Assembly: GCA_965250285.1 (NCBI GenBank)
Contig: OZ252299.1
Coordinates: 416,001-480,000 of the forward strand
Length of the DNA stretch: 64,000 nt
Origin: Myxococcota bacterium
GTDB taxonomy: Bacteria > Myxococcota_A > UBA9160 > UBA4427
Direction of reading: 5' to 3'
Position numbers and translations under genes: made by a program. The notes beneath the pieces are model-generated. The model had not been told where the DNA came from. It was given only the letters and a program-made list of their open reading frames with translations, and did not search any database. Shown here piece after piece: positions 1 to 64,000 of the stretch. Position 1 is the stretch's first letter. Each line of letters begins with the position of its first letter.

Positions 1-309
1 AGTGGCGGTGCGTTCGCCGGCATGGTCGCGGCGGCGCACCGACTCGTCGCGCTGACCGATGACGAGACGCTGATCGTGCCGGGGCACGGCCCACTCGCTG
101 ACCGGGCCGACCTGGTCGCCTACCGCGACATGCTCGTCGAGGTGGAGCGCGGTGTCGGTCGCGCGATCCGCCAGGGGAAGAGCCTCGAGGAGACGATCGC
201 GAGTCGGCCGACGCGTGCGCTCGACGCGCGCTGGGGCGGCGGGTTCCTGAAGCCCGAGGCCTTCGTGACGCTCGTGTACGAGAGTCTGTCCGGCGATTCA
301 GGGCGCTGA
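1..309 (+). CDS. MBL-fold metallo-hydrolase (cyclase-like), C-terminal part; 5' end outside the window
   Basis: IVPGHG motif followed by a helical tail (YRDML...GKSLEE...WGGGF) typical of MBL-fold cyclase-like hydrolases; frame open to the window edge. Confidence 0.7.
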   Translation, partial: SGGAFAGMVAAAHRLVALTDDETLIVPGHGPLADRADLVAYRDMLVEVERGVGRAIRQGKSLEETIASRPTRALDARWGGGFLKPEAFVTLVYESLSGDSGR

Positions 310-328
310 CCCGGGGGGTTCTGCGGTC

Positions 329-363
329 TGGCAGAAATCGTGGGGCGTCCGTCATTGCAGACA
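329..363. promoter_or_regulatory. Candidate GlxA/AraC-family operator (imperfect inverted repeat TGGCAGAAAT...ATTGCAGACA)
   Basis: 7/10 inverted-repeat match just upstream of the GlxA-family regulator/DJ-1 pair. Confidence 0.35.
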
Positions 364-388
364 CAGGGAGAAGCGGCACTCTCGGGCC

Positions 389-1390
389 ATGCCGCGTACG
401 CCCCGAATCCCTCCGCGTCACCTCGTCTCGATGGTCGCCTTCGAGGGCGCGAACGTCGTCGACGTGACGGGAGCGCTCGAGGTCTTCTCCACGACGAACC
501 GAGTGCTCGAGGCACAGCGCCCGAAGCGCCCGAGATACGAGGTCGAGATCGTCGCGCGCGAGGCGGGACCGCTGGGGATGTCCTGCGGTGTCGAGCTCGT
601 CGCGAAGCGCGCCCTCGGGCGAATGCGCACGCAGCCCGACACGTTGATGGTCGCCGGCGGGCTCGGCACACGCGCGGCCGTCGAAGACTCCGCTCTGATC
701 GAGGCGATTCGGCGTAGAGCGTCTGGGACGAGGCGGATCGCGTCGGTGTGCACCGGGGCCTTCCTGCTGGCCGAGGCGGGTCTGCTCGACGGACGGCGCG
801 CCGTCACGCACTGGGGCAGCTGTGACGAGCTCGCGGCGCGCTACCCGCGCGTACGCGTCGAGGTCGATCCGATCTTCGTGCGGGACGGGCGGGTGTGGAC
901 GTCGGCCGGGGTCACCGCCGGTCTCGATCTGGCCCTCGCCCTCGTCGAAGCAGACCACGACCGCGAAGTCGCGCTGGCCGTCGCGCGTTCGATGGTGTTC
1001 TACCTGAAGCGACCGGGCGGACAGAGTCAGTTCAGCGCCCAGCTCGATGCCCAGCTTGCAGCGCGCGAGCCGATCCGCGATGCCCAGAGCTTCGTGCACG
1101 AGCATCCCGAAGCCGACCTGACGGTGCCGGCGCTCGCGAAGCGCGTGGCAATGAGTCCGCGGCACTTCGCACGGGCCTTCGCGAGCGAGGTGGGGACGAC
1201 GCCGGCGCGTTACGTCGAGCGCGCCCGCGTCGAGGCCGCGCGCCGCCGACTCGAAGACACGGATCAAGGGCTCGATGAGGTGGCCTTCGCGTGTGGGTTC
1301 GGGAGCGGCGAGGTGATGCGCCGCGCGTTCCTGCGCGTGCTCGAGGTCGGGCCGTCGGCCTACCGCAGTCGATTCAACCGGGGCGCCTAG
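389..1390 (+). CDS. GlxA-family transcriptional regulator (DJ-1/PfpI domain + AraC HTH)
   Basis: SVCTGAF, THW, TSAGVTAGLD and RPGGQSQFS motifs; C-terminal AraC HTH (MSPRHFARAF...CGFGS...MRRAF). Confidence 0.93.
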   Translation: MPRTPRIPPRHLVSMVAFEGANVVDVTGALEVFSTTNRVLEAQRPKRPRYEVEIVAREAGPLGMSCGVELVAKRALGRMRTQPDTLMVAGGLGTRAAVEDSALIEAIRRRASGTRRIASVCTGAFLLAEAGLLDGRRAVTHWGSCDELAARYPRVRVEVDPIFVRDGRVWTSAGVTAGLDLALALVEADHDREVALAVARSMVFYLKRPGGQSQFSAQLDAQLAAREPIRDAQSFVHEHPEADLTVPALAKRVAMSPRHFARAFASEVGTTPARYVERARVEAARRRLEDTDQGLDEVAFACGFGSGEVMRRAFLRVLEVGPSAYRSRFNRGA

Positions 1391-1420
1391 GCGTCTCCGT
1401 CGACACGAGGGAGAAACGAG

Positions 1421-2017
1421 ATGTCTGCACTCGAAGTGGGCGTGGTGCTCTTCGACGATGCCGAAGAGCTCGACTGGGCCGGGCCGTGGGAGGTGCTCAC
1501 CGGGTTGCGGGTCGTCGGGGAGGCCAACGTCTTCACCGTGGCCGAGCGCGACCAGCCGATCCGCTGCGCCAAGGGGCTGCGCGTGCTGCCCGACCGCACC
1601 TTCGACGAGGTCGACCGGCTCGATGTCCTGTTGATTCCGGGCGGGCAGGGGAGTCGGGTCGAGCTCAAGAACCCCGCGATGCTCGACTGGGTGCGCCGCG
1701 TCGCCGACGGCTGCCAGTGGGTGACGAGCGTCTGCACCGGCGCAGCGATCCTCGCGGCGGCCGGCCTCCTCGAAGGGCGTCGGGCGACGACCCATTGGGG
1801 CTACATCGAGACGCTCCGCGAGCAGCATCCCGAGATCGAGGTGCTCGAGCGCGTGCGCTACGTGCGCGACGGTCACGTCGTGACGGCGGCCGGCGTGTCG
1901 GCGGGGATCGACATGTCGCTTTGGCTGGTCGGGCAGATCCACTCGCCCGAGGTCGCGCGCCGCGTTCAGCACTACATCGAATACGATCCGGCGCCGCCGT
2001 ACGCGGCGGAGGCCTAG
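1421..2017 (+). CDS. DJ-1/PfpI family protein (isonitrile hydratase-like)
   Basis: EELDWAGPWEV, IPGG, SVCTGA nucleophile elbow, TTHW, TAAGVSAGID, EYDPAPPY; GGGAG RBS. Confidence 0.92.
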   Translation: MSALEVGVVLFDDAEELDWAGPWEVLTGLRVVGEANVFTVAERDQPIRCAKGLRVLPDRTFDEVDRLDVLLIPGGQGSRVELKNPAMLDWVRRVADGCQWVTSVCTGAAILAAAGLLEGRRATTHWGYIETLREQHPEIEVLERVRYVRDGHVVTAAGVSAGIDMSLWLVGQIHSPEVARRVQHYIEYDPAPPYAAEA

Positions 2018-2023
2018 CGGCGT

Positions 2024-3253
2024 CTAGCTCGGCTCGGGATCGGCGGCCCGCGCCATCCGCATCGTCGCGGCCAGACCCGCGGTCGCGACGAGTCCGAGCA
2101 GGGACGCGATCGCGAGCAGTCGGCCCAGGGTCTCGGGATCGCCCTCGGCGCCTTCACCCGCGAGCCAGCCGAGGCCGCCGACGACGAGGCCGTACGCGAG
2201 TCGACCGGCGAGGCTCTGCAGCGAGAAGAAGGTGGCGCGGCGCGCACTCCGCACGCGCGGCGAGCAGGTGGCGTTGACGATCGGCTGGCTGATCGCGGGC
2301 TGCACCGAGCGGGCGAAGAGCAGCACCAGCACGAGGGGGTGCACCACGATCGCCATCGCGAGGATGATCGTGGTCTGCAGCGCCGACATGGCGACGAGGG
2401 CGCCGCCGACGCCGAGCCGAGCGCGCACGCGCATGCTGTAGCCCGCCGCGAAGGCCGCGACGCCGTAGACGCCGGCGTAGAGCACGGCGCTCGCGATGGG
2501 GGTGTAGTAGACGTCGTTCGCGCGCTCGACGAGCACCAGCGCCGTGTAGGGCTGCGCGAACTCGTACGGGATGTGCTCGAGCACGAGCATGACCACGACG
2601 TAGCACGACACCCAGACGAGCACGGGATCACGCAGTGCACCGACGCATTCGCGCAGCTGGGTGCCGAACGAGTCCCGGGCGAAGCCGTCTTCGCCCCGGG
2701 CCGGCTCGCGCATCAGCAGGGTCACGACGAGACCGATGCCGGCGAACGCGAGTCCGAAGGCGTAGGCCCCGCTCAGGTCGAAGAAGCCGACGCCCCCACC
2801 GATGGCGACGCTCAGCGCCGCGCTGACATAGCCGCGACGGGCGAGGCGAGCTTCGCGGTCGCCGTACTCGGTCTCGATGCCGAGCGCGCGCAGGGCGTCG
2901 TAGTGGTACGAGGTGTCGGTGCCGGAGATGCAGGCCCAGTGAAGGGCCATCGCGACTTCGGCGAGCGCGTGGATCTCGAATCGCGTGCCACCGGAAAGAA
3001 AGAGCGCGTAGGCCGCGATCTTCGACACCGCCGACAAGCGGAGCGTCGGCACTCTTCCGATGCGATCGCTCAGATAGCCGGAAGGGACCTCGAGGGCGAC
3101 GACGCTCAAGTAGTAGAGCGCCGACAGTCGCAGCACATCGTCGATGCCGAAGCGCGCGCTCAGAAAGAGAAAGAAGACCGGCGCATGGAAGTTCAGCCGC
3201 GAGAGCGGAAAGAAGAGGCCGTAGAGTCGCAGGCTTCGCGCGGTGGCGTCCAA
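2024..3253 (-). CDS. MFS transporter
   Basis: Many TM helices; EVPSGYLSDRIGR (motif A-like), SGTD, RAT..S..S motifs. Confidence 0.85.
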   Translation of the reverse strand: MDATARSLRLYGLFFPLSRLNFHAPVFFLFLSARFGIDDVLRLSALYYLSVVALEVPSGYLSDRIGRVPTLRLSAVSKIAAYALFLSGGTRFEIHALAEVAMALHWACISGTDTSYHYDALRALGIETEYGDREARLARRGYVSAALSVAIGGGVGFFDLSGAYAFGLAFAGIGLVVTLLMREPARGEDGFARDSFGTQLRECVGALRDPVLVWVSCYVVVMLVLEHIPYEFAQPYTALVLVERANDVYYTPIASAVLYAGVYGVAAFAAGYSMRVRARLGVGGALVAMSALQTTIILAMAIVVHPLVLVLLFARSVQPAISQPIVNATCSPRVRSARRATFFSLQSLAGRLAYGLVVGGLGWLAGEGAEGDPETLGRLLAIASLLGLVATAGLAATMRMARAADPEPS

Positions 3254-3329
3254 TGCGATCCCGCTCCCCGGTGCGCCGGCATGCGAGGCGCGGGCTCTCG
3301 TGGGCGACGCAGCCCGTCAGGCAGACGTG

Positions 3330-3773
3330 TCAGGCGTCTTCGCCGCCGAAGTGCGCGGCGGTGTGTTTCGCCATGTGCTCGATGAACCACTGAGGAAACT
3401 GCGAGACGAAGTTGTTGACGTCCCAGTAGTCGCTCCAGCGAATGATCAGGCCATCCTTCAGCTCGTGCATGGTGGCGAAGGGGTTGACCGCTTTCTCGCC
3501 GGTCTTGAACGTCCACGTCTCGGTGTGGTCGAGCAGGGCGACGTCGCCATCGACGGCGAGGTGATGCACGACGTGTTCGTGCTGGGTGATCTGGTCGAAG
3601 GCGATCTCGAGTCGCTTGACCACGTTGTCGGGGCCGGTCGCGCCGGTGTCGGGCGTCGGGATATCGGCGTAGTGCACGTCGGGGTGCAGGCAGCTCTTCA
3701 GCGTGTCCCAATCCTTGGCCGATAGTGCGGCCCACATGCGCTCGACGGTCTGGCGGTTTTCTTCAGCGGACAA
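3330..3773 (-). CDS. NTF2-like/SnoaL-like protein (limonene-1,2-epoxide hydrolase-like)
   Basis: N..TV..MW, LHPDVHY, ELKDGLIIRWSDYWD; TTG start after GAGGGAG RBS. Confidence 0.82.
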   Translation of the reverse strand: MSAEENRQTVERMWAALSAKDWDTLKSCLHPDVHYADIPTPDTGATGPDNVVKRLEIAFDQITQHEHVVHHLAVDGDVALLDHTETWTFKTGEKAVNPFATMHELKDGLIIRWSDYWDVNNFVSQFPQWFIEHMAKHTAAHFGGEDA

Positions 3774-3848
3774 GTCGACTCCCTCTCAGCGTTGCCGGTG
3801 GGTGATGGCGACTTCGATGATGGCTCGCGCGGGGCGTTCGGGCCAGAC

Positions 3849-3891
3849 CCGTTCCCGACCGACGAAAGCACGCCTCGTCGGGGCGGGACGG
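3849..3891. repeat. Long imperfect hairpin between divergent genes
   Basis: CCGTTCCCG-A-CCGACGA / 9-nt loop / TCGTCGG-GG-CGGGACGG. Confidence 0.55.
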
Positions 3892-3905
3892 TGTAGTCTG
3901 TCGCC

Positions 3906-4928
3906 ATGGGCAGCACTCCGACCGAACAGTCTCCCGACCGCATGAACCTCGTGGCGATCTTCGTCGCCTCCGCCAGCGTGCTCTTCCTGGCGCTCGGCTC
4001 GTCTTTCCGACAGCCGTTCGGCGACGCGCTCTCGACGAACCTCGGGCGCGTCGTCCTGGTGGGCTCGGCCGGGGGCGCGCTGGCCCTCGCCGGCGCGATT
4101 CGGCGGGTGCGCGGCGCCGAAGAGGGGCCGACGTTCGAGCTCGCGATCTTCGGGGCCGCGTCGATGGGCGCGGCAGGCGTCGCGATCGGATCGGGGTGGT
4201 TGTCTGCGGCACCGCTCGTCGGGGGCGTGCTCGCTGGCAGCGTGCTGGGCGCGCTGGGCCTGGGGCTCGCGCGCCTGTGTGATCGCGAGAGCCGCGCTTC
4301 GAACCTGCTCGTCGCCGGCTTGCTCGGCGTCTTCATTGCGGCGGCCGGCCTGAGTGCGAGCTTCGGCGCCGAGGCCGGGGGCGCGGTCACGGGGACGATC
4401 ATGTGGCTCGTCGGCAATGCCGCCGATGCGACGCCGGCGTCGGCCGGGCTGGCGGCGGCGCTGCTCATCGTGGCACTCGTCGCCTCGACGGTGCTGGCGC
4501 GGCGGGGCGAGGCCGGCTCGGCCGGGCTCGCGATCATCGGCCCGGTGGCGCTCGGCTTCGCGACCGGTCTCGTCGGCGTGTTCGCCTTCATTGGATCGTT
4601 CGTGCCGCGCACCGTGCGGGCGCTTGCGCCGGGAGCCTCACCCGCGGCGCTGCTCGTCGCGAGCGTCGTCGCGGGCGGCGCCAGCGCCGCGATCATCGAC
4701 GCGGTCCCCCGCTTCCTGATCGGCGGCTACGCACTGCCGTTCGCCGTCTCGATCGGCATGCTCGCGGTGCCGATCTACCTCTGCTGGAACCGCGCGCGCC
4801 TGCGCCGCCTGGCCGGGCCGGCGTCGGCGGCCTTCGAAGCGCTCGAGCTCACCGTGATTGGCGTGGGCACGGCCGTCGCGGTCGGTCTCGTCGTCTTCTT
4901 GACCCAGGTGGTGCGCAGCTCGACCTGA
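3906..4928 (+). CDS. Divergent FecCD/BtuC-like (iron-chelate/B12 ABC) permease
   Basis: Highly hydrophobic; GVFAFIGSFVP-R...LLVASVVAGG...D...ALPFAVSIGMLAVPIYL resembles the FecCD C-terminal signature; WLVG loop. Confidence 0.6.
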   Translation: MGSTPTEQSPDRMNLVAIFVASASVLFLALGSSFRQPFGDALSTNLGRVVLVGSAGGALALAGAIRRVRGAEEGPTFELAIFGAASMGAAGVAIGSGWLSAAPLVGGVLAGSVLGALGLGLARLCDRESRASNLLVAGLLGVFIAAAGLSASFGAEAGGAVTGTIMWLVGNAADATPASAGLAAALLIVALVASTVLARRGEAGSAGLAIIGPVALGFATGLVGVFAFIGSFVPRTVRALAPGASPAALLVASVVAGGASAAIIDAVPRFLIGGYALPFAVSIGMLAVPIYLCWNRARLRRLAGPASAAFEALELTVIGVGTAVAVGLVVFLTQVVRSST

Positions 4929-4964
4929 GGGTCAGTCCGCAGCCGCGACGCGCGCTGTCTGCGC

Positions 4965-6392
4965 TCAGACCAGCAGCGCGCCGGTATCGATGTGCGCAGC
5001 GATGGCTTCACCCACGCGCAGCTCGGCCGTCTCGACGTTCTTCGGATCGCCCACGAGGTCGGTCCGCGACGCGAAGTAGTCGGACGTGCCGACGCGCACG
5101 ATCTCGTCGTCGCCGGGCGAAACGCCCCAGCCCTCGAGGCGCTGGCGCAGCGGCGGTGCGATGGCGCGGCCTTCGATCTCGATGCGGGCGAGGCGATTGC
5201 CGTAGGGGTCGAGGCTCCAGGCGTGGCCCGACGTGACGTCGCCTGGGCAGAATCGGCCGAAGACCTCGTCGCCGTGGAAGCCGTACGGGGTCTGCGCGGC
5301 CGACTTCATCGCATCCTCGATCAGACGGCGCATCTCGACGCCTTCGATCGTGCGGCCGAGCCGGGCAAGCAGGTCGCCGCTGCCCCATCGCGTCGGATCC
5401 TGCACGATCTGAACGTAGGCGTGCACATGCGGGTGCCCCTGGAAGTGGATCACGGTGCCCGGGCCCTCGATCCGCCACACCTGCCAGTAGGGCACGCCGC
5501 GGCGCGCGCGCTCGGCCGCGTCGAGAGATGCCACTGACTGCATGTCTTCGTAGAAGCCATGGCTCTCGTAGAACGCCAGCCTCAGCTCATCGACGCCGCC
5601 ATGACTGTCGATCGTGTCGCGCGCGCGCTTCGCTTCGAGCTCGGGGTAGTGCGAGAACACGACGTCGAGCAGGGCCTCGGCTTCGGCGCGGCCCGCCTCG
5701 TTCGCGTCGCCGAGGCGCAGGCCGTCGAAGTGGCCGTCTGCGCTCTGGGGCTGCAGCACGAGCTCGTTCGGCGCGGTCGCAGCGACGGCCTTCGTCCGGG
5801 ACGCCTCGTCGAGGGCGGCGAAGACCGCGTTCGCGGCGTCGCCATGGTGGGCGAAGCTGTTGCCGGGGATCTTCCACTGCTCGTTGCCGAGCTGATGCCC
5901 ATAGGCGACACCGCCACCGAAGGGCTCGCGGCCGATGTTGCCGCCGCGCAGCAGCACGTGGCCGCCCATCAGCGCCGCCTGGGCCGGCCCGTCGAGCGGG
6001 TCGCCATAGATGGCGAGCACGCAGCCTTCGAACTTGCCCTCGACGGCGAAGGTGCCCGCGAAATCCTGGCAACCCTTCTTGGAGAGCATCGCGTCACGCA
6101 GCCGCGCGACGAGCTCGATCTGGCTCGGCGTGAAGACCGTGCCGATGTGGGGGCGGTCGAGAAACGTCGACGTGTTCGTGATCTGCCGCGAGGGGTGGTC
6201 GCGGTGCAGCACGGTCTGGGCGCGCTGCTCGAGCGTCATGCTGGCGACGAGCGCCTCGAGGTGCTCCATCACGCTGCCGGTTGGCGCTGCTGCGCCGACG
6301 CCGTGGACGCCCAGGCCGCGGGCCGCCAGCAGGCCAGCGGCGGCCGCCGACGCGGTCAGGAAGGTGCGCCGTCCGACACTCGTTTCAGCCAT
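4965..6392 (-). CDS. Tat-exported DUF3500-like protein with C-terminal 5'-nucleotidase-C-like domain
   Basis: Twin-arginine signal GRRTFL at Met 6392; WRIEGP...FQGHPHVHAYV motif; tail GDVT...DPYGNRL...VGTSDYFA. Confidence 0.6.
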   Translation of the reverse strand: MAETSVGRRTFLTASAAAAGLLAARGLGVHGVGAAAPTGSVMEHLEALVASMTLEQRAQTVLHRDHPSRQITNTSTFLDRPHIGTVFTPSQIELVARLRDAMLSKKGCQDFAGTFAVEGKFEGCVLAIYGDPLDGPAQAALMGGHVLLRGGNIGREPFGGGVAYGHQLGNEQWKIPGNSFAHHGDAANAVFAALDEASRTKAVAATAPNELVLQPQSADGHFDGLRLGDANEAGRAEAEALLDVVFSHYPELEAKRARDTIDSHGGVDELRLAFYESHGFYEDMQSVASLDAAERARRGVPYWQVWRIEGPGTVIHFQGHPHVHAYVQIVQDPTRWGSGDLLARLGRTIEGVEMRRLIEDAMKSAAQTPYGFHGDEVFGRFCPGDVTSGHAWSLDPYGNRLARIEIEGRAIAPPLRQRLEGWGVSPGDDEIVRVGTSDYFASRTDLVGDPKNVETAELRVGEAIAAHIDTGALLV

Positions 6393-6498
6393 GCCCTGCT
6401 CCCTTCGAGTTCGGGAGAGTAGCGAGGATCCGACGCCAGGGGCCAGCGCGGGCCGTCGTGGGCGCTGCGCCGTTGCGTTCGATGGCGCGTCGATGCGG

Positions 6499-7656
6499 TC
6501 AGTCGCGGCCGAGGATCGCGATCCCGCAGGCCGTGGGGTGACCGCCAATATTATGAGAAAGCGCAAGCTTCGGATCGGCGACCTGCCGGTCGCCTGCGCG
6601 CCCTTGAAGCTGCAGGACGTTCTCGTAGATCATCCGCACGCCGGTCGCCCCGGTCGGGTGGCCGAAGCTCTTCAACCCGCCGTCGGTGTTGACGGGAAGA
6701 GCGCCCCCGATCTCGAACCGACCGTCGGCGATGTGTTCCTTCGCGCTGCCCTTCTCGCAGAAGCCGAGGTCTTCGTAGCTGAGCAGCTCGGTGAGCGAGA
6801 AACAGTCGTGCACCTGGGCGACGCCGATCTCTTCGCCCGGGTTCGTGATGCCCGCCTGCGCGTATACGTCCTCGGCGGCCCAGCCCGTCGGCTTCCAAGA
6901 AAGGAAGTCGTTCGTCGGATCCTTCTGCGGGTTCGGGCCGCTGCGGATCGTGACGGCCTTCACCTGGACCGGGTCGTCGCGGAAGCTCTTCGCCAGGTCG
7001 CTGCGGGTCAGGATCGCCGCCGCCGCCCCATCGGTCTGCGCGGCGCAGTCGTAGAGCCCGAAGGGCCACGAGATGAGCCGGCCCTTCATGTAGTCGTCCA
7101 TGTCGATCTCGCGCTTCAAGAAGCTGTTCGGCGCGAGCGTGCCGTTGTGGTGGTTCTTGATCGCGATGCGCCCGAGGTCTTCGCGGGTGGCGCCGTACTT
7201 GTCGAAGTAGGTCGCGGCGCACAGCGAGAACCAGCCCGCCGGCGTCTTGGGCAGATCGCGGACCCCGTCCATCATCACGCTCGGCCCCGACACGCCGCGA
7301 TCCTTCGGCTTGTCGTAGCCGACCACCAGAACGGTGTCGTACATGCCTGCCGCGATCGACATCACGCCGTAGCGAAACGCGTCGGTGCCCGTTGCGCAGT
7401 AGTTCGAGACCTCGCTGACGGGCTTGTTGAAGAGCTTGAGCGCGTCGCTGCACTCGTGCGGGCCGGCCTGGCTGTAGATGCTGCCGGTGAAGACGGCCTC
7501 GATCTGCTCCTGCGGGTTGTCGATGCCCGCGTCGGCGTAGGCCTCGTAGGCGGCGTCCACGATCATGTCCGAGGGCGACTGATCCCAGTTCTCACCGAAC
7601 TGGCAGCAGCCCACGCCGACGACCGAAACCTTGTCGCGAATGCCTTCCCGTGCCAT
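6499..7656 (-). CDS. SCP2/SCP-x-type thiolase (acetyl-CoA acetyltransferase)
   Basis: NYCATG, HDCF, GGLKSFGHP.GATG and HNIGG motifs. Confidence 0.9.
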   Translation of the reverse strand: MAREGIRDKVSVVGVGCCQFGENWDQSPSDMIVDAAYEAYADAGIDNPQEQIEAVFTGSIYSQAGPHECSDALKLFNKPVSEVSNYCATGTDAFRYGVMSIAAGMYDTVLVVGYDKPKDRGVSGPSVMMDGVRDLPKTPAGWFSLCAATYFDKYGATREDLGRIAIKNHHNGTLAPNSFLKREIDMDDYMKGRLISWPFGLYDCAAQTDGAAAAILTRSDLAKSFRDDPVQVKAVTIRSGPNPQKDPTNDFLSWKPTGWAAEDVYAQAGITNPGEEIGVAQVHDCFSLTELLSYEDLGFCEKGSAKEHIADGRFEIGGALPVNTDGGLKSFGHPTGATGVRMIYENVLQLQGRAGDRQVADPKLALSHNIGGHPTACGIAILGRD

Positions 7657-7779
7657 CGAAGCTCCTCTCTCGAAGGCGCGGAAGGTACCGGATTCGCCCG
7701 CGGTTCGCGGTGCGGCGCGCCGTTTGGCCCGGCCTAGGGGGCGGTGCTGTGAGATGATGCGGGTTCGAGCGCACCTTTC

Positions 7780-9285
7780 ATGGAGCAGGTCGACCCGAGC
7801 ATGCCGCGTATCCCGTATGGCCAGGTGTTCACGCAGCGCGCCGCCGAGGCGCCGGACCGCGCGGCCCTTGTCTGTGGGTCAGTCACGTGGACGCGCGCCG
7901 AGCTCGAGACGCGCTCGAATCGGCTCGCTCACTGCTTCAGGCAACGGGGCGTCGGCGTCGGCGACCTCGTCACGATCGGTCTGCCCAATGGGCCCGAGTT
8001 CGTTGCGGCGGTCGTCGCAGCCTGGAAGTGCGGCGCCACGCCGAACCCGCTCTCGCCCCGGCTGCCCGAGCGCGAGGTCGCTGCGATCCTCGAGCTCGCT
8101 CAGCCGGCGCTGGTGATCGGCTTCGACGCGATCGACCACGGGTTCGCGTCGTGGCCGGTCGGCGCTGCGCCGCCGGCATCGACGTCACCGACGCCCCTCG
8201 GCGACGTCGTGGCGCCGCGCGAACGTTGCCTCGCCTCGGGCGGCAGCACGGGGCGGCCGAAGCTGATCCTGCTCGACGTGCCGAGTCTCTACGATCCGGA
8301 CGTCCCGGCGACGATTCTGACGCCGACGGGGCCGGTGCTCGTTCCCGGCCCCCTCTACCACGCGGCGCCCTTCGGCTCGCTCACTCAGGCCCTGCTGGCC
8401 GGCGAGCGGTGCGTGGTGATGGAGCGCTTCGATGCGGCGGGCTGCCTCGATCTGGTCGAGGCGCACGCGATCGAGCAGATCCTCTTCGTGCCGACGATGA
8501 TGCATCGCATTGCCCGGTTGCCCGAGGCGCAGCGCTGTGCGCGCGACGTATCCACCCTTCGCATGGTGCTCACGGGCAGCGCGCCGTGCCCGGCCTGGTT
8601 GATGCGGTTCTTCATCGAGTGGCTCGGGTCGGACGTGATGCACGAGGTCTACGGCGGCACCGAGCGGATCGGCGGCACCCACATCACAGGCGCCGAGTGG
8701 CTCGAGCATCCCGGCTCGGTGGGGCGACCCATCCAGACGACGCAGTGCGAGATTCGCGACGTCGAGAGCGGAACGTCGTTGCCGGTCGGCGAGATTGGCG
8801 AGATCTGGTTCAAGCCCGTCGCCGGACGCAGCTCGACCTACCGGTACGTCGGCGCCGAGCGCCGCGACGACGGCGCGGGCTGGGAGTCGATGGGCGACAT
8901 GGGTCGGCTCGATGCGGACGGCTACCTCTATCTCGCCGATCGTCGGACCGACCTGATCCTGACCGGCGGACGCAACGTGTACCCGGCGCAGGTCGAGCTC
9001 GCGCTCGAGGAGCACCCGCACGTCGCTTCGAGCGCGGTGATCGGTCTGCCCGATGTCGACCTCGGCCAGCGCGTGCACGCGATCGTCCAGACGACCGAGG
9101 CCGTCGATGACGCGGCGCTGCTCGGTCACCTGCGCGAGCGCCTCGTGCCGTACGCATTGCCCCGCAGCTTCGAGCGCGTCGACGAACCCCTGCGCGACGA
9201 CGCCGGCAAGGTGCGGCGTTTTGCGCTGCGCGCCGAGCGGGCGGGTGCGTCGGGCGGGGGCGGTTTCGAACGGCCGGCGAGCTAG
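7780..9285 (+). CDS. Acyl-CoA synthetase / AMP-binding CoA ligase (bile acid-CoA ligase-like)
   Basis: SGGSTGRPK P-loop, YGGTE, GD.G..D.DGYLYL.DR, GGRNVYP, GKVRR. Confidence 0.9.
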   Translation: MEQVDPSMPRIPYGQVFTQRAAEAPDRAALVCGSVTWTRAELETRSNRLAHCFRQRGVGVGDLVTIGLPNGPEFVAAVVAAWKCGATPNPLSPRLPEREVAAILELAQPALVIGFDAIDHGFASWPVGAAPPASTSPTPLGDVVAPRERCLASGGSTGRPKLILLDVPSLYDPDVPATILTPTGPVLVPGPLYHAAPFGSLTQALLAGERCVVMERFDAAGCLDLVEAHAIEQILFVPTMMHRIARLPEAQRCARDVSTLRMVLTGSAPCPAWLMRFFIEWLGSDVMHEVYGGTERIGGTHITGAEWLEHPGSVGRPIQTTQCEIRDVESGTSLPVGEIGEIWFKPVAGRSSTYRYVGAERRDDGAGWESMGDMGRLDADGYLYLADRRTDLILTGGRNVYPAQVELALEEHPHVASSAVIGLPDVDLGQRVHAIVQTTEAVDDAALLGHLRERLVPYALPRSFERVDEPLRDDAGKVRRFALRAERAGASGGGGFERPAS

Positions 9286-10589
9286 GCCACGGCGAGTTCG
9301 AGGCTGCGCAGACCGCGCAGCACCGGGTTCGGCCGATACTCGGGCCGTTCGGTGACGAGCTCGAGCGTGGGCATCCGACGGGCGAAGGCTTCGAACGACA
9401 GCGCGCCTTCGAGGCGCGCGAGCGGGGCGCCCAGACAGAAGTGCGTCGCGAAGCCGAACGCCAGGTGCGGGTTCGGATCGCGGGTCAGATCGAGGCGCGC
9501 GGGGTCGGCGAAGACCGCCGGGTCGTGGTTCGCCGCGCCGATGTTGACCAGCACGAGGGCGCCCTTCGGGATCGTATGCCCCCTCATCTCGACGTCGGCG
9601 CTTGCGACGCGGACCGTCGCCTGGACCGGGCCGTCGAATCGAAGCAGCTCCTCGGTTGCGACCGGTGCGAGCTCGGGCTCGCTGCAGAGCTGCGTCCATG
9701 CGTCGCGCTCACGCATGAGCGCGAGCAGGCCGTTGCCGATGAGGTTGGTCGTCGTCTCGTGTCCTGCGAGCAGCAGCAGATTGCTCGTCGCGAGCAGCTC
9801 GAGATCGGTCAGGGTGTCCTGTGCTTCCTGGGCGGCGATCATGGCGCTGATCAGGTCGTCCTGCGGTCGCCGGCGTCGCTCGGCAATGACGTCGCGCAAG
9901 TAGCCGAGGATCGACTGCATCGCCGCGCTGCCGGCGGCCACCTGATCGGGATCAGGCGCGCCGAGGCTCGCGATCAATGCGCTCGACCACTCTCGAAACT
10001 GGCGATGGTCGTCGGTCGGGACGCCGAGCAGCTCGGCGATCACGATCGCGGGCAGGGGCTCGGCGAAGTCGTGGATCACGTCGAACGACCCGGTGTCTCG
10101 CGCGGTCTGCTCGGCCGCGTCGATCAGCTGCTGCACGAGCGCTTCGATGTGGCCGCGCAGCCGCTCGATGCGCGACCGCGTGAACGCCCGGTTCACGAGC
10201 TTGCGGATCCGCGTGTGGTCGGGGGGATCCATGATCAGCATCGTGCGCAGGCCGCGGCTGCTCTGCTGCAGGAACTCGGGCATGCGATCGAGATTCTGCT
10301 GAATGAGCGGCGCCTGCGATCGGTCGGCCGAGAAGTCGGCGCTGCGCAGCACGTCGCGCACGTCTTCGTAGCGCGTGAGCAGCCAGGCGCCGGGCCCGTT
10401 CCAGTCGGGGGTCGGCACTTCGAGCACGGGGCGCACGGTGCGGATCACGTTGTAGATCGGGTAGGGGTCGTCGACGTTGCCCGCGCTGCGCAGGGGCAGA
10501 AAGAGATCGAAGGGGACCTCGGGGTGCTCCGCGCGCGGCGCGGCCGGGCTCGGGCGCAGCGGCGGCTGCGGGGTGACGTCGGCCGACAT
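9282..10589 (-). CDS. Cytochrome P450
   Basis: DPPDHTR, AGHETT I-helix, EELLR, heme-ligand HLAFGFATHFCLG. Confidence 0.96.
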   Translation of the reverse strand: MSADVTPQPPLRPSPAAPRAEHPEVPFDLFLPLRSAGNVDDPYPIYNVIRTVRPVLEVPTPDWNGPGAWLLTRYEDVRDVLRSADFSADRSQAPLIQQNLDRMPEFLQQSSRGLRTMLIMDPPDHTRIRKLVNRAFTRSRIERLRGHIEALVQQLIDAAEQTARDTGSFDVIHDFAEPLPAIVIAELLGVPTDDHRQFREWSSALIASLGAPDPDQVAAGSAAMQSILGYLRDVIAERRRRPQDDLISAMIAAQEAQDTLTDLELLATSNLLLLAGHETTTNLIGNGLLALMRERDAWTQLCSEPELAPVATEELLRFDGPVQATVRVASADVEMRGHTIPKGALVLVNIGAANHDPAVFADPARLDLTRDPNPHLAFGFATHFCLGAPLARLEGALSFEAFARRMPTLELVTERPEYRPNPVLRGLRSLELAVA

Positions 10590-10673
10590 CGGGTCGCCTC
10601 CTGATCGGGCGTAGGGGGGGCGAGATCAGCTTCGATCCCCGCCCTCGAGGCGGGGAGCTTCATCTCGGCTGGG

Positions 10674-10702
10674 TTGAAAATGACTGACCGGTTGGTCATG
10701 AT
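10674..10702 (+). promoter_or_regulatory. sigma70-type promoter (TTGAAA-N17-CATGAT) overlapped by a TetR-type operator ATGACTGACCGGTTGGTCAT (10680-10699)
   Basis: 20-bp palindrome with 16/20 self-complementarity filling the -35/-10 spacer between divergent P450 and TetR genes. Confidence 0.7.
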
Positions 10703-10707
10703 AAGGC

Positions 10708-11352
10708 GTGCCCAAGATCCCGGCAAGCCAGCGAGATGCGTTCTACGAGGCCCGGCGCGACGAGCTGACCCAGGTCGCCCTCAAGCTCTGGGCCGAGCGC
10801 GGCTACGACAAGACGTCGGTGGCCGAGATCGCGCGCGAAGCCGGCGTCGCGAAGGGCACGTTCTATCTCTACTTCGATACCAAGCAGACCCTGCTGCTCG
10901 AGGTACTGCGGCGGAACACCCTGCTGCCGAACGTGCTGCGATTGATGGACGACCTGCAGCACGCCTCCCTCGAAGACTCTGTTGCCGGCTTCGTGCGGGG
11001 CAGCTGGCGCCACCTCGCCGAGCACCGCGAGCTGATCCTGCTGGTGTTGAGCGAGCTGCCGACGCACCTCGACGAGGCGCGCGCGTTCATCGAGAACGTG
11101 ATCGCACCGACGAACGAAGCGCTCGCGGGTTACCTCGAGTCGTACATGTCGAGTGAGCGCGCGAGTGAGCTGTCGTCGGTGATCGCCGTACGGTCTCTGA
11201 TCGGCATGGTGCTCGTCGTGTTCGTATCACAGGAGCTGCTCGGCGCCGGTCGCGTGCTGCCGGTCTCCGAAGACGACATCACGCGCACGATCACCGAGCT
11301 CTTCCTGCGCGGCGTCGCGCCCGAGACGGCCGCCGCCGCCACCGATGCTTGA
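10708..11352 (+). CDS. TetR/AcrR family transcriptional regulator
   Basis: N-terminal HTH GYDKTSVAEIAREAGVAKGTFYLYF. Confidence 0.95.
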   Translation: MPKIPASQRDAFYEARRDELTQVALKLWAERGYDKTSVAEIAREAGVAKGTFYLYFDTKQTLLLEVLRRNTLLPNVLRLMDDLQHASLEDSVAGFVRGSWRHLAEHRELILLVLSELPTHLDEARAFIENVIAPTNEALAGYLESYMSSERASELSSVIAVRSLIGMVLVVFVSQELLGAGRVLPVSEDDITRTITELFLRGVAPETAAAATDA

Positions 11353-11385
11353 GCCCGCGAACCCCCGCGCCCGCGGAGAATCGTC

Positions 11386-12696
11386 GTGAACTGGAGACAC
11401 TGGAGACCCGCGCGCGTCTTGCGCGTGCAGCTCGGCCTGGCTCGCGTGCTGCCGCGGTATCTGGCGCTCATCCTGAGAGAGCGCCGGCGCGCGGGCTCGA
11501 CGAGCCAGGCCGAGTGGGATCGCGTTCATGCGCGGGCCGCTGCGGAGATTCGGCGAGTCGCGCTGGTCTATGCCGGGGCGTTCGTGAAGGCCGCCCAGAT
11601 CGGCGGCGCCCGCGCCGATGTGTTGCCGCGCGTGTTCATCGACGAGCTGAGTCGGTTTCACGACGACGTGCCCCCTCGGCCCTTCGAGCAGCTGCGCCCG
11701 ATCGTCGAGCGTGACCTCGGCCGGTCGCTGTCCGACGTGTTCGCCGACGTCGACGCACAGGCGATCGGCGCCGCTTCGTTGGCCCAGGTGCACCGGGCGC
11801 GTTTGCGCGACGGCGAAGAGGTGGTGCTCAAGATCCAGTACCCCGAGGCGCGGCGGATCATCCCGATCGACCTCAAGATGGTGCGCCTCGTCGGAGCCAT
11901 CGCGAGTCGCGTGCAGCGTTACGTCGACATCGGTGCGGTGATCAACGAGGTGACACGCTTCATCGAGCGCGAGCTCGACTTCGCGGGCGAGGTCGCGTCG
12001 ACCCAGCGGCTCGCCGGGGTGCTCGATGACATGGCGCATGTTCGCGTGCCGCGCGTCCACGACGCGCTCTGTGGTCCGAACCTGATCGTGCTCGAGTACC
12101 TCGATGGCATCCAGGTGACCCGCACCGCTGAGCTGCAGAGCGCGGGGCACAAGCTGCCCGACATCGCGCGTCGTGTCGGCCACATCTACGGCGCGATGAT
12201 CTTCGAGCTCGGCTTCTTTCACGGCGATCCGCATCCAGGCAACCTGCTCGTCCTGCGCGACGGCACCATCGGTCTGCTCGACTACGGCCTCTGCAAGGCG
12301 CTGCCCGACGGCTTCGCGCTCCTCGTCGCGCGCATGATGGTCTCGGCGATGATCGGCGATGTCGACGACGCACTCGATGCGGCGGGTCGCCTCGGCTTCG
12401 ACACGCGCCATCTGCGCGCCGAGCATCTGCGGATCTTGATGCTGCGGATGATCGGCGACAACGACGGCGACGAGAGCGTCTTCGACGTGTTCGCCGAGAG
12501 CCGTGTCGAACGCATCCCCGAAGACTTTGCCCTCGTCGTTCGGACCCTCATCCTGTTGAACGGCTTGTCCGAACGGCTCGTACCGCATCGGCGGCTGCTG
12601 CAGGGGGCCTTGCTCGAGCACCTCGCCGCCGGAGCGGCGAAGGCGTTCGAGGCCGAAGACAGCGGTGTGGCTCCGCCCGTGCGCGCGGCGAGCTGA
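11386..12696 (+). CDS. ABC1/UbiB/AarF atypical kinase family protein
   Basis: K.AQ, AASLAQVHRA, V.KIQYP, ELDF..E, FHGDPHPGN, LLDYG. Confidence 0.92.
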   Translation: MNWRHWRPARVLRVQLGLARVLPRYLALILRERRRAGSTSQAEWDRVHARAAAEIRRVALVYAGAFVKAAQIGGARADVLPRVFIDELSRFHDDVPPRPFEQLRPIVERDLGRSLSDVFADVDAQAIGAASLAQVHRARLRDGEEVVLKIQYPEARRIIPIDLKMVRLVGAIASRVQRYVDIGAVINEVTRFIERELDFAGEVASTQRLAGVLDDMAHVRVPRVHDALCGPNLIVLEYLDGIQVTRTAELQSAGHKLPDIARRVGHIYGAMIFELGFFHGDPHPGNLLVLRDGTIGLLDYGLCKALPDGFALLVARMMVSAMIGDVDDALDAAGRLGFDTRHLRAEHLRILMLRMIGDNDGDESVFDVFAESRVERIPEDFALVVRTLILLNGLSERLVPHRRLLQGALLEHLAAGAAKAFEAEDSGVAPPVRAAS

Positions 12697-12837
12697 GCCC
12701 CTTCGTGATGTCCGTTGGGTTTTGGTCCCGCTGACACGCCATGGCGTCAGGGGGGCGATCTCGTCTTGCACCCCGGGTCTCGGGCGTCGGAAGATGGAGC
12801 GCGTGATCCAGGGTTCGATCCATCGAGGAGAGCTTTC

Positions 12838-13242
12838 ATGGACATCGTGATTCCGCTTCCGATCAGTGCCCTTTACCTGGCGGTCTTCGCCGTGTTCTCC
12901 GGCGCGCTCGCCGCCTTGCCCGGCACGCTGCGCGGGCGCGAGGGCATCTCGATCGGCGATGGCGGCCGGAGTGATCTCCTCCTGGCCATGCGGCGGCACG
13001 GGAACTTCGTCGAGTACGTCCCGTACTTCATGACGATGTTCGTGGTGCTCGAACTGAACGGCGCTTCGGCCCCGTGGCTGCATGGTCTCGGGCTGTCGAT
13101 GGTCGTTGCCCGCGTCTGCCATGCGATCGGGCTGCAGGCCGATTCGATCTCGAGCCCGCTGCGTGCGGTGGGTGCCGGGGGCACGCTGCTTGTCACGCTC
13201 GTCGCAACCGTGCTGCTGCTGATGCAGTTCGTCGCCGGCTGA
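12838..13242 (+). CDS. MAPEG family membrane protein
   Basis: IGDGG...R.HGNFVEYVP...LE...ARVCHAIG; GAGGAG RBS before ATG 12838. Confidence 0.88.
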   Translation: MDIVIPLPISALYLAVFAVFSGALAALPGTLRGREGISIGDGGRSDLLLAMRRHGNFVEYVPYFMTMFVVLELNGASAPWLHGLGLSMVVARVCHAIGLQADSISSPLRAVGAGGTLLVTLVATVLLLMQFVAG

Positions 13243-13291
13243 GTCTCAGTCGGCGCGGCGCGGGGTGCGTCCGGGGTCTATCCTCGCGGAC

Positions 13292-13792
13292 ATGGCCGAG
13301 CACTACGCCGTCGAGAACCTCTTCGGAGAAGCGCCCACCGAGTTCGTCGAGCACGTCCCGCACTGTCGTGAGCTCGGCATGCGTTGCACCCGTGCCGGGC
13401 CGCGCACTGCGACGATGGTGGTGCCGCATCGCGACGCGCTCGTGGGTGACCCGGGCCGGGGGGTCGTGTTCGGTGGCGTCGTGACGACGCTGCTCGATCA
13501 GGCGGGCGGGGCCGCGACGCTCTGCAGTCTGCCCGAGCTCGTGACCATCGCGACCATCGATCTGCGTATCGACTATCTGCGCGCAGCCACGCCCGGTCGC
13601 GACCTGCACGGGCTCGCCGAGTGCTACAAGCGCACACGCAGCGTGGCCTTCGTGCGCGGCAAGGCCTGGGACGACGATCCCGAGGACCCTTTCGCGCACT
13701 TCATCGCGACGTACATGCTCGGTTCGACGATGGGCGACCACCCGCTCGAGAAGCTCGCTCAGGAGCGCGCCGGTTCGGAGCGCAGCGGGTGA
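13292..13792 (+). CDS. PaaI family thioesterase (hotdog fold)
   Basis: LVGDP..GVV.GG.VTTLLD, ATIDLRIDYLR. Confidence 0.88.
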   Translation: MAEHYAVENLFGEAPTEFVEHVPHCRELGMRCTRAGPRTATMVVPHRDALVGDPGRGVVFGGVVTTLLDQAGGAATLCSLPELVTIATIDLRIDYLRAATPGRDLHGLAECYKRTRSVAFVRGKAWDDDPEDPFAHFIATYMLGSTMGDHPLEKLAQERAGSERSG

Positions 13793-14178
13793 GCGTCGAC
13801 CGGCTCGTCGAGGGCATTCCCTATGCGCGCTTGATCGGGATGGTCGCCGATCGGGACGACGAGGGGTTGGTCTGTCATCTGCCCTTTGCCGAGAAGATCG
13901 TCGGCAACGCTCGCCTGCCCGCCGTGCATGGCGGCGTGGTGGGTGCCTTTCTCGAGATGACCGCGATCCTCGCGCTGCTCGATGCAGGTGACGCTGAGCG
14001 CGTGCCGAAGCCGATCAACTTCAGCATCGACTACTTGCGGTCGGCGGGCCCGCACGAGACGTTCGGGCGAGCCGAGATCGTCAAGCTCGGACGTCGCATC
14101 GCCAACGTTCGGGTACTCGCCTACCAACAGGATCGCGGCAAGCCGGTCGCTGCGGGCATCGGTAATTTTCGGCTCTGA
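13789..14178 (+). CDS. PaaI family thioesterase, second subunit
   Basis: IPYA..IG, GN..LPAVHGGVVGAFLE, PKPI.FSIDYLR; GTGA overlap with the upstream stop. Confidence 0.88.
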   Translation: MSVDRLVEGIPYARLIGMVADRDDEGLVCHLPFAEKIVGNARLPAVHGGVVGAFLEMTAILALLDAGDAERVPKPINFSIDYLRSAGPHETFGRAEIVKLGRRIANVRVLAYQQDRGKPVAAGIGNFRL

Positions 14179-14197
14179 CGCCGAGTCGGGGGGCACG

Positions 14198-14977
14198 ATG
14201 GAGCTGAGCGACGCGCTGGCGCAGTGGGAGGAGCGAGGCTTCTTCCTGATCCGAGGCTTCCGGTCGGCCGACGTCGGTGACGCCATGCTCGACCGCGTGA
14301 TCGAGATCGGGCGTGCTGCCAACGGCGAGTGGCTCTTCGAGGATCGGATCGTCACGCCCGAGCAGAATCTCGCTGCCGAAGTCTCGGCCGACTCGCCCGC
14401 CGAGGCGCGCATCTCGAAGATCTTCAAGCTGCATCGCGATCCGGTTTTTCGCGCGTTCATCGAGTCGCCCGACGTGCTCGCGATCGGCCGATCGCTGCTC
14501 GAGGCCGAGCTCGACTGTTTTCTCTCGCAGTTCATCTTCAAGAACCCGGGGGCGTGGGGTCAGCCCTGGCACCAGGACGGGTTCTACTTTCCGTTCGATC
14601 GCGAGCCGCAGGTCGGTCTGTGGCTCGCCGTCACACAGGCGAACGAAGAGAACGGCTGCCTGTGGGTCGTGCCCGGCTCGCACCGCGACGAGATTCACGA
14701 GCACGTGCCCGACCGACGGCCCAACGCCAACGTCGGCTACGTCGAGATCGTCGACCGCGACACGTCGACCGAGATTCCCGTCGAGATGGCACCCGGCGAC
14801 CTGTTGGTCTTCCACAGCCGCCTGATGCACCGCTCGAAGGACAATCTCTCCGACGGGCTTCGCGCCGCCATGGTCTATCACCTGGCCGCGCGCGGCACTC
14901 AGGACGTCTCGGGCCGAGCGTCGCCCGTGAACGACTGGTTGCCCCTCGACGTCGACGGCGGCGCAGCGGCCCCGTGA
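14198..14977 (+). CDS. Phytanoyl-CoA dioxygenase (PhyH) family Fe(II)/2OG oxygenase
   Basis: PWHQD (HxD), ENGCLWVVPGSH, GDLLVFH...H.S..N.S...R. Confidence 0.9.
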   Translation: MELSDALAQWEERGFFLIRGFRSADVGDAMLDRVIEIGRAANGEWLFEDRIVTPEQNLAAEVSADSPAEARISKIFKLHRDPVFRAFIESPDVLAIGRSLLEAELDCFLSQFIFKNPGAWGQPWHQDGFYFPFDREPQVGLWLAVTQANEENGCLWVVPGSHRDEIHEHVPDRRPNANVGYVEIVDRDTSTEIPVEMAPGDLLVFHSRLMHRSKDNLSDGLRAAMVYHLAARGTQDVSGRASPVNDWLPLDVDGGAAAP

Positions 14978-14997
14978 CCGCGCTGGCCGGCGATCCG

Positions 14998-15399
14998 ATG
15001 AAGCGGATGAGGCCGTTTCTGCTGGTGACCGACGTTGGCTTCGTCGCGTACTGGGCGGTTTCTCTGCTGGTGCTCGTGGGACTCGACGTGGTGCCGAAGT
15101 CGTGGCTCTTCAAGGACTACGATGACCCCATCGTGTTCGCGTGGAACTGGTCGTTCTTTCCGCTCGACATGGTGCTGTCGGGCTGCGGCCTGTGGGCGGT
15201 GCGACGGCATGCGCGCGGCGACGAGGGCTGGCGCCCCCTCGCTGCGTTCTCGCTGGCGCTCACGTTCTGCGCCGGCTTCATGGCCATCTCGTTCTGGGTG
15301 ATTCGCTGCGACTTCGATCCGTCGTGGTGGGCGGCCAACCTGTTTCTCGCGATCTGGCCGCTCTTCTTCCTGCCGAAGCTGTGGCGCTCGACCGACTAG
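14998..15399 (+). CDS. YvaD/DUF5360-like membrane protein
   Basis: TD.GF..YW, AWNWSFFPLD, LTFCAG.MAISFW, FDPSWW. Confidence 0.7.
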   Translation: MKRMRPFLLVTDVGFVAYWAVSLLVLVGLDVVPKSWLFKDYDDPIVFAWNWSFFPLDMVLSGCGLWAVRRHARGDEGWRPLAAFSLALTFCAGFMAISFWVIRCDFDPSWWAANLFLAIWPLFFLPKLWRSTD

Positions 15400-16394
15400 A
15401 GCCAATCGGGGGTCGGCAGACCCTTCTCTTTCAGGAACGTCGGATTGAACAGCTTGCTCTGGTAGCGGGTGCCGCTGTCGCAGAGCAACGTCACGATGGT
15501 CTTGCCCGGCCCGAGCTCCTTCGCGAGGCGGATCGCACCCGCGACGTTGAGCGCGGCCGAGCCGCCAATGCACAGGCCCTCGTCCTTCAGAAGGCTGAAG
15601 CAGATCGGCAGCCAGTCGGCGTCGTCGATGCGGTAGGCGATGTCGATCGGCGCGTCTTCGAGGTTCGCCGTGATGCGCCCCTGCCCGATGCCCTCGGTGA
15701 TCGACGTGCCCTCGGCCTTGAGCTCGCCATGCTTGTAGTAGTGGTACAGGGCGGCACCGCCGGGGTCGCTGATCGCGATCTTGATGTCGGCATTGCGCTC
15801 TTTCAGCGCCATGCCGATGCCCGCGAGACTGCCGCCGGTGCCGACGGCGCACGTGAACGCGTCGATCGTGCCGTCGGTTTCGTCCCAGATCTCGGGGCCG
15901 GTCGTGCGGTAGTGACCGTCGCGATTGGCGACGTTGTCGAACTGGTTTGCCCAGATGGCCCCGGATGCCTCGCTCTTCGCGAGATCCTCTGCGAGTCGGC
16001 GCGAGACATGGACGTAGTTCTCGGGGTTCTTGTACGGGACGGCCGGCACCTCGCGCAGGTCTGCGCCGCACAGGCGCAGCATGTCCTTCTTCTCCTGGCT
16101 CTGGGTGTCGGGGATGACGATGACGGTGCGGTAGCCCTTGGCGTTGGCCACCAGCGCGAGGCCGATGCCGGTGTTGCCGGCCGTGCCCTCGACGATCACG
16201 CCGCCCGGCTCGAGCTGGCCCTTGGCTTCGGCGTCTTCGACGATCGCGAGAGCGGCGCGATCCTTGACCGAGCCGCCCGGGTTCAGGAACTCGGCCTTGC
16301 CGAGGATCGTGCAGCCGGTCTCTTCGCTCGCACGCTGGAGCTTGATGAGCGGCGTGTGGCCGATCGTGCCGATGAAGCCGTCGCGAATCTGCAT
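15396..16394 (-). CDS. cysK: Cysteine synthase A (O-acetylserine sulfhydrylase)
   Basis: PLP lysine motif NPGGSVKDR, TAGNTG, NQFDN, GTGG, EGIG, CDSG. Confidence 0.92.
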   Translation of the reverse strand: MQIRDGFIGTIGHTPLIKLQRASEETGCTILGKAEFLNPGGSVKDRAALAIVEDAEAKGQLEPGGVIVEGTAGNTGIGLALVANAKGYRTVIVIPDTQSQEKKDMLRLCGADLREVPAVPYKNPENYVHVSRRLAEDLAKSEASGAIWANQFDNVANRDGHYRTTGPEIWDETDGTIDAFTCAVGTGGSLAGIGMALKERNADIKIAISDPGGAALYHYYKHGELKAEGTSITEGIGQGRITANLEDAPIDIAYRIDDADWLPICFSLLKDEGLCIGGSAALNVAGAIRLAKELGPGKTIVTLLCDSGTRYQSKLFNPTFLKEKGLPTPDWL

Positions 16395-16457
16395 GGAGTC
16401 TCCGTATGCGCCCACGGAGGCGCCCGCCGATGTCAGATCATGGATCAGGGCTCGGGA

Positions 16458-16952
16458 TCAGCGTCGCCAGCGACCCTGGAGAGCCGTCTCGCGGCCATCA
16501 CCCGTGGGCTGATAGAAGACGTCGATGTCGGCCATCGCGGTCTTCCAGTCTTCGACCGCCGATTCGCTCGCGATCTCGAAGGCGTCGAAACCCGCCCGGT
16601 GCATGAAGACGAGCTGCTCGAGCGCAACGTCACCCACGGCGCGCAGCTCGCCCTCGAACCCGTAGCGTTCGCGCAGCAAGCGCGCGTGCGAGTACGCACG
16701 GCCGTCGGTGAAGGCGGGGAACTCGAGTGCGATGAGGTCGAAGTGCACGAGGTCGTCGACGATCTCTTCGGGGCCCTGATCCGATGAAAGACACACGCCG
16801 AAACTGCCGCCGCGCTTGCAGAGCTCGACCTTGTGCTCCTTCCACTGGTCGAGGCTCACGAGCAGGCGGTCACCGCCCGGGATGCTCGTTGCCTCGGGGT
16901 CGACCTTCTCCCAGCCGTCTTCGGCGACCTTGCCTGCCTTAACGAGGGGCAT
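16458..16952 (-). CDS. DUF934 family protein (sulfite reductase-associated)
   Basis: FPAFTDGRAYS.ARLLRER.GF.GELRAVGDV...GFDAF...YQ; lies after cysI. Confidence 0.88.
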   Translation of the reverse strand: MPLVKAGKVAEDGWEKVDPEATSIPGGDRLLVSLDQWKEHKVELCKRGGSFGVCLSSDQGPEEIVDDLVHFDLIALEFPAFTDGRAYSHARLLRERYGFEGELRAVGDVALEQLVFMHRAGFDAFEIASESAVEDWKTAMADIDVFYQPTGDGRETALQGRWRR

Positions 16953-18594
16953 AGAGCTTCTCCTTGAAGGGGTCCATGCCGACCCGTCGGTACGTGTCGA
17001 TGAATCGCTCGCCGTCTTCGCGCAGCTCGACGTACGTGTCGAGCACCGTCTCGATGGCCGGGCCGATGTCGTCGGCCGAGAAGCCGGGGCCCGTGCGCAC
17101 GCCGAGTGACGCGTCTTCGTGAGAGCTTCCGCCCAGCGTGATCTGGTAGAGCTCTTCGCCCTTTCGGTCGACGCCGAGGATGCCGATGTTGCCGACGTGA
17201 TGATGGCCGCAGGCGTTGATGCAGCCCGACATGTTCAGCTCGAGCTCGCCGATCTCTTTCTGGCGCTTGAGGTCGGCGAAGCGCTTCGTGATGTCCTCGG
17301 CGACGGGGATCGAGCGTGCGTTGGCGAGTGCGCAGTAGTCGAGGCCGGGGCAGCAGATGACGTCGCCAATGAGGTTCAGGTTCGCGGCCGCCAGCTCGAG
17401 CTCGACCAGCTTCTGCCACAGCGTGAAGAGCTGATCCTTGCGCACGTCGGTGAGCACGATGTTCTGGCGGTGCGTCACCCGCATCTCGCCGAAGCTGAAC
17501 GCGTCGGCGAGGTCGGCGAGCGCGTCCATCTGATCACTCGAGAGGTCGCCCGGCGCGTGGCCGGGCATCTTGACCGAGATGTTCGCGATCGCGTAGCCGG
17601 GTTGCTTGTGGGCGTGCACATTCTGCTCGACCCAGTCGGCGAAGTCGGCGTTCTGCCCGAGCTGCGCATCGAGATCGGGGCAGGCGTCTTCGAGCGTCTC
17701 GTACTCGGGCGGCGCGAAGTACGCGTCGATGCGGTCGATCTCGTCCTGGGGCACCTCGAGCGCGCCGCCCTTGAGGTTGGCGTACTCCTCGTCGACCAGG
17801 CGTCGGAACTCCTCGGTGCCGGTCTCGTGCACGAGCACCTTGATGCGCGCCTTGTACTTGTTGTCGCGACGGCCAAAGCGGTTGTAGACCCGCAGGATCG
17901 CCTCGAGATACGAGAGCAGCTCACTCGGCGGCAGCTCCTCTCGGATCGTCTTGCCGACGAACGGGGTCCGCCCCAGGCCGCCGCCGACGATCACTTCGAA
18001 GACCGGCTGGTCCTTCGAGTCGCGATCGAGGATGAGCCCGATGTCGTGCACCTTGACCGCAGCGCGGTCGTTCGGCGAGCCGGTGACCGCGATCTTGAAC
18101 TTGCGGGGCAGAAACGAGAACTCGGGGTGGAGCGTCGACCACTGCCGAATCAACTCGCAGTAGACGCGCGGGTCGGCGACCTCGTCGGCGGCGCAGCCCG
18201 CATGCTCATCGGCCGTCGTATTGCGAATGCAGTTGCCGCTCGACTGGATCGCGTGCATCTCGACGCTCGCGAGGTCGCGCAGGATGTCGGGCGTCTCCTC
18301 GAGCTTGATCCAGTTGAACTGCATGTTCTGGCGCGTCGTGAGGTGGCCGTAGCCCTTGTCGTACTTTCGACCGATCTCGGCAAGCATCCGCATCTGCTTC
18401 GAGCTGAGCATGCCGTAGGGCACGTTGATGCGGATCATGTAGGCGTGCAGCTGAAGGTAGAGGCCGTTCATCAGACGCAGCGGTCGAAACTGATCCTCGG
18501 TGAGCTTGCCGGCCAGGCGATGCTCCACCTGTCGTCCGAACTGCTCTGCGCGCTCGGTGACCAGCTTCAGGTCGAACTCGTCGTAGCGGTACAT
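16939..18594 (-). CDS. cysI: Assimilatory sulfite reductase hemoprotein (siroheme/4Fe-4S)
   Basis: MYRYDEFD, RLMNGLYLQLHAYM, TTRQN, LPRKFKIA, CPG...C and SGCINACG cluster ligands. Confidence 0.93.
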   Translation of the reverse strand: MYRYDEFDLKLVTERAEQFGRQVEHRLAGKLTEDQFRPLRLMNGLYLQLHAYMIRINVPYGMLSSKQMRMLAEIGRKYDKGYGHLTTRQNMQFNWIKLEETPDILRDLASVEMHAIQSSGNCIRNTTADEHAGCAADEVADPRVYCELIRQWSTLHPEFSFLPRKFKIAVTGSPNDRAAVKVHDIGLILDRDSKDQPVFEVIVGGGLGRTPFVGKTIREELPPSELLSYLEAILRVYNRFGRRDNKYKARIKVLVHETGTEEFRRLVDEEYANLKGGALEVPQDEIDRIDAYFAPPEYETLEDACPDLDAQLGQNADFADWVEQNVHAHKQPGYAIANISVKMPGHAPGDLSSDQMDALADLADAFSFGEMRVTHRQNIVLTDVRKDQLFTLWQKLVELELAAANLNLIGDVICCPGLDYCALANARSIPVAEDITKRFADLKRQKEIGELELNMSGCINACGHHHVGNIGILGVDRKGEELYQITLGGSSHEDASLGVRTGPGFSADDIGPAIETVLDTYVELREDGERFIDTYRRVGMDPFKEKLYAPR

Positions 18595-18891
18595 CTATTC
18601 GTTCCCCGCTTGCTTGCCCAGGTCGGGTCGGTTCGTCGGACCAGCGGCGCGAATCACTTCGCGGTACTTCGTCGGGCGCACTCTGTCGCCGTCGACCTCG
18701 ACGTCGATCAACTCGGCGCCGACCACCTGCTGCTTCGCCTCGAGCGCGAGCGCCGTCTCGAGCAGCGCCTCGGCGGCATCGCCGGTCTCTTCGACGCGTG
18801 CGTCGTCGACGCCGCTGGCCCAGCTATCGCCCTCGGCGAGAAAGACGATGCGACCGTCGGTCAGTCGATTGGCGATGACGATCTGCGGCAT
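18595..18891 (-). CDS. DUF2849 family protein
   Basis: ANRLTDG..VFL...REVIRAAGPT.RPDLGKQA; directly upstream of cysI. Confidence 0.85.
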   Translation of the reverse strand: MPQIVIANRLTDGRIVFLAEGDSWASGVDDARVEETGDAAEALLETALALEAKQQVVGAELIDVEVDGDRVRPTKYREVIRAAGPTNRPDLGKQAGNE

Positions 18892-19317
18892 GGTCGCTCT
18901 TCTTCCTCGTGCGCGGGGGCAGGGGGGCGCTCGGCGACGGCGTCGCCCGGTGGATGGTCGCGGGCCCCGCTCGATCGCCGGCTTGCCTCGCGCGCTGAAA
19001 CGTATTTGAAATCGGCTACTTGTGAGAGCTTTGCGGAGCGTCGGGCGCCGCAAACAGGAGGCGCTGAGTAGCACAGCGACCTCAGTGTTTCCAAGTTGGC
19101 GCCCGCAATCCCGAGCCGAGCACCGTGTTGAATGTTGTCCGGATTCTCGTCGTTCGATGCCAGGGCGCGGCCCAGGCTTCGAGCGTGAAGCTGCGGCGCC
19201 TCTCGGCGCTTCGCGTGATCGGGCCGGCGGTGGAGGAGATTCGCGACCGGGGCTGCGGCCCGGGGCGTCGTCGCTTCACGGGCCTCCGTGGGAGGCCGCT
19301 GGACGCGCCCGCCGCTG

Positions 19318-19352
19318 TACACCTGATGTATGCCCGGTATGCATCGAGTGTC
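19318..19352. promoter_or_regulatory. Candidate tandem enhancer (UAS) sites: TACA-N5-TGTA and TGCA-N5-TGTC, 22 bp apart
   Basis: Two imperfect palindromes two helical turns apart, 70-100 bp upstream of the sigma54 promoter at 19420; similar pair at 22423-22456. Confidence 0.45.
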
Positions 19353-19419
19353 GTTCGCGCGAACCGTTCGCTGCGGGTGGGATTGGCGCAAGTCGCTGAA
19401 TTTGCAGGGTTTTCAAGAG

Positions 19420-19435
19420 TGGCATCTTTCCTGCT
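19420..19435 (+). promoter_or_regulatory. sigma54 (-24/-12) promoter of the acyltransferase gene
   Basis: TGGCATCTTTCCTGCT: GG-N10-GC spacing; GAGGAGG RBS follows. Confidence 0.7.
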
Positions 19436-19469
19436 CTAGTCCTCCCCAACCACCGAGGAGGACCACCCG

Positions 19470-20837
19470 ATGCTCGATTCGATTCGCTCCATGTGGCGCC
19501 AGGCCGATGACCTCGCCGCGCAGGCCCCCGACACGCGCAACCGGGCCGTCGACTTTCTGCGGGCGGCGTCGATCGCCGTCGTCGTGATCGGCCACTGGCT
19601 CGTCGCGGCCCCGTTCGTGCGCGGGGGCGAGGTCGTGCCCGGTCACATGCTCGAGCTCGCGCCCTGGACCCAGTGGCTCACGCTGGTCGTTCAGGTGATG
19701 CCGATCTTCTTCCTGGTCGGGGGCTACTCGAATGCCGTCGCCTGGCAGGCGGCGCGTCGCAAGGGCACGGCCTATGGCCCGTGGCTCGGGGCTCGGATCC
19801 AGCGGCTGATCGCGCCGGTGATGCCGGTGCTCGTCGTCTGGATCGGTGTGTCGGCCATCGCCGTCGCGTGCGGTGTGCCGGCCGAGCAGGTCGGGGTCGC
19901 GACCCAGATGGCGCTGGTGCCGACTTGGTTCCTCGCGGTCTACGTCATGGTCGGGGTGTTCGTTCCCGTCACGCTGGCGGCATGGGAGCGGTTCGGGTTC
20001 GCCTCGGTCGCGGCCGGTGTCGCCGCTGCGGCTGCAGTCGACTTCCTCGTCCTCGAGGCCGGGGTGCGCGGCGTTGGCTACGTGAACTACGCCTTCGTCT
20101 GGCTCACCGTGCATCAGCTCGGTCACGCGTGGCAGGCCGGCGCCATGCGCCGCCCGCTCGTCTGGGCCGGGGCCGGTGCGGCCGGTCTCGTCGCGCTGAT
20201 CGGCTTCGGACCATACCCCCTCGCCATGGTCGGCGTGCCCGGTGAAGCGTTCGGCAACACGTCGCCCCCGACGCTCGCGTTGCTCTTTCTCGGGATCACC
20301 TGGACGGGTCTCGTCCTCGCCATCGAGCCCGCGCTGCGACGGATGCTCGCGCGTCGGCGGGTGTGGACGACGACCGTGCTGATCAACGGACTCATCATGA
20401 CGCTGTATCTGTGGCACATGACCGCGATGCTGGCGGCGCTCGGGATCGCCGTGGCCCTGGGCGGGGTGGGCCTGCACGCGATCCCCGACTCGGCCGAGTG
20501 GTGGGCGCTTCGCCCCGTTTGGATGGGCATCTACCTGGTTGCGCTCGTCCCGCTGATGGTCGGGTTCCTGCGCTTCGAACGGCCTCGCCGCGCCACACAC
20601 GTCGCTTCGAAGCGGCGGCTGCTGACGGGCGCGTCGCTCACGGCTGCCGGCCTCGGTGTGCTGTCGGCAAAGGGCATCGTCAGCGGCGCTGGCGTGCACG
20701 TGGGCCCGAGCCTCATGCCGCTGTTGGGCGGCGCGCTCGCGGGCTTCGGCCCCGTGCGGCGCGTGCTCGTGTGGCTGCGACGCCCGGCGCAGAAGACCGA
20801 TGCGACTTCGGCGACGAAGGACGGTGCTTCGAGCTAG
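19470..20837 (+). CDS. Acyltransferase 3 family membrane protein
   Basis: RNRAVDFLRA...VVIGHW, QVMPIFFLVGG, WFLAVY, MTLYLWH; many TM helices. Confidence 0.85.
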   Translation: MLDSIRSMWRQADDLAAQAPDTRNRAVDFLRAASIAVVVIGHWLVAAPFVRGGEVVPGHMLELAPWTQWLTLVVQVMPIFFLVGGYSNAVAWQAARRKGTAYGPWLGARIQRLIAPVMPVLVVWIGVSAIAVACGVPAEQVGVATQMALVPTWFLAVYVMVGVFVPVTLAAWERFGFASVAAGVAAAAAVDFLVLEAGVRGVGYVNYAFVWLTVHQLGHAWQAGAMRRPLVWAGAGAAGLVALIGFGPYPLAMVGVPGEAFGNTSPPTLALLFLGITWTGLVLAIEPALRRMLARRRVWTTTVLINGLIMTLYLWHMTAMLAALGIAVALGGVGLHAIPDSAEWWALRPVWMGIYLVALVPLMVGFLRFERPRRATHVASKRRLLTGASLTAAGLGVLSAKGIVSGAGVHVGPSLMPLLGGALAGFGPVRRVLVWLRRPAQKTDATSATKDGASS

Positions 20838-22405
20838 TCGCCCGTCAGCATCTCGAGCAAGGCCCGGTCGACCTTGGCCTTGACCGTGCGGCGGTCGAGG
20901 CCGAGCGACCGGGCCGCTGCCTCGTACGAGCCCTGTGAGGCATAGACCCGCGTGACGTACTCGCGGAGCAGGTCGTCGGCCGAGGCCTGGCCCGAGAGGA
21001 TCGATGCGGCGATCGTGGTGCCGCCTTGCTCGATGTTCGCGCCGGCGAGCGGGCCCCTGGGTTCGTAGCGCCCCTGCACCAGCACGCTGCGCACGCACTG
21101 TTCGAGCTCGCGCACGTTGCCGGGCCAGGTGTAGTCGGCCGGGAGCCCACTGTGGATCCAGCGGACGACTTCGTCGACCAGATCGTCGGCGCCTTCTCCA
21201 GCGACGCGGGCCGAGATCACCCGCACGAGGCTCTCGAGCTCGTCGGGCGAGTCTCTGAATCGATCGCGGAGCGTCGGCATGCGAATCACGTCCGCGCACA
21301 GCCGGTAGTACAGGTCTTCGCGGAAGCGTCCGGCCTCGAGCTCGGTGTCGAGGTCGCGGTTCGTGGCTGCGACGATGCGGCCTTCGAAGCGCCGCTCTTC
21401 GACCTCGCCGATGCGCTGGTACACGCGGCTCTGCAGCACGCGCAGCAGCTTCACCTGAATGGCCGCGTCGAGCTCGCCGATCTCGTCGAGGAAGATCGTG
21501 CCATGGGGGCCCGACGATTCGAGCCAGCCGACGCGGTCGGCCATCGCTCCGGTGAATGCGCCCCGTTTGTGGCCGAAGAGCTCCGACTCGATCAGCGCCG
21601 ACGAGAGCGCCGACAGATTCACGGCGTGGTAGATCTTCGTGTAGTCGGCGACGAAGGCCTGCTTGGTCGTGTCGAAGGGGATGTATCGGCTGAGACCGAT
21701 CGCCCGGGCGACGAGCTCCTTGCCGGTCCCCGACTCACCGAGCACGAGGGTCGGGATGTCGGCCATGCGGTCGTAGAGCCGGCGCCGGTACCGATCGACG
21801 TCGTGGGTGAAGATCGATTGCCAAACCGTGCCGCGCAGCTCGGCCATGGCGAGCGAGCCGCCGTAGATCTCCCAGTACACGTGATTGAACGCGCGCCGAA
21901 TCTGAAACCCCCACGCCAGCGTGTGACCTGGGTCGGGACGGGTGGGCAACGTCACCCCGGGCAGGTCGAAGAAGTGATCGCAGTCGGCGACCAGGCGCGA
22001 AAAGAAAGAGAGCTTGTGCGTCGTCGGCTGACCCGCTTCGGCGCGCTCGACGAGCTTGGTCAGCTCTTCTTCGTAGCGATAGAAGAAGAGGTATCGAACG
22101 AAGCCCTCGTAGAGCTCGAGCTGCGCGGGCGTCGCGCGCGCACCGCTGCGGAGCCGCTGCCGGAGATCTTCAGCGAGCTGCTCGGCCAGCTGACGCAGCG
22201 ATCCGAGGTTCGGGTTGATCCCCTGCAGCTCACCATCGGCGCTCCACACGGCGGCATAGGGCACGAAGTCGTCGCCGAGTGCGCGCGCCTCCTGCGTGGT
22301 GCGGTCGGGCAGGAACGGGTTCGAGGTGGCGAGGCGCGAGAGCGCCTCGAGTACCTCGTGCTCTCGGTCGCTGACGAAGGGCGGGGCGGTGTCGCGCTTG
22401 GCCAT
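20834..22405 (-). CDS. sigma54-dependent enhancer-binding protein (AAA+, Fis-type HTH) with an unrecognised N-terminal domain
   Basis: GESGTGKE, ESELFGH..GAFTGA, FLDEIGE, QVKLLRVLQ, FREDLYYRL, WPGNVREL, LGLDRRTV. Confidence 0.93.
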   Translation of the reverse strand: MAKRDTAPPFVSDREHEVLEALSRLATSNPFLPDRTTQEARALGDDFVPYAAVWSADGELQGINPNLGSLRQLAEQLAEDLRQRLRSGARATPAQLELYEGFVRYLFFYRYEEELTKLVERAEAGQPTTHKLSFFSRLVADCDHFFDLPGVTLPTRPDPGHTLAWGFQIRRAFNHVYWEIYGGSLAMAELRGTVWQSIFTHDVDRYRRRLYDRMADIPTLVLGESGTGKELVARAIGLSRYIPFDTTKQAFVADYTKIYHAVNLSALSSALIESELFGHKRGAFTGAMADRVGWLESSGPHGTIFLDEIGELDAAIQVKLLRVLQSRVYQRIGEVEERRFEGRIVAATNRDLDTELEAGRFREDLYYRLCADVIRMPTLRDRFRDSPDELESLVRVISARVAGEGADDLVDEVVRWIHSGLPADYTWPGNVRELEQCVRSVLVQGRYEPRGPLAGANIEQGGTTIAASILSGQASADDLLREYVTRVYASQGSYEAAARSLGLDRRTVKAKVDRALLEMLTGD

Positions 22406-22422
22406 CGAGCACTCCTCGGTCG

Positions 22423-22456
22423 GACATCCAGTGTCGGGTTCTGTTCGTCCAATGTC
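22423..22456. promoter_or_regulatory. Candidate tandem enhancer (UAS) sites: GACA-N5-TGTC and TTCG-N5-TGTC, 21 bp apart
   Basis: One perfect GACA-N5-TGTC palindrome plus a degenerate copy, about 95-125 bp upstream of the sigma54 promoter and next to the activator start. Confidence 0.5.
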
Positions 22457-22547
22457 TGCTCGACCTGAGCTTCGCGGTTCTTCGAGCACACGCAAATCAC
22501 TCCATAGGTTGCTGCCGTGGTTGCGCTTTTCGGGTTTCCCGAGAGTT

Positions 22548-22563
22548 GGGCACGGGTCGTGCT
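22548..22563 (+). promoter_or_regulatory. sigma54 (-24/-12) promoter of the VIT-rhombosortase operon
   Basis: GGGCACGGGTCGTGCT: GGCACG-N4-GTGCT, GG-N10-GC; divergent from the enhancer-binding protein gene. Confidence 0.75.
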
Positions 22564-22608
22564 CTAGAGCCCCTCGAGCCGGGATGAACCCGGCAGAAGG
22601 AGTTCAGC

Positions 22609-24645
22609 ATGACCACCCTGCGCATCGGACTCATCGGGCTCGCGGCGAGTGTCGCGGCCTGGTTCGGGGGCGCCGCTCAGGCGGCCGGCACCCTGACGCC
22701 CAGCGGTTCGCCCCACGCACCGATCGAGATTCGGGACCACCACGTCGAGGTCGTGATCCAGGACGGCTTCGCGCGAACGGCGGTCACCCAGAGCTTCTAC
22801 AACCCGAACGCCGTCGATCTCGAGGGCGTGTACGCGTTTCCGCTGCCGGCCGAGGCGAGCCTCGCCGAGATCACCATCTACGCCGGCGAGCGCGTGCTCG
22901 AGGGTGAGGTGCTGTCCGATGACGAGGCCGATCGCATCTATGGCGAGGAGCGCGACGCCGGCAACGATGCGGGGCTCGGTCGGAAGGAGGGCATCCAGCG
23001 TTTCGAGTTCTACGTGACGCCGATTCGGGCGCAGGACGAGACGCGGATGCGCTTCGTGTACTACGAGCCGCTCGAGATCGACACCGGCGTCGGCCGCTAC
23101 CTGTATCCGCTCGAAGAGGGCGGCACCGACGAGCGTGCGCGGTCGTTCTGGATGACGAACGAGCAGGTCACCCGCGACTTCTCGATCGACGTCGCGCTGC
23201 GCACGAGCGTGCCGATCGCCGAGCTGCGCACGCCGGGCTACGAGGGCGCCGCGCGCATCGAAGCGAAGGGGGAGGGCGAGCACCGGGTTCGCATCGAATC
23301 CCAGGCCGGCGCGCTCGACCGCGACTTCGTGCTCTACTACCGCCTCGCCGATGGTCTGCCGGGTCGCGTCGAGTTGTTGCCCTACAAGCCCGACGCCGAT
23401 GAGCCCGGGCACTTCATGCTCGTGGTGACCCCGGGCGTCGACCTGCAGCCGCTGCGAGACGGGTCGGACTACGTCTTCGTGCTCGACAACTCGGGCAGCA
23501 TGGCGGGCAAGCTCTCGACCTTGACGGCGGGTGTGCGCCAGGCGATCGGCGAGCTCGGGCCGAACGACCGGTTTCGCGTGATCGTGTTCTCGAACGACGC
23601 CCGGGAAGTCGTGGGCTGGACGCCGGCCACGCCGGACCGAGTCGCAGCTGCGCTCGCCCGGGTCGCGTCGATTCGAACCGAGGGCGGCACCAATGTCTAT
23701 TCGGGCCTGAAGCTCGCGCTCGACGACCTCGAGGCGGATCGTGTGACCAGTCTCGTGCTCGTGACCGATGGCGTCACAAACACGGGCGTCGTCGATCCCA
23801 AGGCCTTCCATGCGCTGATGCAGAAGGCCGACGTGCGCGTCTTCGGCTTCTTGATGGGCAACTCGGCCAACTGGCCGCTGATGCGCGTGATCTGTGAGAC
23901 GTCGGGTGGCTACTACACGGGCGTCTCGAATGCAGACGACGTCCTGGGCCAGGTGCTGCTCGCGAAGAGCAAGGTCACGCACGAGGCCCTGCACGACGTC
24001 GAGCTGCACTTCGACGGGGTGCGCGTGACCGACATGACGGGCAAGGCGTACCGCAAGGTCCATCGCGGGGAGCAGCTCGTGCTCTTCGGTCGGTACGAAG
24101 ATGGCGGCGAGCTCGATCTGGCGCTCGACCTGCGGATCTCGGGTGAGGACCAGCGTCTCGAGACCCGGTTCGCGATGCCCGATATGAGCACGGCGTATCC
24201 CGAGGTCGAGCGGCTCTTTGCGCTCGCGCATGTGGACGAGATCGAGTGGCGAACCCAGGCCGGTCTGCTCGACGGCGACGAGGCGGCCACATCGATCGAG
24301 TTCTACGGCACCGAGTATCAGATCGTGACGGACGAGACGTCGATGGTGGTCTTGACCGACGAAGCCTTCGCACGCCACGGGATCGAGCGCCGCAACCAGC
24401 AGCGCACTGCGGTCGAGCACGCCGTGCAGGCGCAGCGCGCCCAGGCCCCGGTGCAGCCCACGCGTGTCGATCGGCACCAGCCGATGTTCGACGCGCCGGC
24501 CCCGCGTCTCGGGTCGGGCTTCTTCGGCCCTGATCACGCGGCGGGCATCGTCGCGCTCTGGTCACTGATCCTGCGCCGCTGGCGGCGTGAAGACGAGGGC
24601 GAAAGCGCGTCCAGGGGCGTGCGCCAAGACAAGGAGGAGGACTGA
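22609..24645 (+). CDS. VIT + vWA domain protein with signal peptide and GlyGly-CTERM-like tail (rhombosortase target)
   Basis: Signal peptide AQA; VIT (EGVYAFPLP); MIDAS DNSGS...T...TDG; tail GSGFFGP-hydrophobic-RRWRR. Confidence 0.88.
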   Translation: MTTLRIGLIGLAASVAAWFGGAAQAAGTLTPSGSPHAPIEIRDHHVEVVIQDGFARTAVTQSFYNPNAVDLEGVYAFPLPAEASLAEITIYAGERVLEGEVLSDDEADRIYGEERDAGNDAGLGRKEGIQRFEFYVTPIRAQDETRMRFVYYEPLEIDTGVGRYLYPLEEGGTDERARSFWMTNEQVTRDFSIDVALRTSVPIAELRTPGYEGAARIEAKGEGEHRVRIESQAGALDRDFVLYYRLADGLPGRVELLPYKPDADEPGHFMLVVTPGVDLQPLRDGSDYVFVLDNSGSMAGKLSTLTAGVRQAIGELGPNDRFRVIVFSNDAREVVGWTPATPDRVAAALARVASIRTEGGTNVYSGLKLALDDLEADRVTSLVLVTDGVTNTGVVDPKAFHALMQKADVRVFGFLMGNSANWPLMRVICETSGGYYTGVSNADDVLGQVLLAKSKVTHEALHDVELHFDGVRVTDMTGKAYRKVHRGEQLVLFGRYEDGGELDLALDLRISGEDQRLETRFAMPDMSTAYPEVERLFALAHVDEIEWRTQAGLLDGDEAATSIEFYGTEYQIVTDETSMVVLTDEAFARHGIERRNQQRTAVEHAVQAQRAQAPVQPTRVDRHQPMFDAPAPRLGSGFFGPDHAAGIVALWSLILRRWRREDEGESASRGVRQDKEED

Positions 24646-25316
24646 TGGGGGCGATCGCGCGGCTTCGGTGGTTCGACGCGCGATCGCGCCGGGAGGGGGT
24701 GACCCCCTCCCGGCCAACCCCGGTCTTCACCCTTGGCCTCTGTCTCGCCGCGATCGCGGCCTACGCACTCGGGCAGGGTTCGGCGTGGGAGTGGTCGCGA
24801 GAGGCGCTCGGGCGAGGCGAGTGGCATCGATTGATGTCGGCGCACCTCGCGCACTGGTCCCTCGAACACCTCGCGTGGGACGTCGGTGCCCTGGCCGTGC
24901 TCGGCGGATGGCTCGAGGGGCGGGGCCGCGCGCGCTACGTGGCGCTCGTTCTCATGGCGGCGCTGGCGATCTCGCTCGGCCTCTCATGGCTCGACCCCTC
25001 GCTGGCCGCGTATCGGGGGCTCTCCGGGGTCGATGCGGCGCTCTTCGTCTCGGTGTGTGGTGCGCTCGCACACGACGCCGTCTCGCGACGCGATCACGGC
25101 GCAGCGGTCGTCGCCGGGGTGCTGCTCCTCGGTTTCGTCGCCAAGATTGCGTTCGAAGCGCACAGCGGTGCTTCGCTCTTCGTCGCCCGCGACCCCGGAC
25201 CGCCCGGGGTCGTGGTCGCTCCGATCGCACACGCCATCGGCGCGGGCGTCGCGCTGGGCTTCGGCGTCCTGTCGGTCGGCGTGCGTCGCGGCTTCGGCGG
25301 TCGGCTGCGGTTCTGA
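24645..25316 (+). CDS. rrtA: Rhombosortase (rhomboid-family intramembrane serine protease)
   Basis: GEWHRL.SAHLAH....HL.WD, YRGLSG (catalytic Ser), AH.IG (catalytic His); ATG overlaps the VIT stop. Confidence 0.88.
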   Translation: MGAIARLRWFDARSRREGVTPSRPTPVFTLGLCLAAIAAYALGQGSAWEWSREALGRGEWHRLMSAHLAHWSLEHLAWDVGALAVLGGWLEGRGRARYVALVLMAALAISLGLSWLDPSLAAYRGLSGVDAALFVSVCGALAHDAVSRRDHGAAVVAGVLLLGFVAKIAFEAHSGASLFVARDPGPPGVVVAPIAHAIGAGVALGFGVLSVGVRRGFGGRLRF

Positions 25317-25595
25317 ATCGCGCGCGCGGCCGAGTCGGCGTGCAGGCGATTCGGTTCAGGCCCGCTTGAAGCCTCGCAGTCTGGCGCGATCGAAAGACCA
25401 CCGGGCCATTGACGACCGGCTCGTGGCAGCAATGTTGAAGTCGGGTGGGGCGACGGAGGGGGCACACACCTGCGCCGGCCGCTGGGCGATGCGTTGGGCC
25501 GCGCGCGGCCGTGACCGCGCGCGCTCCGTGCGGGGCGGTGCGGTCCCCGATTCCGTACCCTCGTTGAGTCGACAGGGGCAGGGGAGGCCGCCGCG

Positions 25596-27842
25596 ATGCA
25601 CCAACGCCGGAGTCGCCGTCGAATTCATGAGCAGCCGGGTCGGGGTGGGCCGGGGTGGATCGGCATCCTCCTCGTCCTCGCGCTCGGCTTCGGCGTGGTC
25701 GCGTGTGGGGAGCAGGGGGAGGCGGGCCCACCGGGCCCCGAAGGCCCCGAAGGTCCACCCGGGCCACCGGGCCCCCCTGGCGATATCGTCGACACCGGGA
25801 CGTCCGTCGAAGCGTGTCTCGGCTGCCATGGCCCGGACGGCGTCTCCCCCGTTCACGACGTCGACGATCTCGATGACGCGCACTACGTCGACCTCGATCC
25901 CGACGGGCCTGCGACCGGCTCCGGGTATCGCCAGCTCGCGATCGAGGTGCTCAGTGTCGACGTGACGGGAAACGACGTCGAGTTCCGGTTTCGCGTCGAG
26001 GACGAAACGGGAGGCGCCGTCGACGACGTCTTCGCGGCCGACGGCCGGTTCGGTCTGGCGCGGCTGCTCGACCCGGCCGGCATCGGTGACCCGACCACGT
26101 GGCAGGCGTTGATCACCTCGGAGCGCTTCACCACGAGCGGCGCCGCGTTTACGCCCGAAGGCGGCGGCGAGTACACCTATCGGTCGGTCTTCGACCCCCA
26201 GAGCCCGGCGGTGCCTGTCGCGACGGGCGACACGTTGCGACTCGCCATTCAGCTCAGCGCATCGGATCTGCCGGCCGGCAACGGAATCTGCGACTTCGAT
26301 GCGAACCTCGCCAGCGCGAACGACTGCGTCAGCGCCGTCTCGCGCACGCGCGACATCGTGCCGACGAGTCAGTGCAACAGCTGCCACGGCGTCACCAGCG
26401 ACTCGAAGCTCGCGTTCCACGGTGGAGGGCGAACGGAGGTCGAGTACTGCGTCGTGTGTCACAACCCCGATCTCGGCGACGCCGACATGACCGTGATGAC
26501 GCACAAGATTCATGCGGGCTCGACGCTCACGAACGGCTATCGGAGCTGGTCGCACGTCAACTACACCCGCGACCTCGCCGACTGCACGACGTGCCACGGC
26601 GGCGGCGGCGCCGACGAGACGAACTGGTACGACGTCCCGACCATGGAGGCATGCGGGGCCTGCCACGACGACGTCGACTTCTCCGACGGCACGAACCATG
26701 GATCGGGCGGCCAGCAGGTCGACAACAGTCTGTGCGCGAACTGCCACCCGCCGCTGATCAACGACACGGGCTCGAAGCTGCCGGTTCGACTCGTTCATCG
26801 GGGGGAGGAGCGCCGGACACGCGCCGCCGAGTTCCGGGGCGGGTCGAACGGCTACGCGATCGAGGATCTCACCTGGGACGACGCGTCCGACGAGCTCACG
26901 GTGCTGTTCTCGGTCACCCAGCTCGGCACACGACTCGACCTCGAATCGGATCCGGCCTTCCCCGCCGCCGGCGGCTCGGGCCGCGTCAACCTGCGCGTGG
27001 CCTGGTCGACCGACGAGTACACCAACGAAGGGAGCGGGAGCAGTCCCGCGCCCGCGCAGCCGCCTGCGTACTCGGGCACCGACTTCAGCGAGGTGACGAA
27101 CATCGGCGGTGAGGTCTACGAGCGGGTGATCCCCGTGCCGGGCGGGGCCTTCGACACGGTGAGCGTCACGATGGATGGCTATCCCGCCACGGATCTCGAT
27201 GACGATGGTCAGTTCGACGATGCGCTGCCGGTCCAAACGGCCTTCGCAGATGTGAACGTCGAGCTGCGCGGCACCGACACGCCGCGCCGCAGCTCGATCG
27301 ACATGGCGAAGTGCAATCTGTGTCACGACGCGGCCGGCGCCGGCCTCGCCTTTCATGGCAACAATCGAACGAGCGAGACCATCTCGTGCGTGTCGTGTCA
27401 CAACGCCGATGCGACCGACATCGCGCAGCGACCGAGCGATCCGTCGACGACACCCGACGGAAAGCGCGAAGAAGCCGTCGACTTCAAGCGGATGATCCAC
27501 CAGATCCATGCGGGAGAGGCGCTCGAGGCGGGGATCGTCGTCTACGGGTTCGGGGGGCGTCCCCACGACTACTCGGACGTCGGTTTCATCGGAAACCTCT
27601 CGAACTGCGAGACGTGTCACGTCGACGCGACGCCGCCCGAGAGTGGCTACGGCGCCGCTGCGGCCTGGGCCGCCGAGGCGACGACGCTCGACACCGGGGC
27701 CGAGGTCACCGACCCCAGTGACGACCTCAACGTCTCGCCGGTCGCGTCAGTCTGCTCGTCCTGTCATGACGACGCGGTCGCGCGGGATCACATGCTGCTC
27801 CACGGCGCCTCGTTCATCGCGCTCGACGAAGACATCCGCTGA
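25596..27842 (+). CDS. OmcA/MtrC-family decaheme outer-surface cytochrome lipoprotein
   Basis: Lipobox VVAC (C37), (GXX)8 collagen-like linker, 10 CXXCH, HGG.R...CVVCHNP, HKIH and DFKRMIHQIH motifs. Confidence 0.88.
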   Translation: MHQRRSRRRIHEQPGRGGPGWIGILLVLALGFGVVACGEQGEAGPPGPEGPEGPPGPPGPPGDIVDTGTSVEACLGCHGPDGVSPVHDVDDLDDAHYVDLDPDGPATGSGYRQLAIEVLSVDVTGNDVEFRFRVEDETGGAVDDVFAADGRFGLARLLDPAGIGDPTTWQALITSERFTTSGAAFTPEGGGEYTYRSVFDPQSPAVPVATGDTLRLAIQLSASDLPAGNGICDFDANLASANDCVSAVSRTRDIVPTSQCNSCHGVTSDSKLAFHGGGRTEVEYCVVCHNPDLGDADMTVMTHKIHAGSTLTNGYRSWSHVNYTRDLADCTTCHGGGGADETNWYDVPTMEACGACHDDVDFSDGTNHGSGGQQVDNSLCANCHPPLINDTGSKLPVRLVHRGEERRTRAAEFRGGSNGYAIEDLTWDDASDELTVLFSVTQLGTRLDLESDPAFPAAGGSGRVNLRVAWSTDEYTNEGSGSSPAPAQPPAYSGTDFSEVTNIGGEVYERVIPVPGGAFDTVSVTMDGYPATDLDDDGQFDDALPVQTAFADVNVELRGTDTPRRSSIDMAKCNLCHDAAGAGLAFHGNNRTSETISCVSCHNADATDIAQRPSDPSTTPDGKREEAVDFKRMIHQIHAGEALEAGIVVYGFGGRPHDYSDVGFIGNLSNCETCHVDATPPESGYGAAAAWAAEATTLDTGAEVTDPSDDLNVSPVASVCSSCHDDAVARDHMLLHGASFIALDEDIR

Positions 27843-27847
27843 GGGAG

Positions 27848-28786
27848 ATGTCGATGCGAAGCGGCCCCGGTCGCCGTCGCCCGCGCGAGAACGCAGAGCC
27901 CGACGGTGGGCGTCGGCGCCGCGTGCTGCGCGGGTGCTCGGCGTTCGGCGTCCTGGTGTTCGTCTGGGCCTGTGCGAGCGTCTGGCAGCCGCCGGTTCTC
28001 GAACCGCGGCACCGAGTCGAACCCATCGCGGGTGCGGGCTCGACGCTCGGTTCGGCGACCTGCCTCGAGTGTCACGACTCCTTCGATGCGCACTTCGTCG
28101 AGTCGCCGTTTCACGGCGACTGCGAATCGTGTCACGGCCCGGGCGAGCTCCACGTCCACACGGTGCAGGCCGATGCGATCCGTTTCCCCTCGAGCGCCGA
28201 TTGCATCATCTGCCACGGGAGCGCGCAGCGAACCCTGGTGCACTGGGATGCCTCGCCTCATGCAGAAGTGGGCGTCCTCTGCAGCGACTGCCATGCGTCG
28301 CATGTACGGACGCCCGACCTGCTCCGTGCACCGAGTCAGCTCGACACGACGTTGCTTCGCCATGCCTCGGCTGAGACGAAGCTCTGCGCGACCTGCCATC
28401 CGGGCGTCGTCGGGCAGCTCGGGCTTCCGTCTCATCATCCCGTCAAGGAGGGCATGCTCGACTGCACCTCGTGTCACTCTCCCCATGCGCGCGACGGGGC
28501 GCTGGCGGGGGGGCGCAACCAGGTCTGCGCCGAGTGTCACGAGGAGGTCTTCGGCCCCTGGGTCTTCGAGCACCCGCCCGTCAACGAAGACTGCGGTTAC
28601 TGCCACGTGCCGCACGGGGCGCCGAATGAGTCCCTGCTCGAAGTCAGTCAGCCGGGCGTCTGCTTGTCGTGCCACACGCTCGCCGAGGCGGGGGCAGTGC
28701 ATCAGCCCTGGGCGCTCTCGACCGCCTGCACCGACTGCCACAGTGCCGTACACGGGTCGTACACCGATCCGCACTTGAGGCGATGA
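27848..28786 (+). CDS. DmsE/MtrA-family decaheme c-type cytochrome
   Basis: 10 CXXCH; CESCHGPG..H, PSHHPV.EG...CTSCH.PH, GPW.FEHPPV.E.C..CH.PHG, HGS. Confidence 0.88.
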   Translation: MSMRSGPGRRRPRENAEPDGGRRRRVLRGCSAFGVLVFVWACASVWQPPVLEPRHRVEPIAGAGSTLGSATCLECHDSFDAHFVESPFHGDCESCHGPGELHVHTVQADAIRFPSSADCIICHGSAQRTLVHWDASPHAEVGVLCSDCHASHVRTPDLLRAPSQLDTTLLRHASAETKLCATCHPGVVGQLGLPSHHPVKEGMLDCTSCHSPHARDGALAGGRNQVCAECHEEVFGPWVFEHPPVNEDCGYCHVPHGAPNESLLEVSQPGVCLSCHTLAEAGAVHQPWALSTACTDCHSAVHGSYTDPHLRR

Positions 28787-31068
28787 CGGTGCGTGGATGG
28801 CCGACGGGTAAGGGGATCATCGCCACCGTGGTCTTGTACGGGCTCGGCGCGGCCGGATCCGCAGCGGCGCAGTCGGAGCGGACCGACTCTGCAGATGAGA
28901 CCCGTTCGATTCGCGACGCTCCGGCGTCCGCCGCGCATGGCGTGCCTTCGGCCACCGCCGGCGCGCGCGAACCCGTCGAGCTCGTCTGGTCGGCGACGGT
29001 GATGGCACAGGGCAAGGTGATTGCGCCGCGCGAAGCCACGGATGACGTCGGCGGTTTCTTCGATCAGTACGAATACACCCCCAACAAGGGCAGCGCGTTT
29101 CCGGTCGAGCTCGGCGTGCGCGATGCAGCGTTCGACGCGTACGGTGGATCGGGCGATCCGATCTTCCAACTGCGACTGTCGAGCCCGACGTCGAATCTCG
29201 GCGTGTCGGGTCGCGACATCGACCAGCCATTCTTCAACCAGAGAGTCGAGACGACCACGCGCCTGGGCGAGCCCGGGCCGAACGCGCCCGGGCCCTGGCG
29301 CATCGACGTCGACTATGCGCGAATGCGGACCGAGCAGCTGCGCGTGTTCCCGAACACCGAAGGCGGCTCGTTGATCTACGATGATCTCACCGATCCCGAC
29401 GCTCGGTTCTTTCGCGATCGCACCGGGTTCGACGGCACCGTCTCCCGTCGCTCACTGTCGTTGGCCGACCCCGATCGCCCCGTCGCCTACGGCTTCGATG
29501 TGCGAGGGGACTTCCAGGCCCGTCGTGGTCTCGAGCAGCGGCGCGTGTTCCGAGATCCACAGAACGACTGGCTCGGATTGCCGCGCACCCTCGACCGCAA
29601 CGCGAGCGGCGCCGGGGCGGGTGTGCTCGTCGGTGCGGCTCGGGATGGCCGCTGGCTGGTAACCGTCGACTACGACCACGACATGCTGCGGTGGAAGTCG
29701 CCGCAGCTGTACGAGTCGGGGCTCGGCGTGCCGCCGCCGGTGGGCGACCGCCCCCTCGGCTTCGTGCCTGACAGCAACCGCGACACGGCCCGCGTATCGA
29801 TCTCGGGCCGAGCCGGATCTACGCTCAGCTGGTCCACGCAGTATCAGGTCAGCGTGCTCCAACAGGTGGGCGAGGGAACGCCCGAGCAGCGGGCAGCGGG
29901 GCTCGACGACAACACGGTGCTGAGCCAGGCGGCCGCGGCCCACGTCAGCTGGCGCATGGCCGACCAGTGGACCCTGCGCGCCGGTCTCGACTTCGACGCG
30001 CGAGACAATCGGATCGACCGCGACACGCCGCTCTTCAACCCGGTCGGCGGCGTGCAGGTCGACCCCTTCGTCGAAGACTGGTGGAGACTCGCGCTCGAGA
30101 GCGAGGTCGAGTGGCGGTTTTTTCGCCGCAACACCCTCGCCGTCGGCGCGCGGTTCGACGACATCGAGCGCAGCATCGACTTCGCCGAGCCGGGCGGCGT
30201 GCGCGTGCTACCCGAGAACGCCTTGATCGGCGATACGACGCGCATGATCGATGTCTATGCCAAGACGCGCATGCGCCTCTTCCGAACGCTCCGGCTCGAC
30301 GGCAGGCTCGGTTACCGAGCCGCGCCGCAGACGGGCTACATCACCGATCTCGATGACTACGTGCACGGTCAGCTGCGCCTTCGCCAGACGTTCACCACGC
30401 GCCGACCCCTGGCACTGACGGCCTTCGCGCGGGGCGACTGGGGGCAGAACGACCAGTTCGAGATGGTGGAAGGGCTCGGACCCGATCCGACCGGTACGAG
30501 CGTCGGGCGCACCTTCGAGCGCTGGACGGTGCAGTGGGGGGTCGGGCTCGAAGCCGCTCCCGTCGACCGGCTCTCGGTCTTCGCCTCCTTCGTTCGCCAG
30601 TGCTTGAATCAGCAGAGCGGCGTCGTGACGTCGACCCTGCAGCGCTACTTCCAGGAGACGGCTGCGCTCGACTTCACCGACCTCGGCGTCGACGACGCGC
30701 GCCAGAAGATGGCCAGCTTCGTCACGGGTCTGAACTACGACTTCAGCCGCCACGTCGACGCGGGGGTCGCCTACACGTACACGAGGTCGAAGTCGAACTA
30801 CGAGGGCGAGGCGTCGCCCGCCTTCGACGTGCTGCGGGCCGAACGCCGCGTCGAGAATCGGACTCATGTGGTCGACTTTCAGACCGGCTTCGAGCCGCGC
30901 GTAGGCTTGCGGCTGCTCGCCGGCTACCGGCTGCAGTACAACCGGGACGACGTCGATGCGCCCGAGAGCATCGCGAGCGCTTTGCCCCCCATCGATCGTT
31001 CGACGTACCAGCACACCTTCACTGTCGGTGTGAGGTTCGACGGGCGTGTCCTGCGAGGCGGTGACTAG
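28783..31068 (+). CDS. MtrB/PioB-like outer-membrane beta-barrel (porin of a porin-cytochrome complex)
   Basis: ATGA-coupled to the MtrA-like gene; signal peptide; about 760 aa of amphipathic beta-strands, terminal strand FTVGVRF. Confidence 0.72.
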   Translation: MTVRGWPTGKGIIATVVLYGLGAAGSAAAQSERTDSADETRSIRDAPASAAHGVPSATAGAREPVELVWSATVMAQGKVIAPREATDDVGGFFDQYEYTPNKGSAFPVELGVRDAAFDAYGGSGDPIFQLRLSSPTSNLGVSGRDIDQPFFNQRVETTTRLGEPGPNAPGPWRIDVDYARMRTEQLRVFPNTEGGSLIYDDLTDPDARFFRDRTGFDGTVSRRSLSLADPDRPVAYGFDVRGDFQARRGLEQRRVFRDPQNDWLGLPRTLDRNASGAGAGVLVGAARDGRWLVTVDYDHDMLRWKSPQLYESGLGVPPPVGDRPLGFVPDSNRDTARVSISGRAGSTLSWSTQYQVSVLQQVGEGTPEQRAAGLDDNTVLSQAAAAHVSWRMADQWTLRAGLDFDARDNRIDRDTPLFNPVGGVQVDPFVEDWWRLALESEVEWRFFRRNTLAVGARFDDIERSIDFAEPGGVRVLPENALIGDTTRMIDVYAKTRMRLFRTLRLDGRLGYRAAPQTGYITDLDDYVHGQLRLRQTFTTRRPLALTAFARGDWGQNDQFEMVEGLGPDPTGTSVGRTFERWTVQWGVGLEAAPVDRLSVFASFVRQCLNQQSGVVTSTLQRYFQETAALDFTDLGVDDARQKMASFVTGLNYDFSRHVDAGVAYTYTRSKSNYEGEASPAFDVLRAERRVENRTHVVDFQTGFEPRVGLRLLAGYRLQYNRDDVDAPESIASALPPIDRSTYQHTFTVGVRFDGRVLRGGD

Positions 31069-31080
31069 GGCGTCGACCTC

Positions 31081-31893
31081 TCAGCGTGCATCGAGGGCGG
31101 GATCGCCCGCCGCCAGCGGCGGGATCGGGTGAGCCAGGCCCTTGTGGCAACGAACGCACTCGATCTCGCGCTCAGTCGCCGTGGCGTGGAACCGCCGGGC
31201 CTTCTCGCTCTGGGCCGGCATGCCGCCCGGCGAGAGGTCGTGGCAATCGCTGCATCGGCTCGAGTCGAGGGGGCCGTGCGGGTTGTGGCACGTGCTGCAG
31301 GTGAAGTCGTTCTGGTCGGTCGGCGTCGCCGTGACCGGGTGGGTGAACGTCGACGGATCCGCACCGCCCATCAGGTTCGTGTGGCAGCTCTCGTTGCACG
31401 TCGCGGTCGAAGCCGCGTGCGCGGGCACGATCGCGTCGGGCTGATGCATCGAGTGACAGGTGCTGCAGAGCACGTCGTCCAGGCCGTGCGGGCTCGTCTT
31501 CCAGTCGGCCTGCGTCCCGCCGTCATGGCAGTCGAGGCACATTGCGTTTTGGACGGCGGCAGCCGCCCCGGAGCCCTTCCCGAAGTGCACGTTCGAGACC
31601 TGCATCGGGAACTGCATGTGCTTTGCGCTCGGGCCGTGACAGCTCTGGCATTGTCGCTGGGCGGCGGGCGAGCGCGGATCGTCGAAGTCGGCGTGCTTGG
31701 TCTCGGCGATGCCGAGGATGCCCGAGCTGGCGTGACAGTCGATGCATGCGTTGTAGTCGGCGTCGGTGTAGTCGGTCTCGCTGAGGACCAGCTCGTCGGC
31801 CCCAGCGAATGAGGACGCCAGCTGGAGGGTCACGCCGAGGGCCAGCCAGCGCGTGAGCGCACCCGATCGTCGCGTGCCGCGGGCCTTCTTCAT
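31081..31893 (-). CDS. Periplasmic multiheme cytochrome (7 CXXCH + 1 CX3CH); MtrA-like N-part, NapC-like C-tail
   Basis: Start MKKARG at 31893 (GGAGG RBS), signal peptide; CIDCH, CQSCH, CLDCH, CSTCH, CNESCH, CSTCH, CSDCH, CVRCH. Confidence 0.85.
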   Translation of the reverse strand: MKKARGTRRSGALTRWLALGVTLQLASSFAGADELVLSETDYTDADYNACIDCHASSGILGIAETKHADFDDPRSPAAQRQCQSCHGPSAKHMQFPMQVSNVHFGKGSGAAAAVQNAMCLDCHDGGTQADWKTSPHGLDDVLCSTCHSMHQPDAIVPAHAASTATCNESCHTNLMGGADPSTFTHPVTATPTDQNDFTCSTCHNPHGPLDSSRCSDCHDLSPGGMPAQSEKARRFHATATEREIECVRCHKGLAHPIPPLAAGDPALDAR

Positions 31894-32537
31894 GATGCCT
31901 CCTGCCGACGCTGGGCGACTCGGGTCGGCTCGGCTGCGGGCACGGATGCCTCGACGGGCGAGTCGGCTTCGACGCCCTGTGGCAGCACATGGGCAACGCC
32001 CTTGTGACAGCTGATGCACGTCTTGCCGCGGGTCATCGACGTGGAGTGGAACTCCTGTGCCCTCGGTGACTGCTCGGCGAGGTCCCAGGTCGAGGTGTCG
32101 TGGCAGTTCCGGCACTCTCGGCTGTCGTTCGACTCCATGTCCCGCCAGACGCGCGTCGCCATCGTCATGCGGTGCGCCTCGAACTTCTCGGGTGTGTCGA
32201 TCGTTCCGGCGAGATGGTGGTAGACCTCCATCACGGCGCGCGCCTTGCGCATGTACTTCGGCACGACCTCGTTCGGGATGTGGCAGTCGGCACAGGTCGT
32301 GCGGAAGCCGCGCGCGTTGAGCGCGTGCGAGCGCGTCTCGTAGTCGATGCCGATGTTGACCTCGAGCTCGTGACACGACAGGCAGAAGGCGTCGGTGCTG
32401 GTGGCGTGCATCGAGTAGTCGAATGCGAGCAGGCTCATCACGCCGCCCACGATGCCGACACCCACGAGAACGCCGAGGGCGACGGTCGGGTGCGGCGTCG
32501 CGATGCGTTCCCAGACGTTGCGCAGCCAGTCTCTCAT
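31890..32537 (-). CDS. NapC/NirT/CymA-family tetraheme quinol dehydrogenase
   Basis: N-terminal TM; FCLSCHE, CADCHIP, ECRNCH, TCISCHKGVAH; GTIDTPEKFEAHR. Confidence 0.92.
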   Translation of the reverse strand: MRDWLRNVWERIATPHPTVALGVLVGVGIVGGVMSLLAFDYSMHATSTDAFCLSCHELEVNIGIDYETRSHALNARGFRTTCADCHIPNEVVPKYMRKARAVMEVYHHLAGTIDTPEKFEAHRMTMATRVWRDMESNDSRECRNCHDTSTWDLAEQSPRAQEFHSTSMTRGKTCISCHKGVAHVLPQGVEADSPVEASVPAAEPTRVAQRRQEAS

Positions 32538-32638
32538 CTCGCGCCTCGCACCCCTCGACGGATGACGAGAGCGTATCTCCGACCGATCCCGCCGCGCAAT
32601 CGCGGGTCGTCGGACGCCCAGGAGGCGAGTGCCGGCCC

Positions 32639-33481
32639 CTAGGCGAAGCGCAGCGCGTCGCCGACGCGCACGGTGCCGGGCTCGGTGACCTTCGCGTAGA
32701 GACCGAGGCAGGGCATCTGCATGCCCATGAACTCTCGCCGGTTCTCGCGGACGAGCGTCTTCAGCACGCGCGGATCCTTGGGCAGCCCGACCTGCGCGCG
32801 TGTCGTCATGATGCAGCGGGGCGCGGCGCTGCCGAACTCGAGGGTCGCCTCACCGAGCTTTGCGGTGCGGCCCGTCCAGTCGTTCTCGACGAAGCCTTCG
32901 GCGTCGCCGGTGTCGATCAACAGGCTCGGTCGAAAACGACCGACCTCGATCTGGCTGTCGGCCGCCAGCTCAGCCAGCTTGGCCATGCTCGCCGTCGTGA
33001 GCACATGGAGCGGTTCGAGGTCGGCGAATGAACCCGCCTCGGCGAGCGCCATGGGCAGGTCGATGTCGGCGCCGGCGAGCGGGAGGTCTTCGATCTCGGG
33101 CCAGTAGCTGTCGTAGACCTGGTCGGGCGAGCCCGCGGCCACCAACTCGACCGGGTGGTTCAGCGCCTCGGAGCAGGCGTCGGAGAATGCCGCGATGTCG
33201 TCGGCGCGGAGCGTCTTGCCGTCGATCGTCGCTTCGATGGGCGGGAGCGGCTCGCCCACGGCGGGTTCACTCACGTACTGCGCGCCAAACTCGAGGATCC
33301 GCTCGCCGAGCTTGCCGTGCTTGCCGCTGACGATCTTGCCCGATTCGCGGTTGCGCAGCGCGAGTACGCGATCGGCGTGGATGCCCGTTTCACCCAGGAT
33401 CGTTTGGTCGATGGACTCGCCCTGAAACGACTTGATCGGAAAGCGCCAGATCATCTTCAGCTCGCCCACGGCTTCGCTCAT
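32639..33481 (-). CDS. MOSC domain-containing protein
   Basis: RFPIKS..GE, DR, D..PLH.LT..S, RFRP, PRC.MTT, CLGLYA.V..PG.VRVGD. Confidence 0.88.
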   Translation of the reverse strand: MSEAVGELKMIWRFPIKSFQGESIDQTILGETGIHADRVLALRNRESGKIVSGKHGKLGERILEFGAQYVSEPAVGEPLPPIEATIDGKTLRADDIAAFSDACSEALNHPVELVAAGSPDQVYDSYWPEIEDLPLAGADIDLPMALAEAGSFADLEPLHVLTTASMAKLAELAADSQIEVGRFRPSLLIDTGDAEGFVENDWTGRTAKLGEATLEFGSAAPRCIMTTRAQVGLPKDPRVLKTLVRENRREFMGMQMPCLGLYAKVTEPGTVRVGDALRFA

Positions 33482-33544
33482 CGTTGCTCTCCTCTTGGAT
33501 CGGTCGTCTCGCACGTCGGCGCCGCGCGCCGCAAGCCACTCGAT

Positions 33545-34210
33545 TCAGGCGTCGCTCGAACACGTCGCGAATGCGTTGCGACGAGCCTCGGCCCGCGCCG
33601 GCCCGAAAGGCAGCTCGCCTACTTTCTGCCACGCGGCCCTGCAGGCGTCGGATGGGCCGTCGCTCGACGTCGTCCCGTCGTCCGTCGTCGATCCGGTACC
33701 CAGCGGTTCGTTCGCGCAGGCTTCGAGCTCCATGCGAAGGGCGCGCCGCCGTTCGGGGCCGGGCGGCCAACCGCGTACCTCTCGACGAGCTTCGGCGCAG
33801 CTGGGGCCGCCGTCGCCCGACGTTGACGCGGTGCCATCGCCCGTCGGCGCCTTCGATGCGGTCGGCGCCGCACAGACCGAGTGCTGCGCGCGCTCGAGCT
33901 TCGTCTTCTTGCCCGTGCCGGTGACCCAGACGCAGTCGCCCGGCAAGAGCGAGTTGTCGTCGCTCTCGATCCGCAGGTCACCGCCGCTCGGCATCAGGTT
34001 GACGATGTACGCGAAACCCGCCGACTTCCCCATCTTGAGGAAGCCGCTCGAGAGTTCGATCGGCGTGCGCGACTGGATCTCGCCGTGCAGCGCGGGTTCG
34101 TCCTGGGTCGACTCGGCGCGCGCGGGCAGGTGGGCCCACGTCGCGCAGAGCGCGATCGCGAGCGCCGCGTGGAACGCTCGGGATCGGCGATGCGTGCGCA
34201 TCGGTTTCAT
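33545..34210 (-). CDS. Hypothetical secreted protein with two C-X26-C repeats
   Basis: AAGGAG RBS, signal peptide ending ARA; OB-like N-domain; duplicated Cys-bounded module. Confidence 0.6.
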   Translation of the reverse strand: MKPMRTHRRSRAFHAALAIALCATWAHLPARAESTQDEPALHGEIQSRTPIELSSGFLKMGKSAGFAYIVNLMPSGGDLRIESDDNSLLPGDCVWVTGTGKKTKLERAQHSVCAAPTASKAPTGDGTASTSGDGGPSCAEARREVRGWPPGPERRRALRMELEACANEPLGTGSTTDDGTTSSDGPSDACRAAWQKVGELPFGPARAEARRNAFATCSSDA

Positions 34211-34363
34211 CGGTTCTCCTTCGTTCGACAGCGCCGCGGCAAGCAGAAGGCGCAGGGCGCAAGGTTGCGCGATTTCGGCGCCGGCGTCGATCGACCGGCT
34301 CGGTCCGCGAAGGCCGGTGCCGGCGGATCGAGGTAGGCTCTGGGCGGATTTCGACCGAGATCG

Positions 34364-35167
34364 ATGCGAACGGCTTTTCTGCACCTCATCCACGCCCCGG
34401 GGCCCGGGCCGTCACGGCCGGAGCCGGGCGCGTCGTCGCCTGTCGGTGGCGCACGGCCGCGCTGGCTGCGCTCCCGCCGCGTGACCTGGTTGGGGGCGGC
34501 CTGCGTGATCGGGCTGCTCGCGTGGCAAGGTCATCATCTGGCGCACCTGATCCCTCGGATCGAAGCCTGGATCAGTTCGCTCGGCCCCTGGGCGCCTTTG
34601 GCGTACTTCGTGGGTGCGTTCTTGCTCGTCCCGCTGATGGTCCCCGACTCGCTGCTGGCCGTGGTGGCGGGCGTGGTGTTCGGCATGGTCGAGGGCTTCG
34701 CGATCTACTTTCCGGCCGTGTATCTCGCCAGCTTGCTCACGTTCTGGCTCGGGCGCCGCTGGCTGCGCGTTCGCGTCCTTGCGCTGCTGAAGACCCGCCC
34801 CGATCTCGATGCGATGGCGTCGGCTGCTCGCCGTGAGGGCGTACAGCTGACGTTCTGGATTCGACTCATCCCGCTGAACCCCGCCCTCGTGAGCTACGCG
34901 CTCGGCGCGGTCGGCGTGTCGCTTCGTGCGGTCGCGATCGGCAGCTTCGGCATGCTCCCTCACATGCTGCTCGGCGTGTACGTCGGCGCGGCGGCGGCAC
35001 ACGTCACGCAGATGGCCGGCGATCGCCACCAAAGCTGGACCGTGGAGGGAGCGGGCTTCGTGCTCGGCCTCGTCGCCTGCGCGGCGCTCGTCGCGCAGGT
35101 GTCACGTCTCGCGGGGCGACGCATCCAGCAGGCCGAGCGCGCCGCGTCCAGCGACGCAGACCGCTGA
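34364..35167 (+). CDS. TVP38/TMEM64 (DedA/VTT) family membrane protein
   Basis: LGPWAP, VP..LL..VAG.VFG, FWLGR, RLIPL.P...SYALG; start uncertain. Confidence 0.85.
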   Translation: MRTAFLHLIHAPGPGPSRPEPGASSPVGGARPRWLRSRRVTWLGAACVIGLLAWQGHHLAHLIPRIEAWISSLGPWAPLAYFVGAFLLVPLMVPDSLLAVVAGVVFGMVEGFAIYFPAVYLASLLTFWLGRRWLRVRVLALLKTRPDLDAMASAARREGVQLTFWIRLIPLNPALVSYALGAVGVSLRAVAIGSFGMLPHMLLGVYVGAAAAHVTQMAGDRHQSWTVEGAGFVLGLVACAALVAQVSRLAGRRIQQAERAASSDADR

Positions 35168-35275
35168 TCGCATCGAGGCCACAGCGTCTTGGGGAATGGG
35201 GTCGAAGCCGAGGGACACCGCGATGACAAGACGTCCTCGACGGAGGTCGACGGGCCGTGGCGGGTGGGCGCTCGA

Positions 35276-38200
35276 TCAGAGCCAGCTGTTGATGATGATG
35301 AACGGTGCCCAGTAGTACGGATGCGTCGAAGATGCGTCCGAGATCGCTGCATGCTGGGCTCGCCGGAGCGCTTCGGCCCGGCTCACTCCGTCCTGGTTCA
35401 GCTCGCGGTAGAACCGCGCGATGAGGTCTGAAGTCGCCTTGTCGTCGACCGACCAGAGCGTGCCCAGAACGCTGCGCGCGCCCGCCCGGACGGCAATGCC
35501 CGAGAGCCCCAGGGCCGCCCGATCATCGCCCGCCGCGGTCTCGCAGGCCGACAAACCGAGCAGCTCGAGCGGCTCTTCTCGGTACTGAAAGCGCCCGATC
35601 AGCAGCTCGAGATCGTCCACCGCAAGACGTCCGTCCGATGTGAGCATGAAGCTCTCTGAGTCGGCGCCCTCGAAGACGGCATGCGTCGCGAAGTGCACGA
35701 TGCCGTAGTCGCCTTCCCGAATCCGGGTTTCGATGCCGGCCGTGCTGAAGGCCTCGTCGAGAAGAACGTCGCCACCGATCTCGTTCGAGATCGCATCGAC
35801 CTCGGCCTGAACGTTCTCGAGGGGGGCAAAGTCGAGTCGACTCTCCGTGAGCCCACCGATGAGTGCCCGCATGGTTCCCGTTGGAATCGCGCGTGGTGCG
35901 GTCATGGCCATTGAGGGAGCCACGCCGACGGACCAGCGCTCGACGAGGAAACGCTCGCCGTCGTGCAGCGCGGCCATGGGGATCGTACGCAGTGCGCCGT
36001 CTGGAACAAAGACGATCGTCTCGATCGAGGGATCGTCGAGGTAGGGCTCGAGCGGACGAACGAGGTCGTCGTAGAGCGATCGGGCAGGTTTGAGATACTG
36101 CCTCGTCGTGCGCTTGGTCAGGAGTCGCCGAAGCTGACGCACGTCGGCTTCGATCTCGGCCTGGGTGACCGGTACGGTCACGCGCTCGAGGTCGCCGTCC
36201 GGGAGCGTCACGAGCAGCTCGAGCCGGTCGGGCAGCACGATTGGGTAGACGATCAGGGCACCATGCGACACGTCATCGACGCTCTGCTCGCTCGCGACGA
36301 GCGCGTCGATGCAGGGGTCATCGAAGTAGTCGCGCAGCTCGGAGGCCTTCGAGGTCTCGATGACGTCGCGGACTCGTCGGTATCGGTGCTGCGAGTCGCT
36401 GCCTACTCCTCTTTGCTCCGACCGAAGGAGCTGATCGACGAGGCCATAGTGAACCGCTGCGATGTCGCGCCGAAAGGCGCGGTTCGGAGGCGGGGCCTCG
36501 AAACGCAGTCCCTCCAGCTGGTCGAGGGAGCGGTTGTAGGCCGCAATCGACTCGGTCGGCCGGTCCATCTGCCCCAGCGCCCGGGCCGACTGCCACTCGG
36601 CGACGTAGATCAGCTCGGGTGCATTGGCCTTTCGTGCGAGTCGCGCCGCCTCGCGCGCAAGCTGCAAGGATTCTTCGGCACGGTCTTCGTCTTCATAGAT
36701 GCGGGCCAGCCCCGACCACGCCGCCGCCGCCGAGCGAGGATCCCCGAGCGCTTCGGCCTCACTCTTGGCGGCCATCAGCTGCACATAGGCCCACTGGCGC
36801 GAGCCCGCGTGGTGCCTGGCGAGCATGCGGGCGGTCTCGGCGAGGTGCAGCCGCGTCTCGGCGAGCTCGGCTGAGGGAGGCGCGTCGGCGATGGCGGTTG
36901 CCGCCTCGTTCCACGATCTCATCGCGCTCGCCGGATCGTCCAGATCGCTCTGGATGCGCGCGGCCAGCGCCAGGGCGCGGGCCGCTGCGATCGGCAGGTC
37001 GGCATCCGATGCAGCGGACGCCGACTGCGCAAGAGCGTCGAGCGCTTCGGGTGTGCGGCCGAGCTGCTGGGCCGCCCATCCGCGCTGCAGGTGCACCCGC
37101 GCCTGGGCCTCGTGGGGCAGGGCGCTCTTCATGGCAAGCGCGTCGAGTTGCTCCAGCTGGCCTTCGGTGGCTCGCTTCTTCGATCGAGCCGCTTCGCGAT
37201 CCGCTTCGGTGAGAATCACGAGCGTAGGGTCATCGAGCGTGGCTGCCCAGGCCGCCGCCGTGTCGCGATGATCCGATGCCACGCGTTGCTGCCCCAGCGC
37301 CTCGCGGATGTCGGTGAGCGCGCGCAGCCACGTCAGGTGCTCGGCCGATGGGCCAACACCCGCGAGGCTGGCATCGAGCAGATCGGCGGCCCGTGCCCGG
37401 TGCCCTGCGCGAAGCGCTGCTTCGACTTCGGGCGGGAGCGCCCCCGGTCGAGCGCCCCCTTGTCGGGTGCCAGCGACCGTCGGCCCGAGCCAGCGATCCG
37501 GGGTCGGCGGCGTTGCGTCGCGGCGACCGACGACGAAGCTCGACTTCGCGTGGGGATCGCGAGCCGCGCACTGCGCCGCGAGCTGGCTCGAAGCGGTGAG
37601 CATCGTCTCGGGCAGAACCTGAACGCGCTCGATCAGATTGGTGTCGGCGGCGCTGATGAAGATGCGACCGTCGATGCCCAGCTCGGTCGAAGCGTCGAGG
37701 ATCGTATCGCTCGAGATCAGCACGCCACTGCCGCGGATGTCGATGTTGCCTCCGAAGCCGGTGATCGCGCCCGCTCGCACCTCAGCGCGGTTGAGGAGCA
37801 CCCGCTCACCCGAGAGCGCGACGTCCCCCCCGCTGCCATCGCCCTGGGTCGTGACGCGGGTTTCGATTCGACCCTGATCGACTTGGAGATCGGCGGTCGT
37901 CGAGATCGAGATCTGCCCACCCGCCGAGCGGGTCGCGTCGGTGACGACGGCCGCATCGGTCAGCCTGAACTCGCTCGACTCGATGTCGATCTTTCCCGAG
38001 TTGCCTGCGCCCGACGCGGCTGCACTCACGCGGGCGCCGCTTTCGATCTCGATCTGACCCGCCGAGCTGAGTTGGATGTCTCCCGACGGCTCGACCGACG
38101 CCCCATCGGTGCTGACGATGCCGCCATTGCGGATCGCGATCAGCCGGGTGCCCGTGAGCTCGATTCCGCCCCCACTCGCATCCGATCCGACCCCGCGGAG

Positions 38201-40534
38201 GTTCGTGTTGATCGAGCCCCCGTCGACGACCAGCGTCTCGGCCGCATTCATCGAGATGTTGCCGGCGTCGCCCGACAGCAGGGATGTGGCCGAGACGAGC
38301 GCGCCGTCCGTGACTCGAACGTCTCGAGCGTCGACGCGGATCTCGCCGGCCGGGCCGACGTTGCCTTCGGCGGTCATGAAGCTGTCGAGGCCGTCGACGG
38401 TGAACGTTTCGTCGACGTCGACGGTGATCGAGCCCGCCGCGCCCGCGCCGTTCGTCGTCACGCCGACGCCGGCGCCATCGAGGACGCTCATGCTTCTCGC
38501 CGAGACGATGATCTCACCCCCGTCGCCGGTCGCGGCCGACGACTCATCCGGGCCCGACTGCGAGAACACGCCCGAAGGGGTGGCGGCAGCCGCGCCTGAG
38601 AGAGTCAGTGTGTCGGCCAAAGCCAGTTCGACGTTGCCGGCGTCGCCCGCGCCGTCGGTCGTCGAGAAGATCTGCGAGCCGCCCGAAGCCGACACACTGC
38701 CGGTTTCGATTCGCACACCCAGCCGTCTTCCGTCGATCACTCGGCCGGCGTTGCCCTGACCGAGCGTCGTCGCAGCGAGGGTCGATGCGCCGTCGAGTCG
38801 GAGGCTGCCCGACGCGCCGCCCGTGACGAAGATCGTGCCCGCGTCGCCGGTTGCCGTGGTGCCCGACTCGGTTCGGATCTCCGCGCCGTCGGTGATCTCG
38901 ATCTGCCCGCCCGTCAGCATGATGTCGCCGCCGCGGCCCGTCCCGTTGGCAACCGAAGAGACGTCCGCGCCCTGGGTGACCGAAATGGATCCGTCAGGAC
39001 CGGCATCGAGTGTGATGCCGCCGATCGGTCCTGTTGACGCGCTAATCGAGTCGGTTCGGACCTGCGAGGCGTTGGAGATCGAAATCGTCGAGCCCGAGAG
39101 AGACACGCTTCCCGATCCACCGACACCCACAGTTGTCGACCCCACGAGCGAGCCATCGGACACGACGATCGCCCCCGCGTCGCCAGTCTCGATCGCAATC
39201 TCGCCGGCGTTACCCGATGCGACCCCCTCGGATGTGGTGAAAACGAGACTCGAATCGCCGATTGCGACCGAATGGGCCTCGATCTGGATCCCGGCTCCCT
39301 CCCCGTCCCCGGTCGCGAATGTCTGCGCCGCGGCCGATTCGATCACGACTTCGTGGGCTTCGAACAGGAGGGGTGCACTGCTGGCGCCCGACGAATGACG
39401 AATGCCCGAGAACAGGCCGTCGGGAAGGGTGTCGCTCACTTCGATTCGACCGCTCGACAGCCGAACGCCTCCGACTGCTTCGTCGCCGTCGCCCAACGAG
39501 CCGATCAAACTGCGGTTTCCCGACATCAGGATCTCGCCGTCGGTCTCCACGTCGACCGCCCAAGGCTCTTGCCCATCGCCCCCGGCCACTAGCTTCGACT
39601 GGTCCAGAGTGAGTCGACCGCCCCGGATCACGATGCGACCCCGGTCCGGGAACTCAGCGGCTCCACCAAAACAGAGGGTTTGATCGACACAGACGATCGA
39701 GTCATCGACGAACTCGATCTCGCCCGCGCCGATCGATGGCGTCCAACTGCTCACGTCGACGGGAACCTGGGCCCCGCCGCTCCCGACCGCCGCAACACGC
39801 ACGGTGCCGGCCCGCGAGACCAGGCCCGCCGCGTCGAACCGCACGTCGCTGGCGATGATGGTGACATCGGCCTCGGCGCCGAAGTCGAAGGGGGTGAACG
39901 ACCCGGGTAGAGAACCGGGGGCGCCCCGAAACTCGACGACGCCCGTCCCGCCCGCGTCGATCAAGAACGATGAAGGGGTGCCGCTGCTCAGCGGTGGGGA
40001 TGGGTCGTCGACGCGAAAGACCGAGGCGCCCGACGCGTCGTCGAACACCAGGCCGTCGGCGGTGGTGAGAAAGACGCTGCCCGATACGTCGACCTGCGCC
40101 CCCTCAGTGAAGAGCACGCCCATGGGGTTCAGCAGGTAGAGGCTCACGCCGGGTGAGGTCGTGAGCGGCCCCGAGATCGTCGAGCCCGTGTTCCCAGCCG
40201 CGGCATCGCCCGTCACTCGCGTGATGATGCGCTGAATCGTCGGGTCGCTGTTGAAGGTCGCGCTCTCGCCGACGTCGACGTCGAAGATGCGAAAGCTGTG
40301 GTAGAGGTTCGCTCCGCTCGCTTCGCCGTCGGCCTGATCGATCGTGAAGTCGCCCGACCGCACCGCCCCGTCGGGGTTGGGGCCAATGCTCCCGTCGAAG
40401 ACAGCCTCGCTCCGGGCCACCTGAGCGACCGCGAGCAGCGCCAGCAGCTCGAAGAGCAGTACGCCGAGCGGACCCATTCGATGGCGGCCAGGATGCGTTG
40501 CGGCCCATCGCGCCCCATACGCAGTGCTCGGCAT
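35276..40534 (-). CDS. Filamentous hemagglutinin-like TpsA protein fused to TPR and CHAT (caspase-like protease) domains
   Basis: Signal peptide; TPS domain NLYHSF..F...LLNPMGVLF; about 1000 aa G.GG.I.I beta-helix; QCAAR..SSFVV linker; TPR-like helices; CHAT FVPDG.LR.IP, HFATH, LSACET, TLWSV.D, HPYYWAPF. Start at 40534 (AGGA RBS) or 40477. Confidence 0.87.
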   Translation of the reverse strand: MPSTAYGARWAATHPGRHRMGPLGVLLFELLALLAVAQVARSEAVFDGSIGPNPDGAVRSGDFTIDQADGEASGANLYHSFRIFDVDVGESATFNSDPTIQRIITRVTGDAAAGNTGSTISGPLTTSPGVSLYLLNPMGVLFTEGAQVDVSGSVFLTTADGLVFDDASGASVFRVDDPSPPLSSGTPSSFLIDAGGTGVVEFRGAPGSLPGSFTPFDFGAEADVTIIASDVRFDAAGLVSRAGTVRVAAVGSGGAQVPVDVSSWTPSIGAGEIEFVDDSIVCVDQTLCFGGAAEFPDRGRIVIRGGRLTLDQSKLVAGGDGQEPWAVDVETDGEILMSGNRSLIGSLGDGDEAVGGVRLSSGRIEVSDTLPDGLFSGIRHSSGASSAPLLFEAHEVVIESAAAQTFATGDGEGAGIQIEAHSVAIGDSSLVFTTSEGVASGNAGEIAIETGDAGAIVVSDGSLVGSTTVGVGGSGSVSLSGSTISISNASQVRTDSISASTGPIGGITLDAGPDGSISVTQGADVSSVANGTGRGGDIMLTGGQIEITDGAEIRTESGTTATGDAGTIFVTGGASGSLRLDGASTLAATTLGQGNAGRVIDGRRLGVRIETGSVSASGGSQIFSTTDGAGDAGNVELALADTLTLSGAAAATPSGVFSQSGPDESSAATGDGGEIIVSARSMSVLDGAGVGVTTNGAGAAGSITVDVDETFTVDGLDSFMTAEGNVGPAGEIRVDARDVRVTDGALVSATSLLSGDAGNISMNAAETLVVDGGSINTNLRGVGSDASGGGIELTGTRLIAIRNGGIVSTDGASVEPSGDIQLSSAGQIEIESGARVSAAASGAGNSGKIDIESSEFRLTDAAVVTDATRSAGGQISISTTADLQVDQGRIETRVTTQGDGSGGDVALSGERVLLNRAEVRAGAITGFGGNIDIRGSGVLISSDTILDASTELGIDGRIFISAADTNLIERVQVLPETMLTASSQLAAQCAARDPHAKSSFVVGRRDATPPTPDRWLGPTVAGTRQGGARPGALPPEVEAALRAGHRARAADLLDASLAGVGPSAEHLTWLRALTDIREALGQQRVASDHRDTAAAWAATLDDPTLVILTEADREAARSKKRATEGQLEQLDALAMKSALPHEAQARVHLQRGWAAQQLGRTPEALDALAQSASAASDADLPIAAARALALAARIQSDLDDPASAMRSWNEAATAIADAPPSAELAETRLHLAETARMLARHHAGSRQWAYVQLMAAKSEAEALGDPRSAAAAWSGLARIYEDEDRAEESLQLAREAARLARKANAPELIYVAEWQSARALGQMDRPTESIAAYNRSLDQLEGLRFEAPPPNRAFRRDIAAVHYGLVDQLLRSEQRGVGSDSQHRYRRVRDVIETSKASELRDYFDDPCIDALVASEQSVDDVSHGALIVYPIVLPDRLELLVTLPDGDLERVTVPVTQAEIEADVRQLRRLLTKRTTRQYLKPARSLYDDLVRPLEPYLDDPSIETIVFVPDGALRTIPMAALHDGERFLVERWSVGVAPSMAMTAPRAIPTGTMRALIGGLTESRLDFAPLENVQAEVDAISNEIGGDVLLDEAFSTAGIETRIREGDYGIVHFATHAVFEGADSESFMLTSDGRLAVDDLELLIGRFQYREEPLELLGLSACETAAGDDRAALGLSGIAVRAGARSVLGTLWSVDDKATSDLIARFYRELNQDGVSRAEALRRAQHAAISDASSTHPYYWAPFIIINSWL

Positions 40535-40538
40535 CGTC

Positions 40539-43500
40539 CTATTCCGGCACGGCTTTGGCGCAGACTCCGCGGAGCGGTGTGCCGAGGCCGGCAACGGCGC
40601 GTTGCAGCACGGCGATGTCGCGAATGTCGATCTCGGGGCCACCGACGACGCTGCCGAGATCAGCCACCGCAGGGTCGAGATCGATGCCCAGGACGAAGTC
40701 CCAGAGTTTGTCGACATCGTCCTCGACGGGCGGACCGAAGACGGCCCCGGTCTCGTCGGTGTCGCCGCACTGGCACGCATCGCCGATGCCGTCGACGATC
40801 GGAGCGGTCCCGAGCAGGGCGCCGGTATCGGCATTCGTCGGGTCGGGTTCGAAGATGCATCGATCGCCATCGTTCTGAATGCCGTCCCCGTCCTGGTCTG
40901 GTGCCGCGTTGAAGAAGCTGGTCAGCTCGGCACGCTCGAGCGCCGACTGATCGACGGCGGCGAGCAGCGATACGCCCACACCATCGTGGTAGGGCAGCTC
41001 TTCGACTCGACCATCGGTGAGGCTCAGCGTACCCGAAACCGGGCTGCTGAGCGTGATTCGGCCCACGCAGTTGAGCGCGCTGTCGGTGCCGTAGCCCAGG
41101 GTCGTGCCGCCGAGTAGCCACGGCAGATTGCCCTCGAGCACGATGTAGAACACGTCGGGGAGGAGGCCCGCCGCGGTCGCCGAGGCGGGGTCGAGCGGGT
41201 CGACGGTGAACGAGATCGGATCTCCATTCACGTCGAGACCCGTCTGCACGCCCGGCAGGCTCCCCGCACCACAGCTGCGCTGGTCGACCCCACCGCCGTA
41301 GTCTTGCGGGGTCGCATCGCAGCCGCTCAGCGAGATCGTCTCGGCTGAAGTGGCATACCCATCGGGCAGGGCCACGCCGACCGCGATGCGATGGAGCGGC
41401 TCGGCGTAGCTGAAGCACACGTCGTACTCGGTCGCGGCGATCGGGTCCTGCCCGGGCGCGGGGCCGATGCGGATGTCGACCGGCGGCAGGTCTCCGGGCG
41501 GCGGCGGCGGGCAGGCGAGCCCACAGGACTGGCTCGCGATGTAGCTCACGATCGTGATCAGCCCGCCGTCGGTCGGCTCGGGCACCGGGAACACGTCGGC
41601 CACCCCCTGCTGCGTCAGATACGCATCGGGCAAGCTGCCACCGGGGTCCGGGTTCAGCGAGACCTCGCCGAGGTTGATCTCGGCAAGCGGGGGGCACGCG
41701 ACGAGATCGAGATCGAGATAGAGCGTATCGCCGCGTGCGCCCGGGTTGGGGGCGGGGGGGGGCACGACCGTCGCGAGCGAGACGTTGGTGGCGTCTTCGG
41801 TGAAGACGGGCGCACCCGGGTACTCGGGCGGAATCGCGATGCCCGTCTGAATCTCGGTGGGCGGCGAGCTGCCCGGGCAGGTCAGCGTGAGACGGAACGC
41901 GGGATCCGCCGCGTCGCCAATCTGTTCGAGGTTCAGGAACCCGTTCTCGCACACATCGCCGATGCCGTCGCCGTCCTCGTCGAGCTGGTCCGAGTTGCTG
42001 GCGAGCGGACAGTTGTCGCAGACGTCACCCACACCGTCGCTGTCGCCGTCGACCTGGGACGGGTTGTAGAGGAACGCGCAGTTGTCGAGTCCGTCGGGGA
42101 GCCCATCGAAGTCGCTGTCGCGCACCATGCTGCGCGTGGTCAATGCTTCGATGGCGTCGATTCTCGCCGGGAGCCCGCTGTGGTCGTTCCCGGTGAGGCG
42201 CACGAACCGGAAGGCGTCGGTCGCGTCGAAGCCATGACCGTCGCCGTCGACATCGACGGCGGCGGCGCAACCCGTGATCTCCTGCATCGTGCCGCTGAAC
42301 CAGTTCGAGCCGTCGGCGCTGTATTCGACCGAGAACGGCCGCAGGAAGTCGCTGCTGAGACCGTTCGTTCCGACGTACACACAGAAGTCGGGGTCGTTCG
42401 TGCCGCTGCCGCGGATCACGTTGTCGACGAACTGGAGGGTCAGCCTCGAGCCCTGGGGAAGCTCGGCCCAGGGGAACTGCCACGCCACTGCGCCGGCCAG
42501 CTCTTCGGGATCGTCCGTCGGGGCGCCGAGCGCGAAGGTCGGGTCGACGACGGCGCCCTCGACATCGACGACGGCGTCGGCAAAGATCGTCGAGTCGGCG
42601 CCCTGCATGAGCATGATGAAGCCGTTTCCGGAGCCTTGGGGCGGGCTACCACCCGACGGTCCACCCATCGCAGCGCCCACGAAGAGGTCGAGCACGTCGT
42701 CGCCATCGATGTCGCCCAGCGGCGCGACCGCCGAGCCGAGTCCGTTGCTCCGCCAATCGCCGAGATCGATCGGGTTGATGGTGCCGACGGCCGAACCCCG
42801 CGTGTTCTGCACGGTCGACGCACCGCGGATCGATCCGTCGTCGTCGAGCGGCACGAAAATGAGCCCCCCGGTGGCTTCGAAGGGCGGCGGCGCCGGACAG
42901 AGGAACGTCGGCTCGAAGGGTGCGCACGAGGGATTCGGGAACAGCTCACTGCCGATCGCCAGGGTGCCGCGGCTCGTGGCGTCGTCGGCATCGGGCAAGA
43001 ACGCGAGGGACGTGCCAATGCGGGCGTCCGGCGGGATCAGCACGCGGGATACGGGGAAGACGAGGCCCTGATTCGAGCTGATCTTGCGGTACGACGCCAC
43101 GGTCTCGTCGAGCGCCAGCGATACGATGTACACGGCTCCGGCGTTGCTCGCGTTGGTGGCATCGTCGCCGGGCGCGGCGATGGCGATGTCCGCGCCGCCG
43201 TCGCGATCGAGGTCGCCGAGGCTCGTGACCGAGAAGCCCAGCGCGTCGAAGGGCCCGACATCGCCGGGAAAATCCTGTCCGGTCAGCTTGGCGTGGCTCT
43301 TCACGGTGCCGCTGGCGTTCATGTAGAGGATCCAGACGGCTCCCTGGTCGGGGCCACCGTCGTCGTCCCCCGACGCCCCGACCAGAAGGTCGGGTACGTC
43401 GTCGCCATCGAGGTCGCCGGGCGTGGCGAGCGCGCCGCCGAAGCGATCCCCTACGTCGAGTGATCCCGCGAAGCTGCCGTCGGAGTCGTTGATGCGTTGG

Positions 43501-46500
43501 AAGCTTCGAACCGTTCGGTCGGGCTCCATGAAGAGAACGTATACGGCGCCCTTGCCCGCCACGTCGCGGGGGGCCCCCACGATCAGGTCGGAGAGACCGT
43601 CGCCGTCTAGATCGCCGGGCGATGCGACCGCGGTGCCGAAGCGATCGGTGGTCGAGAGCAGGCCGCCGGGATCGAACGCACCGGTCAGTCCACCCGACGA
43701 ATCCGAGATCTCGACGTCGAGCGCGCTCACGATCTGCCCGAACCCGTTCGGCGAGACGATGAAGACCGCGCCTCGGCCGTCGCGTGCGCCCGGTGCTCCG
43801 ACGGCGACCTCGACCAGGCCATCGCCGTTGAGGTCATCGAGTGCGACGGCACTTCGGCCGAAGCCGGCGTCGGCCTCGAGCGTAAGCGAGACGAACGTAC
43901 CGGACACTTGATTGACCTGCTTCGGTCGAGGGATCGGCACGCCCTCGGAGAGGGCCGACTGCAGGCCCGGGAACTGCGCCGCGACGCGAATCGCAGGGTC
44001 GTCGTCGACGTCGATCGAGAACGACTCCGCGGTGACGGTGATGACGTTGACGTTGGCACTGGCCGTGATGTCGCGCGCCTGAAGCTCGGGGTTGGCATTG
44101 ATCGCGGCGGCGATCTGCGCCGTCACGTCGAATGTCGAGTCGCCCGTCGACGTGTCGAGTTCGATGGTGACGTCGTCGACGATGATCTCGATGCGGCCGC
44201 CCACTGCATTGCCACCGAGCAAGACGATGGTCTGCTCCGGCTGCAGCGAGAAGCGTGCGGCCGTGACGCCGGGCTCGTTCGCCGCGTCGACGGCGAGCCG
44301 ACCGCCGACGACGAGGCGTCCGCCCGGACGTGCGTCCGCCCAGACACCGCGCGTCTGCAGGGTCGGATCCGCGAGGATCGCGTCGGCTGCGTCGCGCGCG
44401 AGCTGATCGGCGCCGAATCCGTTTCGTGCGAGCACGCTCACCGTGACGCCGTCGACGCGAACGTCGACGGAGCCGCCGGCCGGATAGCCCAGGAAGAGGG
44501 CTGATTCTTCGCCGCGGCAGGCGCTCGAGCAGCCGTCGCCATCGAGGAGATTGCCGTCGTCGCATGTTTCGGTGGGGTCGAGTGCGCCATCGCCGCAAAG
44601 CGCCTCACGGCCATCGACACTCATCACATAGACGGCGCCTGCATTCGTCTGGCCGTCATCATCCGCGAACGCGCCCACCACGATCTCGCGCCGCCCGTCT
44701 CCATCGAGATCGCCGATCGACGCAGGCCATCGGCCGAGCGAGTCGCCGTCGAGGAGGCTCGCATCGAAGCCGCCAAGCCCTTCCGTGATGCGCTCACTGC
44801 GCATGACGCGGCCAAGTTCATCGAGGAAGAGGAGCCAGAACGCGCCCCGGTTCGTGCCCGCGGTGTCGTCGTTGTACGCGCCCGCGATCAGGTCGGTCAC
44901 GCCATTGCCGTCGAGATCGCCGAGTCGGTCGAGGCCCAGCCCGAAGAACGTCGAGGATGTGAGCACGTCGGGGAAGCCGCCGAGACCGCTGCCGATTCGG
45001 AATTCATCGACGACCTGCTTCGTCTCGGGGTCGACCGAGAGCATCCAGATCGAACCCAGGTTCGAGCCCGCTGGCGCCGCGCCGTCGTCGTTGCGAGCGG
45101 CGACGGCGAGCTCGACCAGGCCATCGTGTCCGATGTCGCCCAGGTAGGCGATTGCATCGCCGAAGTGATCGGTCGTCGTGAGCGAGCCGCCGAAGCCCCC
45201 CTCGGTCGCGCTGTACTTGACGAGCGATTCGACCGAGCCCACTTCGGGGTGCCCGGGGCCGTGCAGCGAGAGCATGTAGACCGCGCCCGCTTCGGTGGCG
45301 CCGTCGGCATCGCCGTAGGCCCCGACGGCGATCTCGAGCCCGCCGTCCCGGTCGAGGTCGCCGACGGCTTCGATGCTCTCGCCGAATCGGTCGGAGACGT
45401 CGAGGGTGAGCCCTGCAGCCGCGATCGCTTCGCTCAGGCCGCCCTCATCGGCGTTGATCAAGACATGGTCTCGGACGCTGAGGTCGCCGGGGCCGCTCGA
45501 CTGCAGGAAGAGCACCCAGACCGCGCCCGTGCGCGTATTGGTGCCGCTCTCGCCGTCGTCGCCCACGGCGCCGACACCGAGGTCGACGATGCCGTCGCCG
45601 TCGACGTCGCCCAGGGCGGCGACCGCGCCGCCAAACGCGTCACCGATCTCGATGGGGCCGGTGAAGCCGCTCTCGACGCTCGGCAGAAGAAGCTGGCGAA
45701 CGATCTCGCCGTCGGTGGCGAGAGACAGGATCCGGAGCTGGCCCGAGCCACTGCCGCCAGCTGCGGGCAGACCCACTGCGACCTCGGTCGTACCGTCGCC
45801 GTCGATATCGCCCAGCCCGGCGGTGCTGCGTCCGAAGGATGCGAAGGCGGTGAGCAGCCCGCCGGGATCCCCCGGGCCCGACAGACCGCCCGAGGTGTCG
45901 CTGATCTTGCGGATGTCGGTCACTGTGCCGAGTTCGAGCCCCAGCAAGCCTGAATCGGTGGTCGAGCTCGAAGTGACGCTCACTCCGCTCAACACCAGCG
46001 TCTCGCCACTGGCGAAGGCCGTGAGCCGCTTCGTGCCGAGCACAGGATCGGATGCGATGGCCGATGCCAGCGCCGATGCGACGTCGGGGCCGGTGTCGCC
46101 CGGGCTGGTCACGATGCTGATCGGTTCGCCGAGGAGCGCGATGTTCACCGTACCGCCGGTCGCAAGGCCTGAGATCGCGAGATGGGTCTCGGGCTCACAG
46201 ATCGATGAACAGCCATCGCCTTCGACGTTCCCGCCGTCGTCGCAGGCTTCCACCGGGTCGATCCGTCCGTCGCCGCAGACGGCAGTGCCGCCGTCGAGCT
46301 CGATCAGATACACGGCGCCCGTGTTCGAGCCCGTCCCATCGTCGTCATAGAAGGCGCCCACGGCCAGCAGCGGGCCGCCCAGGCCGTCGAGTGAGGGGAG
46401 CGCGGTCAGCCCGTAGCCGAATCGATCGTCGGGATCGATCTCGCCCGCGAGCTCGGGGTTCTGCGGGCCGAGCTTGACGACCGAGGTCACCGGGTTCGCG

Positions 46501-49500
46501 GTCGACGCCGGGTTCAGGAACAGCACGTACGCTGCGCCGGCCTGACCGCCCCCGTCGTCGTCTCGGTTCGCGCCCGCGGCAATCTCGTTGTCTCCATCGC
46601 CGTCGAGGTCGGGCAGGAGCGTCAAGCCTGCGCAGAGGCGGTCGTCCGACTCGACGAATCCGAGCGGGAACCCGCCCTGGCCGGGCCGGATCGTCTCGAA
46701 GTACTTCGCGGCCGTGCCGTCGGGGTTCAGGCTGATGATCTTGATCGATCCGGTGTTGCTGAAGCCCGGTGGCTCGTCCGTGTACGCACAGCTCGCGATC
46801 TCGATGCGGCCATCCCCGTCGATGTCGCCCAGGGGCTCGACCACCGTTCCGAACTGATCTCCGCCATTCACGAACTGGGCGACGACGCGCTGCGGTGCGA
46901 GATCGAGCCTCGCGCGGCCCGTGCGATCGAGGAAGACCACCCAGACGGCTCCGCCGTCTGTGGGGTAGAAGTCGTCGAAGGGGGCACCGACGACGAGATC
47001 GCCGACTCCGTCGCCATCGATGTCGCCGGCCGCACCGACGTCGTGCCCAAAGAAGTCGCCGGCGCCGAGCGTGTTGGCCGGAATGCCGCCCTCGCCGTCG
47101 GCCAGCTTCATCGCCGACAGCACGGTGGATGAGTCCGCCGCCATGAAGAGGATGTAGACGGCGCCTTCGGCATCGCCGCTCGCGCCTACGGCGATGGCGT
47201 AGGCGGAGGGGCCCGGCCCATCGAGATCACCGAGATACGCGACGCCGAGCCCGAGGAAGTGACCCGCGCCGAGGCTGTATCCGCTCGCAGCGAACACGGC
47301 CCCGAGGTTGCCACTGGTCGCAGACAGCTTCGTTTCGCTCTTCACGGTTCCATCCGCGTTCATCAAGACGATGAAGATCGCGCCCGCGTCTGTGAAGCCG
47401 TCGTCGGTGGTGTACGCGCCGACGATCATGTCGGGGACACCGTCGCGGTCGAGGTCGGCGCCGTCGATCGAGACGCCGAGACGATCGTCGCTCGCGAGGA
47501 GGCCGCCCGGATTGCCCGGCCCGGAGAGTTCGCCCCGCGTGTCGCTCAGCTTCACGACGCTGCGGATCATTCCGACATCGAGACCGATGAGGCCGGGATC
47601 CGTCGTTCCATTCGATTCGAGTACGGCTCCGCCGACGACCAGCCGGTTGCCGTCGGCCAAGGCCTCGACGCCGCGAACGCCCAGCGTGCCGTCCGCGACG
47701 ATGGCCGCGGCCAGCCGCGCGGCGACGTCGTCGGGCGTATCGCCCGCGAAGGTCGACACCGAGATGTCGACGCCATCCACCAGCAGGCTGGCCGAACCGC
47801 CTGTCGGCGCGCCGTCGACAACCAGCCACTCCTCTTGTTGGCAGGTGGCTGAGCAGCGATCGCCCGACATCGTGTTGCCGTCGTCACACGCCTCGGCCGC
47901 ATCGAGAATCCCGTTGCCACAGGCGGGCCCGAGACCATCGATGTCGAGAAGCCACACGGCGCCGGATTCGTTCTGGCCCCCGTCGTCGGCGCGCGGCGCG
48001 CCCACCGCGAGCTCGGGCCACCCGTCGCCGTCGAGGTCCCCGACGCTTGCGACCGATGCGCCGAAGCCGTCGCCATCGGCGAGTGGCCCAGCGAAACGAC
48101 CGAAGAGCGTGCTGATGATGTTGCGCTCGCGGTTCGAGTCGGCGATCTCGATCGGGTCCGTCCCGCCGAAGGGCGTGAAGTTGTCTCGGCCGAGCGAATG
48201 AATGAGAAGCGCGCCGCGGCTCGTCCCACCTTGATCCTCGAAGGGGCCCCCGTCGGCCAGCTCCGGAACGCCGTCGCCATCGAGGTCGCCGAGCGAAGCC
48301 AACGCGTGCGCGTAGCCTCGGACGCTCGATCTCTCGACGCAGAGCCCCGTCGAGTCGAGCTCGAGGATCGCGATCAATCCGGGCAGCTCGCCGGTCGACA
48401 CGCCCGGCAGCGCTCCGGTCGAACCGACGGCGAGAAGGTTCCGACTGCCGCCATCGGGGTCGCCGATCACAGCAAGGCTCTCGCCGAAGCGCGTCCGCCT
48501 GAACGTCTGCGGGTAACAGTTGTTGGGATCATTCGCGTTGTTCGTCAGATTGCTGAGCTTGGATTCGCGCTCGACGTTGCCCGTCTGCGAGAGCGAGACG
48601 ATCCACAGTGCGCCGCGGTCGGGGCCGGTTTGCGGCGCACCCGCATCGTCGTCGTCGTCGCCGGGAGCGCCGATGGCCAGCTCGGGCCGATCATCGCCAT
48701 CGAGGTCGCCCAGGAAGGCGACGCTGCGGCCGAACTCATCGCCGACGTCGAGGTTGCCGCCGAACCCCGCGAGTCCTTCGCCGATCACCGCCGAGCCGGC
48801 AACCGTGCCGTCGGGGGCGAGGAAGTAGATCCAGACGCTGCCACCGAGGCCGGGGCCGTCGAACGGCGCGCCGACCGCGAGATCGGGGACGCCATCGCGA
48901 TTCAGATCGCCGATGCCGGTCAGCGATGCGCCCAGCGTCCCGTGATCGAAGGGCGCGGGGAAGCCGGGTGCACCCGTGACGAGCTCGATCTCGCTGCGAA
49001 CCGAGCCATCGGCGTTCATGAAGAGGACGAAGAGTCCGCCGTTGTTCGGCTGTCCGTCGTTGGCCTGACTCTGGCCGACCGCGAGGTCGTCCACGCCGTC
49101 GCCGTCGACGTCGCCGATCAGCGCAACGGCTGAGCCGAACTCGTGCGTCGCGTCGATGATGCCGCCTAATCCACCTGCGTTGCTGATCTTGCGCTCTTCG
49201 AGAACCCGCCCGAAAGCGGAGAGCGCCGTGACGCCCGGGTCCGTGCTGGCTGCGTCGGTCAAGGCGCCGCCGCTGACGTAGAGACGCTCTCGAAAGTGGG
49301 TGGCCCGAACGCCGCGCGAGGCCAATGTGATGTCTGCGTGCACCGCGTCGACGAGCGCCGCCGCGATCGACTCGCCGCTCTCGTCGAGGAGGGGCGCGAT
49401 CGAGATCACCTGGCCCGCGATGTCGAGCTGAACCAGGCCGCTTCCGGTGCCGATGCCGAGCAAGTCGACCGTCGCCTCCGTCTGACAGAACGCTGAGCAC

Positions 49501-52500
49501 CCGTCCCGATCGTCGGCGTCCCCGAAATCGCAGGTTTCGCCGGCATCGAGGATCGCGTTGCCGCACTCGGCGAAGCCGCTCGACAGGAACGCCGTCCAGA
49601 CGCTGCCGCGATCGTCGTCCCCGTCGAGTGGAGCACCGGCGACCAGCTCTGGAGCCCCGTCTCCGTCGAGGTCGGGCGAGATGGCGAGCCCGGCGCCAAG
49701 CCACTCCGAGCCGAGCGCGAGACGTCCGTTGGCTGCGTCGAAGAGCGGGAGCGGTGTCAGGCTCACGACGGGGTAGGTGATCACGAGCGTGTTGTTCACG
49801 ATCTCGACGTTCACGTCCGATTCGAGTACCCAGACCTGCCCAGTGCCCGAGCCGTTCGTCGAATCGGTCCGAGCGCCGACCGCGAGGTCGACGCGCCCGT
49901 TGCCGGTGAAGTCTCCAAGCGGCGTGATCGACGAGCCGAAGCCCGCTCCACTCGGGCTGGACAGGTCGAAGGTGATGTCGGTCGGGTCCTCTCGCCCCCC
50001 GTCCGCCTTCAGGAACATCACCTCGACTTGATTCGAGCCAGGCCGTCCCAGGGCGAGGTCAACCGTCGACTCATTGCTCCGGTTGAAGTCGCCCACGTTG
50101 GCGAGGGACTCGATCCCCCCGTCTTCGATGTGCTCGACGTACTCTCGAATCGAGCCGTCCCGATCGAGGAAGAGGATGTGGATCGCAGTGCTGACAGTGC
50201 CCGACAGACCGACGGCGAGATCGGGTACGCCATCCCCGTCGATGTCACCCAGGCCGGCTGCCGACGATCCGAAGCCAAAGAAGGGTGGGACGACCGCTGT
50301 GAATCGACCCAGGCCCGGGCCGATGGGCGTCGCGTCTCGCACCGTGCCGTCGGCGTTGAGAAACAGGATATGAACGCGGCCGTCCTGGTCCACGATGGTC
50401 GAGTGATCTGGCGAGCCCACTGCGACGTCGGGGATGCCGTCGCCGTCGACGTCGCCGACGGCCACGACGGAGGTGCCGAAGCGGCTCGCGGCGTCGAGGT
50501 CGGCGAGCGCCGGCTCGATCGAGGCGACGATCTTGTGCGAAGAGATGGGCGAGCCATCTGGCCCGCGGCGCACGACCCAGATGGCTCCGTCGTCAGCGCC
50601 GTCCTGGGGCGCACCGATCGCGACATCCGTCGTCCCGTTCGCATCGAGGTCGCCGAGATCGGCGACTGAGCCGCCGAAGAGATCTCCGTTGGCCGAGACG
50701 CCGAGATCGAGATTCTCGAGCTCGAGCAATAGGGGGATCGAAGCGTCGCCGCTCGGCCGGGCGAGGATCAAGCCAGGATCGGTGTCTGCGAAGTCGGTGA
50801 GGATGCCACCCACGACGAGTGTGCCGCCGAGGTTGGCGGCGGAAACACCCTTGGCGGAGAGGGTCGGATCGGCCGAGATGGCAGCCGCGAGCGCAGCTGC
50901 GATCTGGTCGCCCGAGTCTCCGGCCGTGGTCGGAATGCTGATCTGCACCCCCTCGACGACGACGTCGACGACGCCTCCGCCGAGGGCCTGGCCGAACACG
51001 TCCAGTTGCTGCTCGAGCCGGCAGGTCGAGCTGCATCCATCGAGCGCTGCGGGGTTGCCATCATCGCAGGCTTCGATCGGCTCCAGCACGCCATTGCCAC
51101 ACGCCCCATCCGCGCCCGCGACCTCGACGATCCACAGCGCACCGCGATCGACGTCCAGACCATCATCGCCGGGTGCGCCGATGGCCAAAGAAGGGAGCGT
51201 GTCACCGTCGAGGTCGCCCAAACCGGCGAGTGCACGGCCGAAATGATCGAAATCGGCGAGGCTGCCTACGAAGCCACCGTTCGCTTCGGTGATCTTGCGC
51301 GTCTCGGTCGCCTGTCCGTCGGCTGAGAGCGAGATCAGATAGACGGCTCCGGCTTCCGCCCCCGCCTCACTGTCGCGCTCGGCCCCGACCGCGAGCTCGA
51401 GTTGCCCGTCTCCGTCGATGTCGCCGAGTCGACCGAGTCCCGAGCCGAACCCGCCCTCGTTCGAGACCACTCCATTGAAGCCACCCTGGCCGGCGCCGAT
51501 GCGCTGTTCAGCGGACACGTTTCCCGAGCTGTCGAGAAACAGGATCCACACCGTCCCCGATGCCGATGCGAACTGTCGCCCCGGGCCCCCGATGGCAACG
51601 TCGTTCACGCCGTCGCCATTGAGATCGCCGACGCCGACGACGGACGAGCCGAACGCGGTGTCGCCCGGAATGACCTGAGGCAGCGCGAACCCGCCGATGT
51701 CGACGCTCGTGCGCACCATGCCGCTCGGCTCGAGGAAGAGCAGCCACGCACCGCCCGAGAGAAAGCCCGTCGTCGACGAGCTGGGCGCACCCACGACCAG
51801 CTCGGGTACACCGTCGCCGTCGATGTCGCCCGGCGAGCCGACAGCGGCCCCGAACTCGACGCCGGGGCTGAGCAGCCCCGTGAACCCGCCCTCGCCACCG
51901 CCGCGGGCGCTGATCTCGAGATGATCGAGGACGCTCCCGTCGGCGGCGAGATAGACCAGCCAGACGGCGCCTTCTTCGTTGAAGCCGTCCGCAGTCGCGG
52001 GCGCGCCAACCGCGATGTCGGGGACGCCGTTGCCGTCGAGATCGCCCATCCCCGCGACGCCGGCTCCGAATCGGCGGATGTCGACGCCGGTGGCGAAGCC
52101 GCCGATTCCTTCGGCGATCGACGTCTCAGAGGCGACGGTGCCGTCCGCGTTCATGAACAGGATGCGGACGAGCCCGCGATCGACTCCCGCGTCGTCGTCG
52201 AGCGGGCTGCCCACGGCGAGATCGTCGACGCCGTCGCCATCCACGTCTCCGATCCATGCGACCGACGATGCAAAAGCTTCGCCCGCCTCGAGGACGGCAC
52301 CCAACCCGCCGGCGTTGTCGGCGATTCGAACCTCGTCCACCACATCACCGAGCGCGAACACGATCTCGGCGCCCGAGTCGCTGCTTTCGGGCGCGAGGAT
52401 GACTCCATCGGTATAGAGGCGGTCCCCGAACGTCGTTGCTGCGACGCCTTGGTTCTGGAGAGTCGGATCGTTGTTGATCGCACTCGCGAGGGCGGATGCA

Positions 52501-54692
52501 ATCGCACTGGGCCCCGCTCCAAGACCGGGCGTGATCGCGATGAGGACAGCGTCGACCGTGACCTCGATCAGACCATCGCCCGCACCTTGCCCGAGGAGCA
52601 GCGCTGATGTCTGATCTCGACACGACGCGCTGCAGGCGTCGCCTTCGAAGAGCCCCCCGTCGTCACACTCTTCGCTCGGGTCGAGTACCCCATCGCCGCA
52701 GACCTCAACCGAGCCAATGAGCGACGCCGTATAGGCCGCGCCTGCGTTTGCACCGTTCGCATCGAACGCTGGATCCGTCCATGCGAGCTCGCTCACCCCG
52801 TCGCCATCGAGATCGCCGAGTGCTGCGAGGCCCAATCCACGATCGCCACTGCCCGGTGTATCGAACACCTCGGTCGCGATGACGGTGCCGCCGGGCCCGG
52901 TGGACACGAGCATGAAGCCGTCCCGGGGTGCGAGCGAGCCCACGAAGTCGGAGAACCCATTGCCGTCGAGATCGCCGATCGACGCCAGAGAAGCGCCGAA
53001 TGCGTCGTTGGAAAGGAGCGGGATGCCGGGACCGGAGCAGGTGGGGCCGGTGCAATCGGTGCTGTACTTATAGGCAGCGTTGACGCCACCGCCCGTGTCG
53101 AGGAGCACGATGTACGATGCACCGCGGCTGGTGTCGGTCGGCGCACCGATCATCAGATCGGGTGTGCCATCGCCGTCGTAATCGCCGAGCTCGGCGGGTC
53201 GTGAGAAGCCGTCGTCGACCCCGGGTGTTTGACTGAATCCGAGGGTGAGAAACGCGGGCTCCGTGCCGTCGATGACGGTTGAAGAGCGGACCGTGCCGTC
53301 GCGACGCATGAAGAGGATGTGCACGACGCTGGGGTTCAGGAAGCCCAAGACCCCGTCGGCTCCCTGGCCCACCGCGATTTCGGTGACGCCGTCGCCGTCG
53401 ACGTCTCCGACGCGCGCGATCGCCTTGCCGAATCGGTCGTTCATTCCGAACGCTGCGGCGGGCAGGCCGCCCGAGCCGTTGGCGATCTTGATGTGCTCGC
53501 GGACCGTTCCGTTCGCATTCATGAAGAGGATGTAGACCGCGCCTGAATCGGAGAAGTCCGTATCGTCGCTGGGCGCACCGACGGCGAGATCGACCACGCC
53601 ATCTCCGTCGAGATCGCCGATGCCCGCCACTGCGCGGCCAAACTCGTCGTCATCGTCGAGTACGCTCGCGAGCCCGCCGATCCCGTTCGAGATCTTCGTC
53701 GTCGCGAGTACTTCGCCGACCGCATCCAGGTTGATGACGTAGATCGCGCCGCGATCGTTCTGGCCAGGAGCCGGGTCGTCGCCGGCCGCACCGATCACCA
53801 CATCGTCGAAGCCGTCACCGTCGAGGTCGCCGATCCCCGTCGCATCCGAGCCGAACTCGTCGCCGGCATCGAGGGGATTGCCGAAGTTGGCGACGTTGTT
53901 GATGATCTCGAACTCGGCACCGACGAAGACAGCGTCGGCAGGCTGTGAAAGTGCGAGGGCGCCGATGAAGACGAGGAGTCCGTTTGCAACTCTTGATCGG
54001 TGATGGCAGCGCGAAGAGCGGCGCACACGTGCGATGACCAAGAGCCCGAGCAGACCCGCTGTGAGCAGCGTGCCGAGCGTCGGTTCGGGTACCGCGACCG
54101 CGGGCTGGCTGCTCACCAGGACGGTTGGTTCTAGGCGGGCATCGACGCCGAGACTGTCACCGGCGATCACCCACAGCGCCCCGTCGGTGCCGGTGACATC
54201 GACCTGGAGCTCGCCGAGGTAGAGACTGCCCGGCGCCGGCGCGAAGTCGCCGCCGTCCAGGACATTGATTCGTGCGATCCGAATCGAGGTCGCACTCTCG
54301 CGATGTGAGCGCGTTTCGCCCGTAAGCTGGGTGTTGGGGACGAACTGCACGATCGAGAGGCCGCCGGTCGCCTCGATCCGCAGCTGAAAGCCGCAGACTT
54401 CATCTCCCAGCGCATCTTCGCAGACGATCTGATTTCCCGTCGTGAAAGTCGCTTCTGGACCGGTGTGCATTCGGAGCTGAAGTGGAACGAGGCCGGCCTC
54501 TGAAGACACGGTCGTCGGTGCGCCGGTATATGCGGCCCCGCCCAGATTGAGGTAGACGGTTGGGGGCGCGCCGGCCGACGCGTCGCCTTGGAGGAGCATG
54601 AGCCCCGTGAGCACCAGGAGCCCGAGCGATCGGAGCGGCCGACTCAGAGCGGTGCATCGGCACGATCTGAGGCTCGGTCGGCGATGGCCCAC
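40539..54692 (-). CDS. Giant (4717 aa) secreted FG-GAP beta-propeller / Myxococcus Cys-rich repeat protein with internal PEP-CTERM, TSP3 repeats and a dockerin-like C-terminus
   Basis: Uninterrupted ORF; dozens of FG...GDLDGDG..DLAVGAP repeats in 7 blocks; 6 CGDG..D..E.CDDG.....DGCS..C repeats; TSP3 D.D.DG..D..DNC. Confidence 0.92.
44514..52700 (-). repeat. Six Myxococcus cysteine-rich repeats marking 1.5-1.7 kb intragenic super-repeats
   Basis: First Cys codons begin at 52700, 51101, 49565, 47921, 46277 and 44597 on the minus strand (spacings 1599, 1536, 1644, 1644, 1680 nt). Confidence 0.88.
53931..54092 (-). other. Internal PEP-CTERM sorting motif followed by a second Sec signal peptide (residues 201-254)
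   Basis: [25 protein letters not shown] then [29 protein letters not shown]. Confidence 0.8.
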
Positions 54693-54739
54693 TCGGCTAA
54701 GTCTCGGCGATTCGATCGGCGGCGCTCCCGTGCAGTGTC

Positions 54740-56548
54740 ATGTCAGGCATCGCGGCCCGCAGCGCGACACCGCTCACTGTACCCGGATTGGCGCCCCACT
54801 TGTCTGAACTTGTCGTGATCAGTCTCTGCCGCTGGGCGCTCTCGTGCACACGACGGTGTGGGGTGGCGTCCGGGCTGGTGGCGACTCTCATGAGTTGCGC
54901 ATTTGCAAGCGGCGCCGACGCCCAGCCCCTGCCCAATCCGCGGGTTCTGCCGGGCAATGAGCAGCCCCCGGAACTCGAGCCCGCGCCCACGCCTCGGGCC
55001 CCTTCGCTGTTACCCCCGGCTCCATCTCCCGAGGGGGGCGCTGATCCGTTCTCCGATGTCCAGATTTTCGTCTGGGTCGATGCCATCGAGATTCGAGGGA
55101 ACACGGTTCTGCCGCCGCGCGTGCTCGTGCAAGAGACCCGGCCCTTCGTGGGAAGACGGGTTTCGAACGCCGATCTGCTCGATCTCCAGCGTCGGCTGAC
55201 ACGGCTCTATGTCTCGGCCGGCTATGTCACGTCGTTCGTGCGGATCCCAGATCAGGATCTCGGTGAAGGTGTCATTCGATTCGACGTCGTCGAGGGAAGG
55301 CTCGCCGAGACCCGAATCACCGGCCTGAAGACGCTCGCAGCTCGGTATGTCCAGGTGCGACTGGTCCCCGATCCCGATGCTCCGCTCGATGTTGCGAGCC
55401 TCGAGCGGAGGCTCGATGCGTTGCAGCTCGATCCCCGGATCGATTCGGTCCAGGCGCGGATCTCGGCCACGGCTCATCCAGGGTTTTCAGCACTCGAAGT
55501 TCACGTCGTCGAGTCTGATCGTTGGCGAGCGCAGCTCGTCGTGGCCAATGACCGCCCGCCCGCGATCGGCCAGACGAACGGGCGGATCGGCTTGGGCTAC
55601 TCGAACGTGAGCGGCTATGGCGACGACACTGTGGCCACGGGCGTGTTCAGCCAGGGGTTGAACGAGATCGCGGTGACGACCACGGTGCCGGTCAATCGAT
55701 TCGATACGTCGGTCGGCGCGCAAGGGCGATTCGTCGACAGCGAGATCGTGACATCGGTCTTCGCCGATGACGACATCGCGGCGCGCTTCTGGAGCGTCAG
55801 CTTGCTGTTGAAACAACCGATCGTCCAGACGACGAAACTGCAGTGGGATGTCGGGCTCGTCGGGGAGCTGCGGCAGACCACGAGTACGCTGGGCGGCGAG
55901 CCCTTCAACACGAGCCAGGCTTCGGTCGATGGCCGGCTGCGCGTTTCGGTGCTTCGATTCACGACAGACCTCGTCTATCGCGATCTCAGTCAAGTATTGG
56001 CTGTGCGCACCGTCCTCAGCGTGGGGCTACCGATTCTCGGCGCGTCCACGTCGGCGAACGGTGTCGACGATACGCGGTTCACGAGCTGGCTCGGTCAGAT
56101 GCAATGGGCTCGTCGGTTGCCATGGTGGCACGTGGAGGTGCTCTCGCGCTTCGATTGGCAGTTGGCTTGGGATCCGCTGCCGCCGATCGAGCGGTTCGCT
56201 GTCGGAGGCGTGCGCTCGGTGCGGGGCTACACCGAGAACCGCCTCGTTCGCGACAACGGCTTCAGCGCCACGTTCGAGACTCGGCTACCGGTGATTCGAA
56301 GCCCCGAGTTTGGGTCGAAGCTCTCGTTGGCGGCCTTCGTCGATGGCGGGCGGTCGTGGTCGCGGGATCGCGGGCCGACGGTTGGGCCGCAGAATCTCGC
56401 GGGCGCAGGTCTGGGGCTGCTCGCGTCTCCGACTTCATGGTTCGACGCGCGCTTGTACTGGGGCGCTCAGCTGATCTCAGTCGAGCAGAATCAGGCGGGG
56501 CTGCAGGGGCAGGGCGTGTACTTCTCGCTCACCATGCGGCGGGAGTGA
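54740..56548 (+). CDS. ShlB/FhaC/HecB family (TpsB, Omp85) secretion protein
   Basis: POTRA (I.GNTVL, LY...GYVTS, V.EG.L), beta-barrel with GG..SVRGY and DNG motifs; start uncertain (54740/54815). Confidence 0.9.
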   Translation: MSGIAARSATPLTVPGLAPHLSELVVISLCRWALSCTRRCGVASGLVATLMSCAFASGADAQPLPNPRVLPGNEQPPELEPAPTPRAPSLLPPAPSPEGGADPFSDVQIFVWVDAIEIRGNTVLPPRVLVQETRPFVGRRVSNADLLDLQRRLTRLYVSAGYVTSFVRIPDQDLGEGVIRFDVVEGRLAETRITGLKTLAARYVQVRLVPDPDAPLDVASLERRLDALQLDPRIDSVQARISATAHPGFSALEVHVVESDRWRAQLVVANDRPPAIGQTNGRIGLGYSNVSGYGDDTVATGVFSQGLNEIAVTTTVPVNRFDTSVGAQGRFVDSEIVTSVFADDDIAARFWSVSLLLKQPIVQTTKLQWDVGLVGELRQTTSTLGGEPFNTSQASVDGRLRVSVLRFTTDLVYRDLSQVLAVRTVLSVGLPILGASTSANGVDDTRFTSWLGQMQWARRLPWWHVEVLSRFDWQLAWDPLPPIERFAVGGVRSVRGYTENRLVRDNGFSATFETRLPVIRSPEFGSKLSLAAFVDGGRSWSRDRGPTVGPQNLAGAGLGLLASPTSWFDARLYWGAQLISVEQNQAGLQGQGVYFSLTMRRE

Positions 56549-56607
56549 GCCTTTCATCGGGTGGCCTCTTGGCTCGGGGGGCAATGCCACGCTGATCAGT
56601 GCGGTGC

Positions 56608-60294
<3,687 letters not shown>

Positions 60295-60441
60295 GGTCGG
60301 GCTCCGTGGCGATGGGGTGCCGTGACGTCGGGGTCGATGCGCGTCGCGGCTGTCTGGGCGGCCGATGGCCACCGAGGGTAGGGGGCCGAGCGAGCGGACG
60401 CGGGCCACGCGCAACCCCCCGGATCGGCTCGCGAAGCGCGG

Positions 60442-60473
60442 AGCCTAACAGATTCATCAGGATATCTCAATGC
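60442..60473 (-). promoter_or_regulatory. metH promoter (TTGAGA-N17-TAGGCT, extended -10) overlapped by a candidate SahR/SamR-type operator CATCAGGATATCTCAATG
   Basis: AT-rich island; imperfect palindrome 60455-60472 centred on GATATC, covering the -35 element. Confidence 0.55.
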
Positions 60474-60803
60474 AAGGATGTACAGATTGCCCCGAGGGGC
60501 CAATCGCCCGAGCCTCTGCGCCGCCGTCGCTGCGCTGCGTGTCCGCGTCGGTCCCGGGTCGCGTCGCCGGGTCGGCTCAATGAGCGGGGCCGATGGGAAC
60601 CATTCGGATCGCGACCCGCCCTCTGTGTTCGGTGCAGCGGTCTGCGATCGCCCCTCATCCGCGATGCGCATCCGCCCGGATGGGCCCCGTATCGGGTGGT
60701 TTGCGGCCATTCGGGAACCATCCGGATACCGCGCCGAGACGTCGATGGGATAAGGTGGGGCGATCGCCGCGCCCGTTCGACCCAGGCGATCCGGAGCCCG
60801 TCC

Positions 60804-63800
60804 CTGCGCGCCCAAGTCTCCTTCTTCCTTCTATTACTCTGTTTCTTCCTCTCCGGTCTCGCCGCGCTCATGTACGAGACGGCCTGGACCCGTGAGTTCG
60901 CGTTCGTCTTCGGGACGTCGGAGCTCGCGGTGTCGGCCGTGCTCGCCGCCTACATGACGGGGCTTGCGTCGGGGGCCGCGTTGGCGGCCCGCCTGGCGCC
61001 GCGGCTGACCCGGCCGGTCCTGGCCTACGGGCTGCTCGAGCTGGGGATCGCCCTCGGCGCGCTCGCCGTCCCCTTCGGCATTCGCGCGCTCACCGGCCTC
61101 TACACCGGCTGGCTCGGCGGCCTCGATGCGCCGCCCGAGACGATCGGTCTCGCCACCGCGCTCTTCCATCTCTTCGGTGCGTTCGTGGTGATGGTGCCGT
61201 GCACGGCGATGATGGGCGCGACGCTGCCGCTCCTCGCGCGGCATGCCGTCCGCAATGACGACGAGATCGGACCGCGGATCGGCATTCTCTACGGTGTGAA
61301 CACGGCCGGCGCCATCGGCGGCGCGCTGCTCGCGGCGTTCGTGCTGCTGCCGGCGCTCGGGCTGCGCCAGACGATCTACGTCGCCGCCGGCGTCAACTTT
61401 CTCGTCTTCGTCGCCGCGGCGCTCCTCGCGCGCACGGTTCCGGCCGTCGAGCCCGAGGTCGGATCGGTGGCACCCGAGTCGAGCGGCGCAGGGCGTTGGA
61501 TCCTGCCGCTCATGGCGGCGAGCGGGGCGATCTCGTTCGTCTACGAAGTGATGTGGGTGCGGCTGCTCGGCTTCTTGATGGGCGGGAGCACGGCGGCGTT
61601 CGCGACGATGCTCGCATCGTTCCTGGTCGGCATCGCCGGGGGCAGCGCAGTTGCGTCGCGGCTCGCCCGCACGCCACGTGCGGCGGCGGTCGGTTTCGTC
61701 GTAGTGCAGATGGGCGCGGCGATCTCGGCCCGGCTGGCGTTCGCGCTCGCAGATCGGCTCCCTCAGATCGCCACCACCTTCGGCGTATCGCCCGAACGCA
61801 TGGCTCCGGGTGCGCTCATGGCGATCTTCGTGCTCTTGCCCTTCACGCTGTGCATCGGCGCCACGTTCCCATTCGCCGTGCGCGTGCACGCCCAGCACGC
61901 CGACGATGCGGCGCCCGCGAGCGCGCGGGTCTACGCCTGGAACACGGTCGGCTCGGTGGTCGGGTCTGTGGCTGCGGGCTTCTGGCTCTTGCCGAGCTTC
62001 GGTTACGAAGGGACGGCTGCGCTGGGCGTGCTCGGCAACCTGACGCTGGCCGTCCTCTCTGTCTTCGCTTTCCTTGCGGCGCGAACGCGAGTCGTCGCGC
62101 TCGCCACGGCGGCGGTCGTCGCGCTCGTCGCGGTCGTCGTCTGGCCGCCGGCGACCCCCGCGCGCCTGATGCGCAGCTCACCTCTCTCGCTGCAGCCGCA
62201 CCCCGGCGAGCTGACGTTCCTCGGCGTCGGCCGATCGGCCACCGTCGCGCTGATCGATGCGGGACACAGCTGGCGGCTCACGACCAATGGCCTGCCCGAT
62301 GCCGTGATCAGCAGCTCGGCCGTGCCCTTCGACCGGCAGCGTCCCGCGCGATGGCTCACGCTCTTGCCGGCGATCATGCGACCGCACGCTCGCGATCTGC
62401 TGCTGATCGGTCTCGGCGGCGGCGGCTCGCTCGCGGCGATCACGCCCGGGCTCGAGCGCGTCGACGTGATCGAGCTCGAGCCCGAGGTCGTCGCCGCGAA
62501 CGCTTCGGTCGCCGACATTCGACGTGAAGCCGACCCCCTGGCCGATCCACGGGTGTCGCTCTACCTCGGTGATGCGCGCGGTGCGCTGATGCTGTCGAAT
62601 CGCACGTACGACGCCGTCGTGTCGCAGCCTTCACATCCGTGGACGTCGGGCGCATCGCACCTCTATACGCGCGACTTCTTCGAGCTCGTGCGCGAGCGGC
62701 TCGGCCCCGACGGCGTCTTCGTGCAGTGGATCGGTCTCGCGTTCGTCGACGACGAGCTCGTGCGCAGCCTGTTGGCGACGCTGCAGTCGGTCTTTCCATA
62801 CGTCGAGGCGTACCAGCCCGAGTCGACCGCGCTGCTCTTCGTGGCCTCGAAGGCGCCCCTCGATCCGCTGGCAACGGCGCAGGCGGCCATCGACGCGGGG
62901 CCCGAACCGTTCGCCGTCGTCGGTCTGCACGCGCCGCTCGATGTGGCCCTCGCCCGCGTGCTCGACGACGAAGGCACGCGCGCCGTCTCGTCGGGCGCTG
63001 AGTTGATCACCGACGATCACAATCGGCTCGCGTCTTCGGTGGGGCGGCTGCGCGAGTTCAGGCGCGGCCGGCGGCGGATCGATGCCATGCTCGAGCCGTA
63101 CGACCCGCTGCCGGCCGTCGCCGACACGTTCGACCTCGCGCTGCTCATGCGCGAGGTCGGCGCGCGGCGCCAGATCGCCCGGGGTGAGAAGCTGCTCGCC
63201 GGGTTAGACGAAGCCGATCGCGATCTCGGTCGCGGCTGGGCTCAACTCGAGAACCGACGCCGCTTCGAAGCGGCGCGGAGTTTTCGTCGTTCGCTGGCCC
63301 ATGATCCGAGCTCGAAGAACGCCATGCTCGGGCTCGCCATGCTGGGCGAGTCGGTGGAGTTCACCGAGGGATCTCTCACACCGCGCGAAGAGGCCGTGGT
63401 GGATGCCGTTCGCCTCGAAGCGGCCGGCGACGTCGCCGCGATCGCCCCCCTCGACGACGCGCTCGCCCGCTGGCAACCGGGAGAGCTGCTGTATCCCGAG
63501 GCCGCGCTCGCACGCGCGCATTGGCGTCTCGCCACGGGGGACACCGAGGATGCAGCGGCTGCGCTCGCCATCGTGGACGCGCTCCTGCATCGCCAGCGCA
63601 GCGGGGCAGCCTACCTGGCTCGAACCGAGGCGGCTCGGCGTACCGGCCAGTACGACGTCGCGTGGGTTTCGCTCGAGCGCCTGAGTGAGCTCGGATCGCG
63701 CAAAGCCGAGCGGTCGGACATGGCGAAAGGGATCGCGCTCGGTCGTGCGATGCCCAAGACCGAGCAGTCACCCAAGATCCTTCAGGCCCTTCATAAGAAG

Positions 63801-63824
63801 GCGGCGCAGTTCACGAGCGGTTGA
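60804..63824 (+). CDS. Fused membrane (MFS-like)/spermidine synthase-like protein with TPR-like tail
   Basis: FFLSG..AL.YE..W.R TM repeats; IGLGGG, IELEPEV, GDAR, YD.VVSQPSHPW, LYT.DFF; start uncertain (CTG 60804 after GGAG, or GTG 60696). Confidence 0.87.
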   Translation: MRAQVSFFLLLLCFFLSGLAALMYETAWTREFAFVFGTSELAVSAVLAAYMTGLASGAALAARLAPRLTRPVLAYGLLELGIALGALAVPFGIRALTGLYTGWLGGLDAPPETIGLATALFHLFGAFVVMVPCTAMMGATLPLLARHAVRNDDEIGPRIGILYGVNTAGAIGGALLAAFVLLPALGLRQTIYVAAGVNFLVFVAAALLARTVPAVEPEVGSVAPESSGAGRWILPLMAASGAISFVYEVMWVRLLGFLMGGSTAAFATMLASFLVGIAGGSAVASRLARTPRAAAVGFVVVQMGAAISARLAFALADRLPQIATTFGVSPERMAPGALMAIFVLLPFTLCIGATFPFAVRVHAQHADDAAPASARVYAWNTVGSVVGSVAAGFWLLPSFGYEGTAALGVLGNLTLAVLSVFAFLAARTRVVALATAAVVALVAVVVWPPATPARLMRSSPLSLQPHPGELTFLGVGRSATVALIDAGHSWRLTTNGLPDAVISSSAVPFDRQRPARWLTLLPAIMRPHARDLLLIGLGGGGSLAAITPGLERVDVIELEPEVVAANASVADIRREADPLADPRVSLYLGDARGALMLSNRTYDAVVSQPSHPWTSGASHLYTRDFFELVRERLGPDGVFVQWIGLAFVDDELVRSLLATLQSVFPYVEAYQPESTALLFVASKAPLDPLATAQAAIDAGPEPFAVVGLHAPLDVALARVLDDEGTRAVSSGAELITDDHNRLASSVGRLREFRRGRRRIDAMLEPYDPLPAVADTFDLALLMREVGARRQIARGEKLLAGLDEADRDLGRGWAQLENRRRFEAARSFRRSLAHDPSSKNAMLGLAMLGESVEFTEGSLTPREEAVVDAVRLEAAGDVAAIAPLDDALARWQPGELLYPEAALARAHWRLATGDTEDAAAALAIVDALLHRQRSGAAYLARTEAARRTGQYDVAWVSLERLSELGSRKAERSDMAKGIALGRAMPKTEQSPKILQALHKKAAQFTSG

Positions 63825-63858
63825 GCTCTTGGGCTGTGGCGAGGTCGAAGCTCGATCG

Positions 63859-63954
63859 GTCGCGACTCGGGCGCAGCGCGTCGTGGGTCAACCCGTCGCG
63901 ACGCGAGCGCAGCGCGTCGGTGGTTGAACCCCCTGCGACTCGGGCTCAGCGCGT
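63859..63954. repeat. Three degenerate tandem repeats (period 36-37 nt), core GCGAC(T/G)CG(G/A)GC(G/T)CAGCGCGT
   Basis: Cores start at 63862, 63898 and 63935, downstream of the 63824 stop. Confidence 0.65.
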
Positions 63955-64000
63955 GGGGGCCCGATTCGCCGACGCCCGTCGCCGAGCGGTGAGTGCTCGA

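Follow-up and report, generated by a model that had tools for sequence, protein, structure and literature searches.

A single reading frame joins a cohesin-fold domain to a giant adhesin-like cargo through an internal PEP-CTERM tag and a predicted second signal peptide

Analysis of the window, that is, the whole stretch of 64,000 nucleotides under study, confirmed that a 4,717-codon frame in which an internal PEP-CTERM sorting tag runs into a predicted second signal peptide is genuine, and that junctions of this kind are commoner than chance. We consider it probable that this single frame encodes a secretory polyprotein, which would be cut into a surface anchor and an adhesin-like cargo that the anchor holds. 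A broader reading, which we put slightly above even, is that tag plus signal peptide form a general and reusable 'cut here and re-export' junction by which double-membraned bacteria make virus-like secretory polyproteins of up to ten surface proteins per chain, and that in this bacterial order it has given rise to self-assembling genes of cohesin anchor and dockerin cargo in a fixed one-to-one ratio.

The frame lies in a single-contig genome of 6.25 Mb with 68.6% GC, and the homologous proteins carry Myxococcota labels. Its parts and its two neighbours are listed in Table 1. The start codon, GTG 54692, has a weak ribosome-binding signal (-3.0 kcal/mol); inspection by eye agreed with the original prediction that residues 1-40 form a signal peptide. 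Past RVRR, the frame stays open, with neither a stop nor a Met, through SSRCHHRSR and a hydrophobic stretch to A-D-A (residues 252-254, last nucleotide 53931). The predicted course from tag to basic n-region, h-region, A-D-A and FG-GAP array was thus borne out by the frame, the motif positions and 34 PF01839 (FG-GAP) Pfam stretches in the cargo. The cargo, 4,463 aa after residue 254, begins with FG-GAP clusters that have six cysteine-rich acidic repeats (six TIGR02232 stretches) between them, followed by thrombospondin-3-like repeats and then two beta domains; the FG-GAP repeats appear to form about seven clusters, presumably propellers. Searches with the two beta domains (40893-41945), which precede the dockerin-like domain, gave only a weak cohesin lead (third match, score 0.90, 18% of members cohesin, low recognition). 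The cargo is without a TPS domain, as PF05860 sits on the downstream protein and not on this one in the Pfam search.

Table 1 Features of the giant frame and its neighbours in the window.
Feature	Position	Strand	Basis
Whole reading frame (P0001), 4,717 aa	40539..54692	-	open from 54692 (GTG) to 40539
First signal peptide, residues 1-40, GTG start uncertain	54573..54692	-	read by eye
Cohesin-fold domain, residues 41-200 (160 residues)	54093..54572	-	AF2 model and fold searches
Internal PEP-CTERM tag (VPEP, transmembrane helix, RVRR), residues 201-225	54018..54092	-	motif; TIGR02595, 14.5 bits
Predicted second signal peptide, residues 226-254 (basic n-region common with the tag, h-region, A-D-A)	53931..54017	-	sequence
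Cargo body	40782..53930	-	FG-GAP clusters, cysteine-rich acidic repeats, thrombospondin-3-like repeats, two beta domains
C-terminal dockerin-like domain, residues 4638-4717	40542..40781	-	family alignment, profile, model
TPS (haemagglutinin-type secretion domain)-TPR-CHAT protein, downstream	35276..40870	-	PF05860, PF12770, TIGR01901
TpsB/ShlB-type outer-membrane transporter, divergent	54740..56548	+	PF08479, PF03865

The read check revealed no lost stop codon: the junction was spanned by contigs of all three public runs, which were identical across it (0 differences). These runs come from one study and possibly from the source sample; they rule out assembly error and add no biological replicate. 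Two in-frame candidates for an internal start, TTG 54041 and GTG 54026, are located at the end of the first (tag) helix, and the ribosome-binding signal of GTG 54026 (-2.2 kcal/mol) is no better than that of random internal codons (median -2.5). The possibility, raised in the original prediction, that homologues would show two separate genes or that GTG 54026 would serve as an independent start was answered in both directions. Split forms exist and the GTG is present; on the other side, its ribosome-binding signal does not exceed background, and 51 of 96 cohesin rows from related loci are fused.

Genome-wide, a profile trained only on terminal tags of the genome gave 85 tags, 77 terminal and 8 internal. 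A hydrophobic stretch with an AxA-like site, as called by a simple and crude hydrophobicity-plus-AxA rule, followed 7 of the 8 internal tags, compared with 6 of the 77 terminal tags read through their stop, so that the expected recurrence of a PEP-CTERM followed by a second signal was found; the cargos of these seven internal tags are unrelated to one another. The length of a frame alone is weak evidence, because 16 of the 77 terminal tags have at least 250 open codons beyond the stop. A relaxed regular-expression scan for junctions returned mostly noise, and the profile was used instead.

The tag at residues 201-225 had been called a textbook PEP-CTERM. Its PEP motif, helix and basic cluster fit that description, but its 14.5 bits lie below the TIGR02595 cut-off of 16, which 72 of 75 matches in the genome pass; five other internal tags of the genome are over the cut-off (18.2-30.9 bits), and with the profile trained on the genome's own terminal tags the focal tag reaches about 19-20 bits. 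It is the strongest hydrophobic 19-mer of the whole protein (mean hydrophobicity 1.86, versus 1.28 for the second hydrophobic segment) and is not C-terminal, lying 4,517 residues before the protein end. Alignment of 13 junctions showed that PEP and the -1 Ala of the second signal are both invariant, and the second signal has a basic n-region, an h-region and an AxA site by the simple rule and the alignment. The exosortase that was expected somewhere in the genome is represented by six PF09721 matches; all of the five scanned are over the TIGR04178 cut-off, two over that of TIGR02602 and one over that of XrtT. The genome also encodes one signal peptidase I (TIGR02227, 140.4 bits) and a type II secretin over the cut-off. 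The chemistry of exosortase itself is largely predicted.

Since Pfam found no cohesin in any of the 22 members of the small-domain family, a fold search was needed for residues 41-200. An AlphaFold (AF2) model built from 22 homologues (pLDDT 76.7) has 4dh2 as its best Foldseek match (E 5.5e-5, TM 0.61) and, in VIA, aligned to 6kgc over 128 residues (Z 12.5, rmsd 2.8); rows 1-17 of the VIA ranking are all cohesin entries, and unrelated pilin domains appear from Z 9.7. By this model the small domain is a cohesin fold, and its family shares an invariant CxxxxGxExC motif. At the other end of the frame, the C-terminal family has PF00404 (Dockerin_1) matches in 10 of 18 members, with no Pfam match in the window's own domain, and the family profile matches PDB dockerins (best E 3.8e-6). 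The model of this domain (pLDDT 72.3) also has dockerins in its top Foldseek rows, but these are weak (best E 0.064, none under E 0.001), and the second calcium loop is degenerate. Both members of a cysteine pair conserved in the family are lost from the window's domain (40542-40781), consistent with one disulfide having disappeared. Three cohesin-like and three dockerin-like domains in this genome share the same three frames and occur nowhere else in it, as found with profiles that included the genome's own sequences.

The dockerin-like C-terminus and the modelled cohesin fold of the small domain suggest that the giant cargo is likely re-captured by the anchor, and hence probably not released as the free protein originally proposed. 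The polyprotein idea itself gained from the genomic data (the open frame, the recurring junction, the exosortases, the signal peptidase I and the mostly absent start codon), and it is the freedom of the cargo that now looks doubtful. In the mechanism that we favour, the cohesin would be sent across the inner membrane by the first signal peptide, after which the tag helix would stop transfer and leave the arginine cluster inside, a topology established for PEP-CTERM in the available portion of PMC1569441. The same arginine cluster would then act as the n-region of the second signal, restarting export, and signal peptidase I would cut after A-D-A at residue 254 and yield the 4,463-aa cargo. Exosortase would process the tag and anchor the cohesin, to which the cargo dockerin may bind as a one-to-one tether, as the folds and their co-occurrence suggest. 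Because no stop follows the tag, the cohesin is made only within the fusion, even if GTG 54026 is also used.

Among 166 genomes of the order, 58 contain matches to the cohesin profile (97 matches, including three of this genome's own). The 94 fetched loci hold 96 cohesin rows, of which 51 carry a tag and second signal and 32 a tag and stop; the others are one tag with a 93-residue tail, four tags at contig ends and eight rows with no tag called, among them one missed fused case (L134). The fused rows were first found by junction searches in 22 cases and by the cohesin profile in 29, the profile itself being built from junction-bearing genes, and the related loci are kin, not independent. A dockerin is located downstream in the same frame in 39 of the 51 fused rows and in the next frame in 7, with none in the locus in 5 (4 of these at contig ends), and a dockerin gene lies near 22 of the 32 split cohesins (6 downstream, 15 upstream and 1 on the other strand); these co-occurrence counts are partly circular, because the profiles come from related sequences. 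The cohesin always comes first in fused forms, the only order that lets the tag precede the second signal. In one genus (L064, L067, L068 and L070), the dockerin has a gene of its own, which overlaps the one before it and begins with what reads as a signal peptide; the cassette thus appears to have been split at a new place. In three further loci (L142, L166 and L171), the cohesin and a terminal tag end longer frames that adjoin or lie within stretches resembling the window's TPS-CHAT protein; these may be TPS-type proteins with their own cohesin anchor.

In 32 of the 50 distinct fused junctions, the interval that opens just ahead of the basic cluster and closes where the h-region begins is free of ATG, GTG and TTG; some start codon is kept in the other 18, and ATG in 10. 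The tags in fused genes have not decayed: all 50 fused tags and 33 of the 34 split ones (the 34 including two with long tails) retain an intact PEP, and median tag scores are 20.6 and 19.7, respectively (p 0.43). Across seven pairs, dN/dS was 0.09-0.65 for the cohesin, which is only moderately low, and 0.13-0.30 for the cargo; the region of tag and signal reached 1.16 in the closest pair and stayed at 0.20-0.60 in the other six. One cargo family occurs in three states: as split genes with an ATGA stop-start overlap (G104), as a fresh fusion by a 2-nt shortening in which the Met is kept (G106, possibly through an assembly error), and as a fusion without Met (G139). This series supports an origin of the fusion from translationally coupled gene pairs, in which small frame-joining deletions would have been followed by loss of the second Met.

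A search with the junction profile returned 2,498 cluster representatives at E up to 0.001 (63 at 1e-10), many of which may be ordinary terminal tags. Among the best 150 of these, 138 have internal tags, and the second-signal pattern is present at 232 of 247 internal tags versus 199 of 1,375 random positions, the former fraction being circular because the set was selected with a profile that contains the pattern. Chains reach 10 units, with a Met-less junction repeated up to 9 times, and Pfam confirmed the ten tags of one of them (P0002). In two repeat polyproteins (P0015 and P0003), the internal AxA is placed relative to the mature domain as is the AxA of the N-terminal signal. In this wide search the residues after internal tags show no excess of Trp or Gln, so the database matches are not explained by gene callers reading through stops. 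In the complete genome of Roseateles chitinivorans P36 (NZ_CP192577.1), one frame has two internal junctions, of which the first lacks a start codon altogether; a third junction there (L184:9984-10171) is frameshifted relative to a homologue and continues in another frame, which could reflect a natural split, a frameshift signal or a sequencing error. The same strain also carries a two-unit gene, and one protein of Aeoliella sp. ICT_H6.2 shows the junction as well. A protein labelled as from a dinoflagellate assembly (P0153) has irregular junctions and was set aside.

Other junctions were observed in the genome of the window. At G000:C1:1404321-1410746 (L007), a long RHS-like protein is fused to a short YD-repeat-like unit that carries the internal tag plus second signal, as labelled by eye; no start codon is present in the junction. 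Four genomes share a conserved polyprotein of two units, tagged both internally and at its end (G000:C1:2850730-2852523, that is L011, and L044, L048 and L058), and a third conserved polyprotein family (G000:C1:4479517-4482480, that is L009, and L054, L057 and L060) has a different upstream domain and cargo. At G000:C1:960376-962082 (L010), two paralogous PEP-CTERM genes are joined in frame by a long linker that still has Met codons, probably a recent fusion.

Several other explanations of the junction were weighed against the polyprotein with a tethered cargo. We regard it as unlikely that signal peptidase I frees the cargo while exosortase does not act on the internal tag, the cohesin remaining on an uncleaved inner-membrane hairpin from which it may hold the dockerin. 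This would fit the focal tag's score below the TIGR02595 cut-off and the available portion of Haft 2006 (PMC1569441), in which the tag is at the extreme C-terminus (87% of tags with under ten further residues), non-terminal tags are doubted and long-tailed ones are set aside as possibly non-functional; it would also fit Aquincola, where C-terminal cleavage of a PEP-CTERM protein is still undecided in the accessible part of the report. The intact PEP and equal scores of fused tags argue against it, as does the statement in the available text of PMC11980579 that C-terminal tags work mid-protein. Translation of the giant protein mainly from GTG 54026 (or TTG 54041), as an in-frame second gene with the fused product minor, is improbable. 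The GTG would give a complete signal peptide, start codons persist in 18 of the 50 junctions (10 of them ATG) and split ancestors begin at the same position; however, the background-level ribosome-binding signal, the 32 junctions without a start codon and the chains that repeat Met-less junctions all point the other way.

Decidedly improbable, in our judgement, is a processed chain in which coupled genes became fused by a tolerated accident and the cohesin does not bind its own dockerin, the cargo being released or held otherwise, for example via the TPS-TpsB-CHAT neighbours. Fused (51) and split (32) forms are indeed both common, tiny indels make fusions, as in the G104/G106/G139 family, and fusions are also undone, as in the genus with a separate dockerin gene and at the frameshifted Roseateles junction; moreover, TpsB and CHAT genes are each found in 21 of 94 loci. 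Against this stand the constant company of cohesin and dockerin in this genome, the dockerin in the locus of 46 of 51 fused and 22 of 32 split cohesins, and the absence of a TPS domain from the cargo. An uncut two-pass inner-membrane protein with both domains periplasmic is very improbable: the hairpin alone gives that topology and cleavage is purely predicted, but the second hydrophobic segment is a weak anchor beside the tag helix and ends in the conserved -1 Ala, and an AxA-like site follows nearly all internal tags of the wide search, a set selected with a profile containing that site. We give almost no weight to an assembly error that removed a stop or joined two frames. Such fusions are possible in general, this is a single-contig genome, and the 2-nt difference in G106 could be one; the contigs of all three runs without a difference, the same layout in dozens of genomes and the lack of Trp/Gln enrichment speak against it here.

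Among known systems, the Clostridium thermocellum OlpC and OlpA (4dh2, 3ul4) and Ruminococcus ScaE (2zf9), whose structures are among the fold matches of the small domain, present a single surface-anchored cohesin to a dockerin-tagged secreted protein, as proposed here. These are encoded separately from their partners, in Gram-positive cells, and are anchored by SLH domains or sortase, whereas in the present case a single gene of a double-membraned cell encodes both anchor and cargo, the cysteines are of the disulfide type and identity is 6-14%. In Haloferax, the ArtA substrate HVO_0405 is said to have a non-terminal tripartite tag for an exosortase-family enzyme; its internal tag resembles ours, but its post-tag part reportedly stays cytoplasmic and so is not re-exported. 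The Bradyrhizobium FbcH precursor is reportedly split by signal peptidase into one fixed respiratory pair, and flavivirus and pestivirus structural precursors are cut by signal peptidase. Like these, the window junction combines an internal stop-transfer with a signal sequence whose cleavage would give separate exported proteins; unlike the viral precursors, which are processed in the eukaryotic ER, and the fixed pair of FbcH, it would be a reusable module built from a sorting tag. The proposed 'planctosome' (PMC6461901) consists, in the portion available, of separate proteins with another anchor. Compared with PEP-CTERM/exosortase substrates in general (TIGR02595, PF07589), the window protein shares the N-terminal signal, PEP motif, helix, basic cluster and presence of exosortases in the genome; it differs in the distance of its tag from the C-terminus and in running into a second signal peptide.

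The nearest published case is MXAN_5598, with an internal MYXO-CTERM between a TraA-like adhesin and a TraB-like barrel, for which the available text of PMC11980579 proposes a two-gene fusion, with processing and anchoring of the N-terminal part. It shares with our frame the mid-chain sorting tag and the proposed fusion and processing, but its tag and protease are different, it is a single example, and no second signal, multi-unit chains or cohesin-dockerin pair is mentioned in that portion. The novelty claimed in the original prediction therefore needs narrowing: our literature search found neither PEP-CTERM polyproteins nor a cohesin-dockerin precursor of this kind encoded by one gene, but a fusion with proposed processing is in print as MXAN_5598, and FbcH is reportedly a bacterial precursor divided by signal peptidase.

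If the polyprotein reading is true, secretory polyproteins, mostly associated with viruses, would be in routine use among bacteria, C-terminal sorting tags would work mid-chain, and many 'single large proteins' in databases would be several surface proteins. The exosortase reaction would be open to testing, since a single precursor would reveal both ends left by cutting, and a chain of this type is present in one strain whose genome is complete. From the cohesin-dockerin version one can see how a cell with two membranes may tether a protein of more than 4,400 residues that lacks its own anchor, and the junction could serve as a tool for co-export of proteins in a fixed ratio.

In the neighbourhood of the giant gene, the downstream TPS-TPR-CHAT protein likely starts at a Met near 40477. 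Homologues of the TpsB and CHAT genes occur in some of the relative loci, as counted above, often in the order CHAT, cohesin polyprotein, TPS protein and TpsB. Elsewhere in the window, the region 25596-32537 encodes multiheme cytochromes, an MtrC/MtrF-like protein, an MtrB/PioB porin and a NapC/NirT protein, and looks like an extracellular electron-transfer conduit. The region 56608-60414 contains an ordinary B12-dependent methionine synthase gene, metH.
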